This document shows positions 1 to 64,000 of a stretch of DNA of 64,000 bases, piece after piece (position 1 is the stretch's first letter; the number at the start of each line of letters is the position of its first letter). Location: the NCBI GenBank assembly GCA_963514005.1, contig OY740793.1, positions 15,748,001 through 15,812,000 of the forward strand, in the 5' to 3' direction. The notes below the pieces were generated by a model. That model made no database searches, was not told where the DNA came from, and worked only from the letters and a program-made list of their open reading frames with translations. The position numbers were made by a program, and so were the translations under genes. This DNA comes from Raja brachyura (Eukaryota).

Positions 1-139
1 GCCACAATGTTTCCCTCACATACTTAATCTACAGACAGACACAAATTGCTGGAATAACTCAGCGGCTCAGGCAGCAACTCTGGATAGTGCTCCCCTCCAC
101 GAATGAAACAATATACTTAGTTTAAAGGATTATTTTGCT

Positions 140-400
140 TTTGGTTCAGTTTAATTTAGTAGAGATTCGGCATGGAAACAAGCCCACTGACCCACCAATT
201 CCACTCCCTGCAAATTTAAGGCACTTTTTTGCAGAGACCAATTAACCTACAAACCCACACGCGGGAAATGGATGGAAACCGGAGCACCCGGAGGAAACCC
301 ACGCGGTCACAACGAGAATGTACAAACTGCATACAGACAGCACTGGTGGTCAGGATCGAACCTGTGCCTCTGGTGCTGTGAGACAGCAGCATTACCACCT
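140..400 (-). mobile_element. V-SINE (HE1-like)
   Basis: Reverse complement of the V-core and box B. Confidence 0.72.
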
Positions 401-446
401 TAAATAATCAAGTTGGCGTAACAAAAATAATAAATCTTTTGCTTAC

Positions 447-1266
447 CTCTGGTTCTATTTATAAGTTTAAATACTTCATTTTGGTTTATATTTTTGTTTG
501 CAGGGAGATCGGGTAAATAAACATTTGCTCCAAAGTCTATGAGCAGCTGCACATACTCTGTCCCACAACCATATCTGAAACACATCTCCAGTGCAGTCTT
601 GCGCGACTTAATTCGTGACAGCAGTTTTTTCTCGGTGCAATTAAAATCTGGGTTAGCTCCATGCAAAAGAAGAAGGCGGAAGCAGTCAAAGTGTCCATAC
701 ACCAAAGAGATGTATAGAGGACCACTGCACGCACAGGGATTGGAGGCCCAGTCTGGTGCTTTGGAACGGACATTGACTTCTGCTCCATGCTCCAACAGTT
801 CCCTCAATATCTCCACCTCTCCTTCTCTCGCAGCGATCAGAATCGGTGAGCTGTTGTTATGTCTACTGCCGTTAGGATCAGCTCCAGCCCTGAGCAACGC
901 CTGGACACAGTCTAGATGCCTGCCACTAACAGCAGTGAACAACGGCGTTTGTGCCTTCACATCCAAACTGTCCACGTTCGCACCATGAGCCAGGAGGACC
1001 TCCAGACATTTCAGGTGTCCTCCCATGGCCGCTAAACGTAGAGGGGTCCCTGGGACACCCCAGCCACTCCGGCTATTGATAAATTTGGCATACCTCTCCT
1101 GGGATAAAAGTCCAGCTAATAGTTTGTCATCGTCATTGGAGACAGCTTGGTTCAGCTGACCTATTTCCCCATTCTCATCTTCTTCATCTCTTGGCTGGAG
1201 CATGGAAAATATCTTGGTGATGTCGACCAGGCTCATTTCCACAGGCCACGTAATCGCCAGTTCCAT
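447..1266 (-). CDS. ASB12: Ankyrin repeat and SOCS box protein 12, main ankyrin exon (final SOCS-box exon lies left of the window)
   Basis: ORF 400..1326 reads MSLVDITKIFSMLQP...FINSRSGWGVPGTPLRLAA...DSLDVKAQTPLFTAVS, matching the recalled ASB12 sequence. In-frame ATGs at 1266 and 1236. Donor AG|GTAAG after 447 (phase 1), just before where the SOCS box would start. Neighbour of MTMR8, as in human. Confidence 0.93.
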
Positions 1267-1550
1267 GTCAATGAAATCTCTCCTAGTTAGCTTCAGACAC
1301 AACCAGGCATATTTGTTTTCAGTCACTCTTTAAATGTTGCAGATGATCGCTGACATAAAGAAACAACAGCAAGGAGTTTTGGCGTCAAAACGCTCTATTG
1401 ATTCTCCACTGGTCAAGCAACACACAAGAAAGTTGTCTTAAATATACTTCTGTTTCGCAAATTGTTACATTGATCCAAGCAGCTTGCTGTGGCTAGTATC
1501 CTTCACAAATGCCACAGCAAATGCTTTGGAGCATAGATCTACAGGGGAGG

Positions 1551-1560
1551 CTAATTTTAG
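1551..1560. promoter_or_regulatory. MEF2 consensus site upstream of ASB12
   Basis: CTAATTTTAG fits YTA(W)4TAR. A near-match GTAAATATAG at 1601-1610 and CAAATG E-boxes at ~1506 and ~1518 are nearby. Confidence 0.4.
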
Positions 1561-1621
1561 CCTTCTTTCCTTCCTTACTTGGTCAGCCCTACCACTGGGA
1601 GTAAATATAGATAGGTGACAA

Positions 1622-1642
1622 TGTGTGTGTGTGTGTGTGTGT
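1622..1642. repeat. (TG)n microsatellite
   Basis: tgtgtg run. Confidence 0.9.
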
Positions 1643-2279
1643 CTGTCTGCTTGATTGAAATCAAGAGATAGGCGTAGGAGAGGTTCAAGTGAAATAAGGA
1701 ATAATACTCAAATACAATTGCAAACTCCTTTCTGTTCTTTCCTTACATCAGCGTCTATCATAACGCAGCCAAAATGTAAGGAGTAATTAGAATGAACTGT
1801 ATCTCGCCGTGTCTGAAACTGACTAGAATTATCCACAGAACATGAATGGATGCCATTAAAATTGGTTTAGTAAATAAAAGTGGAATATTGGCATTGGTTT
1901 CTCAAATAGATTACAACTTCTGTGTACGCTTTGCTGTCAATGGTATGAGGCTGAGTTGCAAGAGTAATGGTATAATTGGATTGTCAGGACCCACTCGAAC
2001 TGTGGAATGTAGAAGTATGAAGTATCTAGGGAATACCACACCACATTCTTCGTCTTGGTAAAATGTTGCACATAACATTGCAATGGAATCAGGCCAAGTT
2101 GCAAATGTGTACATCTGTAGCTCCTGATTAATTTGTAAGAGCACATATTTTCAGTAATTAGGGACAAGTGCTTTCTTGCTTATGTATTTTTCTGGGTATT
2201 AGTGGCATTTTCAGCATTAAAACAATGCTGCCAGATTGCCAGCTTCTTGCGTCAGATGTGTTCCATTCAATTTGAACAT

Positions 2280-2490
2280 AAGATGGACACAAAAAGCTGG
2301 AGTAGCTCAGCGGGACAGGCAACATCTCGGGAGAGAAGGAATGGGTGACGTTTCAGGTCTGAAGAAGGGTCTCGACCCAAAACGTCACAATTTCCTTCTC
2401 TCCGGAGATGCTGCCTGGCCCGCTGAGTGAGTTACACCAGCTTTTTGCGTCTATCTTAAGTTTAAACCAGCATCTACAGTTCCTTCCTAT
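2280..2490. repeat. Palindromic PLE-pLTR hairpin element
   Basis: GACACAAAAAGCTGGAGTAGCTCAGCGGG...CTGAAGAAGGG...CCCGCTGAGT...CCAGCTTTTTG inverted arms. Confidence 0.75.
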
Positions 2491-4229
2491 ACATTTGAAC
2501 ATAATGGGTACAAGAATAATGGCTACATTTTAACTTCATAACTATCCCCTTGGTAGCTACATGTTATCAGTTCTTATCAGGCTTCTGAATGGTCCCTCCA
2601 TAAGTCAGAGTGCAGTTCCAATTCTCCATTATACCTCATTACAGACACAAAATACTGGAGTAACTCAGCAGGTCAGGTACTCCAGCACTTTGTGTCTTTT
2701 TTTAAAACCAGCATCTGCAGTTCCATGTTTCTATACCTCCTTGCGGACATTGGACTTTTTCTCTTGGACTATTATGTTACAATACTGAGAACTATATTCT
2801 ACATATTATATCTTTTTTGTTCCTCTACCTACTTTAGTTGAATTTGGTTTGATTATATTCATGTATAGGTATGTATTATCTGATTTGATTTTACAGCATG
2901 CAAAATACAGCTTTAAACTGTACCTAAAAAAACCCATCGTTGCAAGGTGTAGGAAGGAACTGCTGATGCTGATTAATATTGAAGATAGACAAAAAATAAG
3001 TCTCTGGTTTATTGCAAAACCGAAACGTCACCTATTACCTTTTCTCCAGAGATACTGCTTGACCCTTTGAGTTACTCCAGCATTTTGTGTCTATCATTCT
3101 TTCTAAATCACTGCACAACCTATTATTTGTTATTTGTAGCCAGGATAACAAAGATATTCCCAAGCCTACTTGTTTTCTGATCCTGGAGGAAAATAGAAAT
3201 AAGGATTTGCAAGCATACAATACCCTACATGGCCACAGCACATTCCAAAATGCCTGTAGCCAATTAAATATTTTTAAGTGGCTGTTATGGGACACCTGGC
3301 AGCTAATTTGGTCACGGCAAGTTTCCAATGTGATAGTGACTACATAATTTGTTCTTTTTAGACATAGACAATAGGTGCAGGAGTAGGCTATTCGAGCCAA
3401 CACCGCCATTCAATGTGATAATGGCTGATCTTGCACAATCAGTACCCAGTTCCTGCCTTCTCCCCATATCCCCTGACTCCGTTACCTGAGCCCTATCTAG
3501 CTCTCTCATGAGAGTATCCAGAGAACCGGCCTCCACCGGCCTCCACCGTCCACTTACTCTCTTCTGTTCTATTCTAGCGAGCCTGCATTTTTAGTTGTTT
3601 ATTGAAGGTTAATATCGACTGAGGCACAGGGATAAACTCTACAGTTCTTGTTCAAGCTGTATCTATGGTTATATTTTGAATCTAGTTGAGGACTGTGCCT
3701 TACTTTAATGTCTCATCAAAAAACAACGACTGCAATCGAGCTGCACTTACATCGAACAGTACAGCACTTACCTGTACATAATTCATATCCCTCCAGTTGC
3801 TGCATATCCAAAAGTCTCTTAAATGCTACTAGTGTTCAGACTCAACTACCAACCCTGGCAGCACGTTCCAGGCACTAACCACAATCTGTGTAAAAAAAAA
3901 TTGACCCGCATATCTCCTTTAAAGTTTTGCTCTCACCTTAAAGCTAGGCCGTCTTGTATTCGATTTTTCCATCCTAAAAGCTTTATCCTATCAATGCCTC
4001 TAATAATTTCACATATTACATTTGTCCTTCAATTCCTCTCTTCAAGGTTTCTCCCCTACCTCTCACCACAATCAGACTGAAGAAGGGCCCCAACGCAAAT
4101 CGTTGCCTATCCATGCTTACAAGAGATGCTACCTGACCTGCTGAGGTACTCCAGCACTTTGTATCCTTTTTTAATAATTTTTACCTAGTAGTTAAATTTC
4201 AATAGAGTGTTCAAGTTCGTGGCCTGTGA

Positions 4230-4520
4230 ATTTAGTTTAGTTTAATTTAGAGATACAGCTCGGACGCAGGCCCTTTGGCCCACCGAGGCTGCACCGACCA
4301 CGCACTAACACTATCCTACACACACCATTACATTTATACCAAACCAATTAACCTACAATCCTGTACGTCTTTGGAGTGTGGGAGGAAACTGAAGATCTTG
4401 GAGGAAACCTACGCAGGTCATGGGGAGAACGCACAAACTCCTTTTGACAAGCACCCGTAGTCAGGATCAAACCCGGGTCTCTGGTGCTGTAAGGCTGTAG
4501 CTCTACTGCTACGCCTTTGT
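4230..4520 (-). mobile_element. V-SINE (HE1-like)
   Basis: (TTTAG)n tail, V-core and box B on the minus strand. Confidence 0.78.
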
Positions 4521-5159
4521 GTAACCTTTCCCCAAATGTTCAAGATCATAAGTTCATATTACATCAGTTAATGAAATCTTACATGGTGGGTTGAAGAAAA
4601 GTGAAGTACTTTGCTCCAAAACCAAGATAATATGTGACAAGGGCATCCCGCCTGTCATTTAGGTTTAACTCAGACAGTTCTCCAGCTGTCTCACCAGCTG
4701 TCATGGACTATGGGGCACAGATGAATGACACGAGCACGTTTGTACAAGTTGCTCAAGCAGCCAACAGTATTACTTGATCAACAATCCGACCAGTCGCCCG
4801 TCAGTTGTATATTCTTAGGATTAGTCCATTGCTATTTCACACATAGCTAATGCAACAGTGTGAATTATAGGTAGCAAGATCAAATTATCAGTTGATCTAA
4901 GATTTATTTTCTCATCTTCAGAAATCTGCGCGTATGCTTATAAACTCTCATAGAATTACTGCTCTCGGCCAATAATCTTTTTTTTGTTGTTTTAGAAACA
5001 TAGAAAATAGGTGCAGGAGGAGGCCATTCTGCCCTTTGAGCCAGCACCGCCATTCATTGTGATCATGGCTGATCGTCCCCAATCAATAACCCGTGCCTGC
5101 CTTCTCCCCATGGAATTCTTGATGGCCAAATATTCCCAAACCAACGGTGAAATACACAT

Positions 5160-5385
5160 CTGACTACGGGTGGGTGCTTGTCTGTATGGAGTTTGTATGT
5201 TCTCCCCGTGATTTGCGTGGGTTTTCTCCGATTTCCTCCCACACTCCAAAGACGTACAGGTTTTGCAGGCTAATTGGTTTTGTATAAATGTAAATTGTCT
5301 ATAGTGTGCGGAGGATATTGTAAGTGTGAAGGGATCGCTGGTCGGCACTGGAAGAGCCTATTTCTGTGCTGTATCTCTAAACTAA
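5160..5385 (+). mobile_element. V-SINE, 5'-truncated
   Basis: V-core and CTGTATCTCTAAACTAA tail. Confidence 0.75.
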
Positions 5386-6399
5386 CAATGTGTGTGTGTC
5401 GCCTACTTGCATTGCTTCAGTCCTTCACAGTGTGGTTGGGTGGGAGGTTACAGGATTTAGACTGGAGTGAAAATGACGGCCTTAATAGTCTGTTGTTGCG
5501 TCAAAGGTGTTTGGTATTGGATAATGGGGAGCATTGGCAGGTCCAGTTAAACTTGTGGCCAATGGTGAACTCAAGGTAATGGTAGAGGATTTAGCAATGG
5601 CAATGCTATAGTTGTACAGATGACCCCTGCATTAAGCAGTGAGGGGTAGGGGTCCATTCCTAGAAAGTAGTCCATGTCTCCATTTTTTTGCAAGCTGCAT
5701 CTCTGTTATACTGAAGAGGATTTGGCAATGGCAATGGTAGATAAAGTAGATTATGCAGAAGACTCCCACATTAGCAGTGGAGGGGGTAGGGATTAATTCC
5801 TAGAAAATTGTCCATGTCTCACTCTTTTGTAAGATGCAGCTGCATCTGCTCTGCATCAAGAAACGAGAGTTGAAAGAAAGTTGGGTGTTTATTTTATTTC
5901 ATGTGAGTTCTGAGAGCTAATTTTACTCTTTACTTGAAATTTCTGGGTGGTGATTTGTTAATTTGTAAACCTGAGGCAAGTAGAGAAGGGCATCAGAGGG
6001 CCGGTGGAAAGATGAGCCAACAAGTCTGTTATAAGGATAGGAGAAGAGGTTGCCAAAGGAAATTCCATCTTGTTTTAAAACATGAAAAATGAAAATAAAA
6101 GGTTGGAGCCGAACAGACTTTCCTCAAGTCTTTCCTCACAACTCGTTATCACCTACCCCACAGCCATCAATGGACCATTGGGGGCTCAACCTTTCTTTGA
6201 TCATCGTTGTTTTTTGGATATCATTCATTCATCCAATGTACCTTCATATCCCTCATTTCCCTTTACCCTGACTGTGTGAAGAAGGGTTTCGACCCAAAAC
6301 ATCACCTGTTCCTTTTCTCCAGAGATGCTGCCTGACCTGCTGAGTTACTCCCACTTTTTGCATCTATTTTCCTCAATAGACCACCAGACCCAGGACCCA

Positions 6400-7728
6400 G
6401 AATGGATTAAAGGCCGATAAATCCCCAGGGCCAGATAGCCTGCATCCCAGAGTACTTAAGGAAGTAGCTCCAGAAATAGTGGATGCATTAGTGATAATCT
6501 TTCAAAACTCTTTAGATTCTGGAGTAGTTCCTGAGAATTGGCGGGTAGCAAACGTAACCCCTCTTTTTAAGAAGGGGGGGAGAGAGAAAACGGGGAATTA
6601 CAGACCAGTTAGTCTAACATCGGTAGTGGGGAAACTGCTAGAGTCAGTTATTAAAGATGGGATAGCAGCGCATTTGGAAAGTCGTGAAATCATTGGACAA
6701 AGTCAGCATGGATTTACGAAAGGTAAATCATGTCTGACGTATACAATATACATTAATGATCTGGATGAGGGAATTGAAGGCAATATCTCCAAGTTTGCGG
6801 ATGACACTAAGCTGGGGGGCAGTGTTAGCTGTGAGGAGGATGCTAGGAGACTGCAAGGTGACTTGGATAGGCTGGGTGAGTGGGCAAATGTTTGGCAGAT
6901 GCAGTATAATGTGGATAAATGTGAGGCTATCCACTTTGGTGGCAAAAATAGGAAAACAGACTATTATCTAAATGGAGGCCGATTAGGAAAAGGGGAGATG
7001 CAGCATGACCTGGGTGTCATGGTACACCAGTCATTGAAAGTAGGCATGCAGGTACAGCAGGCAGTGAAGAAAGCGAATTGTATGTTAGCTTTCATAGCAA
7101 AACGATTTGAGTATAGGAGCAGGGAGGTTCTACTTCAGTTGTATAGGGTCTTGGTGAGACCACACCTGGAGTATTGCGTACAGTTCTGGTCTCCAAATCT
7201 GAGGAAAGACATTATTGCCATAGAGGGAGTGCAGAGAAGGTTCACCAGACTGATTCCTGGGATGTCAGGACTGTCTTATGAACAAAGACTGCATAGACTC
7301 GGTTTATACTCTCTAGAATTTAGGAGATTGAGAGGGGATCTTATAGAAACTTACAAAATTCTTAAGGGGTTGGACAGGCTGGATGCAGGAAGATTGCTCC
7401 CGATGTTGGGGAGGTCCAGGACAAGGGGTCATAGTATAAGGATAAGGGGGAAATCCTTTAGGACCGAGATGAGAAGGACTTTTTTCACACAGAGAGTGGT
7501 GGGTCTCTGGAACTCTCTGCCACAGAGGGTAGTTGAGGCCAGTTCATTGGCTATATTTAAGAGGGAGTTAGATGTGGCCCTTGTGGCTAAGGGGATCAGA
7601 GGGTATGGAGAGAAGGCAGGTACGGGATACTGAGTTGGATGATCAGCCATGATCATATTGAATGTTGGTGCAGGCTCGAAGGGCCGAATGGCCTACTTCT
7701 GCACCTAATTTCTATGTTTCTATGTTTC
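6400..7728 (+). mobile_element. CR1 LINE, 5'-truncated, with an in-frame internal RT deletion
   Basis: ORF 6479..7633 ([25 protein letters not shown]); (TTTCTATG)n tail. Confidence 0.93.
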
Positions 7729-8439
7729 ATTAATGGGTAGAGTGTATCAGAAAAATGGTTTACATTGGGGAAAATTCCTACGCTTGGAATCTGCCTCGTG
7801 TTTAATTCTCATAAAATACAGGAACATTAGAAATAGAAGAACGTCCATATGGTCGCGCAACCTCATTTTGTCATTCAGTGTGAGGTATGGTCAGATTTTG
7901 GCCTGAATTCCATTTTCTTGTCTGATCCCCAATGTAATCCAGAAATGAATCAAGATTAATTTCTGGATTACATTGGATTGATTCAAGAAGGCTGTGGTTA
8001 CAGATTTGTACTAACGGTGCCCCTCTCATTAGAAAAGGCAACAATTAGCTTCTTCTATGATCAGTATCCTAATTCCTACTGGAAGACCACAAGCACAAAT
8101 ACATGCCTGACACAATACCAACTATTACCAAGAATGTTTTGTTTCAATTCTATGATTATTCATGTTATCACAGGACATCTGGTGTTCACGGAACTAAACT
8201 TCCAAGGTATTATTCAGAACAGGAAGGGATGGGATAAAATTGGCAAGGTAACAGGATGCACAGGAAACAACTGTCCTGCATTAATTGCTTTATGGGAAAA
8301 TCCAACCTAACATTTGTATTTTCTATACAGGACCCTGGAAACAGGCCATTTGGCCTCCCAAGGCTACGACAAACATCAATCGTCCATTCACACTGGCTCT
8401 ACATCCCACTCCCTCATCAACTCCTTGCACACTAGGCTC

Positions 8440-8660
8440 ACCTACCGACATTTCAGTCACTTGCCCCTCTCAGTTTTCTAAGAGTAGGTCAAACTTTGCC
8501 CTCTCCCTTGTTCTCTCTCTACGCATTGCCGAAGGAAACTTTCCTGAACACATTTGACAAATTCTACCCCATCTAAGCCCTTGGCACTATGGCAGTCCCA
8601 GTCGATATTAAGAAAGTTAAAATCCCCTACTATGACAGCTCTAGATCCTACTATCACAAC
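8440..8660 (-). mobile_element. CR1 endonuclease-domain fragment
   Basis: VIVGDFNFLNIDW...FVKCVQESFLRQ. Confidence 0.7.
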
Positions 8661-8759
8661 CCCGTGGCACGTGGGAGGAAACTGGGGCGCTCGGAGGAAA
8701 CCTACGCTGTCACATAGAGTATGTGCAAACTCCACACAGGCAGCATCAAAGTGTTTACA

Positions 8760-11700
8760 GGGACATTTGTCCATTTATTTGGAAGGAAATACGTTCAAAA
8801 TTACAATATCAAGTTTAATAATGTAAAGGAATGACACAGACTTTTTGTAGAAGGCTGAAGCTGGGACGATACAGATGGGAACATTTTAACTTGGCTGAAC
8901 AAACACTACTGGCCGGAAAAACAGATCAAAGTGATAACATTTCAGTTTTGTGTTAGAGATAAATTAAATACAACCGGTCAAGTGCACTAATAGAAAAATA
9001 CATTTTTGAACCTGTCATTAAACATCTTGATAATTCGATAAGACAATTGCAAAGTGCTGTACAAACCAAGAGGACACTTTTGCTTGTTTACTTAATAATT
9101 GAATACAGTTTGAGCAGCAACACCAAAGTTTCATGGTTTAAACAATATGTTAAAATCACCAAAGCAAAAAATACAGATATTAGAAATCTGAAATAAAACA
9201 TTGCAAACCAGTGTTTGAGTTCAAGTCACAATCTTGATCAGTTCTGCTGTGGCAAGTGACATACATGGCACAATGCAGGCAGCATAAAATAAATGGTGGT
9301 CTACAATTAAATTACATCACAAATAGAAAGTAACAGTATTCAATTGCTCCAAAGGCAGAAGTGGAATGTTAGTGGTCATTTCTGAGACAAAGACGGCTGC
9401 TAATAAAATAAAAATATCACGAGTCATTTTCTACAAAATCTCTTTGGGGTCACTTCCTTTTTGCTTAACTGGCATCTTAATCTATGTTTCAAAATGCCAT
9501 TCAAAAGTCTGTAAAATTCAAACATGGCAGTCCATTAAATGCTTACGAAAGAAAAATATATACATGACGGATGGTTAACTGAACCATTAAAAGCACAAGA
9601 TCTTGGGCTGATGCCAAGTCTGTTCTGCATTATCTCATTTAATCTAGCATGGTTGCAAAGTGCTATCAAATCCATTGGCACCCTGAGGGAGGAAATGTCT
9701 TTGTGGAATGTCAACAGAATTTGGCTTCCCCCCACCAGCAGTTGATTAGATCGCTCACATCATGTGGAATCCTGCATCTTGGTTGAAGCCATCGGCATAG
9801 CAGATGTTTACACTCACACGGAAGAGAACACTGGTTAGTAGTTTGAAGAAATGAGCAAAGAAAACTGGAGCTATTTTATAAAAAGATTTCCTAATCTTTC
9901 ACAACTTTCTTTTGACATGCTGTGTGCTACTGGGACACCAACCAACAACAAGCATGACAAAAGTGGTACATAAAGTAAAGGGCGGCATACGATCAAATTA
10001 TATCACCAATTAAAAAGTAAGAGTTTTAAATTGAAAGACGAAAGTTTTAAACCATCCATTCCACAAATTGCTGTTTTCAAACAATTTTGCATATTTACTA
10101 TATATGCAATAAGTTACATTAAAACAGTTGTCTGGGGTATTGAAAGAATTTAGCAAAATAAATATGTTCCTTCCTCCCAATTTTATTTATTCAATCACAG
10201 TATATTAGTGTTGCAGACTAGGGCAGTGTTCATTGCTAGCAGTAACCACCCAGAACAGAGTGGTTTGTAAAATCCTTTCTGAGGGCATTTTAGTGTGAGT
10301 TTTGAGTCACCTGTGGCCCAGTCTGCTGAAGGATGCTAGATTTTCTTCCCTTAAGGACATAAAGGTGATTTCATGGAGCCCATTTACTGATAACATTTTC
10401 TCATTCTACATTTTATTTAATATTTGAATTAGGTTCACTGACTGTATTTGTGAATTTCAAAGTCACCCAACCAGCTCAATGTTCCAGGCCTCCAGTGACT
10501 TAACCACAAAGCTATCATATCCAGCCATGGTTGTGCTACGGTTCATAAGCAAACTAATTGGATTTCACGTTAAATGTTTTGAAAAATACCATCTCTAATC
10601 CAATTATATTCAACAGAACATGTACTGGCTTCGAAGCAAAACATAAAGTGGTCCAAATGCATCTAATTTGCAGCAATACGAGCTCCTTGTATAAGTGAGT
10701 AGACAGAGAAGGCAAGGAGAGCAGGACCTAGTTAGCAAATTAATACATTCCCAAATATGAATCAGTGTAATTTTAATTGCAATGGCTCATATTTAAGCAA
10801 GCACCCTTGGTCTCACTGTTAAAATGTGAACCAAATGTCCACACGTGCACACGAACAATACTTACGACAATATATGGTCCATTTTATAGTCACAAAAATC
10901 CTGTACACTTTCTGCATTTAAAACAGAACTATGACAAATGGTCTTGAAGGGAAGCTGAAGCTTCACAACAAGTTACAATTAAAATTTACTCAGCTGCTGT
11001 TGACAGGGCTTTGTCACGGACAACATACAACACCAGTGGACATGGACACTGCACTTCTGCCAAAAGATTCTGCACATCCTCAGTCCTTGAACCATTGCTC
11101 CTAACCGCAAAAGAGAAAGCCTATCTGAATGACTCACTGGGGCATGCATTTAAGGACAGCATCGAGAAGGGTACTGGGGCTTTCCAGATGAGATTAGATA
11201 ACTGAATCTGGAGGCATAGCAAATAATAAATGAAATTTGACTAACCTGGTGTCCACCGTCAGATAAGAAATGATAGAAAACAATAAACCAAACATGTTAC
11301 AAATACATATGACAACTCTTTAATGATTAGAAAAACATACTGTTTTGAACCGCTTGAAAACGTGTGCTATTTCTAATGCCCAATAAAGCAAGAAATCAAG
11401 ATTAATTTGGCAGTAATTATAGCACCAGAGCTACTTTTGAACAGTGAATGTCATGTGATAATCTCACAATAACATTGAAAGAACACCAAAAACGTTTGAT
11501 AATGTTCATAATTCACAGGTTGATAGTACAACCAACTTACAAGGCATTCGGCAAAAATAACTGAGTTACAACCTCATCCACGGACCCAACCTACAAGGAT
11601 CTTTCCACATTAAAATTGAAAACCACAAAACCACATATGTATTCCCTTAGCTTGTGGTGACTTACTTGATCATAAGTGAGTCAGCAGATGGCCTTAGCTG

Positions 11701-12541
11701 AGGTCCTATCCAGAGTTAATGCATATCATTTAATAACAGCAATTCAGCTGATTGAGGTCTTACCCCAAAATGCTCTGCACCAACTATAGACGGGGATTTC
11801 AAGTGTTGAGAACGCAGTAAGATGTGTTTATAACTGGGGGATAATTTGGCATGCAAAGAATAACCAATTAGCCAAAATATCAGACAGGTATAAAGCCATA
11901 GCAAAAAATACGTAACTGAAAGGCAGCTGAGGGGAAATAAAATTAATTAAAGAGGGAAATACAATCATAATCTGATTAAACATTAAATCTAACACGTAAT
12001 AATTTTTAATTATAGAAAACATATAGGTTATACTCAATATATACAAAGCAGTCAGTTTGGTTTTCAAAAAGGCCTTGTACCAAATGCTGATTTCCTCAAG
12101 TCACTGCAAAGAGGCTACTTGCTAAGATTGGACTTTCAAAAGTTGAGAAATGCAATAAGACAAACTTGCAATAACTGGACAGATTATAACATCTGAACCT
12201 CATCTCTACAAACACATCAGAAATTCAGGAGCCTCACTACTCGGGATCAAAATAACAACTATTTTCCATCCATTATGGACATTCACCTAATTATCCACCA
12301 GGGCTTCCTAATGGATAAATATTCACACCAAGAATGTGATTTTTATAAAATTGTCTCTCTGAAGTAAGTCATGCGATTTAAACAGTGAGATTCCCTTTCT
12401 AATCCTGAAATATCTTCCCTCCATTACACAGCTATTTCTTGGCATTTTTTCCCTTTTTGACACTTCTGCAGATGATATAAAAAATATCGTGAACAAATAC
12501 GTTTGGGAACCAACACATACGATTTGTTTTAAAATGACAAA
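8760..12541 (-). other. Probable long MTMR8 3' UTR
   Basis: ~3.8 kb with no recognisable repeats immediately downstream of the stop. Minus-strand AATAAA at 10182-10187 and 8774-8779. Confidence 0.45.
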
Positions 12542-12859
12542 CTATTTTTCATCCTTATTTGGACATATTTCAAGTTGTTCTTCATCTCCTTGTGCGTTCA
12601 ATTTGTTTAAGGTAAGGGAGTCACTGTGATTTGAAGCTGACTGGTGCATTAATGAAGAATCCAATATGTTTTCCCTTTCTTCAGTCCCATCAGAAATAGT
12701 TTCTACCAACTCTTGCATGCCATTTGCCAGTGGACCTTTGTGTTCTTCCATGCTGTCCCGAGTAGCACCAAGTACTTCGGTCTGCGGAGAGTGTTCCTCA
12801 TTAGAAAGCTTTGTTGGCAAGTTAAGAGTGAAATGGGATTCATCTGGATGGAGAGGTTT
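12542..12859 (-). CDS. MTMR8: MTMR8 final coding exon (KPLHPDESH...NKDEK*)
   Basis: Polypyrimidine tract plus AAGCAG acceptor, phase 0 matching exon 13, open to TAG at 12542. Acidic tail is not recognisably conserved. Confidence 0.72.
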   Translation of the reverse strand, partial: KPLHPDESHFTLNLPTKLSNEEHSPQTEVLGATRDSMEEHKGPLANGMQELVETISDGTEERENILDSSLMHQSASNHSDSLTLNKLNAQGDEEQLEICPNKDEK

Positions 12860-15800
12860 CTGCTTGAAGGAAAATAGAAAAATCAACAAAGCAATAGGCA
12901 TCAGCTCAAGCTATTTAGGCTAAAATTCCAATTAGAAATAGGACATAAGTCACATAATAGTGGACAATTTTTCATAGCTTAAAAACACCAGGTGGCACAG
13001 TTGCGCAAACCAGAGGCGCAAAAATCGAGTTGCTGCCTTACAGTGCCAGAGACCCGGGTTCGATCCCAAGATTACGGGCGCTGTCTGTACGGAGTTTGCA
13101 TCTTCTCCTTGGCCACGTGGGTTTTCTCCTGGTGCTGCAGTTTCCTCCCACACTTTAAAGATGTACAGGTCTGGAGGTTAATTGGTTTTGGTGAAAATTT
13201 GTAAATTGTCCCTAGTGTGCAGGATAGTGTTAGTGTACGGAGTTATCGCTGATCAGCGCGGATTTGGTGGTCCGAAGGGCCTGTTACCGCACTGTATTTC
13301 TAAATTCTAAACACCACTAGCACGGATGGCTATTTTGCATTCGAACTGATGCACAAATGGGCAGAGTTTCGGTAATCATTCCAAAGACATGGAGTTTGTT
13401 ATCCATAACCTGTGCACAACTTGGTTGGCTACGTAAATAGTCCAGCTACTCTTCCTGTACTTCTGTTCTAATGATGGTCTGGGTTCATAGAAACATAGAA
13501 AATAGGTGCAGGAGTAGGCCATTCGGCCCTTCGAGCCTGCACCGCCATTCAATGTGATCATGGCTGATCATCCAACTCAGTATCCCGTACCTGCCTTCTC
13601 TCCATACCCCCTGATCCCTTTAGCCACAAGTGCCACATCTAACGCCCTCTTAAATATAGCCAATGAACTGGCCTCAACTACCTTCTGTGGCAGAGAATTC
13701 CAGAGACTCACCACTCTCTGTGTAAAGAAATAAATTCATATGTTCTAAGAATAGAATTAGGTCATTCGGCCCTTCAAGTCTACTCCGCCATTCAATCATG
13801 GCTGATATATCTTTCCCTCTCAACCCCATTCTCCTGCCTTCGGCACCCTAACTAAGAAAGTTGCACACTGGCTCAAATTTAGATACTCACCAGATAAGCA
13901 AGTAGTTATCAGATTCTCTTCTATACAAGGTATAGAAAACTAAAAATAGGTTGGCACAAGGAACTGCAGAACATTTATTTGCATTACAAATGAAAACATC
14001 AAAAAATATATTTTGGGTACACAAAAGGCTGGAGAAACTCAGCGGGTGCAGCAGCATCTAAGGAGCGAAGGAGATAGGCAACGTTTCGGGCCAAAACCCT
14101 TCTTCAGACTGATGGGAGGTGGGGGGGACGGGGAGAAGAAAGGAAAAAGGAGGAGGAGGAGCCCGAGGGCTGGGGGAGAAGTGGGAAGGGGAGGAGACAG
14201 CAAGGGTTAACAGAATTGAGAAAATATATTTTCTTGTTTTGAAGACAGTGTAGATTGCAAACTGAAATCAAGAAACTTTTTTTTTATGGTACCCATGCAT
14301 GGCAACTTTAAAACCATTTACCTGATTCAGATCCTCCACAGTTTCTTCCAGTTCTGTTTTCTGTTTCATGGCAGCTTGCAAAGATTCTAGAACTGATTGC
14401 TTTGGTTGCATTCCTCTATCAAAACGATTATACATTCCACACCAGAACCTAGAGAGAAGTAGCAGTGATATTTTAAAATAACTGTTACGATAATTCATAA
14501 TGCCCAAGGAGTTTGGCCAAGAATGGAATAAACAGGAACTTACAATGTTATTCTTTTTTCCTTTCAAATGCGTGCCAGCGAGAACATGAATTGCTTGACC
14601 CAAGGGCAGCAGAGTGGCTGGTAGCTGGTGGAGTTGCTGCCTCACAGCGCCAGAGACTCTAGTTTAATCCTGACCTCAGGTGCTGTCTGTGTCGTTTGCA
14701 CATTTCCCTGTGTCCACGTGGGATTCCTCTGGACGCTCTGGTTTCCTCCGGCATCCCAAAGATGTGTAGGTTTGTAGGTTAATTGACCTATAAATTGTCT
14801 CTAATGTGTATTGAGTGGATGTGAAAGTGGAATAACCCAGAGCTAATATGAACAAGTGACAATCAAAGGCCCATACATATCCATCTACACTATCATTTCA
14901 GGGACAAAGAAACCTCTAGTTCACTCTTTTGATTGCACTATATCCATTCCACTCATCACTGCCCTTTCGCCTGCAACCACAGGCATTGCAACATCTGTTC
15001 TCTTTCCAACCACCTAGAAAATTAAACAGTTTCCAGCTGAGAGAGTTTTGTATTTTTTCTACTTAATACATGACATGCATTGCCTACAGTCAGAACAGTG
15101 AGAAGACCAAGTGCAGGTTGAGTGACATATTTGACAGTCTCCTTTGTACAGACAGCAAGCACGAATCCAAGCTTCTAGATATTGGTCACTAATTCTCTAC
15201 CCTACCCTTCCAGACTTCTATTTTCTTGCTTTCTAACTCAGTTTTAACTAAGGTCAACACTAGCTCAAGTACCAGCAAACGAAAACCAAAAATTACAGAT
15301 GGCACAAAACCAGGAAAGCTGAATTGTGCAGAAGACCTGCCAGGAAATGATATGAAGTGTTAATTTTGATTCTCTTTCCACAGATGTTGCCTGATCTGTT
15401 CAATATTTTGTAGTTACAAGTCCTTCTGACTAACCTTCTGTTCACTTGCTTGGCACTTTCCAATCCTCTTTCACCATTATCCCTTTGTCATTAAATGTAT
15501 CCTGCCTGCCATCTTCATTCTCTCCTATTGAATGTTAACTGTTTCCCTTTCTACAATGATGCATGACATACTGCTTCTGATACGTCTTTACAAGTCAGCT
15601 GACAAACTGTCGTCTTCTCATAAAACTACTTTCCAAATTTTTTTAAAGAGATAGCATCAAACCAAAATAAAAAGTTTAAGTTTCAGATTCACACTTACTT
15701 GAAGTTAAAAGGGGCAGTATTAGGTTTCAATACAGTATTAATTGCACTGGGCTTATACAGGGGATTCCGGTACTGGTACTGCTTCTCCAGCAGGAATGGC

Positions 15801-18800
15801 CACAAGGAATGAGTCCTTTCTTGTATTCTGTCATCACAAGAAAATATCTAAAATTATACAAGAAATCATAATATCTAAGTAGATGATTGTAATTTTTTAT
15901 TCATTGACGAGAAGTTAACAAGCACCATTAAATAAAATTGTCCTCTCCGCAGGATATCACGTTTGAATGAAGAACAAGTGTCTGTGCACTTTCTTTAACT
16001 CCATCCATCTCATTCAAATGCCCATTTAGTAACTGTGATCGACAATTATTGAGAGCATCAAAGAAATAACAAAATCAGATGTCATCTGGCAGTCAGTTGA
16101 GAATTATAAAGCCTTGTGGCACTCCTGTTGCTACGGTCCATGTCAGCTAATACTCCATTAACTAGGAGTTCTAATCTTGATGGCTCAACAGTACTGTTCC
16201 TTAAACAGAAAAAATGTGCTTTGTTTCTCACCCTATGTTTCCAATGTAAAACAATTAATATTAGTCAGGTCATTTCTTTTATTTGATGCAAAAGCACAGA
16301 ACAGTACATTGCAGGAAAAAGCTTGTCAGCTCATGTTTGTGCTGAACATGATCACACGACAAACTTTTATCTGCATGCATGTGATCCATATCCCTCCAAT
16401 AAACATTCCCTGGATATCCATGAGCCTATCCAAAAGCCTCTAAAACGCCACGATTGTATCTACCATCACTACCACCCCCGGCAGCGCGTTCTAAGGCACT
16501 CACCTCCCTCCCGGTAATATAAAAATTGCCCCGCCCATCTCCCTTAAACCTTGCACCTCTCACCGTAAAGCTATGCCCTCGAGTATTTGATATTTTCACG
16601 TCGGGAAAAAGTTCTGACCGTCTACCTGACTATGCCTCTCATAATTTTATATACTTTATCAGGCAATCCACTCTTCAAAGGGGGGGGAACTGTTTATTAT
16701 AACGCCTTAAAATTACAATGTTGGGATCCAAAGACAATTCAATCCAACATAATGTGGCCGGCATAGTGGCCAGAGGCCTGGGTTCGATCCAGACTATGGG
16801 TGCTTGTCCGTGTGGACTGTGTATGTTCTCCCCGTGACCTGCATGGGTTTTCCTCCGGTTTCCTGCTACACTCCAAAGACGTGCAGGTTTGTGTGTTAAT
16901 TGGCTTGGCATAATTGCAAATTGTCCCTAGTGTGTGTAGGATAGTGTAAGTGTACGGAGAACGCTGGACGACGCAAACTCGGTGCGCCTAAGGGCCCGTT
17001 TCCATGCTGTATCTCTAAACTAAACAATAACCAATAAGCATAAAACTAAATAGGGCTAAATATGATCGCTAGAGAGAGTACAGAGGAGATTTACTAGAAT
17101 ATTGCCTGGGTTCCAGCAACTAAGTTACAGAGAAAGGTTGAACAAGTTAGGTCTTTATTCTATGGAGCGCAGAAGGTTAAGGGGGGGACTTGATTGAGGT
17201 CTTTAAAATGATGAAAGGGATAGACCTAACTTGACGTGGATAAGCTTTTCCCATTGAGGGTTGGGAAGATTCAAACAAGAGGGCATGACATGAGAATTAA
17301 GGGACAGACGTTTAGGGGTAACATGAGGGGGAACGTCTTTACTCAGAGAGTGGTGGCTGTGTAGAATGATCTTCCCGCAGAAGTGGTGGAGGTAGGATCG
17401 ATTTTAACATTTAAAAATAAAGTGGATAGGTATATGGACGGGAAGGGAATGGAGGGGTATGGTCTGAGTGCAGATAGATGGGACTAGGGGAAAATAAATG
17501 GTCGGCACGGATTGGAAGGGCCGAGAAGACCTGTTTCCGTGCAGTAATTGTTATATGGTTAAAACCACAATGGTACTGGTCTAGTCGCTTCATAATGTAA
17601 ATGTTTACATTAAGCTCACTTTAACTCTTGACGTTCTTTCTGAGAGTTTCCAATGAAGTTACCAAACTGACAGGAGTAGATGTGGTCATGGATCTCCAGC
17701 AGATACGTCTCGTTAAACTCAAAAGAGCACGGAAACTGTTCCATCAGATGCCAGATACATTCGATAAATTGAGTAAACACAGGTGAAACCTCCTTAGGGT
17801 CACTATCTCGGTGGCCACATCTGTGAATGATAAAGGGGAAAATTAGTTTTTAAAAAAAACTACAACCTTAAAATGAAATATATAAAAAAATCATCTGCTC
17901 TAAATGCTTTATTTGACCTGAAGCTCCCTGCGACTGCGTGGGTTTCCTCCCATTTGTTTTTGGGAGCAATGTGCCAGGAGTGATTGAGGCAGGTACAATA
18001 AAGGGCCTGTCCCACCAGCATGCAACTCTATGCGATTAGCGCGACCTAACGTGGTCGCTTGAGCCGTCCGGCGCCGCAGGGCCGGTCCCACTTCGATCGC
18101 CGGAGTCGTGCGGAATTGTGCGGAGTTCGTCCTGACACCGCGCAGGGCTCCGAAAAACTGACTATGTCCAAAAATTCCGCGCGGCAACGGCTTGTCGGCT
18201 CGCAGTCGCTTCGACATTTACACACTGCCCCGACATCGTGCCTCCGTGAACCTATTTGTAAGTGCCTCCGTGACCCTCTATGTGTGTGGCTCCGTGGCCA
18301 TGTGCCTCGGTGCTCCTCTCTGTGTGCCCCTCTCTGTCCTGGCGAACTTACCTTAGACTTCGCTCCAAGTTCGCCTCACTTTGCGCCGCGTTGCGCCACT
18401 CACCCGACCTCCGCGCGGCCCCTACTGCCGGTTCGGTTTGGTTGCGCTTGCCGCATGCAGGCGCATGCTGGTGGGAACGGCCCTGTACAGGGGGTCACCC
18501 GACCTCCGCGCGGCCCCCGCTTTTAGTTTGATCGCATAGAGTCACATGCTGGTGGGACAGGCCCTTAAGACGTTTAAAATACATTTGAACAGGTACATGG
18601 ATAGGAAAGATTTAGGGAACAAGTCAAATTCATACACATGGAACTAGCTTTGATGGGCATTGTGGTCGACATGGGCAAGTTCAGCAAAAATACTTTTTTT
18701 CCTCCATGCTGTATGACACGATGATGCTTCTGTGTGACTTACTGAGAGTTTGGAGCATTTTCTGCTCTTATTTCCAAGTGCAAAATTCACACACAGAGCT

Positions 18801-21800
18801 ATCAATGCAGTTACAGCAAGAATTAAGAAAGCAATCGTAGAAAGTAATTAAGAAAGTAAAATGCCTGTGGGGAAATTGAATACGAAAGGGGGAGGTTATG
18901 ATTCAGTTGCATCGAGTATTGGTGAAACCTATCTAGAATTCTGGTCTCATTATTAAAGCAAGGGTGTGAATGAGTTGTCAGCAGTTCATTGAAAGCTTAC
19001 AGATCAATACCTGGAGTGTGCAGTTTGCCTTAAGGGAAATTTGATCAGGCTGAGATCATGTTCACTGGAGTTTAGATGTGAATGAAACATACATGTTCTT
19101 GAATGATCTTGACAGGGTGGATGGGGGAAGCATTTAGAACAAGTAGTCCCCTTTGAAAAATAATAGTCAATTTTTTTCTGTGAGTATTGAGTCTGTGGGG
19201 CTCATTTTCTCAAAGGGTTGTATTACCAGAGTTTTTTGTTTTTTTAAGCAAAGATAGATATTTATTAAGCAATTGGTGATGAGATTGTAGAGGAGGTCAA
19301 ACAGCCACTCTCGTATTAAACGGCAGTACAGGCTTGAGGGACCAAGTGACCTACTGCTGCAAAGTCAGATTTTCACATGAGGCTCAGCGGGTCAGGCAGC
19401 ATCTTTGGGGGAAAAAGGATGGGTGACGTTTCGGGTCGGAACTTTTCTTCAGAGTCTGCGAAGGATCTCAACCAGAAACTCCACCCATCCTTTTTCTCCA
19501 GTGATACATAGAAACATAGAAAAATAGGTGCAGGAGTAGGCCATTCGGCCCTTCGAGCCTGCACCGCCATTCAATGTGATCATGGCTGATCATCCAACTC
19601 AGTATCCCGTCAGATACAGGCAGTATCAGATACTGCCTGACCCGCTGAGTTACTCCAGCACTTTGTGTCTTTCTTTGTTATAAAGCAGCATCTGCAGTTC
19701 TATGTTTCTACGTTTCCTCATATATTCACTTGTTGTATACAATAGGACAAGTGCCATAAAAAGGATCTGAAAATAAGGATGATGTTTATTTTGATACATC
19801 GCCCAATTGTCCACAAGGGAGCATGATTACCTTTGAGAAAACTTGTGTCCCATAGAGATCCATTCTTTTTCTATAAGAACCTGGAAAAGAAAGGCAAGTG
19901 AGAGACAAATCATTAGAAATAAATAATTCTTTATTTCTTTGTGTAAAGAATCCAGATCATCAGTAATGGAGAAAAGAGCAATTCTCATTAAATTTAAATA
20001 AAACATTCCATATTCACATAATTTAATACTCTTTTAATTTACTCCATGATTTACTTTTAATCTCAACATAAAAGATATTCTCTTTACATAGGCCTCCTCC
20101 ATACCCCACAACACTGCCCTCTCTCCCCATTCCCCCACTCACAACAAGGGCCGAGTCCCCCTGGTCCTCACCTTTCACCCCACCAGTCAGCGCATACAAC
20201 AGATAGTCCTCCAACGTGACCCCTCCACTCGCCACATCTTCCCATCTCCCCCCCTGTCTGCCTTCCGCAAAGACCGCTCCCTCCGCAACTCCCTTGTCAG
20301 TTCTTCCCTTCCCTCCTGCTCCACTCCTTCCCCGGGCACTTTCCCTTGCAACCGCAAGAGATGCTACACTTGTCCCTTCACCTCCCCCATCCACTCCTTT
20401 CAGGGGCCCAAGCAGTCATTCCAAGTCCGATAGAGGTTCACCTGCACCTCCTCCAACCTCATCTACTGCATCCCTTGCTCCAGATGCCAGCTGATCTACA
20501 TCGGTGAGACCAAGCGGAGGCTGGGCGATCGTTTCGCCGAACACCTCTGCTCGGTCCGCAATAACCAACCCGACCTCCCGGTGGCTCAGCACTTCAACTC
20601 CCCCTCCCATTCCATATCCGACCTCTCGGTCCTGGGCCTCCTCCACGGCCAGAGTGAGCAACACCGCAAGTTGGAGGAACAGCACCTCATATTCCACTTG
20701 GGGAGTCTGCAACCTCTGGGCTTAAACATTGAATTTTCTCAATTCTGTTAACCCAGACTGCCCCCTCCCCCTCCCCACCTCTCCCTCAGCCCTCGGGCCC
20801 TGACATTCCTTCTCCATCCACCCCCCCCCCCCCCACCCCAGTCGCACTAGCTTCTCATTTTCACACCACAAACAGCTTACAATGGCCTGTTTCCTTTATC
20901 ATCAATACTTTTTTGCATATCTTTCATTCATTGTTCTTTATCTCTCCACATCACTGTCTATATCTCTTGTTTCCCCGATCCCTGACCAGTCTGAAGAAGG
21001 GTCTCGACCCGAAACATCGCCTATCTCCTTCGCTCCTTAGATGCTGCTGCACCCGCTGAGTTTCTCCAGGTTTTTGTGTAACCCTAGAAAATTCCTAATG
21101 TTGTTTTCAAATAAATCTGTGTACAGTATTTCATCTAAAGTGTGTTCGGAAGTGGTTTCAAGAACCTTTAAGAGAGACCACTGAAAATACTTATTTGAGA
21201 AGTTTCCTAAACTGCTTCAAATGTTAGTTGAATTTCTACAGAAGAAAAAAAGTGAGGCCACTACCATTCATCATTACTAAGGAGTCAGAGCAGCAAATTC
21301 CAGCAACATTATATGCACCATTGAATGTGGAAATTAAAACGTTGCTGTCCAACTTGCCCTTCTAATCCAGATGGTTCCCTTCTCTAGTATAAAATGGGGA
21401 GGCAACCACCGAAATGCACAGAACATGTTATGTACATGTTTTGCATTGCACATATATGCTAATAGAGTTAAAAACAAGTAATGTCTTGTTTACTCCCATG
21501 TCAATTATTCTTAATGACATAATAAGAATTGATGGAAAAAAAGAGGCATATATAGTCCAGATTTCTTTCCCATGTTTTCATGAACAGACCTCTGCTATCT
21601 CTCCACACATCTGCTATCCCAAAAGCAATTATCCCACACACAATGCAATAATAGTTCAATAGGATTACTGATTAAAAGCCATTTGGACAGATGGATATGA
21701 AGGGTTGAGAGGAATATAGACCAAACGCAAGCAAATGCTTGCAAGGCTCGCTCAATATGCCAATTTTGTTAGCATGGAGAAAGTGGGCTGAAGGGCCTGT

Positions 21801-24800
21801 TCCTGTATACAACTCTATATGACTACACACAGACTAATCATTTAACTACTTGACCTGTTAAATAATTTTTAATTAATAACACAATATATTTTTATCAACA
21901 GAATTTAAACATAAGTCCACCTGGTTAAGTCATTGGACAAAGGTATCACAACCCTCAAAATAGACAATAGGTGCAGGAGTAGGCCATTCGGCTCTTCGAA
22001 CCAGCAATGCCATTCAATGTGATCATGGCTGATCATCCCCAATAAGTACCCTGTTCCTGCCAATAGACAACAATAGTAATATGTTGGGTAAATTCTCACC
22101 ATAAATCCCTTTATAGTCCGATAGTAAGAGTCCAAGAGAAGGCCAGCCAACGAGCAAACTTGAACCGTTCGATCCCACCCATCAGAACAATGGACCAACA
22201 CACTGGCATTTTCTTCAGCCACTGCCTAGAATCAGGAAAAGAGTTATGAACATGAAGTTCTTTATTAATACCTTATGATACATTTTATGAACATTTGAAT
22301 CACACAACAGATTTTTCCCAATTACTTTGCTTTATTTAAGGACAATTTGAAAATACTGTAAATAGAAATGTATTAATTTGTTATGTTATACTGATAGTTT
22401 AGTTTATTGTTTGTGTTAAAGTTTTATTGTGTATTGTGTGTTCTTTATCATTGTACCGCTGCTGGCAAATTCATTTCACTTGCACTTTATGTGCAATGTG
22501 ACGAATAAAACCGTATTGTATTGTATTGTTGTGTGCACAGGCACAGCAAAAATATTTTATTAATAGCAGCAGCCACGGTTGCCCAGCCAGATGCAACTAA
22601 ATTTAAAGTGGCACTTTCTTCCACAAAACCCTCTCTGGCTAAACCCCTCCCTTCACCACCTCCAGTTTAAATTCCAGTTGGAATATTTTGGAGGACCGAG
22701 TAACCAAGAACCAAGGAGGAGATTTTTACAGGAACTATTACTTTAAGAATACATTATTTCACAATTACGATTCAAGAAATGTTTCTCCATGTGTTAAGGC
22801 AATTAAGAATGTATAAATTTGGGTAAAATGCTAGTGATTTGAAAGAGTTTTGGATACCAAATTTTATTTGCATGAAGAGGCTAGCACAATCTCCAAAACT
22901 AGCTATAAAGTAGTACATTTTTACCTTTGAATATATAGAAAGTTTGATACGACTGTTTCTCAGAAGAATTACATAGCTCTATTAGTGGCTCTGCCACTGA
23001 ATCGTTGTATAAAAGGATTCAACATCTCCATGAATATTAACAAATTTAAATAAAAACTCAAGCCATTACCTTTGATATAAAGAAACCAGCATCCATGACA
23101 GCTTTAATATGCCGCAGCCAGCCAGAGTTTTCCAGGCCCGTGAGAAAGTCACTCATTGAAGGCGTTTTCAGCTCACATACTAAAAGTAAAATCATTCCCT
23201 TCATTTATATTTCAACATTACTTTATTTGCCTCATGCCCATTGACACAAATAAAGACTGAAAGTTTGAGCCTCGTACATATGAAGGTGCATCATTAGTTC
23301 GTCATATTTTTCTATTTTATTGATTTCTAACTACTTATTTCAGCTACATGATATTCTTTGCAATTACATATCTTATTTTCCAATGGAAACTAATCCAATC
23401 CTTCAAAATTAATGCAGCGTATTCCAGAGCAATATTTGCAGATAAAAATGGATCCAATGATAATATTCTTAAATAAACATAATTGTTGCGAGCAATTTGC
23501 ATACAATGGTAGTTTAGTTACAGCACGGAGTTACAGCGTGGAAACAAGTCCTTCAACACGCCCGAGTCCGTACCAACCATCGATCACCTGTTTACACTGG
23601 TTCTATGTTATTCCATCTTTCTGCACACCAGGGGCAATTTTACAGAGGCCAATTAACCTACAAACCCGCACATCTTTGGGATGTGTGAGGAAACCGGAGC
23701 AGCCGAAAGAAACCACATAGTCACAGGGAGAACATGCTAATTCCACACGGACACCGGAGTTCAGGATTGAACACGGGTGTATGGTGTTGTGGGGCAGCAG
23801 GTCTACTCCTGCGCCACTGTGCTGCCCTCATATCATTGATGTGTTAGCAGCGTAAGCCCCAGGAACCAAAAATAATTCTGTATTCAAGTTATTTTCTAAA
23901 CAATTTTAAGCCAACAAATACAAAAGTTTAGTTTTGAGATACAGCATGGAAACTGGCCCTTCGGCCCACCATGTCCACACTAACCATCAATTCCCCATTC
24001 ACACTAGTTCCGTTAACCCACTTTTGCATTCGTTCCTCACACATTTATTGAAGGCAATTAACTTACAGACCCCAGGTATTTGGGATGTGGAAGGAAACTG
24101 GAGCTTTTTTTAAAGAATGGCAGAAGTAAAAAGGTAAATTACCTTCTAAAAGCTTTTGCAAGCTATTCCTCATCACATGTATGTTCTCAATACCAACAAA
24201 CTGGAACCTAATGTTGGAGTAATTATCTTCATTTTCATACCCTTTCCCAGCAGCTCGATTTGCCATGGCATTCAGCTAACAAAAATATAAATCAGGAACA
24301 AGCAGCTTAATCATTCCCATGCATGGAATTTTATTTTATATTGACAATGAGGCACAAATTGAATAATCCTCCTGCAAAAGTTATCAACATAACAACTAGA
24401 AATGCAGAAAATATTGAAGCCAGGTAGCATCTGTTGATAGAGTTAAACCTTCAAGCTGATCAGTTTAGTTTTGTTTAGAGATAAAGCGTGGAAATAGACC
24501 GTTTTGCCCACCGAATCCACGTCGACCAACAGTCTGAAGAAGGGTCTTGACCCAAAACGTCGCCCATTCACTCTCTTCAGAGATGCTGCCTGACCCGCTA
24601 AGTTACTCCAGCATTTTGTGTCTACCTTCAACCAACAAACACCCGTACACTGGTTCTATCCCACACACTAGGGACAATTTACAGAAGCCAATTAACCTAC
24701 AAACCTGCACGTCTTTGTAATGTGGGAGGAAACCAGAGCACCCAGAAAAACCCACACGATCGCAGGAAGCACGTACAAACTCTGTACAGACATGACACAG

Positions 24801-27800
24801 AGTCAGGATTGAACTCGGGTCTCTGGCGCTGTAAGGCAGCAACTCCACTGTAAAAATTAGATTAAATTAGGTGGAAAAATTAGATTCTAAATATGTCGCC
24901 ACCGTTTGTGGCAGCTACAGACGAGGCGCTGAGTCCAGTGGTGATATGGATATTCTCTCGACTCATCCTGACTATAACTTGGAATCATCAAAAAAACTTT
25001 TCCACAAATTGTGCCAGCCCAATTGAATATTTCCAGCACTTTTTTTTCTCTAAATTGCAGCAACTGCAGCATTATTATTAATTTAGCCTGGTGAAGATCA
25101 AGGTAAATTTTAAATTAGGTTTCAAACTTTAGCAAGTCATTCTTCATGTTGCCTTAATGTTGTGCAGAAAATCCTGGACATACTCAGCAAAGCAGGCAGC
25201 TTCTATTGATAGAATTAAATGTTGCAGGCTGATGACTAACGAGGAGTCCTTATGGAGCATGAAGACTTTCCTGACAAATGTTGCCCTGCTTGCCAAGTGT
25301 TTTCAGTAATTTTGCTTTTATGTCATATTCCCAGCATTGAGAGTCCTTTGCTTCTGTGTCTCTTAAAATGACTTTTCCTGCTCGCTCATCATTTATATGA
25401 TGTGATCACATATCTACAGATTTGAACACTCATAGTTAACTCCTCAGGAATAAATTTGAATTGCAGTTAAGTGATATTTGCTCGTGACATCATTAACAGG
25501 TTTCTCGGTGATGACAATGAAATGGTTTGACAATGGTATTTGATCCTGTCCTCGCACTCATGCATGATATTTATAGGTAAATGTTGGTATTAATTGCAAA
25601 ACAATTGTAAAATCTGAAAATCGCAACGTATCAACCTATTGACTCGTACGCAGTCTTGAATGAACAACTGGCAAAGTAAAATACCTTTGGTCTGGTATCC
25701 ACCACATATACGACAGAACTGTCTGGATTGGAACTATTGATGGCTTGTAGCATTTGCTCATCTTCCACACACCTGGTGCTGAATCCTGATAACGGCTGAC
25801 TACACCTACAGATGGCAGCCTGTTGAAACATAATTATCAAGGAATAAGATGGAGGAAAATAATTTTAATTTAGCAAAGTTCACTTATCTACAAAGGTACC
25901 CACATTGTTAGCCTTGAAAAAGTAAGAAAGAACAGGAAATCGTCCTTTACTTCTGAACTTTGAGCTGCCCACTATTGTTGGCTTGGTGGCTTCTCTTGGT
26001 ACGTACAGACTTGATGAATAAGTGTTACAGGTCTAGAAAAAAAATCAAAACAAAATGACACAGTCGAATGTAACAAATACAAATGTTCATAAAACTGATC
26101 AACACTACAATAAAAGGATTGTTGTTATCAAATTATAAAGCTACAGAAAAGTTGAAAATACTTCATGTAAACAATTCATATTTAAAAATGTAGTTAAAAA
26201 GAACTTACTACGATAACCTTGGGGTAAATAAAAGGACACAAAGTGCTGGAGTAACTCAGCACATCAGGCAGCATCTCTGGAGCATATGGATAGGTGACAT
26301 TTTGGATCGAGATCCTTCTTCAGACCTTCCACATATCAATCCAATCTGCCTGAAGGGTCTCAACCCAAACGTCACCTATCCATGTTCTCCAGAGATGTTG
26401 CCTGACCTGCTGAGTTACTCCAGCATTCTGTATCCCTTTCTGCGTTAATCAGCATCTGCAGTTCCTTGTTTCTAGCCTTGGGGTAAACTTGAATTGGGGG
26501 AATCATAGAGCCCTGGAGGACAGAAACAGGCCCTTTCTCCCAACTTGCCCATGTTGACCAACATCTACCTATACCTTTATCTATTCCCCTCTTGATCTTA
26601 TACACCTCTGTAAGACCATCACTCATCTTTCTGTGCTACAAGGAATAACTTCCGAGACTGCCCAACCTTCCTTGGCTGGTTTCCGTGCTCTATGACTACG
26701 ACTTTAACCATAAAAGTTTCTCTTATTAAATAGAATACGTACAATGGACTAGACTAGGATTCATAGGACCAGATTCGGCTCGAAGGGCCGAATGGCCTCC
26801 TCCTGCACCTATTTTCTATGTTTCATGTAAAAATGGCTACTCGATGGATTGCACAGACACATAGGGCCAAAGGGCCTGTTTTTAAGATGTATATCTCCAT
26901 CATTAGACGGGAGCCTGAGAATGCCTCCAGGAATTCTCATTCTCGCTGGGTTCAAGGCTTTGAATATTTATTCTTCTGATATCTAAGCTTTACACAGTTG
27001 CGAGAGGATTTATGTCAAGTACAACATACATTTTTCTGCTTACCTTTGGATTAGGCTGCATTGCCAGATATTGCACTTAGATCTCTTCAGAAGAATTGAA
27101 GACATACTTAAGCACCAATCATTTGTACGAGGCATGGAAGAAATGTTTTACAAAGTCTTAAAATATAATAAATTGCAGATTTGTTTATATCTTTCGTCTA
27201 GATGTTCCAGAGTAAAATAAATTAAACTCCAGACTTCAGAAGCAGACTAAATTCTTCAATTAAAATTTGAAGAATGGCATTCAAAACTACATCTGACAAT
27301 CCAATGAACTGTAAAGTCTTAAACTTGTTAAAGTTTTATATTCACATCAGGAATGTCAGCTACTGGAAAGCTGAACGGTATTTTTCACCAAATAATTAAG
27401 AAATGGTTTGATTAGTTCAACAAATTGCATCAGCAAAACGTAACAAAGCTTTACAAAATATGTTATGTAAATAAAAACATAACATATTTTAGAATAGCTC
27501 CCTCTTAAGGGACATGTAAAATGATTCCACCATTCAGCCTAGTAAATCCATGCCAAGGATCTAACCAATTAATTCCACTCCTGCATATTTTTCTAAGTCA
27601 GCAGTTGATCTTATTTCCTTTTTAAAGTTGTTTCTGAATAAGGTTCCATTACCTTATCAGACTACTTAAATTAACTACTGTATCCTTAACGATTTGGAAA
27701 CTTGTTCAATGCCAAGAATGGCAGGAATTAAGTAACAAGGTAAACATAAACAAGTTAGTTAAATTGAAGTTTTATTGAAATTAACTTATCACTGGCAGTG

Positions 27801-30800
27801 GGGAAAGTGAAATTCCAGTTTGGAAATCCATCAGAACACGAAACAGGATATTAATTCAGCTCCAAAAACAAGGAAGGCAGCTTTAAAAGTCAAGATTCCA
27901 GGAAATGCAGAACCTTACTAAAAACAACTTAAAATAACATAAAAGTATGTTGAAAACATTGTATTATTTAGATCCAGACTTATTTTGTGCCTGGGTTTTA
28001 AATAATTTAATGTTACATTAGGAATCTGTACGATTCTGTTACTATTCCAGGGACACTCATTCTCGTTGTGTTATGGTTTTAGATCAGCTGCCTTCCGAAA
28101 CCTCAAATCACATGGATTATTTCCAAATACAGGAAGTTCTACTATATTGCCCGTTTCCACAAGGTAAATTGGATATGACACGGTTGATGAACTGGGGAAA
28201 ACTATTCGTATTATGTGATTTGTATACAACATGATTTTGGTCAGGAACAAGAAAACTGCTTAAAAGTTGCTTTGGAAGTTGGCAAGCAGAAAATAAAAGC
28301 CACCTTGGGAAAGCAATATGTAGCCTCCCACAGAAATCAAACACCATTGCCTCTTAAGAATACTTTCACCATGGGAGACCATTGAATTATTTTGATACGT
28401 GCAATGATATTCTATTAAACAATGTAACATTCAGCCATAAGTATTTTTATTGCTGTAACAAACATTATCTTACGCAATTAAAAAACACCTCTATTTTTGA
28501 AAATCCTACAGGGAAAAATAACTTTGTTATTGTGAGTGTGAAACTGTCTAGTTCCTAACCCCATTTTCCCCATTGATCAATGGTTTTATAATCCAATCTT
28601 CTATAACATCACATTTCTTAATAATGCAACTATTGCATTATAGCAGAACTACCTATATAAATCTTGACAGTTAGAAGGTGACCAGAGGACACCAAACTTA
28701 TTTGATGCCAATTTTCACACTATCTGGAGTGAGTAAATAGGAAAGTGAGTAAAACTGCACAAAAAATGTATATCCAAGTTATTTTCTAAAACCTGTTTTT
28801 ACAATGCAAATTGGATATGACACGGCTGATGAATTGGGGAACACTATTTGTATTACGTGATTTGTATTTGTATATAAGATGATTTTGATCGGGAACAAGA
28901 GAACTGCTCAAAAGTTACTTTTTAAATTGGCAAGCGGAAAATAGAAGCCATCTTGGGGAAAGCAATATGTAGCCTCCTGCATGTTGTCACAGCTATTTAG
29001 GAACTGTGATCCTATTGAATCATGGACATAACTGGCCAACAAGAAACGTGCAAGTCACCATTACTCACCTCATAATTTTCATTTACATCAGTCTGTTCCC
29101 AATGCACATTAGGTACTCCCATTCGTTGAAATTCTTCCCTTATATTTATCATTTTCCAACCTATGCCTCTGTCCATTTCCTTCTGCTTAGGGTTGTATGA
29201 GAAAGCATATAGCTCCTCATACTCCACTGAAATATAAACAATTTTGATGAAACGTTAATAAATGTTAAAACATTGTGGTGGAAAAAGGAATGTCCTTAAC
29301 CATGTAGCACAGAATGCCATAGAACACACTTTTTTCCCCATGTGGCTATCAAACTGTGCAACTCCTCCCCTTTGTCATGGGGTATACTGACTCCCACTCC
29401 CCTTCCCCTTCCCCTTCCCCCTCCCCCCTCCCCCCCCCAATCTTTGCACATCCCAAATCCTGGACTTTCCACATCTTTAATTTCATGTTCCATGTTTCTT
29501 GTTGTGTCTTATGACTGTTGGCAAACCAATTTCCCTCCTGGGATAAATAAAGTATCAACAATTATATGCATATATAAACTATAAATAAAAATGCTAAGTT
29601 TTGTTCCATGCCGTTTTTTCTGATCTACCAAGTCTAAGATTTTTATTGAACTGAACATTGTCAAATTCAGGTGAGGGTTATCAATTGAAACATCCGCAAC
29701 CATCTATAAGATTGTTAAATCCTACTTTGTCCCACCTACACCTCTTTTCCAGCTTTCTCCCAACACCCCCCCCCCCCCACGACAATCAGCCTGAAGATGC
29801 GTCCCAACCCAAAACATCGCCTATCCATGTCCTCCAGAGATGAGATGCTGCCTGCCCTGCTGAGCTACTCCAGCACTTAGTGTTGTATGTAAGATTTTTA
29901 AATCAGACTGCTCCTGTATGACAACGAATCTCACTGATCAAAATCAATAGCATTCTGGTGCAGGTTGGTGATTTAAGGCATGGGGAGCTTTGGATGGAGG
30001 AAGGCCATAGGTGTGCAGTGATGCTGCTGAATTTTTTACAAGTAACAAGAAACAAGACAATCATGCCTTAACAACGCCCTGTACATTGAGCGAGGATCAG
30101 ACGCCAACTTTGATCCAAATGAGCCCCTATGAGAAGACTATAATTGGGTTTTGCATGCAATTCAATTCAGGTAGACCACTTTGCTTTTCTTGGGTATGAT
30201 AGATATGGTCTTGAAGCGGGTGAGCTATCCGCAGACGCGAGAGATTGAAAATGTCCTTGAATACTCCAGTTAGTTGGTCTGTACAGGTCTTTAGCAATCA
30301 ATCACGTACACAGTCTGGGCTAGTCTTGCCGTAGCTGGTGAGTGTCCGCCTGCGACTCCAGCTTGGTTCAAAACTGTCTCTCCGCACTCCTGGTGGACTT
30401 CAAGATTATATACCTGGACTTCTTGTGTGATGCTGAATCACAGTCTTAAATGCCACAGATTTAGCCCAGAGGAGGTGATGTCTCCTAGTTCATCCAAAAC
30501 TTCTAGCTAGAGAATCATACTATCATAGAGCTACACAGCATTGAATGTCTACCCTTTGTCCGCCTTGTCCATGGTGACCAAGGTGGTATATTGGGCTGGT
30601 CTCATTTTCCTTGCATCCCTCCATAAGTTCCTCTGGACCCAGTGTTAAAAGGTCACCCCCAAGGCTCCTCTTAATTCTCTCTCTTCTCACCTAAAGCCTA
30701 CGCCTTCTAGTTTTAAAATCATCCACCCTGGGAATAAAGACAGTGAGTGTTACCTTATCCAGGCCCTTCCTGTACACGTAAATAAGGTCAGCCTCCTATG

Positions 30801-33800
30801 CTCCAAAGAAAAAAGATGCAGCCTAACCAACCTCTCCCTATAACGCGCCTGCAAGCCCAGGTAACATCCTGGCGAGAACAACAGCAAAATGCTGAATAAC
30901 TCAGCAGGTCAGGCAGCACCTCTCGAGGACATGGATGGGCGACTTTTCCGGTCGGGATCCTTCGAGAATCTGAAGACGAATCCCGACACAAAACGCTGCC
31001 TATGCATGTCCTCCAGAGATGCTGGCTGATACACCAAAGCCAATTAACCTACAAATTGCAAATCTTTGGAGTGTGGGAGAAAACACACACGGTCATAAAG
31101 AGAACGTACAAACTCCGCACAGATGGCCAGGAACAAACCCAGGACTGTGACACTGTAAAGCAGCAACCCTTCGGCTGGGCCACTGTGCCGCCCCTAGTTC
31201 ATTCAAAGTAACTAATAATATCCACACTTTGAAATATGTGACAAGGTATTATAACAATGCATCAACAGTGAAGAAAGCAAATGGTATGTTAGCATTCATA
31301 GCGAAAGGATTTGAGTATAGGAGCAGGGAGGTTCTACTGCAGTTGTACAGGGTTTTGGTGAGGCCACACCTGGAGTACTGCGTACAGTTTTGGTCTCCAA
31401 ATCTGAGGAAAGACATCCTTGCCATAGAGGGGGTACAGAGAAGATTCACCAGACTGATTCCTGGGATGTCAGGACTTTCATATGAGGAAAGATTGGATAG
31501 ACTCGGTTTGTACTCGATGGAATTTAGAAGATTGAGGGGGGATCTTATAGAAACCTACAAAATTCTTAAGGGGTTGGACAAGCTAGATGCTGGAAGATTG
31601 TTCCCGATGTTGGGGGAGTCCAGAACAAGGGGTCACAGTCTAAGGATAAGGGGGAATTCCTTTAGGACCGAAATGAGGAAAACATTCTTTACACAGAGAG
31701 TGGTGAGTCTCTGGAATTCTCTGCCACAGAAGGTAGTTGAGGCCAGTTCATTGGCTATATTTAAGAGGGCGTTAGATGTGGCACTTGTGGCTAAAGGGAT
31801 CAGGGGGTATGGAGAGAAGGCAGGTACGGGATACTGAGTTGGATGATCAGCCATGATCACATTGAATGGCGGTGCAGGCTCGAAGGGCCGAATGGCCTAC
31901 TCCTGCACCTATTTTCTATGTTTCTATGTAATGGATAGAACCAAATTCATACTCAAGTGCCATGAAAATGAAAAATGCCATGAAAATTTACACAGCATGG
32001 TTTGGGTATAGCTCCATCCAAGACCGCAAGAGATTGCAGATTTGTGGAGGTACACCTAGAAAACCACACAAACCAACCTCCCTTCCATTGACTCCATCTG
32101 CACTTCACGCTGCTTCGGAAAACCACTAGCATAATCAAGGATGAGTCTCACCCCAGTCATTCCCTCTTCTCCACTCTCCCTTCAGACTAAAGGTACAGAA
32201 GCATGAAAACGCATAGCCCCAGATTCAGAAATATTTTCTTCCCAACTGTTTTCAGGCAACTGAACCAATCTATCACCAACTAGAGAGCGGTCATGACCTC
32301 ACATCTACCTGACTGGGGACCTTCGAACTATCTTTAATCGGAATTTACCTTGCACTAAAATTTATCTTGCCGTGATCCTGTATCTGTACACTGTGGACAG
32401 CTTGAATAGTTTTTTTGCTAACTGGATAGCACGCAACAAAAATGCTTTTCACTGTGCCTCGGTCCGTGTGACAATAAAAAAAACTAAACGAGGATGTACT
32501 GTACCTGGCTGAGAGAGTCTGAGAAGTGAACTGTAAACATCATGACATTCACGCTCTCGAGTAATAACAAAGTGTGCAACTCTGAAGTTCTTGCAATGAA
32601 TCAGCAACGGGCACCCTGCTGAAGTAAGGGGAAGCTTCTCCAATGTTGAAATATGATGGTGCAAAATCTATAAAAAGTAATATTGAAAGTCAATTAGTTT
32701 GTGTCTGGCTGTGAACTAATTTGTTTTTTCATTTGGCAGCAACAGTTTCAATCCTGCAGGGCGATTTCAATTCTCTTGTCAAATAAAGTTATCAAATGAA
32801 TCTGAAAACAAATATCACTGTTAGCCAGAAGAAATCCAAATAGACCTTGAAAAGAAAAAGTAAAATATTGTTCATATTTCTGACTGCCACTAGTCATTAA
32901 TACTTTAAATTATGCATTGGGATAGTGAGGAATACATAATCTCACTGCTGATTATGGGAAACCAGGGACATTTAGAAATAGACAGGAATTAAGATTTAAG
33001 GTTTTAAACTTGCCTTTAAAAAAAATTGGCTTGTCATTCACAAAACAAATTTTCATGGATTTAGTGAAAAATTGATCCTGTTGTTTAACTTAGGAAATTG
33101 TCCATGTTCTCAAGGGATATTACCTGAGCCGCTGAGTTTACTCCAGCATTTTGTGTCTGTTTTGTGAACCAGCATCTACAGTTCCTTGTTTCTACTAAGG
33201 TTTAAGTTGAATTGGGTACTCTTACTTTCAGAGTCAGAAGGTAAGACAAACGCAGTGGGCAGCAAAATGCAATTACATACCCATGTCTCTTTACGGATCT
33301 CCGTTGATGATTCTACAAATATCAGATGTGTTGCAGTCAAGTAAAGTGTTCCCAATGTTGGTTTCTTGGAAGTAAACCGGTCAAGCAACTTCACATACTC
33401 TACCTGCAAGATAAAAAGGGCAAATAAAAACTAGACAATTACATTTCTTTATTATTCAAGCTGTTAAATTCATGGTGGATGAATTAATTGCCAGGCAGTT
33501 CACAAAGACTGGCCAGATACATATGGTAATAAGCTTAGGCCATATGGAAGCTTCCAGGAGAACATGTCCCTGAGAAAAACACTTGGTGTGATTTACTTTG
33601 ACAACCAGCCAGACAAGGCCTTCGTAAAACTAATTAAAAATTCCTGTGTTATAATCAAGGGTTGGTGCATATTTCCAATGTTGCTGAACATTAACCTACT
33701 AATGCCATTGGCAGCAGATAGGCACAAACATTTATTACAAATGTGGACGCAGAAATAAATCGTAGAAAATTGGCATGACGGCAAACTTACCAAACATTAC

Positions 33801-36800
33801 ACAATCCGGCATCGGAATGAATGTTTTAACTAGAAAATGACTAACATCAATACACTACTGCTGGAGTAACTCAGCGAGTCAGGCAACATTACTGGAGAAC
33901 ATGGATAGGTGATGTTTCGGGTTACGACTCAATCCAAAATGTCACCTGTCCATGTTCTCCACAGATGCTGCCTGACCCGCTGATTTAATCCAGCACTTTA
34001 TGTTTTTTACTCAAAATTCCAGCATTTGCAGTTTCTTGTGTCTATCTATATAGTATTGTCTACCTTCATTTGGAGCAGTTTGTCCATCTAATTATTAGGC
34101 CTATTCCCAACTCAATTCAGCCACTGGCCTGTCTTTTAATTTATCACTGTGACTGTGCAAATCAATTGGAAGCAGCAGCTTTGCCAACAACAGTGACGAC
34201 ATTTACTTAGCAATTTTATATTTTCATACAAGGGAGGCAGTAAAACTGAGTGTTTGTTCAAATTATTTTGTTTAGTTTATCAGCAGAGCTGTCAGAGCAC
34301 TATGAAGTATGTTGTCATTTTATGCTTTATATATATTGTAAATAATACAACAGATAAAGGATCAAATAGATTTCGATAGCATTTCAATTTAAAATAACAT
34401 TTGCTGCATTCAACTAGTGCTCCTCATCAACAACAAACGAAGGAGACTATTTGTAGATCACAATGTTGAAGAGAAAATGTTGTTTTTTAAGCAACTGATA
34501 CTGAAGTGTTTGAGTACATCTCACTTTCCACCATAGTACAGCTGTTACACAAATATTAAAAAGTACAGCAACAAAAACACTTCAACAAAATACCATTTAT
34601 CAGAGTACAAAAGTAACATTGATATGTCAGAGATTTTATCTCTAATGTTTACACAACCCTTGTAGGTATAAATGCCCAAACAGAAAGTGATAATCTGAAG
34701 AAGGGTCTCGACCCAAATCGTCACCCATTCCTTCTCTCCTGAGATGCTGCCTGTTCCGCTGAGTTACTCCAGCTTTTTGTGTCTATCTTCGTGATAATCA
34801 GATTACTATTTATTTATTGCCATGTAGCTTTGTCACACAAAGCAATATATTTCCAGTTCCAATAGACAATAAGTGCAGGAGTAGGCCATTTGGCCCTTTG
34901 AGCCAGCATCGCCATTCAATGTGACCATGACTGATCATCCCCCATCAGTACCCCGTTCCTGCCTTCTCCCCATAATCCCCTGACTGCTATTTTCAAGAGC
35001 CCTATCTAGCTCTCTCTTGAAAGCCTCCAGAGAACCTGCCTCCACCACCCTCTGAGGCAGAGAATTCCACACTCACCACTCTCCATGAGCAAAAGTGTTT
35101 CCTTGTGTCCGTTCTAAATGGCTTACTCCTTATTCTTAAACTATGGCACCCTGGGTCTGGACTCCCCAACATCGGGAACATGTTTCGTGCCTCTAGCGTG
35201 TCCAAACCCTTAACAATCGTATATGTTTCAATGGGATCCCCTCTCATCCTTCTAAACTCCAGAGTGTACAAGCCCAGCCGCTCTATTCTCTCAGCATATG
35301 ACAGTCCTGCCATCCCGGTAATTAACCTTGTAAATCTATGCTGCACTCCCTCAATAGCAAGAATGTCCTTCCTCAAATTAGGGGACCAAAGCTTCACACA
35401 ATACTCCAGGTGTGGTCTCACTAGGGCTCTGTACAACTGCAGAAGGACCTATTTGCTCCTATATTTGATTCCTCTTGTTATAAAGGGCAACATGCCATTC
35501 GCTTTCTTCACTGCCTGCTGTACCTGCATGCATAGACTGATGTACAAGGACCCCCAGATCCCATTGTACTTTTCCCAACTTGACGCCATTTAGATAGTAT
35601 CTGCCTTCCCGTTTTAGCTACCAAAGTGGATAACCTCACATTTATCTGCATTAAACTTCATCTGCCATGCATCTGCCCACTCCCCAACCTGTCCAAGTCA
35701 CCCTGCATTCTCATACTATCCTCCTCACAGTTTACACTGCCACCCAGCTTTGTGTCACCCAAAAGTAAAAATACCATAAAATGCCATGTATGCTTTCTTT
35801 GCTCAAAATTCCAGTATCTGCAGTTCCTTGTATCTTTCTTTATAGTATTTTAATAAACGTTTTCAATTATTTACGTTAATAATTTTAATACGTTATTGAA
35901 TGACAGACATTTATATTTTTCGAACTTAATTTTTGACAGACCAACCTGACAAAGTTGAAGACGAAGTTTGCCAGCTATCAAAACATTTAGTGACATTTTA
36001 TCAATCTAGCACTGTTGCCTCCATTTACTCCCAGGACCTGCATACTTAGGCCCAGTGAAATTGGAAGTCTGCTTATTTGTGGTTCAGTTCATTCTGGATG
36101 TGGAAAGACCTCATGTGGCACTTCTAGATAAGCTGACTGGTCCAAACACATCCTTGCCTCCATCACCATCTCCATTGAATCCTGAATTTTAAAGACCAAT
36201 ATCAGTTCACTTCTAATAACTTTATTATCTAAAAACCCTTATCCCTCCAATCTTTCCTCAGTTGTTTGTTTTTATTCTGATACCATCTAAACATTGTTAG
36301 GACTTTCCACATTGCTTCTTTGTCCTCTTTGTGGCATAGTTTGTCCAACTTAGCTTTCTAAGTACAACCTGACCAGAATATAAGGGAGAATATCTTCACA
36401 GCGTTATGAAAGGAGGTCTAAAATTTGAAAATCAAGGGACTTGAAATTGGGTCTTGCACCCTTTTTATAATGTACAAATCATCCACTAAAAACTCACCAG
36501 TCATAATTTCCAGGACAAACAGTAATCAATGGGAAATTGTCCCAGGCACAATTAATTGCAGCTAACATCTGCCTGGAATTAGCCCCACATCGAAAGACAT
36601 CATCGATAGCACAGTGTATGTTTCCTCAATTGCCAGCAGAAATTGGGGCTTTGAAAATTAAACCATGATTTTAGTTCCCAACTCACAAAAAATAGCTACA
36701 GGTCCCCTGTTTAGACTTTGGAGATATCTGTAGTCTTTAGAGATATAGTGCAGAGACAGGCCCTTAAGCCAATGAGTCCATGCCGACCAGCAACCGCTCT

Positions 36801-39800
36801 ATATACTAGCACTATCCTACACACCAGGGACAATTTACCAAACCCAATTTACCAACAAACCTGCATGTCTTTGGAGTGTGGGAAGAAACCGGAGCACCTG
36901 GAGAAAGCCCACGTGGCCACAAAGAACGTACAAACTCCGTAAGACAGCACCCGTAATCAGGATTATACCCGAACCCATGGCATTGTAAGGCAGCAACTCT
37001 ACCACTGCACCACAGTGCCATCCTGACTGGGATACACCTGTATAAAAAATTATGAGGTAAATAGATAGGGTGATTGCACATAGTCTTTTTCCCCAGGGTG
37101 GGGGAATCAAGAACCAGAGGGCTTAAGTTAAAGGTGAGGAGGGAAAGATTTAAGACAACTATGAAGGAGAACTATTTTTTGTAGAGTGTGCTGGGTATAG
37201 GAAATGAGCTGCCAGATAAAGTAGTTGAGGCAGGAACAATAACAAAAATAGACATTTGGACAGATATATGGCAATGAAAGGTTCAGAGGGATACGAGCCA
37301 AGCATAGGCAAATGGTACCAGCATCTTGGTTGCCATGGATGAGTTGGGCCAAAGGGCCTGGCTTTGTAATTTTATGACTCTATCACCCGTGGAAATCCCA
37401 TACATACGAACAAGCATTTGGGAGACCAGCAGGATGGAATTGCAATACCTTGTTTTTGCACATTTACCCACTTATTCTACATCACCTCCAAGCCACACAC
37501 ACACACACCTGTTTTAACAGGTTTTGTTATACAAAATAGCACAACCCTGTTTTTAACAGATTTTTTCTCAATTTCACAATTTTTGGAAGAAGTTACTGTT
37601 AGCGTTACCGGTATAGTCACAGAGTAACAGGCCCTTTGGGCCATTTCATTCATGCCAACCAAGATGAACTGGTCCCATTTGCCTGAATTTTGCCCATATA
37701 TCCTATTAAAGCTTTCCTATCTATGAACCACTCCAACTGTCTATTAAACATTGCGATTGTAGCCACCCCTACCAATTTTTCTGGCAGCCCAAATCTTTAC
37801 CCATGATCCTCATTGTGAAAAACTTGCCAATCATGTTCCTTTCGAATCTTTCCACTCTCATCTTAAATTTATGACCTCTAGTTTTAGACTCCCCAACCCT
37901 GGCAAAAAGTCAGTGATCTAGTAAAGTAACAAAGGTGAGGCATTTTTCTGATTCACACAATTCAAACACTAACTAACATTCACAAACAGGTCAGGGTTCA
38001 CAAGCCTTGGAGCCACAAAACGTCAGTGTTCAAGGCCAAAGGGAAATATAAACCCCGACCAGACCACAGAAGTCTTTCCAGCTCAAACTGTCATTAAGTG
38101 AACTCATGTTTCTCAAGACGTAACCCTCTAGCTTTTAACGTCTTTAGTTACAAAAAATAAACTGTCAATCTTCATTTAAAATTAACAATTGATCTATTTA
38201 CAGCAACTGCATATTTGTTTGGATTTTCAACTTTTATCCCACCTTTAAAACCTGTTGCTTACATCAAAATGCCTTAATAGCTGGATGTTTGTGCATTCAC
38301 CAACATCTGTTTCTGTGCTACACCTGCTCACCAATTATATACATTCAGCTATGGCTTTGTATCGGGACAACATTCTACATAGAAACATAGAAATTAGGTG
38401 CAGGAGTAGGCCATTCGGCCCTTCGAGCCTGCACCGCCATTCAATAAGATCATGGCTGATCATCCAACTCAGTATCCCGTACCTGCCTTCTCTCCATACC
38501 CTCTGATCCCCTTAGCCACAAGGGCCGCATCTAACTCCCTCTTAAATATAGCCAATGAACTGGCCTCAACTACCCTCTGTGGCAGAGAGTTCCAAAGACC
38601 CACCACTCTCTGTGTGAAAAAAGTCCTTCTCATCTCGGTCCTAAAGGATTTCCCCCTTATCCTTAAGCTGTGACCCCTTGTCCTGGACCTCCCCAACATC
38701 GGGAACAATCTTCCTGCATCTAGCCTGTCCAACCCCTTAAGAATTTTGTAAGTTTCTATAAGATCCCCTCTCAATCTCCTAAATTCTAGAGAGTATAAAC
38801 CGAGTCTATGCAGTCTTTGTTCATAAAACAGTCCTGACATCCCAGGAATCAGTCTGGTGAACCTTCTCTGCACTCCTTCTATGGCAATAATGTCCTTCCT
38901 CAGATTTGGAGACCAGAACTGCACGCAATACTCCAGGTGTGGCCTCACCAAGACCCTATACAACTGAAGTAGAACCTCCCTGTTCCTATACTCAAATCCT
39001 TTTGCTATGAAAGCTAACATACCATTCGCTTTCTTCACTGCCTGCTGTACCTGCATGCCTACTTTCAATGACTGGTGTGCCATGACACCCAGGTCGCGCT
39101 GCATCTCCCCTTTTCCTAATCGGCCTCCATTTAGATAATAGTCTGTTTTCCTATTTTTGCCACCAAAGTGGATAACCTCACATTTATCCACATTATACTG
39201 CATCTGCCAAACATTTGCCCACTCACCCAGCCTATCCAAGTCACCTTGCAGTCTCCTAGCATCCTCCTCACAGCTAACACTGCCCCCCAGCTTAGTGTCA
39301 TCCGCAAACTTGGAGATATTGCCTTCAATTCCCTCATCCAGATCATTTATGTATATTGTAAATAGCTGGGGTCCCAGCACTGTGCCTTGCGGTACCCCAC
39401 TAGTCACTGCCTGCCATTGTGAAAACGACCCGTTTACTCCTACTCTTTGCTTCCTGTTTGCCAGCCAGTTCTCTATCCACATCAATACTGAACCCCCAAT
39501 GCCGTATGCTTTAAGTTTATATACTAATCTCTTATGTGGGACCTTGTCGTAAGACTTCTAATTGGTTTGGGAACAGCTCCATCCAAAACTGCGAGAAATT
39601 GCAGAGAATTATGGACGCAACCCAGACCATCACACAAACCCTCCCCTTCCATTGCCTCTATTTGTACCTCATGTTGCCTCTGACAAGGTCACCAGCATAA
39701 TCTAAGACAAGTCGCACCATGGCTACTCCCTCTTCTCCCCTCTCCTATTGGGCAAAGGGTGTAGAATTGTGAAAATGCACAATTCAGGGACAATTTCTTC

Positions 39801-41256
39801 CCAGCTGTTATCAGGCAACTAAACCATCCTATCAACAATTAGAGAGCAGTCCTGAACTACTAGGAAAGAACTGCAGATGCTGGTTTAAATCGAGGTAAAC
39901 ATAAAATGCTGGAGTAACTCAGCAAGACAGCATGACGTTTCGGTCTCAACCCGAAATGTCACCCAATCCTTCTCTCCAGAGATGCTGCCTGTCCCGCTGA
40001 GTTACTCCAGCATTTTGTTATAGTCCTCAATTACTATTTACCTTTCAAGTGGGAGTTAGATTTAGCTCTTAGGGCTAAAGGAATCGAGGGATAAGGGGAA
40101 AAAGTAGGAACGGGTACTAATTTTAGATGATCAGCCATGATCATATTGAATGTCGGTGCTGGCTCGAACGGCCTACTCCTGTACCTATCTTTCTATGTAA
40201 TTGTAGACCTTCAAACTATCTTTGACCGGACTTTACTGGCTTTATCTTGTACTAAATGTTATTCACATTATTCCCTTTAGCACTGTAAATAGCTAGATTG
40301 TAATCATGTATTGTCTTTCCGCTGATTGGATAGCACGAGGGTTAATGGGGAAAGGGGAAAAGGGTGGATGGTGGGGGGGGGGGGAGAGGGGAGGTTGGAT
40401 GAGGGGGGGGGAAGAGGGGAGGGTGGATGAGGGGGGGAAGAGGGGAGGGTGGATGAGGAGGGGGGAAGAGGTGTGGGTGGATGAGGGGGTAGAGGGGAGG
40501 GTGGATGAGGGAGGGGAGGGTGGATGAGGGGGGGAGGGTGGATGAGGGGGGTCTGAGGGTGGATGAGGGGGGGACTGGGGAGGGTGGATGAGGGGGGGAC
40601 TGGGGAGGGTGGATGACGGGGGGGGAGAGGGGAGGGTGGGATGAGGGGGGAAGGGAGGGTGGATGAGGGGGGAAGAGGGGAGGGTGGATGAGGGGAGGGT
40701 GGATGAGTGAGGGGGAGAGTGGATGAGGGGGGGAAGAGGGGGGAGGGTGGATGAGGGGTGGAAGAGGGGAGGGTCGATGAGGGGGGAAAAGGGGAGGGTG
40801 GGGGATGGGGATGGGGCGGGTGGATGAGGGAGGAAAAGGGGAAGGGAGGGGGGATGAGGGGGTGGAGAGTATGGGGGGGAGGATGTGGTGGATGACGAGA
40901 AGCAGGGGAGGGGGATGAGGAGGGAAGGGTGGATGAGGGGGAAGAGGGGAGGGGGGTGAAGGAGGGGGAGGGAAGGGTGGATGAGGGGGGAGGATGATGG
41001 GGGAGAGAGGATGTGGTGGATGACGAGAGGAAGAGCAGGGGAGGGGGAGGAGGGGATCGGGGAGCGGACGGGTCACGGGTGGAGTGAGAGGAGGAGGAGG
41101 GAGGGAGGGAGGGAGTGGGAGAGGGGGAGGAGGAGGAGGGGGGCAGCAGGGGCCGGTGTGTTGGGGGAGAGTGGAGGGTAGATGGGGGGAGGAACAACTC
41201 TGAGGCTATGACTACCCTCCGGCAGCCCCTACCTTGGGCGTGATGATGTGCTCCAT
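12542..41256 (-). CDS. MTMR8: Myotubularin-related protein 8 (PI3P/PI(3,5)P2 phosphatase), whole spliced CDS, 14 exons, ~641 aa
   Basis: Exons 41233-41256, 33281-33403, 32505-32667, 29069-29226, 25904-26032, 25685-25819, 24143-24275, 23070-23179, 22100-22225, 19831-19880, 17620-17820, 15699-15827, 14322-14448, 12542-12859. All introns are GT-AG and phases are consistent (1926 nt). Motifs [20 protein letters not shown] and [18 protein letters not shown], plus ASB12 synteny, favour MTMR8 over MTMR6/7. Confidence 0.92.
12988..13310 (+). mobile_element. tRNA-derived V-SINE (HE1-like), full length
   Basis: Box B GGTTCGATCC; V-core GGAGTTTGCA..CTCC..CGTGGGTTTTCTCC..TTTCCTCCCAC; CR1-like tail GAAGGGCCTGTT..CTGTAT.TCTAAA. 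Confidence 0.8.
13487..13727 (-). mobile_element. CR1 3' fragment
   Basis: Near-identical to the 3' end of 6400-7728; CATAGAAA tail. Confidence 0.85.
14014..14225 (-). mobile_element. Penelope-like pLTR fragment with hammerhead core (14080-14107)
   Basis: Reverse complement matches the ORF end (ATTTTCTCAATTCTGTTAACCC) and pLTR of the 20090-21083 element; CUGAAGA-A-GGG...CCC-GAAAC-GUU. Confidence 0.8.
14322..14448 (-). CDS. MTMR8: MTMR8 exon 13 ([10 protein letters not shown]..., coiled coil)
   Basis: AG/GT flanked, 127 nt. Confidence 0.92.
14605..14860 (+). mobile_element. V-SINE
   Basis: tRNA-like head and V-core. Confidence 0.7.
15699..15827 (-). CDS. MTMR8: MTMR8 exon 12 ([10 protein letters not shown]...YRNPLY...)
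   Basis: Translated by hand; AG/GT flanked, 129 nt. Confidence 0.92.
16755..17025 (+). mobile_element. V-SINE
   Basis: GGTTCGATCC, V-core, CTAAACTAAA tail. Confidence 0.78.
17070..17560 (+). mobile_element. CR1 3' fragment (different subfamily)
   Basis: Degenerate RRFTR..PG...LSY.ERL..LGLYS.ERRRLRG; FTQRVV. Confidence 0.75.
17620..17820 (-). CDS. MTMR8: MTMR8 exon 11 (CGH...[25 protein letters not shown]...)
   Basis: Translated by hand; AG/GT flanked, 201 nt. Confidence 0.93.
18002..18565. mobile_element. PIF/Harbinger-type MITE inserted in a CR1 remnant
   Basis: ~35-bp TIR AGGGCCTGTCCCACCAGCATG..ACTCTATGCGAT; TAA TSD at 17999-18001 and 18566-18568; no transposase. Confidence 0.82.
19831..19880 (-). 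CDS. MTMR8: MTMR8 exon 10 ([17 protein letters not shown])
   Basis: Translated by hand; AG/GT flanked, 50 nt. Confidence 0.92.
20090..21083 (+). mobile_element. Penelope-like element 3' part (GIY-YIG endonuclease plus pseudo-LTR)
   Basis: Hand translation: [10 protein letters not shown]..., [47 protein letters not shown]...VAQHFN...QPLGLNIEF; pLTR with hammerhead motif. Confidence 0.9.
20991..21018 (+). ncRNA. Hammerhead ribozyme core in the PLE pseudo-LTR
   Basis: CUGAAGA-A-GGGUCUCGACCC-GAAAC-AUC. Confidence 0.55.
22100..22225 (-). CDS. MTMR8: MTMR8 exon 9, catalytic CX5R motif ([12 protein letters not shown])
   Basis: AG/GT flanked, 126 nt. Confidence 0.94.
23070..23179 (-). CDS. MTMR8: MTMR8 exon 8 ([25 protein letters not shown]...)
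   Basis: Translated by hand; AG/GT flanked, 110 nt. Confidence 0.92.
23510..23828 (-). mobile_element. V-SINE
   Basis: V-core and tail on the minus strand. Confidence 0.72.
24143..24275 (-). CDS. MTMR8: MTMR8 exon 7 ([19 protein letters not shown]...)
   Basis: AG/GT flanked, 133 nt. Confidence 0.93.
24460..24850 (-). mobile_element. V-SINE with a nested PLE hammerhead-pLTR piece (~24531-24630)
   Basis: SINE tail interrupted by CTGAAGAAGGGTCTTGACCCAAAACGTC... Confidence 0.72.
25685..25819 (-). CDS. MTMR8: MTMR8 exon 6 ([13 protein letters not shown]...VDTRPK)
   Basis: AG/GT flanked, 135 nt. Confidence 0.92.
25904..26032 (-). CDS. MTMR8: MTMR8 exon 5 (TCNTY...[16 protein letters not shown]...)
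   Basis: Translated by hand; AG/GT flanked, 129 nt; followed by an 84-nt intron. Confidence 0.92.
28166..28977. repeat. Local ~165-bp diverged direct repeat (28166-28328 and 28808-28977) in MTMR8 intron 4
   Basis: AAATTGGATATGACACGG...GAAAGCAATATGTAGCCTCC occurs twice. Confidence 0.85.
29069..29226 (-). CDS. MTMR8: MTMR8 exon 4 ([10 protein letters not shown]...NENYE)
   Basis: AG/GT flanked, 158 nt. Confidence 0.92.
31265..31929 (+). mobile_element. CR1 3' fragment
   Basis: ORF 31229..31837; TTTCTATG tail. Confidence 0.92.
31995..32485 (+). mobile_element. Rex1/Babar-type LINE 3' fragment (a related piece spans ~39555-40340)
   Basis: Degenerate [14 protein letters not shown]..., IIKD.SHP.HSLF.PLP; ends GTGACAATAAA. 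Confidence 0.6.
32505..32667 (-). CDS. MTMR8: MTMR8 exon 3 ([13 protein letters not shown]...LSQP)
   Basis: AG/GT flanked, 163 nt. Confidence 0.92.
33281..33403 (-). CDS. MTMR8: MTMR8 exon 2 (PH-GRAM; [10 protein letters not shown]...RKETW)
   Basis: CAG|GTA acceptor, TGG|GT donor, 123 nt. Confidence 0.92.
34860..35760 (-). mobile_element. CR1 3' fragment
   Basis: ORF 35002..35436 LVRPHLEYC. Confidence 0.88.
36735..37020 (-). mobile_element. V-SINE
   Basis: V-core and tail on the minus strand. Confidence 0.75.
38378..39557 (-). mobile_element. CR1 LINE, 5'-truncated
   Basis: ORF 38469..39485 RT; CATAGAAA tail. Confidence 0.93.
40345..41195 (+). repeat. G-rich minisatellite (GGGTGGATGAGGGG-type unit) at the 5' end of MTMR8 intron 1
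   Basis: Many degenerate gagggtggatgaggggg units; nearly C-free on the + strand. Confidence 0.9.
41233..41256 (-). CDS. MTMR8: MTMR8 coding exon 1 (MEHIITPK)
   Basis: GCCATGG Kozak ATG at 41256; AAG|GTAG donor. Confidence 0.9.
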
Positions 41257-41720
41257 GGCGGGGTCTGGCAGCGCAGAGCAGCGTCCCCTGCCCCGGGCGG
41301 GTGTGTGTGTGTGTGGGCGGGAGGGAGAGAGGGGGCGGTCAGGCGCCGGGCTGGGGCAGCGCCTCAGAGCGGCCGGACGCCGCCACCACCACCGTCAGCC
41401 GCCGCCATTTCCGGCAGCCCAGCACCACGTGACCCGCGGCCGCCAGCCCCGCCCCCGGGCAGGAGGGGCACCGTGCTCTCGCGAGACCCGGTGCTGAGCA
41501 GGAGGAGCGGGGCTGGCGAGGCGGGGCTAGGTGGTGGGAGGGGCTGGGCTGGATGAGGGACGGGGCTGGATGATGGGCGGGGCTTGGTGAGGGGCGGGGC
41601 TAGGCGGTGGGAGGGGCTGGAGGGTGGGCGGGGCTGGGTGATGGGCGGGGCTATATGAGGAGCGGGGCTTCTAGGGGGCGGGGCTCGATTAGGGGGCGAG
41701 GCTAGTAGAGGGGCGGGTCC
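41257..41720 (-). promoter_or_regulatory. MTMR8 CpG-island promoter / 5' UTR
   Basis: GC- and CpG-rich. GCCGCCATTTCCGG (YY1 plus ETS) at 41401-41414, CACGTGAC E-box at 41426-41433, TCTCGCGAGA palindrome at 41477-41486, multiple GGGCGGGG GC boxes at 41520-41720. Confidence 0.8.
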
Positions 41721-42094
41721 TTCCTTGCCCATCAATCTTTGGCTTAAGGGGCTGTCCCACTGTGGCAACTTAATTCGTGAGTTCAGACGCGTTTGTCCTC
41801 GACGTTTTGGGTTGAGACCCTTCTTCAGACTGATGTCAGGGGAGTGGGCGGTAGCAGAGACCCAGATCCTTGGGCCCAGCCTGCCCAAGGTGCCCCATTT
41901 ACACCAGTTCCCCCTTGCCCTCCTTTGACACATACCCTTCTAAACCTGTCCTTCTATCCATGTCAAGTACTCCAGTACTTTGCGGTGCAGGCTCGAAGGG
42001 CCGAATGGCCTACTCCTGCACACCTAATTTCTATGTTTCAAAAGTGAAGAGTCATTTGGCCCAAACGGAACAATGAAATGACCACAGAACAAAG

Positions 42095-42350
42095 GAGGAT
42101 GAGAGGGGATCTTATAGAGACATAACATTTTCTCAATGGATTGGACAGGCTAAATGCAGGAAAAATATTCCCATGTTGGGGGAGTCCAGAACCAGGGGTC
42201 ACGGTGTAAGAATAAGGGGTAGCCCATTTAAGAGTGAGATGAGGAAAATACGTTTCACCCAGAGAATTGTGAATCTGTGGAATTCTCTGCCACAAAAGGC
42301 AGTGGAGGCCAATTCACTGGATGTTTTCCAGAGAGAGTTAGATATAGCTC
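42095..42350 (+). mobile_element. CR1 3' fragment
   Basis: [10 protein letters not shown]...FTQRIVNLWNSLPQ. Confidence 0.75.
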
Positions 42351-42478
42351 TTTTCCCAAATGTCACCCATTCATTCTCTCCAGAAATGCTGCCTCTCCCT
42401 CTCAGTTACTCCAGCTTTCTGTGTCTATCTTTATGTAAACATAGTACTCTGTAAACAATATAATAAAAAAAACAAAGC

Positions 42479-43960
42479 TACCAATTCCTGGACTACACCT
42501 CCTCCCACCCTGCCCCTTGCAAAGACACTATCTCCTTCTCTCAATTCCTTTGGCTCTGCCACATCTGCTCCCAAGATGAGGCTTTCCATTCTAGGACATC
42601 CGAGAAGTACTCTTTCTTTAGTAATGTGAATTTCCCACCCCCAGCTATCATCGTTGGATCCATCACCCGTGTCTCCTCTGTGTCCCATGGTTTGGCTCCC
42701 ACTCCCCCTTGTCCCAGATGGAATGAGGATAGATGGAGGTTCTTACCTTTGACTGCACAGCCGGTCATAGTGCGAACTCTATCAAGTTCGCCGATGACAC
42801 CACTGTGGTTGGACGAATCACAAATGGGAACTAGTCAGAGTATAGAAGTGAGATCGACCGACTGACCAAATGGTGCGAGCACAACAACCTGGCTCTCAAC
42901 ATCAGTAAGACCAAGGAACTGATTGTGGGTTTAGTAGGGGAAGGATGAGGACCACAATCCTGTTTATATCAATGGTGGAGTGGGTCAATAACTGCAAATT
43001 CCTGGGTGTGCATGTATCAGAAGATCTTTCCTGGACCTTGCACACCGATGCAATTGTAAAGAAGGCACATCAGCGACTCTACTGCCTAAGAAGATTACAT
43101 AGATTCGGAATGTCGAAGAGGATTCTCCTAAACTTCTACAGGTGCACGATAGAGAGCATTCTGACTGGTTGCATCATGGCCTGGTTCGGCAACTTGAACG
43201 TCCAGGAGCGAAAAAGACTACAAAAAGTTATGACCGCTGCCCAGTCCATCACCGGCTTTGACCTCCCCACCGTCGAAGGGATCTATCATAGTCGCTGCCT
43301 CAAAAAAGCAGCCAAAATCATCAAGGACCCACACCATCCTGGCTACATACTCATCTCACCACTGCCATCAGGAAGAAGGTACAGGAGCATGAAGACTGTA
43401 ATGTCCAGGTTCAGGAACAGCTCTTCCCCACAGCCATCAGGCTATTAAACACAACGAATAAGCTATGAGCTCTGAACTGCAAAAGGACTATATTATTATT
43501 TGTTATTTGCACTATATTTGTTATTTATTGAACTTTTTCTTTTTTTTCCCCGTTATATACAATGTTTACATATTCACATATTCTGTTGTGCTGTAGCAAG
43601 TAAGAATTTCATGTTCCCGTCCGGGACATATGACTCTTGACTTGGCCCTTTCACAAGCCTCCACGTCCAATCCATCATCCCCTTACATTTCCACCCTCTT
43701 CAACATGATCCTACCACAAGTCACATGTTTCCATCCCCCACTTCTTTCCACCATCTGTAGAGACCATTCCCTCCTCAACTCCTCGGTTCATTCATCCCTT
43801 CCCATCCAAACCGTCCCCTCCCAGGTACTTTCCCATTGTGAGCGAAGATGATGTAACACCTGTCCCTATACCGCCTCCCTCACATCCATCCATGGACCCA
43901 AGCAGTCCTTCCAGGTGAGACAGAGGTTCATGTGCACCTCCTCTAACCGCATCTACCTGG
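42479..43960 (+). mobile_element. Older Penelope-like element fragment interrupted by a Rex1/Babar LINE
   Basis: LDYTSSHPAPCKDTISFSQF..L..ICS (PLE RT C-terminus) at 42490-42570; resumes ~43645 with ...FQVRQRFMCTSSN.IY. Confidence 0.75.
42745..43644 (+). mobile_element. Rex1/Babar-type LINE 3' fragment
   Basis: IKFADDTTVVG, NNLALNISKTKELIV, KFLGVH.SEDLSW, KKAHQRLY, FYRCTIESIL, LPSGRRYRS; GACTT-type tail. Confidence 0.82.
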
Positions 43961-45052
43961 CAACACTATGTACGTGGAGCAAAACACAAAGTGCTGGCAG
44001 CAGTCAATGGGTCAGGGCAGCATCTGTGGAGGAAATGGACAGACGACATTTGCTGCAGAATCCTTCATTTCATTTCCTCCACAGATGCTGCTTGACATAC
44101 TGAGTTACACCAGAACTTTGTGTTTTGCATAGGATTCTGAAGTTCTTTATGTCTCGTGCATTTGTATGAACTATAAATGTAAAGAAAGCCCTATACTGTT
44201 TTGTTTTTCTTATATATATATATTTTAAGAACATATGATTTTTAATTTTTTTTAAACTTCCTATGCTTTTACAATCCCCATTCACTACTTCAAGACCACC
44301 TGTTTTTGTGCTGTCAATGGAGTGTCTGTTCTGGACTCAACATTTTTTCTTCTTGGCTAATCTCCAATTAGTCAACTTTGACAAAATTCAGCTTGTCCAG
44401 TTTGCCCAACATCATGTTTATATTTATTGTCGTTGGCTTCCAAGTTCTGAAGACCTTGGTTAAACATTGTCACCATCATCTCTGAATTCTCATTGGGCCT
44501 ATTATTTTTCTATCTCAGTAACTTTCTATAGATCATTACCAAATGTTCTGCCCACTTCAGGCTATCTTTGCTCTATTGGTAGATTGTGGCTACAGTCCCA
44601 TTTTTTGTGATTCCGTTGTCAAATTCATTCACATCTGCTCTAAAAAAGGATCCCTTTGGATCCCTCGTGGTCAGTATGAGATATTATGGAACATTTTTTA
44701 AATTAAAGCACTGTATAAAAATGCCAGCAATTAATAATGGTATACCCAAATCTTCTTTGTCTGCTGGGAACTAAATAAAAAGCTCTGGCCCTTGGAATCC
44801 ATCATATTTTAAACTCTCCAATTTGCGCCAAATTAGTTTATCTGACTGGCCATCTATTTTACTTTGGAGTCACGTGGGTGATTCCGTGAAGAAGGCCCGC
44901 CAGTGCGCATGCTCATCATTACGTCAGACGCATGGCGTAACGACAGGCTGGAGAGCGCAGCTTCACCAGCGGTAAGTTTAAAAACTCACAGGTAAGTTTT
45001 AAACTATGCTGCGAATGCCCCTAAGTTCCATAAGGCTGGTTTCAGGAGCGAG

Positions 45053-46246
45053 GTGTGCGCCGACAAAATCAGAGAAACTGACCGCAGGACCGCGGCCAGC
45101 GGGCGGGCGCTTATGCCGGCTCCAGAACCGCCGGCAGTACAGCCAGCGGCAGCGACTCCGGTGCCACAGAGCACCATGGCCACTCCAGTCGGGAGGAAGG
45201 CCAAAAGAAAGTCAGTAAGGCCTGTCGACTCTGATGAGTCAGGCCAAGAAGACTCCCCTCCCACCAGCAAAAACGTTTGGGGACGTCTAGATAAAATGAA
45301 ACACATCTTAGAAAGAATACTCAATCATGAGGTGTCCCAACCAGGGTTTTATACCCCCGGGTTTCCTCAGCAGCACTCAGCAGCAAACTCCGGCAGAGGT
45401 TCATATAGGGAAGAACTGTACCTTCAGGAGGAACCATATGTCCACGAGTCTGCATGGGGGCCCATACCAGCAGCGCCAGGTCAAAGGCTGCATGATACCT
45501 CCCTTGTGCATGAGCAGGGAGAGCCAGGGCAGTATGACTCTGACCGTGAAGTTGGTGGTATAGCAGAGGAGCATACCCCAAAGCACATGAGCTTAGCTCC
45601 AGGTGTGCCGGATGTGGCATGTAAATTCACCATACCGGCTGGTGAGGAAATGTAGGAAAATCTGGCCAGGAACATCAATTATATGGCCTCTCATTGCTCC
45701 ACGAATCCATTATTGATGAAACTTCTAAGAGATACGAAACACCTGTAAACTGTGCATCGCTCAGAGTGCCCACAATGAACCAGGCCATCTGGGGGGCAAA
45801 TGGGCGCAACCATGCGGTTGCATGAGTTAAGGCTGCAAAAAGTCTTAAAATTAATCGGAGCAGGAATAACGGCATTTTGGCGGACAGTCGAAGGGGCACC
45901 ACTATCGAACACACAGCAGGATATGTTGGCCCTGCTGTGTAATGCCCACTTCTAAGTTAATTGCCTAAGAAAAACCACCATCAAGCCTACGCTCAACCCA
46001 AGATTCGCAGCCTTATGCAGATCCTCCAACATTCAGCCACCAAACATATTGTTTGGGAAGGATCTAGCAAAACAAGTCAAGGACTTGGATGACGAGGCAA
46101 AGACGATCGGCCTCATTAAAACACATTCCTCAGGCAGGATGCCACCTCGTCGACCATACCCCTTCAGATGGGTCACAGACGCTGGTGCAGGGCTCTTCCA
46201 TCACTACGCCATTGACATGCACCAGTCACACCCCCAACAGAACTAG
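45053..46246 (+). pseudogene. DIRS ORF1 (gag-like), interrupted by stops/frameshifts
   Basis: ORF 45053..45655, then LRVPTMNQAIW and LFGKDLAKQVK segments. The homologous GR.AKRKS.RPV.SDES segment is also in DIRS copy 2. Confidence 0.65.
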
Positions 46247-46268
46247 GAGACAAAGGAATCCAGCAACT

Positions 46269-49200
46269 ATGGAGGTCCGAGTAACTGGACTTGACCAGGA
46301 CATATCCTCTAGAGACCAGTCGCCAGTAGGGGGTAGATTGCAATTGTTCTACGATGAATGGTGCTGAATAACATCAGATCCGTTTATACTGGACAGTATC
46401 CGGGGGTCTCGAATTGAGTTTATCTCTGAATTACATGCACCCATACCACATACACCAAGTCCGGTATTGGTGTTTTCAAAACCAGAAACTCTACAGGTAA
46501 ATGATGAAATTGAAATATTATTCAAAAAAGTGGTCATTGAAAGGACGGCTCATCAGCCTCAACAATTTGTGTCTAATATATTCCCCAGGCAAAAGAAGAG
46601 GATGGTGGGTGTCGAGTTATTCTAGACCTAATCCGACTGAACTCCTATGTCAAAGAATCATAGAATCATACAAAATAGGTGCAGGAGTAGGCCATTCGGC
46701 CCTTTGAGCCTGCACCGCATGATCATGGCTGATCATCCTATTCAGTATCCTGTACCTGCCTTCTCCCCATACCCCCTGATCCCTTTAGCCACAAGGGCCA
46801 CATTTAACTCCCTCTTAAATATAGCCAATGAACTGGCGTCAACTACCTTCCATGGCAGAGAATTCCACAGACTAACACTCTGTGAAAAATGATTTTCTCA
46901 TCTCGGTCCTAAAAGACTTCCCCCTTATGCTTAAACTGTGACCCCTTGTTCTGGAGTTCCCCAACATCGGGAACAATCTTCCTGTATCTAGCCTGTCCAA
47001 CCCCTTAAGAATTTTGTAAGTCTCTATAAGATTCCCCCTCAATCTCCTAAATTCCAGCGAGTACAAGCCGAGTCTATTCAGTCTTTCTTCATATGGAAGT
47101 CCTGCCATCCCAGGAATCAGTCTGGTGAACCTTCTCTGTACTCCCTCTATGGCAAGAATGTCTTTCCTCAGATTAGGAGACCAAAACTGTACACAATACT
47201 CCAGGTGTGGCCTCACCAAGACCCTGTACAACTGCAGTAGAACCTCCCTGCTCTTGTACTCAAATCCTTTTGCTATGAATGCCAACATACCATTCGCTTT
47301 CTTCACAGCCTGCTGCACCTGCATGCCTACTTTCAATGACTGGTGTACCATGACACCCAGGTCTCGTTGCATCTCCCCTTTTCCTAATCGGCCACCGTTC
47401 AGATAATAGTCTACCCTCCTGTTTTTGCCGCCAAAGTGGATAACCTCACATTTATCCACATTATACTGCATCTGCCATGCATTTGCCCACTCACCCAACC
47501 TATCCAGATCACCTTGCAGCCTCCTAGCATCCTCCTCACAGCTAACACTGCCCTCCAGCTTCGTGTTATCCGCAAACTTGGAGATGTTGCATTCAATTCC
47601 CTCATCCAGATCATTAATATATATTGTAAATAGCTGGGGTCCCAGCACTGAGCCTTGCGGTACCCCACTAGTCACTGCCTGCCATTCTGAAAAGGGCCCG
47701 TTTACTCCTACTCTTTGTTTCCTGTCTGCCAGCCAGTTCTCTATCCATATCAATACTGAACCCCCAATACCATGTGCTTTAAGTTTGAATGCTAATCTCT
47801 TATGTGGGACCTTGTCAAAAGCCTTCTGAAAGTCCAGATATAACACATCCACATGTTCTCCCTTATCCACTCTACTAGCTACATCCTTGAAAAATTCTAT
47901 AAGATTCGTCAGACAGGATTTACCTTTCATAAATCCATGCTGACTTTGTCCAATGATTTCACCACTTTCCAAATGTGCTGCTATCCCATCTTTGACAACT
48001 GACTCTAGCATTTTCCCCACTACCGATGTTAGACTAACTGGTCTGTAATTCCCTGTTTTCTCTCTCCCTCCCTTTTTAAAAAAGTGGGGTTACATTTGCT
48101 ACCCTCCAATCCTCAGGAACTACTCCAGATTCTAAGAGTTTTGAAAAATTATCACTAATGCATCCATTTCTGGGGCTACTTCCTTAAGTACTCTGGGATG
48201 CAGCCTATCTGGCCAGGGGAATTTATCGGCCTTTAATCCATTCAATCTACCTAACACCACTTCCCGGCTAACCTGGATTTCACTCAGTTCCTCCATCTCA
48301 TTTGACCCCCGGTCCCCTGCTATTTCCGGCAGATTATTTATGTCTTCCTTAGTGAAGACAGAACCAAAGTAGTTATTCAATTGGTCTACCATGTCCTTGT
48401 TCCCCATGATCAATTCACCAGTTTCTGACTGCAAGGGACCTACATTTATTTTAACTAATCTTTTTCTCTTCACATATCTATAAAAACTTTTGCAGTCTGT
48501 TTTTATGTTCCCTGCCAGTTTTCTTTCATAATCTATTTTCCCTTTCCTAATTAAGCACTTTGTCCTCCTCTGCTGGACTGAATTTCTCCCAGTCCTCTGG
48601 TAGGCTGCTTTTTCTGGCTAATTTGTATGCTTCATCTTTAGTTTTGATACTATCCCTGATTTCCCTTGTTATCCAGTATAAACATTTTAAAATGGAAACT
48701 TTCAGTACTGCTAAGCAACTGGCTTCCAAAGGATGTTATATGGCGAGTATAGATCTGAAAGATGCATATTATTCAGCACCAATTCACCACAAATACCGTA
48801 GATACTAGAAATTTAGTTGGATGAGGCAGCTGTGGCAATTTAAAACTTTGCCCAATGAGTTAACCTCAGCCCCTAGGTTATTTACAAAATTGTTGAAACC
48901 AGTATTAGGACTACTCCGGGCTCAGAATCACATTGTGACGGCATACTTGGATGATGTTCTGATCATAGGCAATACTCACGAGGCAGCTAAATTGTTGGTT
49001 TCAGATACCAAACATATGTTTGAGAGGTTAGGTTTCCTCATCTATCCAACTAAATCCAAATTAATGCCATTTAGAATCATTGACTATTTTGGGTTCACCA
49101 TTGATTCAACTAACATGTCAGTGACTCTGCCTATGGCCAAAGCTTTAGAAATTATGGAGGCCTGCAGCAATCTGGTAGATGAACAGCAACCCTCCATCCG

Positions 49201-50227
49201 ACGAGTGGCCAGTTTTATTGGCAAATTAGTGGCGGCTTTCCCTGGAGTGCAATTCGGGCCTCCACACTATCAGAATGTGCAACGAGCTAAGGAACAGCCA
49301 CTCAAAAAACACGCGGGTCATTTCGATAGATCAATGCAGTTGCCAGTCAAAGCTATCACCGAGTTGCAATGGTGGATAACTAATTTTTCATGTTGTACTA
49401 GAAACATTCTGACTAAACAACCTTCAGTTGTTTTACAAACTGATGCGAGTGCTTCGGGTTGGGGAGCCACTGATACCAATTCTAGCTGTGGCGGCAGATG
49501 GAGTGTGCAAGAGGCATTGATCCTGCAGATGCATGGGATAAACTATTTAGAATTGTTGGGGGCATTCTATGGCCTAAAAGCGTACTGTTCAACAATACAT
49601 GATTCACATGTTCAACTCCAGATTGACAATACCACAGCTGTTGCACATATCAATCACATGGGTGGAATTAAATCATCATCATGTGATAATCTGGCTAACC
49701 TCATCTGGCACTGGTGTATTACGAGAAACATCTGGGTCCCAGCAATCTACCTACCAGGTAGAGATAACGTGGTGGCAGACACCAGGTCGTGTAAATTTAA
49801 TGACAACACAGAATGGATGCTGAATCCAAAGGTTTTCAAAAAGATTGTCACCCAGTATGGATTGCCAGACATAGGTCTGTTTGCATCCAGGCTGAATCAC
49901 CAGTTACCTAAATACATCTCATGGGAACCGGATCCAGGGGCAGTAGCGGTGGATGCATTCTTGCTACATTGGGGAGGTATGTTCTTTTACGCTTTTCCCC
50001 CATTCTGCCTTATCAGTCAATGTCTCACCAAAATTAAGCAGGACTCCGCTTCAGGCGATTTGGTAGTTCCTGACTGGGCCACACGGCCATGGTTCCCATT
50101 GGTTCTGAGACTGATGACACAGCCATTCATGGTTATCCCCAAATGCAGCAACTTGTTGGTTCACCCTGTGACAGGAGAGAGTCACCCTTTACATGATCGT
50201 ATTAATCTGTTGATTTGCAGATTCTGA
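46269..50227 (+). pseudogene. DIRS RT / RNase H / methyltransferase-like ORF, split by a CR1 insertion
   Basis: PVGGRL..., CRVILDL..LNSYV|QYKHFKME, SIDLKDAYY, AYLDDVLI, QTDASASGWG, INYLELL, IDNTTAV, LFASRLN...YAFPPF. Confidence 0.9.
46652..48674 (-). mobile_element. CR1 (HER1-like) LINE, 5'-truncated, inserted in the DIRS RT
   Basis: ORFs 46872..48020 and 48132..48473 (YLDFQKAFDKVPH, GVPQGSVLGP, KFADNTK); (ATTCTATG)n tail; DIRS frame resumes on both sides. Confidence 0.93.
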
Positions 50228-51330
50228 CCAGATCGTTCCAGGAGCTCGGACTATTGAGTCGGACCGTGGATGTGATTACTGCGGCCTGGAGGGATAGTAC
50301 TAAAAAACAATATGTATCTCGTATTAAGAAATGGGAGATGTTCTGCTTACTGTCAAATATATCTTATCATACTGCAGGCATACCTGATGTATTGGAGTTC
50401 CTTGCTACATTGCATTTTGACGAGCAATTGAGTTATAGTGCCATTAATAGTGCTCGGAGTGCTTTGTCCTCCTATTTATGACAGGGGTCGGGACAACACT
50501 CTGTCGGATCTCATCCATTGGTGTCCCGATTCATGAAAGGTGTTTTTAACAAGAACCCTCCCAGTCCTAGATATACGGAAATCTGGGATGTGAGCATAGT
50601 CCTCACACTGCTTCGGCAATGGGCTCAAATTACATCTCTGTCTTTCCAAAAACGAACGCTCAAAGTGGTCATGCTCATGGCACTCGTTTCAGCACAACGG
50701 GTCCAGACATTGCAAAAGCTACAACTGGACAGCATGCATTCTTCTGTAGATAATATTACGTTTTATGTATATGACCTAATCAAACAAAGCAGGCCAGGGA
50801 CGTCTGGAACCAAAATAAGTCAAGTCAAAAGTCAAAGTCAAACAAACTTTATTGTCATTTAGAAATACATTGATACATGCAGTTCCAAACGAAATTACGT
50901 TGCATTTGGCTCCCTGTGCAACACAATAAATTAACCGAAGGATAGGCATGGGTGAAAAGGATAAATAGACACTAGTGGCAGCCCATGCCCAAGCTTTTGA
51001 GTATAGCCCATTGACCTGAAACTGTGTGTAGTTACGCACCTGCGGCAATATATGGAGGTCACCAAGAGTCTCAGAGGCCCCGAAACAACGATGCTCATCA
51101 GTCACAAAATCCCTCATAGAAAGGTGTCGGTACAAACCATTTCTAGATGGCTGAAACAGGTTTTGGATTGTGCTGGAGTAGACACTGATGTGTTTAAATC
51201 TCACTCCACCAGGGCGGCGTCAACATCCGCAGCGAGGGCACTGGACGTCCCTTTAGACTAAATCTTCGGGGCTGCAGGATGGTCCAGTGAAGGGACTTTT
51301 TAACGGTTTTATGGCAAACCTGTTCTCACA
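50221..51330 (+). pseudogene. DIRS tyrosine recombinase ORF, decayed
   Basis: WRDSTKKQY, LSYSAINSARSALS, SAQRVQTL (box I Arg), KSHSTRAASTS (HxxR), AAGWS, F.RFY (catalytic Tyr); stops and a 171-bp insertion. Confidence 0.88.
50820..50990 (-). mobile_element. Short LINE/SINE 3' fragment inserted in the DIRS YR
   Basis: Absent from DIRS copy 2; AATAAA plus (TTTGAC)n-like tail on the minus strand; flanked by AAG on both sides. Confidence 0.7.
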
Positions 51331-51535
51331 ACGGAAGGATTTGGGCATGCTATTTGGGTTCTGTTTTGTAATTTCCCCCTGGGAGAGAGGAGTTATTACT
51401 GTTCTTTTTTGTTATTAAAACATTCATTTGTATAATTCAAACAATGTTCAATACATTATTTGTTTATCCTGTGTCAACCGAAGCAGTGTGTTGTATGGAA
51501 CTGAATCTACGGCATGAAATCACAGAGCTTTGAAA

Positions 51536-51648
51536 TCTTCACGGAATCACTCGCGTGACTCTGAAGTAAAATGGTAAGATTAAACGAGAACTTACCAGTT
51601 TGAAATTCGATCTTTATTTTATGAGGAGTTACGGTGAGTGATTACGTG
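51536..51648 (+). other. DIRS internal complementary region (ICR), copy 1
   Basis: First part is the reverse complement of the element 5' end (44857-44892); second part is the reverse complement of the 3' extension (~51794-51870). Confidence 0.9.
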
Positions 51649-52189
51649 CCCTCCGCTCTCGGCCCTCATAATCGCAAAGATCATCTGGTAGTTCTAGTCT
51701 TCTGAGTCTTACTATATTACTTTGACTGTGGTTACTGTGATTTCACGCTGCTGCTTTGTAGATCGACGCACATGCGCACTGGCGGGCCTTCTTCACGTAA
51801 TCGCTCACCATAACTCCTCATAAAATAAAGATCAAACTTCAAACTGGTAAGTTCTCATTTAATCTTACTATTTTCAATCCATTTTATTCCACTTATAATT
51901 GTAGTACAATACAATAAACACTTGCCTTGACATTGCAAGTAAACAGCACAACAAAAAGCGCATGTGTAAATCAGAGAGTTACAAAAAAGGACAAAATGGT
52001 CTGGAGTAACTCAACAGGTTACATAAAAAGACACAAAAGGTGGAGTAACTCTACGTGTTACAACCATCTCTGGAGGAAATGGAAAGGCAAACTTTTGGCT
52101 TGGGACCCTTAAACAATAAAATGCTCAGTACAGCTGACTCCCAAAATATAGTCATTCTGGTAATGGATTTCATTGCTAGATTCTCAAAT

Positions 52190-52765
52190 ACCAAAGGACA
52201 AAGGACATTTATTGTCACATACACCAATTGGTGCAGTGAAATTTGAGTTACCATCCAGCACACCAATAAGATAAACACAGCACGAAAGAATTTAACATAA
52301 AACATAAAAAATATCCCCTCCACAGCGGAATCAATGTTTCCCATTGTGAGAGAAGGCACCAAAGTTCAGTCCTCTTCCTCTTTCACCCGTGGTCAGGGCT
52401 TATTGAGGTCTCCGCAGTCGCCGCACGGCGGCCCGATATTTTAGGCCCTCGAATGGAAGAACATTCTTAGCGGCCCGGAGCCTCCAAATCGGCCGCTTCC
52501 TACCGGAGACCGCGGCTTCCGAAGTCCACAGACCTAGCTGGGCAGAGAGATTCAACGTTGGCGACCTCGGCGAGAGATCCCAGGATCTGCGATGTCAAAG
52601 TCAGCGCCATCAGCAGCTGGAAAGTTAGCGCCACCAGTGGCTGGAAGCTCACGCCGCCTGTGGCTGGAAACAATGCAGGCCACAGCACCATGGCGCTTGA
52701 AATAGGCAGTCCCAGCACTCCGAAGCTTCAACACGGCGACTCCCAGTAAGGCATCGCTGGTTATC
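52190..52765 (-). mobile_element. Unclassified non-autonomous retroelement with a LINE-like 3' tail
   Basis: GTGACAATAAA plus (TGTCCTT)n tail on the minus strand; CpG-rich body with no credible ORF. Confidence 0.4.
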
Positions 52766-53424
52766 ATTGGAATATCACTGGATTTCTTTCAACTTTTCTG
52801 TTTCTCATATCTCTTCGCGGTAACTCTTTAGTAGAATTCCACATTTGCTCCTTTCTCTAATATGTTCATGCTATTCATTTTTAACAGCTCCTTCTGAATC
52901 CAACTGAATACGTTTTTTTGGAACTGCATTGAGAAGACACAATTTCCATCATGGATATTTGGAAAGGCACCCTGCTAACAACATTTTTGATTTTTACCCT
53001 TGGTTGAGTTAAAGCCAAAGGTAATTTCCTCTGGAATGAATAAATAGTAATTACTCAGCCTTAATATATTTATACGTGCACCCTTACTTTCCAGCATGAA
53101 TAATATTGCATGAAATTTTGGACTCCATGACAGATGCAAACCTTTTGTGAGATCTGGGAATCTGCCAAAACGTTCGAGAAACCTTTTGCCATTCAAGCCC
53201 TGACTTTGAGGTTGTTTACATTTGGAATTACTGACATTTCAGTAAAGGTCTGATACTCATCAGTGGCTCTGTGGGTCACGCGTTCAACTTTGCTTTGACA
53301 GTGAATGATGCACCATTATTCCATTTATTCCGCGTTTTAACATGAAGGAAAAAAGCTGCACATTCCATGAAATAGCTGCCATGTGAGTGAGCAGAATCCA
53401 AAAGATCCGTGTCACGGATTTGCG

Positions 53425-53905
53425 GAAATAAAAAACTGCAGATGCTGGTTAACACATAAAAGGTGTGTAGGAAGAAACTGCAGATGCTGGTTTAAATTGA
53501 AGATAGACACAAAATGTTGGAGGAACTCAGCGGGACAAGCAGCATCACTGGAGAGAAGTAGTGGGTGACGCTTTGGGTCGACACCCTTCTTCAGTCTGAT
53601 GATCTGTGGAAATAAAGAACTGCAGATGCTAGTTAACACACAAGAGGGCACAAAGTGCTGGAGCAACTCATTGGGTCAGGCAGCATCTCTGGAGAAAAGG
53701 AACCGGTAACATTTTGGGTCTGAAGAAGGATTCCGACCCGAAGTGTCACCTGTTCCTTTTCTGCCTGACCCACTGAAAGGACACAAAGTGCCTGAGTAAC
53801 TCAGCAGGTCAGGCAGCATCTTTGGAGAACATGGATAGGCTATGTTTTGCTCGAGTTTGAAGAAGGGTCTTGAACCAAAGCACTGCATATCCATGTTCTT
53901 CAGTA
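53425..53905. repeat. Cluster of nested PLE-pLTR hairpin elements
   Basis: Four AACTGCAGATGCTGG/ACACAAAGTGCTGG heads and three hammerhead-like cores (~53568 minus, 53720, ~53858). Confidence 0.75.
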
Positions 53906-54689
53906 TCACTTTTTTTTGGATATTAAATATTATGTATAAAACCTGCTTATGTGGATATTTCTTCATCAATTCCTCAACGTTAATTAGATACATTACCTCA
54001 GGCTCCTGTACTTCAGTTGACGAATTTTAAAATGTTCATTAAAATACAGAAATGCATCAGACAGAACAGAGGAAAACAAATATTTAGTGACAAGAATAGG
54101 TTCACCACCAGTTCTAACGATAGAGTTTTGGTCTGTAAGAATAATGTTAATCTGTCCAGACCTGTAGAACTGGTATGTACAAGTTGGAGGTGAAGGCATG
54201 CCAAAAAATATAAACTTCACTTTGGAACTTTATTTTATTAGCTATAAAATTTAAACAGGATTTCTCCTTGTCCAAACAACATGTAAATCAAAATAAAACT
54301 GCAATGCTGGAAAGCTGAAATAAATACAAAAAGGATGAAACACTCTGCAGGTCAGGCAGTATTTGGAGAAAGAAAAACAGTCTCAGAAAAACAGCCATGC
54401 CCCTCCCCTGAAACCTGGCTGACCTGAACTCCTCGAAGACGCCCCTCTGCCCTTTTCGTCCTCTCCCCATCCCACGCCCATCCCCTGAAACCTGGTTGAC
54501 CTTGTGCCAGTTTCTCCCTTTCCTCTCAGCTAACCACGTCCTGAAGAAATGCTGCCTGGCTCGCTGAGTTACTCCAGCATTTTGTGTCTTTCTCAGGTTG
54601 AAGTCATTTTGTTCCAAGTTTAATGAAGGGTGTTTGACCTGAGATGTTACGTTTACTTTTTTCCCAGAGTGTGGATTTGCAAAGAGGGC

Positions 54690-55262
54690 CTGAAAATTGA
54701 TGCCGGGGTCCTTGTCACGGTTCATTACGAACATCTCTGTTACAGAGGACTCTGATTTACAGGGTGTTCCCAGGGACACATTCTGAGACGGACACTGAGT
54801 GCTGGTGGAAGGTCATCAACTCGGTGAAAGGCGCCCTCTGTGGTCTTCCCGAAACCTGTTGGCCTCCCAGCGCAGTCAGATTTCCGTTAGGGAATGTTGC
54901 CAACAGGCCCATTCCAGACTGCAGGAGTACGTGCTGAGGGACGCACTGAAGCTCGGTGCAGCCAAGGCCAAGGCTCTGTGGGGGAGAATTACAGTCCAGG
55001 GACCTTCTGCTCTTGGACATTGAGGGGCAGAGTCTGGTGGAGACCCCCTTCAAACAAGGGAAGTGAGATCACCACAAGAGGCTACATGAGTGGTAAGAGT
55101 GTTTTGTTTAAAGGTAGGTGGAAACACTACTGAGTATATTCAGTACTGTGCACTATAACATCAAAGTATAGACACTGGGAATGTTTGAAGCATTTTTGCA
55201 GTTTTTGGTTTGTATATATTTTTTATTCTGAATAAAGATTAATTTAGGATATGAAAAAAAAC
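54690..55262 (+). mobile_element. Tx1-like (L1 clade) LINE 3' end
   Basis: WKVINSVKGALWSSRNLL...RLQEYVLRDALKLGAAKAKALWG C-terminus; AATAAA and A-tract at ~55231-55261. Confidence 0.65.
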
Positions 55263-56074
55263 CCTCTATTTTTCTTTCCATAAATGTTACTTATCCATCT
55301 CAAAACGCACAGCATTGTCTTTTAAAGACCCAACCAGGTGAGCTGATAGAAAATCAATATACTTATAATCTCGACATGTGATAATATCTACTATGGTAGA
55401 GGAAGAGTCTTATTCAGCCAGAACTACAGTGCAAACATTCCTAAAAACAAACATGAACATGAACTATTTACCTTGCTTGTTCACACATAGTCTTTTTTTC
55501 TTTTCCTGGCATTTGATGGTGCCTCAGGGGCTATCTATGAATATAAAGTAGGAATTTGTTGTTAGAATCAATGACATATTGTTTCAATAAAGTTACTGTT
55601 CTCATTTAAATACAGTGCTTTTAACTTCCCCCTTTCCTGATAATTGCAATAGCAAGTTGCTTAATGTTTTGCTGCAATATATTTCCATCTCTCTTTCACT
55701 TTTGTAAATAAAAAACAGTAACATCATAAAGAACGGTACAATACATTATTTATAAAAAGTCCTTTTCCATTCACTCTTACACATATATGCAAGCACACAC
55801 ACACACAAATATTATATTGTGCTGGGCTTATAAACGGTGGGTGTATGGAATGAGCTACTGGAGGAGGTTATTTGAGGCTGGTAATATCACAACATTTAAG
55901 AAACATGTAAGGCAGCTACCTGGATAGGGCAGGTTTAAAGGTTGTGGGCCAAACGTAGGCAGGTGGGACTAGTATAGATGGGACATGTTGGCCGGTATGG
56001 GTCAGTTGGGTTGAATGGCCTGTTTCGATGCTGTAAGACCCTATAATTCTATTACTCTAGCAATAAGGAACGGG

Positions 56075-56530
56075 GGGACGTTTACCAGAATGCTGCCTAG
56101 ATTAAGGGGTTTTAGCTACAAAGTGAGGTTGGACAAACATGGATTGCTTTTTCTGGAATCCCGGTGGTTGAGGGGAGACCTGATACGAGTATATAAAATT
56201 ATGAGAAGCATAGATTCTATGGACAGACAGAACCTTCTTTCCAGGGTGGAATTGTTTGGAGGGTATAGCTTTAAGTTGACAGGAGCATAGTTTAAAGGAG
56301 ATGTGAGTGGCAATGTTTTCACACAGCGGATGGTGAGTGCCTGAAAGTGCTGCCAGGGGTGGTGGTGGAGGCAGATACGATAGTGTAGTTTAAGAGGCTA
56401 TTTGATGGGCGCATTGATAGGCAGGGAATGGAGGGGAAATGGATCATGTACAGGCAGCTGAGTTTAGCATGGCATTAAATTTGGCACCGACATTGTGGAC
56501 CAAAGGGCTGTTCCTGTGCTGTACTTTTCA
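56075..56530 (+). mobile_element. CR1 3' fragment (older)
   Basis: FTRMLPRL..FSY..RLD..GL..LE..LRGDLI.VYKIM. Confidence 0.75.
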
Positions 56531-56532
56531 GT

Positions 56533-56720
56533 GTAGGAAAGAACTGCAGATGCTGGTTTAAATCAAAGGTAGACACAAATTGCTGGAGTAACTCAGTGGG
56601 ACAGGCAGCACCTCTGGAGAGAAGGAATGAAGAAGAGTCTCGACCCAAAACGTCACCCATTCCTTCTCTCCAGAGGTGCTGCTTGTCCCATTGAGTTACT
56701 CCAGCATTTAGTGTCTGTAC
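56533..56720. repeat. Palindromic PLE-pLTR hairpin element
   Basis: Inverted arms around TGAAGAAGAGTCTCGACCCAAAACGTC. Confidence 0.72.
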
Positions 56721-57760
56721 TTCTCTATGTTTTATGTTCTATTTCAAGAAAACAGTGATTCGCTGGGTAAATAAAAATTTTACTTCGGAGTCACGTGACT
56801 GACTGTGTGAAGAAGCCCCGCCAGGCGTATGCGCGTCATTATGTTCGATGCATGGCGCACCGACGGGCTGGAGAGCGCAGCTCCACCATCGGTAAGTAGT
56901 AAACCGGCAGGTAAGTGATTTTAAAACTTTTCTGCGGGTACTTAAACTCCGTGAGTCTGGCTCGGGAGCCAGCGGGAGTTGTTAGCAATGGAGCGAGTTG
57001 GGAAAAAACCAGTCCGTAGTAGGAGCTTAACGCGCGGGCCCGCGGTTAGTATTTGCAGATCGGGTTGGGAGATACCGGCTGCGGTAACGCCGGCTCCGAC
57101 ATCGGCTGCTGATCTACCGGCAGCTCAACTGCCTCCGTTAACTCCAGTGCTTCAGGGCACTGAGGCCACTCCACCAGGGAGGCAGGCCAAAAGAAAATCT
57201 CTCAGGCCCGTCTTATCCGACGAGTCTGATGAGGAAGACTCCCCTCCTTCCAGCAAAAAGGTCTGGGGATGGCTCGATCAAATGAAGAAAATGTTGCAAA
57301 CTTTGTTGAGCCATAAAATATTTCAATCGGGGTCGAATGCCCCTAGGATTCCCCAAACAGCAGTAGCGGTGGATGCATTCTCGCTACTTTGGGGACGTAC
57401 GTTCTTTTACGCTTTTCCCCCATTCTGCCTCATTAGGAAATGCCTCACCAAAATAGAGCAGGACTCCGCCTCAGGCGTTTTGGTGGTTCCGGACTGGCCT
57501 ACACAGCCATGGTTCCCATTGGTGCTGAGAATGATGACTCAGCCATTTATGGCTGTCCCCAACTGCAGTAATTTGTTGGTGCATCCAGTAACAGGAGAAA
57601 GTCATCCGTTACATGATCGTATTAATCTGTTAATCTGCAGGTTCTGACCAGAATGTTCCAAGGGCTTGGACTATCGAGTAGGACCATGGATGTGATAACT
57701 GCAGCTTGGAGAGATAGCACTAAAAGCAATATGTGTCTCATATTAAGAAATGGGAGATGT

Positions 57761-57983
57761 GTTAAAGAAGGAACTGCAGATGCTGGAGAATCGAGGGTTA
57801 CACAAAAAGCTGGAGAAACTCAGCGGGTGCAGCAGCATCTAAGGAGCGAAGGAGATAGGCGACGTTTCGGGTCGAGACCCTTCTTCAGACTGAAGAAGGG
57901 TCTCGGCCCAAAACGTGGCCTATCTCCTTCGCTCCTCAGATGCTGCTGAACCCGCTGAGTTTCTCCAGCTTTTTGTGTAACCC
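57761..57983. mobile_element. Palindromic Penelope-derived element with hammerhead motifs on both strands and a 16-bp TSD
   Basis: 94-bp inverted arms (57795-57888 / 57890-57983). AAGAAATGGGAGATGT is duplicated at 57745-57760 and 57984-57999 but single in DIRS copy 1. Confidence 0.85.
57861..57888 (-). ncRNA. Minimal type I hammerhead ribozyme core (PLE-type)
   Basis: Minus strand CUGAAGA-A-GGGU(CUCG)ACCC-GAAAC-GUC: intact core boxes, helix II, palindromic ACGU in place of helix III; helix I weak. Confidence 0.6.
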
Positions 57984-59814
57984 AAGAAATGGGAGATGTT
58001 TTGCTTGCAGTCAGATATATCTTATCATACTGCAAGCATACCGGATGTATTGGAGTTCCTTGCTACATTGCATTTTGATGATCTCTTGAGCTATAGTGCC
58101 ATTAATAGTGCTCGGAGTGCTTTGTCCTCATATTTAGGGCAGTTTTCAGAACAACAATCTATCGGGTCTCATCTGTTAGTGTCCCGATTCATGAGAGGAA
58201 TCTTTAACAAGAACCCTCCTAAGCCTAGATATACAGAAATCTGGGATGTCAGTGTAGTTCTCACACTGCTTTGGCAATGGGCTCCAATTACGTCACTGTC
58301 TTTTCAGAAGTTAACACTTAAAGTGGTTATGCTCATGGCGCTAGTATCAGCGCAACGAGTTCAAACATTGCAAAAGCTATGACTAGATAGCATGTACTCT
58401 TCTGTAGATAACATTACGTTTTATGTGTTTGATTTAATCAAACAAAGCAGGCCAGGAATGGCCGGAACCAAAGTAAGCTTTAAAGCATACCCCGTTGACC
58501 AAACGTTACGTGTAGTCAAGCACCTGAGTCAATATATCGAGGTAACGAAGAGTCTCAGAGGCTCTGAGACAGCAATGCTCATCAGTCACAAAAAAAACTA
58601 ATAAAAAGGTGTCAGCACAAACTATTTCTAGATGGTTAAAACAGGTTTTGATTGTGCTGGAGTAGACACTCATGGGTTTAAATCTCACTCCACCAGGGCG
58701 ACATCGACATCCGCAGTGAAGGCACAGGACGTGCCTCTATACCAAATCCTCTGGGCCGCAGGATGGTCTAGGGAGGCGACCTTCTCCAAATTCTTTGATA
58801 AACCTGTCCTGAAAGTGCAAGGTTTTGGGCATGCTGTTTTGGGTTTGGTTTGATTTATTTTCTTTCTAAATTTCATTTGTAATTTCCCCCTGGGACAGAG
58901 GGTTTATTACTGTTTTGTTTATTATTATTTAAAACGTTTATTGGATAATTCGAAGCAATGTTCATTACATTTCTTCACTACTATGTCAACTGAAGCAGTG
59001 TGTCGTATATAATGGATTTACAGCATGAAATCACAGAGCTTTGAAATCTTCACGTAGTTACTCACGTGACTCCGAAGTAAAATAGTAAGATTAAACGAGA
59101 ACTTATCAGTTTGAAGTTTGATCTTTATTTTATGATGGGTTATGATGATGGATTACGTGCCTTCCGCTCCCGGCCCTCATAATCGCAAAGAACATCTGGT
59201 AGTTCTAGTCTTCTGAGTCTTGCTATATCACTTCGATTATAATTTCTATGTTTTCACGCTGCTGCTTTGAAGTATGATGCTCATGCGTCTGGCGGGGCTT
59301 CTTCACGTAATCCCTCATCGTAACTCCTCATAAAATAAAGATCAAACTGGCAAGTTCTCATTTAATCTTACTATTAAAGGACATGGGTAACTAGAAATGA
59401 TATCAAGCTTATTTTTGTTTCTTATTTCTACGGATATATTCACGGCAACACTTTGCAGAGTTTTGCTGAAAAGGTATTCTGATGTCAGCTGGTGCAGATC
59501 CATTTGGCTCTGCTGAGGAGTGTTACTCACCTCTCTCCTGTGCTGAATCAGCACTCTGTTGATGTAAATGTTGAGAACATGTCTTTCATGAGGGTGAAAC
59601 ATTGCATGAAGTTTGACACAAAATGCTGCGTGACTCAGCGGGCCAGGCAGCATCTGTGGAGAGAAGGAATGAATGGGAGATGTTTTAGGTCGAGACCCTT
59701 GGTTTGTCTGTTCATGTTACAATGTGTTAATAGAGTGTAAATGTTTGGCAGCTGGATATAATTATTATTCGGTGAATAGCATTTACAAATTTTAGAGTCA
59801 TATAGAGTCACATA

Positions 59815-60825
59815 GTTTCAGCTGAACTATCTCCCTCAGTGATTACTTTGGCGCCTTTCAGAGGGGGGCGGGTTTAAAATGCCGTTTTTCTCCAGACAGG
59901 GCAAATCGATCCATCTCAGGGGATTTCATTGCTGAAGAGAAATCGCTCCGACATTTGATTTATGAAGGGATTTTTAAACTACACTGGATCATTTATTAGC
60001 TAGAGTAATTTAAAAATCATCTTCTAAAGCCGTGAGTGCCGACAACGGGAAGGATTGTACGTAGGGTAGAAAATAAAGTACACAGTTTATTTTTACATAA
60101 AAACATGCTTCTGAGGAAGCATTTAATCAAATTTTCATGTTGCAAAAAGGGGACAAAAAATATATACGAACCGGCAGTGTTTTCCTGCCGACTGTGGGTT
60201 AAATTCACCGGAAACCGCAACGTTCCAATCCACTGCGTTCCACTAAAACCCGCACGCAAGTTGATTTAAATGGCCATTAATTTATGGGAATTAAACACTA
60301 AATTCCTTCCATTTGGCCTATAAATTCATGAAAATGATATTTAAAAATAATGTTATATTGTGAATTATTGTGTGAATGTTATTTGGACACTTAGGTAATT
60401 TAAAAATGTTTATCGTTTCTTAAGAAATGGATAGATGTTTAGATCTAGTAATTGAATTTTGTAATTAGCTACAATTAGGTAACTAACTAATTATATGCTT
60501 TAATTTCAGGTCATCCAAGTAAGATTGTTTCATATTTGTTTCAGAATGCTTCAATCTATAATAACTGAAATTTTCATTGAGTTCTCTTAATTTTTAAGAA
60601 AGTTATGGGCTTTTGACTGTCCCAGATCACAGCTTTTGGGTTAAGTCAATGGAAAGGCAATGGGGAACAAGATGCTAATTTCCGAGTATGTAAATGGCCA
60701 TAACGTTTTTAATACTGAAGATATGAAAGTGAATTAGGTGTCAAATTAAACTTCTTTATATACTTTATCTGATGGGATACATTGCAGACATGATTTTTAA
60801 AATCCCAATTTTTTTTTTAACATTG
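59815..60825. mobile_element. Unclassified ~1-kb insertion splitting a CR1-type 3' end
   Basis: The CR1-type tail (ATAGAGTC repeats) at ~59793-59815 and its continuation from ~60826 are separated by unrelated sequence; no TIR recognised. Confidence 0.35.
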
Positions 60826-62061
60826 CTACATGTCCCACCTACAGTACACCAGTCCACCCTGCCTGCGTTTGACCCATATCCCTCTAAACCTAGCCTATTC
60901 ATGTACCTGTCTAAATGTTTCTTAAACGTTGCGATAGTACCTGCCTCCAGCAGCTTGTTCCATACACCCATCACCCTTTGTGTGAAAAAGTTACACCTCA
61001 GGTTCCTTTTAAATCTTCCCCCTATCACCTTAAATCTATGTCCTCTGGTTCTCCATTCTTTGATATGCTTTCACTTTGATGTGTTGACAAAATTCATCCC
61101 TTTAGTCAGTTAGCAAAGCGAAGTGATGTTTTAGCCATTTGAGCCCACAATTCAGACCAGCATTCCTGTGCAGTACGGACAAAGTGCACCAATATCAAAG
61201 GATCCATATTTAGAATACAATTTTAAACTGAGGACGCATCTGGGATTTTGAGTGAGTGTAAAATCCTGCTGTATTTGAAGAATAATTCTCACTGTGCCAG
61301 GGTTAATGTTTAATCCTATATCCCCATCACCATAAATAAATCCACGATCCATTCATTTCTGAGTGCTTGTTACATGCCAAATGCTTGGCACTTAAATTAT
61401 ATGCCAAGACCGAATACATTTAGAAACAGTTCTTTGCTGGATGTAAACCAATTTGCTATATCCTGAGGTCATAAAAGACATTGGGCTAGAAATTCCTACT
61501 GTGTGCTGCATTTTTTTAGACTTTTTTTAATACGTTATACTCTTCCGGAAGTCTGATCCAGAATATGGGAATGTCTGACGGACATGGAGGCTGCCAGGCC
61601 TGCAGAACGGCACCAAAGAACATGCAGCTCATATTTTAACCTCTTTTAAACAAAATTATTTTAGACATTCAAGGCCTCTGAATATTGAATGCTGACACTA
61701 AAGCAGATACGAACTGGCGCGGCTTGTTTTGGTCTTAATTAAGAGGGACCAAACTTACATCTTCCACCATAAAAAAGACACAGCGTGCTGGAGTAACGCT
61801 ACAGATCAGGCAGCATCTCTGGAGAACATGGATAGATGACGTTTCGAGTCAGGACCCTTTCATGGATCCTATCCATGTACTCCAGAGAAGCTTCCTGACC
61901 CGCTGAGTTACTTCAGCAATTTGCTTCATTAGTTTGACTCTTTTATTGTAAACCAGTATCTGTAGTTCCTTGTGCAGCCTCTTCTACCACCCTCGAATAC
62001 CTGCATCTGTTGACGTGCAGGCAGGTCCTCCCTTTGAGCACATTTCTCACCTCCTGCTTCA

Positions 62062-62345
62062 CTTAGTTTAATTTAGTTTAGTTTAGAGATGCAATGTGGA
62101 AAACACAGCGATCCCCATACATTAACACTATCTTACACACACTAGGGGCAATTTACAATTATACAAAGCCAATTAGCCTCCAAAGCTGTACGTCTTTGTA
62201 GTGTGGGAGAAAACTGGAGCTCCTGGGGAAAACCCACGCAGGTCACAGCGTGAATGTACAAACTCCGTACAGACAGCACCGTAGTCAGGATCGAACCCAG
62301 GTCTCTGGTGCTGTAAGACAGCAACTCAACTACTGTGCCACCGTG
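62062..62345 (-). mobile_element. V-SINE
   Basis: (TTTAG)n tail, V-core, box B. Confidence 0.78.
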
Positions 62346-62679
62346 CTTCCCACATGATAACATTCAGGCTATTACATATATATCCTACCTCACCCTGGAC
62401 CCTTGCTTACTTTGATGTCTTTCATGTTCCACATCCTTGGACATTGACCCTGTCCACCACCACCCGCCAATCTCCGACCCTTCTTCCCCAATTGCAACCT
62501 CCCTAACTTTGATCAGTCCCTAACTGATCTGCCTGAACAAGTGTCCTGAAACATTGCCTTCTGGAGTATGTTCTCCAGAGTTGCTGGCTGACCCACTGAG
62601 ATGCTCTAGCATTTGGTGTCTTTCTGTGATGACGGAAAGTTGTTTTTCAGATTGGAGACACATATTAATGGTGTGCGTC

Positions 62680-63975
62680 CGACAAATGTAGGTCCCCTAC
62701 AATCAGAGACAGATGAATTTATAATGGGAAACGAGGTAATCGTAGAACAGTTAAACGAGTACTTTGATTCTGTCCTCACTAAGGAGGACAAACAATCTCC
62801 CAGAAATACTAGGGAACCAAGGATCTAGGGGGAGGGAGGAACATTAGTCACAAAATGGTGTTAGGTAAACTGTTGGGACGGAAGGCAGATAAATCCCCAG
62901 GGCCCGATGGTCTGCTTCCCAGACCATTCAAGGAGGTGGCCCTAGAAATAATGGATGAGCCTCCCAGACTAGTCAAGGAGGTGACCGTGCAAATCGTGGA
63001 TGCATTGGTGATCATTTTCCAATGTTCCCTCGACTCTGGATCAGTTCCTGTGGACGGGTGGCTAGCCAATGTAACTCCACTTTTTAAGAAAGGTGGGAGA
63101 GAGAAAACGGGGAATTATAGACCAGTTAGCCTTACATCGGTAGTGGGGAAGAAGCTGAGTCGATTATTAAAGATGTTATAGCAGCGCATTTGGAAAGTAG
63201 TGACAGGATCAGTCAAAGTCAGCATAGATTTATGAAGGGGGAAATCATGCTTGACTAATTTTCTGGAGTTTTTTGAGGATGTAACAAGTAGAATGGATAA
63301 AGGAGAGCCAGTGTGTATCTGGACTTTCAAAAATCCTTTGATAAGGTCCCACACAAGAGATTAGTGTGCAAAATTAGAGCACATGGTATTTGGGGTAGGT
63401 TATTGACATGGATAGAGAACTGTTTGGCAGACAGGAAGCAAAGAGTAGGAATTAACGGGTCCTTTTCAGAATGGCAGGCAGTAGCTTGTGGGGTGTTCGG
63501 TGCTGGGACCCCCGTTGTTTACAATATATATTAATGATTTTGACGAGCGAATTAAATGTGACATCTCCATGTTTGCGGATGACACTAAGGTGGGTGGCAG
63601 TGTGAGCTGTCATGAGGATGCTATGAGGCTGCAGAGTGACTTGGATAGGTTGGGTGAGTGGGCAGATGTATGGCAGATGCAGTATAATGTGGATAAATAT
63701 GAGGTTATCCACTTTGGTGTCAAGAACAGGAAGGCAGATTATTATCTGAATTATGTCAGATTAGAAAAAGAGGAGGTGCAACGAGAACTGGGTGTGCTTG
63801 CACATCAGTCACTGAAAGTAAGCATGCAAGTACAGCAGGCAGTGAAGAAAGCTAATGGTATATTGGTCTTCATTGCGAGAGGATTTGAGTTCAGGAACAA
63901 GGAGGTCCTACTACAGTTGTACAGGGCCCTGGTGAGACCGCACCTGGAGTATTGTGTGCAATTTTGGTCTCCTAA
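62680..63975 (+). mobile_element. CR1 LINE internal fragment, decayed
   Basis: [45 protein letters not shown] with frameshifts. Confidence 0.9.
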
Positions 63976-64000
63976 ATTACTGATAATTGGGATTTCAGAT

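Follow-up and report, generated by a model that had tools for sequence, protein, structure and literature searches.

Conserved donor and acceptor sites flank pol in DIRS1-like retrotransposons of Raja brachyura and may join Gag to the tyrosine recombinase

In retroviruses, the 3' gene env is reached by splicing, and the unspliced RNA serves as the genome. Splicing also sets the ratio of structural to enzymatic protein in Drosophila copia, which makes a spliced gag RNA, and in foamy viruses, which make a spliced pol RNA, and the -1 gag-pol frameshift of the HIV type occurs at the heptamer UUUUUUA. Among DIRS retrotransposons, DIRS-1 of Dictyostelium and the Xenopus DIRS-like families have been described as carrying gag, reverse transcriptase and RNase H (RT/RH), a methylase-like domain and a tyrosine recombinase (YR), together with inverted terminal repeats (ITRs), an ICR complementary to both ends, and TTT termini (PMC7192593; bioRxiv 2021.08.05.455354). 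The portions of these two papers considered here speak of overlapping open reading frames (ORFs), mention no route of YR expression, and leave the translation of the third ORF unaddressed; in the portion of the former so considered, the DIRS replication cycle is termed little known, and most of the left repeat is missing from DIRS-1 RNA (PMC7192593).

The window, i.e., the whole stretch of 64,000 nucleotides analysed here, contains two copies of a DIRS retrotransposon, both of them dead; the element has many relatives. Copies 1 and 2 represent two subfamilies (A and B, respectively) of one lineage, and their parts are as follows, with a slash marking each splice point:

44857..44918, + strand: left terminus and left ITR of copy 1, with what we take to be E-box-, CRE- and NRF1-like motifs
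44909..44971, + strand: leader ATG of copy 1 and its 21-codon frame to donor 1, a short upstream ORF in unspliced RNA
44972..44977, + strand: donor 1 of copy 1, CG/GTAAGT, weaker, and missing in families C and D
44992..44997, + strand: donor 2 of copy 1, CAG/GTAAGT, located between +132 and +140 in the intact leaders of every family
45053..46274, + strand: gag region of copy 1, its ATG removed by a small deletion, with stops and frameshifts
46272..46280, + strand: donor 3 of copy 1 at the gag/pol boundary, GAG/GT at 46275, phase 0 in the pol frame
46275..50220, + strand: predicted retained intron of copy 1, the RT/RNase H/methylase region
46652..48671, - strand: LINE fragment within pol of copy 1, presumably CR1-like
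50192..50227, + strand: branch-point-like TGAT, AG-free tract, acceptor TTGCAG/ (AG ending at 50220) and RT stop TGA of copy 1
50221..51371, + strand: YR ORF of copy 1, with stops and a 171-nt insert at 50820-50990
51537..51874, + strand: ICR, right ITR and right terminus of copy 1
56777..56916, + strand: left terminus, leader ATG (56829), donor 1 (56892) and donor 2 (56911) of copy 2
56988..57361, + strand: gag start of copy 2, brought up against the end of pol (at about 57360) through a 2.5-kb deletion in which donor 3 was lost
57612..59376, + strand: acceptor (AG ending at 57640), YR, ICR and right end of copy 2, with a SINE-like insert in YR at 57764-57983

Both copies are decayed. Copy 1 has lost its gag ATG and carries stops, an insert in YR, and a LINE in pol that lengthens its predicted pol intron beyond the ~1.9 kb of full copies; copy 2 lacks ~2.5 kb, the gag-end donor included, and its deletion break (~57360) does not lie at a splice site. 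By its sequence, the element is a DIRS1-like retrotransposon. Pfam places RVT_1 at 48809-50224 of the window and in an intact relative (L176), whose YR, which replaces an integrase, carries PF00589 and SAM-like domains, and a search with the N-terminus of the window's YR leads to PF00589 proteins. The Dam (methylase-like) match in L176 is weak (E 0.004, below the cut-off), and the first ORF, which matched no Pfam family, is gag-like in that it is long, lies upstream of RT, and is similar to the gag of echinoderm and metagenome DIRS. The termini consist of inverted repeats with an ICR complementary to the ends; in relatives, the left ITR spans about +26 to +61, and the terminus from +1 to +35 pairs with the ICR. 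A Ngaro/PAT-like element was rejected, as the repeats are inverted and accompanied by an ICR rather than being split direct repeats. The coding regions, ITRs, ICR, and TTT termini are likewise those of DIRS-1 and the Xenopus DIRS-like families; in contrast to these, RT and YR here overlap by a few codons only, gag and pol form one ORF in some families, and a conserved donor and acceptor flank pol.

The acceptor lies at the end of RT, where an earlier note on this DNA had placed it: the AGs end at 50220 in copy 1 and at 57640 in copy 2, and ILTR.. and VLTR.. then follow in frame. The site holds well beyond the window, 37 of 40 own-genome copies, drawn from ~12 DIRS families, having a YAG in this position, and it is the only column with a YAG and tract in all 11 family representatives. 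Among the representatives, 11 of 12 carry a TRAY motif between -40 and -18, and all 12 are free of AG from -20 to -3. By a crude score built on approximate splice-site frequencies, the tract is modest (rank 1 to 41 among the 229-327 AGs per element), and it overlaps conserved RT codons (H-D, C-R-F). Downstream, YR codons 4-15 are under purifying selection (pN/pS of 0.35 in the YR frame vs. 0.99 and 1.73 in the other frames), so that YR needs an upstream start; a start at codon 16, which is ATG in 51 of 58 copies of subfamily B and GTG in 36 of 46 of subfamily A, was rejected. YR has no start of its own, as had been noted for copy 1, its first Met lying at codon 88-105 in families E, G, and J. 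The early YR ATG noticed in copy 2 does exist (codon 5) but is private, being found in 1 of 104 aligned junctions.

The end of RT may also be read without splicing, with YR translated either by reinitiation after the RT stop, at a TTG/CTG 10 nt upstream, or by a -1 slip that would yield Gag-Pol-YR. Many relatives carry an ATG in place of this TTG/CTG, and 51 of 136 homologues have Met at the second codon before the end of the acceptor; the RT stop keeps a constant position two codons past the acceptor AG, and the YAG is CAG, not TAG, in 36 of 37 loci, as an open frame would need. Nevertheless, donor 3, the branch-point-like motif, and the AG-free zone would be left unexplained, the TG is preceded by a pyrimidine in 11 of 12 representatives and in none by a base that would make ATG, neither A nor B shows an evident slippery heptamer around the RT stop, and invertebrate loci have RT running well past the YR start. 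Translation of YR from unspliced RNA is, on this evidence, unlikely.

Donor 3, which the earlier note had missed, faces this acceptor from the other end of pol. It reads AG/GTR in phase 0 in each of the 11 family representatives (a set that excludes E2). As the families are related, these do not amount to 11 independent events; H groups with F and an A/B-like copy. No other column across 2.45 kb reaches at least 6 of 11, and the surroundings are otherwise unalignable (local identity 0.32). The residue before the site varies (E, Q, K), its codon always ends in AG, and the Val at the site is encoded by GTA in 10 of 11 representatives, as compared with 91 of 325 Val codons in five intact ORFs. 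Measured in 19 A copies and 24 B copies, the gag ATG lies 1275 nt (425 codons) and 1278 nt, respectively, before donor 3, phase 0 in both, and the donor is also found in one invertebrate locus (L197). It is only moderate in A, B, F, and H (GTACGA, GTACGG, GTACAG, GTACAT), the first two being the commonest forms among A and B copies, respectively, and has decayed to GTCCGA in copy 1. Conservation within a family was rejected as a measure of selection, since copies decay once inserted. It could be argued that the splice-like motifs are all by-products of protein motifs, hairpins, and promoter spacing, given the overlap of the acceptor with RT codons, the predicted hairpin at donor 1, and the occurrence of GTAAG in the ICR and right end as well; yet donor 3 combines a linker of such low identity with a strict synonymous choice, and YR in E, G, and J would be left without a start, which makes an origin of this kind highly improbable.

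In the earlier note, the YR start codon had been assigned to a spliced leader exon, and the observations behind this proposal are accurate: ATG 44909 of copy 1 opens MLIITSDAWRNDRLESAASPA, 63 nt in phase 0 up to GCG/GTAAGT (44972), ATG 56829 of copy 2 opens MRVIMFDAWRTDGLESAAPPS, again 63 nt in phase 0 up to TCG/GTAAGT (56892), and second donors are present at 44992 and 56911. As the two copies are subfamilies of one lineage, they are not independent evidence for the leader frame, and since two leader ATGs and two donors make four combinations, a single one in frame is close to what chance would give. The leader proves open and in frame in 5 of 11 families only, via donor 1 in A, B, and F (63 nt) and via donor 2 in C and E (87 nt). 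These five frames do speak for direct joining of a leader exon with its own ATG, through donor 1 (or 2), to the YR acceptor, with gag and pol skipped, as do the retention of 63 nt in F despite a 1-nt loss plus a 1-nt gain, the absence of a YR Met for 104 codons in E, and the fact that donor 2 is usually the strongest donor of the element. However, D, G, I, J, and K have a leader that is either not in phase or interrupted by a stop, H is without any leader ATG, and donor 2, though universal, offers no open in-phase frame in A and B; in four families (G, I, J, and K), a missing or blocked leader ATG coincides with a YR that has no early Met. The distance from the leader ATG to donor 2 is 86-87 nt in six families irrespective of whether the frame is open, and so looks like spacing rather than coding. 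Moreover, the ATG sits inside the left ITR, most of which is absent from DIRS-1 RNA according to the portion of the paper considered here (PMC7192593). Among copies picked by their junctions, the frame from ATG to donor 1 is open and in phase 0 in 4 of 16 from A and 15 of 30 from B, which weighs little because dead copies decay. The leader ATG is therefore probably not the general YR start, and a doubtful prospect attaches to the leader-exon route as a whole. A 5' UTR intron, or U1 binding close to the promoter, is the likely role of the leader donors; families C, D, E, J, and K have an acceptor-like site 49-71 nt past donor 2, just before the gag ATG. Donor 1 is predicted to be hairpin-paired in the A and E copies folded. 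An in-frame family K leader in one copy (L185) was set aside as the result of a 15-nt deletion in that copy, 6 of the 9 leaders listed being 87 nt with a stop.

Splicing itself stands as the likely route to YR, and the evidence favours removal of pol only, from the gag-end donor, over the skipping of gag and RT. This DIRS1-like clade keeps the phase-0 donor at gag/pol and the phase-0 acceptor at YR, and we judge it somewhat probable that removal of the 1.9-kb pol by splicing gives it a Gag-recombinase fusion. Pol would then be an alternatively retained intron: unspliced RNA would act as the genome and as the Gag-Pol message, and spliced RNA, translated from the gag ATG, would give Gag-YR. Gag and pol are one ORF in A, B, G, H, and probably F, and the spliced product of A and B would comprise about 425 Gag and about 325 YR residues. 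In C, D, and E, where gag and pol are split, the slippery heptamer UUUUUUA lies in the gag frame upstream of donor 3, so that spliced RNA would give mostly Gag and some Gag-YR by a -1 frameshift; a scan of one J copy revealed no slippery site. This is the same heptamer as in the HIV-type site, and it is also implied by the sea-urchin proteins, but its position upstream of the donor means that it would feed both Gag-Pol and Gag-YR. The fusion would bring the recombinase into the particle, as Gag-Pol brings the integrase in LTR elements. The proposed element would resemble retroviruses in reaching its 3' gene by splicing and keeping unspliced RNA as the genome, whereas its donor likely lies after gag rather than in the leader, and the product would be an integrating enzyme fused to Gag rather than env. 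As in copia and foamy viruses, splicing would set the structural to enzymatic ratio; copia splicing yields Gag alone, whereas removal of pol here would join Gag in frame to the third ORF.

Use of donor 3 might alternatively yield free YR, if translation began at an ATG two codons before the donor (ATG GAG/, ATG CAG/) through reinitiation after the gag stop or an extra small exon. Such an ATG is present in A, B, D, E, and G, and lies 2 nt past the gag stop in an ACCATGG context in D and E; it is missing in C, F, H, I, J, and K, no gag stop precedes it in A, B, and G, and a conserved acceptor upstream of it was looked for without success, so that we give this possibility little credence. Nor was a conserved pol acceptor, as in a layout of one leader and three acceptors, found in the own-genome families.

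In four contig runs whose RNA origin is only guessed, none of the joints listed against a subfamily A copy (15 of 39) falls at the predicted sites, and the same is true of all seven joints against a family C copy; in one of these guessed-RNA runs, deep contigs cross donor 2 and pol unspliced, at a flat depth like that of DNA. Genomic searches for spliced DNA in A/B returned one leader-to-acceptor match, carrying an unrelated 11-nt spacer, and no donor 3-to-acceptor match in A, while family C exon ends were followed by a non-G base in 0 of 994 cases at donor 2 and in none at donor 3. No genomic copy in spliced form was thus found, though spliced RNA would retain the ITRs and the ICR, an absence that counts in favour of translation without splicing. 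Our literature search found no report of a spliced DIRS YR; the Goodwin/Poulter papers and Repbase Reports, which lay outside its coverage, may describe one.

For an animal DIRS clade ranging from echinoderms to cartilaginous fishes, we lean, with slightly better than even confidence, towards a whole pol that is a retained intron, with one promoter giving Gag-Pol from unspliced and Gag-recombinase from spliced RNA and an upstream -1 frameshift feeding both. If true, this would explain both the expression and the packaging of the DIRS recombinase. Annotation would change as well: in these elements the YR ORF would become a second exon of gag, and where an ATG precedes an annotated YR ORF, as it does in many, translation need not begin there. 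The exact junction bases are testable in a genome with about a thousand near-identical young copies of family C (994 leader matches).

Among computed RefSeq predictions from echinoderms, three models speak for the proposed fusion. Of 36 long YR homologues, 21 link pol to YR, and in one Gag+YR model (P0236) the join falls within both domains, showing that predictors make many joins. XP_072015819.1 (Amphiura filiformis) has the gag end joined in frame to the YR open frame. XP_071502116.1 and XP_071483612.1, from different contigs of the sea urchin Diadema antillarum, are Gag+YR models without RT; both join at ...PKE/VLKLPF, exactly at the donor 3 and YR acceptor sites, the unspliced YR reading MLQ/VLKLPF, and the join lies 17 nt past the gag stop, in the -1 frame.

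The two DIRS1-like elements of the window, both falling within the DIRS1-like group, are decayed, copy 1 by a LINE inside pol, an insert inside the tyrosine recombinase ORF (YR) and loss of the gag ATG, and copy 2 by a SINE-like insert and the deletion of 2.5 kb. Re-reading of the window sequence confirmed every coordinate, peptide, donor and acceptor of the earlier note, which had proposed that a leader ATG and its donor are spliced to the YR acceptor, skipping gag and RT. DNA searches of the 2.7-Gb host genome, whose repeats look like those of a shark or ray, returned 2804 to 6038 first-look candidates, with 40 scored per search, and 120 A and B loci were fetched for comparison (fetched loci bear L numbers); protein searches revealed additional DIRS families, several of them young, from which 40 further loci were fetched and sorted by eye into families C to K. 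The principal features are as follows.

Window, about 44857-51874: copy 1, decayed DIRS1-like element, subfamily A
Window, about 56777-59376: copy 2, decayed DIRS1-like element, subfamily B
Window, 46275: GT of donor 3 at the gag/pol boundary of copy 1, absent from copy 2
L153:2950-2956, L161:2951-2957 and L164:2992-2998 (oriented): heptamer UUUUUUA, in frame with gag, where gag and pol overlap in split families

Subfamily A keeps the acceptor AG in 44/46 junctions and subfamily B in 56/58 (both window copies counted, loci without an alignable junction left out), and YAG stands at the homologous position in 37/40 further-family loci, the misses being two deletions and one point change. The acceptor tract is modest; 11/12 representatives have a branch-point-like TRAY between -40 and -18, 12/12 are AG-free from -20 to -3, and RT ends with C-R-F-stop two codons past the acceptor in nearly all loci. 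YR codons 4-15, which are coding in the YR frame only, have a pN/pS of 0.35, similar to the 0.38 of codons 16-27, whereas the two alternative frames give 0.99 and 1.73; the ATG at codon 16 in B, C, F and H is therefore ruled out as the YR start. The codon-5 ATG noticed earlier in copy 2 exists and is private to that copy (1/104 junctions). Families E, G and J have their first YR Met at codon 88-105. Two codons before the YR exon start, 51 of the 136 homologues having a residue there carry Met and 40 carry Leu; the codon is TTG or CTG in 11/12 representatives of this genome. Judged from sequence, YR is in need of an upstream start.

A donor missed by the earlier note, donor 3, came to light in a search for a pol acceptor. 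It lies up to about 19 codons upstream of the VGGRL-like RT start and 1883-1944 nt upstream of the acceptor, and its phase in the pol frame is 0. The gag ATG precedes it by 425 codons in A and by 426 in B. AG|GTR occurs there in 11/11 representatives, the sole column with at least 6 across the 2.45 kb aligned, at a local identity of 0.32. The residue just before it varies among E, Q and K with a codon always ending in AG (background in five intact ORFs, 331/733 E, Q and K codons ending in G), and the Val codon is GTA in 10/11 (91/325 Val codons in the same background); that such splice-like motifs are a product of chance is highly improbable. On balance, we favor a reading in which unspliced RNA would serve as genome and Gag-Pol message and RNA spliced from donor 3 to the YR acceptor would encode Gag-YR, directly in families with fused gag-pol and via a frameshift in split ones. 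Use of donor 3 together with a local ATG seems quite unlikely.

Gag and pol form a single ORF of about 1050-1090 codons in A, B, G and H (e.g., L176:1810-5076, oriented), in contrast to the three-ORF layout in the accessible portions of published DIRS descriptions, and these families have no obvious route to free Gag. For A and B, column counts on near-full copies (19 and 24, respectively) give one long gag-pol ORF and a stop that closes the YR frame five codons before the acceptor. In the split families C, D and E, the gag stop falls 8 nt before donor 3, and T TTT TTA is present upstream in the gag frame; invertebrate locus L197 has AAAAAAC at the corresponding overlap, and the single copy of J scanned has no slippery heptamer. 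The heptamers suggest -1 frameshifting in DIRS, on which a literature search found no paper; that reinitiation or frameshifting yields YR without any splicing is doubtful.

Support also comes from beyond this genome. Among 20 metagenome loci examined, the readable ones have a YR frame that stays open upstream for 27-90 codons. This frame starts directly after a pyrimidine run plus TAG, in phase 0, in L192/L199, L193, L197/L198/L207 and L208; most of these runs, however, overlap conserved FPPF codons. L197 carries the gag-end donor. Two computed RefSeq models of Diadema antillarum, on different contigs, represent Gag+YR without RT, joined as PKE|VLKLPF (MLQ|VLKLPF in unspliced YR) 17 nt past the gag stop, and in a permissive test all 40 positions of the segment before the join fit the gag end read in its -1 frame. 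A computed Amphiura model likewise has the end of gag fused to the open frame of YR. As a caveat on such computed models, 21/36 long homologues are pol+YR joins, and in one Gag+YR model the join lies elsewhere.

The proposal that the leader exon supplies the YR start is unlikely: the leader ATG is open and in phase 0 to donor 1 in A, B and F (63 nt) and to donor 2 in C and E (87 nt), but in D, I, J and K a stop blocks it or its phase is wrong, in G it is out of phase, and H, which clusters with F and an A/B-like copy (support 99/99), lacks it. The ATG-to-donor-2 spacing is 86-87 nt in six families, whether the frame is open or not. Its position, about +52 to +55 for the ATG counted from the element 5' end, falls within the left ITR (inner end +59 to +62 in most of the families compared); since DIRS-1 RNA is described, in the available part of PMC7192593, without most of the left repeat, the ATG would by analogy sit near or upstream of the cap. 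Families C and D lack donor 1; donor 2 is strong and present in all families and has another possible partner, because an acceptor-like site follows at 49-71 nt, directly before the gag ATG, in C, D, E, J and K. This pair, observed at about +137 to +192 in L153, L161, L164, L184 and L185, may be a very short 5' UTR intron, which 0/994 genomic copies of family C have lost.

In two alignments of contigs guessed to be RNA, none of the joints listed was a predicted one. Genome pattern searches found no spliced-form DNA copy; any spliced RNA would thus return to DNA too rarely to be detected, which a signal inside pol could explain. No account of a spliced DIRS YR was found in the literature searched, which did not reach the Goodwin/Poulter papers, and none of PMC7192593, PMC9341512, bioRxiv 2021.08.05.455354, PMC6681497, PMC5941688 and PMC3636483 treats YR splicing in the portions available.

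Several further observations were made. A GC-rich hairpin before the leader donors (window 44945-44971), differing in sequence and kept in 8/9 leaders folded, is a candidate packaging or priming signal; independent short deletions with differing breakpoints in L125, L127, L128, L112 and L073 each remove a hairpin arm and donor 1. Downstream of their YR junctions, L105, L092, L111, L113 and L117 contain another match resembling a leader or ICR; in L105 it is the leader of a different DIRS family within YR, which suggests nested insertion. Family C (e.g., L152-L154) is very young: its 21-nt leader motif has 994 exact matches, and more than 120 of its YR ORFs are nearly identical. Seven same-strand YR copies at G000:C14:44580567-45054757, about 70-105 kb apart and six with identical scores, probably reflect tandem duplication of a large segment that includes a DIRS. 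In the window, the SINE-like insert in the copy 2 YR (57795-57983) is a near-perfect 94-nt inverted repeat, and 40300-41700 holds a promoter-like low-complexity G-rich tract with an array of a 17-nt GGGCGGGGCT-type repeat.

What the first reader, a model, noticed from the sequence alone, without database searches (positions are those of the whole stretch)
57745..57999. Palindromic mobile element with hammerhead cores on both strands, inserted with a 16-bp TSD
Seen: a 223-bp insert (57761-57983) with 94-bp inverted arms around a single A (57889), flanked by a 16-bp duplication. DIRS copy 1 supplies the empty site (AAGAAATGGGAGATGT once, at ~50326). The minus strand has an intact CUGAAGA-A-helix II-GAAAC-GUC core; the plus strand has a decayed copy. 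The arms match the pLTR of the Penelope-like element at 20090-21083. Established: PLE pLTRs carry minimal type I hammerheads and often occur inverted. Inference: the hairpin integrated as one coding-free unit, a retrozyme/viroid-like rod parasitising PLE RT and GIY-YIG. A transcript would form ~94-bp dsRNA that could mask the ribozyme or feed small-RNA pathways.
Basis: partly seen in the sequence, partly recalled or inferred. Interest (0 to 1): 0.72.

Follow-up and report, generated by a model that had tools for sequence, protein, structure and literature searches.

The report
Stump-sized palindromic Penelope retrotransposon insertion
This is a real but mostly ordinary short insertion of a Penelope-type jumping gene's end, laid down as a mirror-image pair with a one-sided 34-base tail (a pattern already described for this class), not a new viroid-like element.

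Summary
In detail: a 223-bp insert with 94-bp arms (89/94 identical), a perfect 16-bp TSD and an empty site in a DIRS paralog. They match the one-sided 30-40-bp 'tail' published for Penelope-like element (PLE) insertions, as does the head-to-head inverted pLTR with a TSD.

The window holds 14 such head-to-head pairs: 12 have a tail on one arm, none on both, and 7 have a TSD of 10-16 bp. So the form integrates as one coding-free unit, repeatedly.

The retrozyme/viroid reading is not supported. The two hammerhead cores lie on opposite strands. The plus-strand core has G12A and C17G. Helix I is 2 bp. The rod buries the intact core (22 kcal/mol). The insert's ends are not at the cleavage site. Arms decay symmetrically (47:44).

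Most likely it is a maximally 5'-truncated, Neptune-like PLE insertion in a skate-like genome, with the mirror arm built during integration. No genome was held, so identical sibling hairpins could not be sought. This scan reported the same pattern in two shark genomes (e1-7858806, e1-7789271).

The parts
57745..57760 (+). left copy of 16-bp target-site duplication
   Evidence: identical to 57984-57999; single copy at 50326 in the paralog
57761..57794 (-). 34-nt one-sided PLE 'tail' (3' extension of the left pLTR arm in PLE sense)
   Evidence: a homologous extension is on one arm of 12 of 14 hairpins, never both; 30-40-bp tail in PMC8557442, PMC11167929, PMC3846280
57795..57888 (-). left arm: pLTR end in PLE sense on the minus strand; matches the young subfamily at all five sites where the arms differ
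57861..57888 (-). minimal type I hammerhead core CUGAAGA-A-helix II (5 bp)-GAAAC-GUC; predicted cut between 57861 and 57860; helix I only 2 bp
   Evidence: motif anatomy as in PMC4209133; no Rfam hammerhead hit
57886..57892 (.). head-to-head junction CAG-A-CTG, which coincides with a native CAG-T-CTG micro-palindrome in the parent PLE (20987-20993)
57890..57983 (+). right, tail-less arm; five derived changes (57906, 57910 = G12A, 57917 = C17G, 57937, 57949)
57984..57999 (+). right copy of 16-bp target-site duplication
57360..59375 (+). host DIRS-type retrotransposon copy; the insert falls in the 5' (SAM-like) part of its tyrosine-recombinase frame
   Evidence: paralogy to 49940-51872; Phage_int_SAM_4 E 1.3e-4 on the paralog, below cut-off; no such hit on the piece 3' of the insert; RVT_1 at 48809-50224
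50326..50341 (+). empty site in the DIRS paralog
20062..21088 (+). 5'-truncated parent-type PLE: RT-EN linker with Cys motif, GIY-YIG, 3' UTR, pLTR end without tail (its GUC reads AUC)
14015..14225 (-). second young PLE copy, about 210 bp, not inverted, no tail, TSD of at least 10 bp

Best explanation
It is the shortest form of an ordinary insertion of an EN+ (Neptune-like) Penelope-like retrotransposon. SHOWN: staggered target duplication, head-to-head pLTR arms with PLE 3' ends outermost, tail on one arm, centre at the base just 5' of the hammerhead core. INFERRED: (1) PLE GIY-YIG nicks the two target strands 16 nt apart. (2) RT primes on one nick at the distal (tail) start site and copies about 129 nt of uncleaved pLTR RNA. 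(3) Synthesis stops at the CAG-T-CTG micro-palindrome beside the ribozyme and switches template there. (4) The mirror arm runs to the proximal (tail-less) end and joins the other nick, either by copying the new cDNA or by a second priming event on the opposite strand. The hammerhead is a passenger; the copy is dead on arrival and both arms then decay, often losing the centre.
For: The architecture equals published PLE insertions: inverted 5'-truncated copy plus a 30-40-bp tail at one end (PMC8557442); head-to-head inverted pLTRs with palindromes at the junction, 31-bp tail and 8-10-bp TSDs (PMC3846280); tail = interval between two RT start sites, both strands cut and extended, ribozyme cleavage dispensable (PMC11167929). 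In the window: 48 profile hits in 32 clusters, 0 in 3 controls. Adjacent opposite-strand pairs are 14 head-to-head and 1 tail-to-tail. 3' ends fall in two classes, 26 of 48 at model 81-104 and 14 of 48 at 122+. The tail is on exactly one arm in 12 of 14 hairpins, on both in none. TSDs of 10-16 bp in 7 of 14 at background p<0.05. The same young subfamily also left two plain truncated copies (20062-21088, 14015-14225). Derived changes split 47:44 between tailed and tail-less arms in the 10 other tailed hairpins.
Against: All 5 arm differences of the focal copy lie on the tail-less arm (two-sided p 0.06), and one is shared with copy 14015. That could mean the arms had different templates or an inherited asymmetry. 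Coding-free pLTR pieces far outnumber ORF remnants (32 clusters against 3 remnants), more than random 5' truncation alone suggests. Two older hairpins share the same collapsed junction (2359 and 53719). 6 of 48 arms start at model 29-35, close to the predicted cut, so some templates may have been cleaved. Variable centres do not separate de novo formation from later deletion in a pre-formed hairpin. The steps of synthesis are not shown. Clade was assigned by a motif, without a tree.
Confidence: 0.7

Rival explanations
1. A dedicated short pLTR transcript (about 130 nt, starting at an initiator-like YCAGTCT just 5' of the hammerhead and made from solo or hairpin copies) is mobilised in trans like a SINE. 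The palindrome is still built at integration, but the family no longer needs full-length PLE RNA as template.
For: 8 of 14 hairpins have an arm reaching model position 1-3, and two solo copies (24533, 34695) begin there with short TSD-like repeats of scores 7 and 9. CAG precedes the unit in 7 of 10 non-hairpin copies. Summed contig depth peaks over the pLTR core in runs X2 and X15 (not a copy number). pLTRs act in trans in rotifers (PMC3846280), and pLTR-derived non-autonomous elements are proposed in vertebrates (bioRxiv 2026.07.22.740005).
Against: No start site was measured; the initiator reading is a recalled consensus. The same CAG could be a splice acceptor (as in D. virilis, PMC4209133) or simply the template-switch site. 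5' truncation of full-length RNA with a strong stop gives the same products.
Confidence: 0.18
2. One reading: a pre-formed 223-nt rod RNA, possibly circular, with hammerheads in both polarities replicates as a unit like a retrozyme or viroid, using PLE RT and endonuclease.
For: Single-unit, coding-free insertion with TSD; very stable rod; intact minus-strand core; 5:0 arm asymmetry; one junction shared by two older copies.
Against: No same-strand second hammerhead to excise a unit. Ends are not at the cut site. Plus-strand core has G12A and C17G (inactivating by established hammerhead rules, recalled). Freeing the core from the rod costs 22.1 kcal/mol and helix I is 2 bp. Only 2 of 28 arms keep the core motif and decay is symmetric. 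TSD lengths and centres vary. Metazoan minimal hammerheads are inactive as monomers (PMC4209133), and the Anolis one needs protein and is dispensable for insertion (PMC11167929).
Confidence: 0.07
3. The palindrome is secondary: two independent pLTR stubs inserted or recombined head-to-head, or an assembly fold-back artefact.
For: The arms differ at 5 sites. PLE endonuclease can target its own pLTR (PMC11167929), and a nested cluster exists at 53426-53903.
Against: One perfect TSD bounds the whole insert and the paralog has a clean empty site. 14 of 15 opposite-strand neighbours are head-to-head. An assembly fold-back would give identical arms and no TSD.
Confidence: 0.04

Closest known systems
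EN+ Penelope-like element insertions with inverted pLTR and one-sided tail (Arkhipova et al. 2013 PMC3846280; Craig et al. 2021 PMC8557442; Schostak et al. 2008 PMC2377424)
   Same: head-to-head inverted pLTR, palindrome at the junction, 30-40-bp tail on one end (34 bp here; a 34-bp repeat in D. virilis), TSD of roughly 10 bp or more
   Different: here no ORF or second direct pLTR lies between the arms, the TSD is longer (16 bp against 8-10 in A. vaga), and this minimal form is the commonest paired form in the window
Poseidon PAc of Anolis, in vitro (Frangieh et al. 2024 PMC11167929)
   Same: two 3' end classes separated by the tail; hammerhead retained uncut in inserted copies; AT-rich sequence with ATT directly 5' of the TSD
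   Different: this element has a Neptune-type Cys linker and no ATG at the start of helix II; inverted products were not described in the parts read
Minimal type I hammerheads of metazoan PLEs (Cervera and de la Pena 2014 PMC4209133)
   Same: CUGANGA, extra base before helix II, G10.1-C11.1, palindromic ACGU in place of helix III; the paper notes pairs of motifs 100-700 bp apart on opposite strands
   Different: helix II 5 bp (7-8 typical there), helix I 2 bp (4-5 typical; 2 in D. virilis), and the two cores are 1 nt apart
Non-LTR retrozymes (Cervera and de la Pena 2020 PMC7229834; Li, Clavereau, Pollet 2026 bioRxiv 10.64898/2026.07.22.740005)
   Same: coding-free, pLTR-derived, type I hammerhead, TSD longer than 4 bp, PLE partner present
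   Different: retrozymes are same-strand tandem repeats that release unit-length linear and circular RNA; this is an inverted pair that cannot do so

Membership tests
EN+ PLE insertion (inverted pLTR + tail) | arms homologous to the pLTR of an RT + GIY-YIG element | tested here: met
   97% over 102 nt to 20987-21088; that copy matches an 889-aa RVT_1 + GIY-YIG protein P0024
EN+ PLE insertion (inverted pLTR + tail) | head-to-head inversion with a palindrome at the junction | tested here: met
EN+ PLE insertion (inverted pLTR + tail) | 30-40-bp tail at one end only | tested here: met
   34 bp; 12 of 14 hairpins one tail, 0 both, 2 none
EN+ PLE insertion (inverted pLTR + tail) | target-site duplication of variable length | tested here: met
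   16 bp with empty site; 10-15 bp in 6 of the other 13
Neptune clade of PLEs | Zn-finger-like Cys motif in the RT-EN linker | tested here: met
   [11 protein letters not shown]; the feature is stated for Neptune and Nematis in PMC8557442
Neptune clade of PLEs | RT phylogeny groups with Neptune | not tested
   no named Neptune reference at hand; RT core absent from the window copy
Minimal type I hammerhead | core CUGANGA...GAAA...NUH with helix II and palindromic 15.2-16.2 | tested here: met
   minus strand 57888-57861; not met on the plus strand
Minimal type I hammerhead | helix I of 4-5 bp | tested here: not met
   2 contiguous bp in the hairpin and both parents; a 2-bp helix I is reported for D. 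virilis
Minimal type I hammerhead | self-cleavage as dimer or with protein | not testable with these tools
   needs in vitro assay
Non-LTR retrozyme | same-strand tandem units, each with a complete hammerhead | tested here: not met
   inverted pair; 1 same-strand neighbour pair among 16 in the window, at 53467-53720, neither core complete
Non-LTR retrozyme | unit delimited by the ribozyme cut site | tested here: not met
   ends are at model positions about 95 and 129, centre at 1; the cut is after 29
Non-LTR retrozyme | accumulates as unit-length linear or circular RNA | not testable with these tools
   only contigs of a run guessed to be RNA were available
Viroid-like rod with ribozymes in both polarities | functional ribozyme in each polarity | tested here: not met
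   plus-strand core G12A, C17G; 2 of 28 hairpin arms keep the motif
Self-propagating non-autonomous hairpin family | many copies sharing centre and arm-asymmetric variants | tested here: inconclusive
   no young sibling in the window; no genome held; strand-change joints not displayed

The most novel reading that the evidence does not exclude
In skates a short capped pLTR RNA starting at TCAGT is a SINE-like partner of a Neptune-type PLE. A dimeric PLE protein primes on both nicked strands, one at the tail start site and one at the tail-less site, and joins the two cDNAs at the micro-palindrome beside the hammerhead. The strict 'one tail, never two' rule, and the unexplained G-joined contigs at 20988, would then be a genome-scale record of an asymmetric double-priming step in PLE transposition, whose inverted products are still mechanistically unexplained.
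Probability: 0.2. Interest if true: 0.5.

Novelty: new member of a known kind. Interest (0 to 1): 0.2.

Why it matters
As it stands it matters little: it adds a clean, young example with an empty site to a described PLE insertion pattern. Its value is as material. How PLEs make inverted repeats and tails is still open (PMC8557442, PMC11167929). Cartilaginous-fish genomes seem to hold very many minimal products (profile hits cover 6.3% of this window; 117,292 contigs of one run fell on the 1-kb parent copy). With whole genomes, centre position, tail side, TSD length and arm identity could be counted to choose between fold-back and double priming. The hairpins also score as miRNA precursors in Rfam (E to 8e-9, all far below gathering), a source of false miRNA calls.

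Tried and rejected
Whole-genome search: no genome is held.

Exact centre pattern: 0 hits in viral contigs and prokaryote genomes; 1 metagenome hit, L001, a bacterial intergenic inverted repeat with no flanking similarity. Arm pattern: 0 viral; 11 prokaryote hits, with profile matches of only 19-39 nt around the seed, taken as chance.

Rfam: no family at gathering (5); no hammerhead among 13 weak hits (59).

Read laying (27): raw-read runs X21 and X22 gave 2 reads each (unrelated organisms). X2 and X15 are contigs only; 15 of 273 joints were shown, all skips, none GT..AG into 20990. So neither shared hairpin centres, nor splicing, nor cleavage ends could be read. X15 is only guessed to be RNA, so it is no evidence of transcription.

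Systematic mutation bias to the tail-less arm: rejected (47:44 without the focal copy, p 0.83). Selection on the rod through G-U wobbles: rejected; 3 of 5 changes are true mismatches on the minus strand (33). TSD search gave nothing significant for 7 of 14 hairpins and for the PLE at 20090. Kojima 2018 (39) gave nothing on palindromic Penelope repeats. Our-findings look-ups by sequence (25) and by place (46) were empty.

Full report
1. Observation. The insert, arms, centre, TSD and empty site are as described. The TSD 16-mer occurs three times in the window: twice around the insert and once at 50326 in a DIRS paralog that is 594/685 identical over the flanks. The insert falls in the 5' part of the DIRS tyrosine-recombinase frame (SAM-like domain on the paralog, E 1.3e-4, below Pfam's cut-off). 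The arms are 89/94 complementary, and the minus-strand RNA folds to -181.2 kcal/mol (z -23.9).

2. Source. The left arm matches 20987-21088 at 97%. That copy ends a 5'-truncated ORF with a Cys-rich linker and a GIY-YIG domain, broken by one stop. Its closest protein relatives are from Leucoraja erinacea (87%), then Mobula and Rhincodon (28 hits of 124 candidates), so the host is most likely a skate or ray (inference). It aligns to an 889-aa RVT_1 + GIY-YIG protein. The linker motif is the one given for Neptune and Nematis in Craig et al. 2021 (passages); no tree was built. A second young copy (14015-14225) is a plain truncated insertion with a TSD and no tail.

3. The family in the window. A profile from 11 window copies finds 48 hits in 32 clusters and none in one reversed and two shuffled controls. 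Of 16 neighbouring hit pairs, 14 are head-to-head, 1 is tail-to-tail (two adjacent hairpins) and 1 is same-strand. Twelve of the 14 hairpins carry the tail on exactly one arm, none on both, and 2 show none because an arm is cut short. The 12 include 19382, whose tail is displaced by a later insertion, and 43972, whose tail is diverged. Seven of 14 have a TSD at background p<0.05 (300 random pairs, no correction for 14 tests), 10-16 bp long, around inserts of 91-244 bp. PLE ORF remnants occur at only three places, one directly beside hairpin 43972. So coding-free, single-unit hairpins recur across several older sequence variants. Outer ends are shared; centres are not. Only the focal copy and, nearly, 19382 are intact, one has a 20-nt filler, and the rest lack part of the centre; two of these share one junction. 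No hairpin has more than about 28 nt between its arms, so the fold point lies at or 3' of the base before the hammerhead core. The parent has a native CAG-T-CTG micro-palindrome there.

4. The ribozyme. The minus-strand core fits the minimal type I motif of Cervera and de la Pena 2014 (results and discussion read; figures not seen). Contigs of related species show GUC as the majority at 21016-21018. Helix I is only 2 bp in the hairpin and both parents. The rod pairs the core with the opposite arm at probability near 1 at 24 of 28 positions, and freeing it costs 22.1 kcal/mol. The plus-strand copy has G12A and C17G, inactivating by established hammerhead rules (recalled). Only 2 of 28 hairpin arms keep the motif, many because the region is deleted. 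Derived changes split 47:44 between tailed and tail-less arms in the 10 other tailed hairpins (3 hairpins without an assigned tail left out). Against my reading: the focal split is 0:5 (p 0.06), one change is shared with copy 14015, and 6 of 48 hits start at model 29-35, near the predicted cut, compared with 19 at 1-3 (about 7 of those 19 merely run on into 3' UTR).

5. Literature. Craig et al. 2021 (passages) describe an inverted 5'-truncated copy and a 30-40-bp tail often at one end only. Arkhipova et al. 2013 (passages and Discussion) describe head-to-head inverted pLTRs, junction palindromes, a 31-bp tail, 8-10-bp TSDs and pLTR action in trans, and propose self-priming. Schostak et al. 2008 (passages) show the 34-bp repeat and inverted ends in D. 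virilis. Frangieh et al. 2024 (main text) show that both strands are cut and extended, that the tail is the interval between two RT start sites, and that ribozyme cleavage needs protein and is dispensable. Retrozymes are same-strand tandems that release circles (Cervera and de la Pena 2020, passages; Li et al. 2026, parts 1-3 of 5; its supplements are closed and include a chondrichthyan family list that may bear on this). Seven searches listed no paper on chondrichthyan pLTR hairpins. Repbase, Dfam, Arkhipova 2006 and Pyatkov 2004 were not available or not read, so this is weak evidence of absence.

6. Mechanism. Shown: geometry. The PLE 3' ends lie outermost on both sides, as expected if each target nick joined a cDNA start; one end has the tail; the centre is at the micro-palindrome and its base fits the tailed arm's cDNA. 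Inferred: staggered GIY-YIG nicks, priming at the distal start site on uncleaved RNA, a template switch at CAG-T-CTG, and a second arm ending at the proximal site; later neutral decay and centre loss. Fold-back on cDNA and double priming by a protein dimer cannot be separated here, nor can full-length from short dedicated template RNA. A self-copying rod is unlikely but not excluded, because no young sibling and no genome were available and the read test failed to show strand-change joints.

7. Earlier notes. Two AI follow-ups on shark genomes reached the same reading. I had formed it before the look-up and count them as leads only. Their claim that differing centres prove de novo formation is not proven by my data, since later deletion also varies centres.

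8. Verdict. A real, young, well-bounded example of a known PLE insertion pattern. New member of a known kind; interest 0.2.

Noticed in passing
window:20987-20989 and 21021-21026 (run X2 contigs): Contigs join unit positions 32-37 to 2 nt upstream of the unit through an extra G (5 of 12 rows shown end at 20988; depth up to 1507). The joint type was not printed. It could mark a capped start at TCAGT joined to a cleaved-RNA copy, a short tandem, or a mapping artefact.
   Followed up: partly
window:20960-20990; also 14108-14130, 41829-41850, 4060-4076, 29775-29790: A pyrimidine-rich tract and CAG lie directly 5' of the hammerhead unit in 7 of 10 non-hairpin copies, with CCCTGAC/CCCTAAC just upstream in 4. 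It looks like a splice acceptor or initiator; in D. virilis an intron ends at helix I.
   Followed up: partly
window:53426-53903: Cluster of nested pLTR units: two adjacent hairpins plus a same-strand unit set between two near-identical 25-bp tail pieces (53426, 53610), as if a copy inserted into another copy's tail.
   Followed up: partly
window:51568-51874 and 59079-59375: Both DIRS copies end in an 81-bp inverted repeat pair (about 92%), as expected for DIRS terminal and internal complementary regions.
   Followed up: no
window:19382-19707: An older hairpin is split by the 3' end of another repeat (19505-19626; family D13), which displaces its tail.
   Followed up: partly
window:43653-44150 and 42476-42799: Two further decayed PLE ORF remnants; the first abuts hairpin 43972 at the start of the GIY-YIG domain.
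   Followed up: no
window:6380-7725, 31151-31930, 35021-35593, 38376-39557, 46872-48089, 63316-63978: Several copies of an RT-encoding LINE-like family, up to 98% identical and in both orientations (RVT_1 on the two copies scanned).
   Followed up: no
window:40293-41710: G-rich minisatellites (about 26-28-bp and 17-bp units).
   Followed up: no
window:57842-57936: The hairpin scores as several miRNA precursor families (E down to 8e-9), all far below gathering scores; a likely source of false miRNA annotation.
   Followed up: yes
L001:660-688: A bacterial intergenic inverted repeat carries the same 23-nt palindromic centre by chance.
   Followed up: yes
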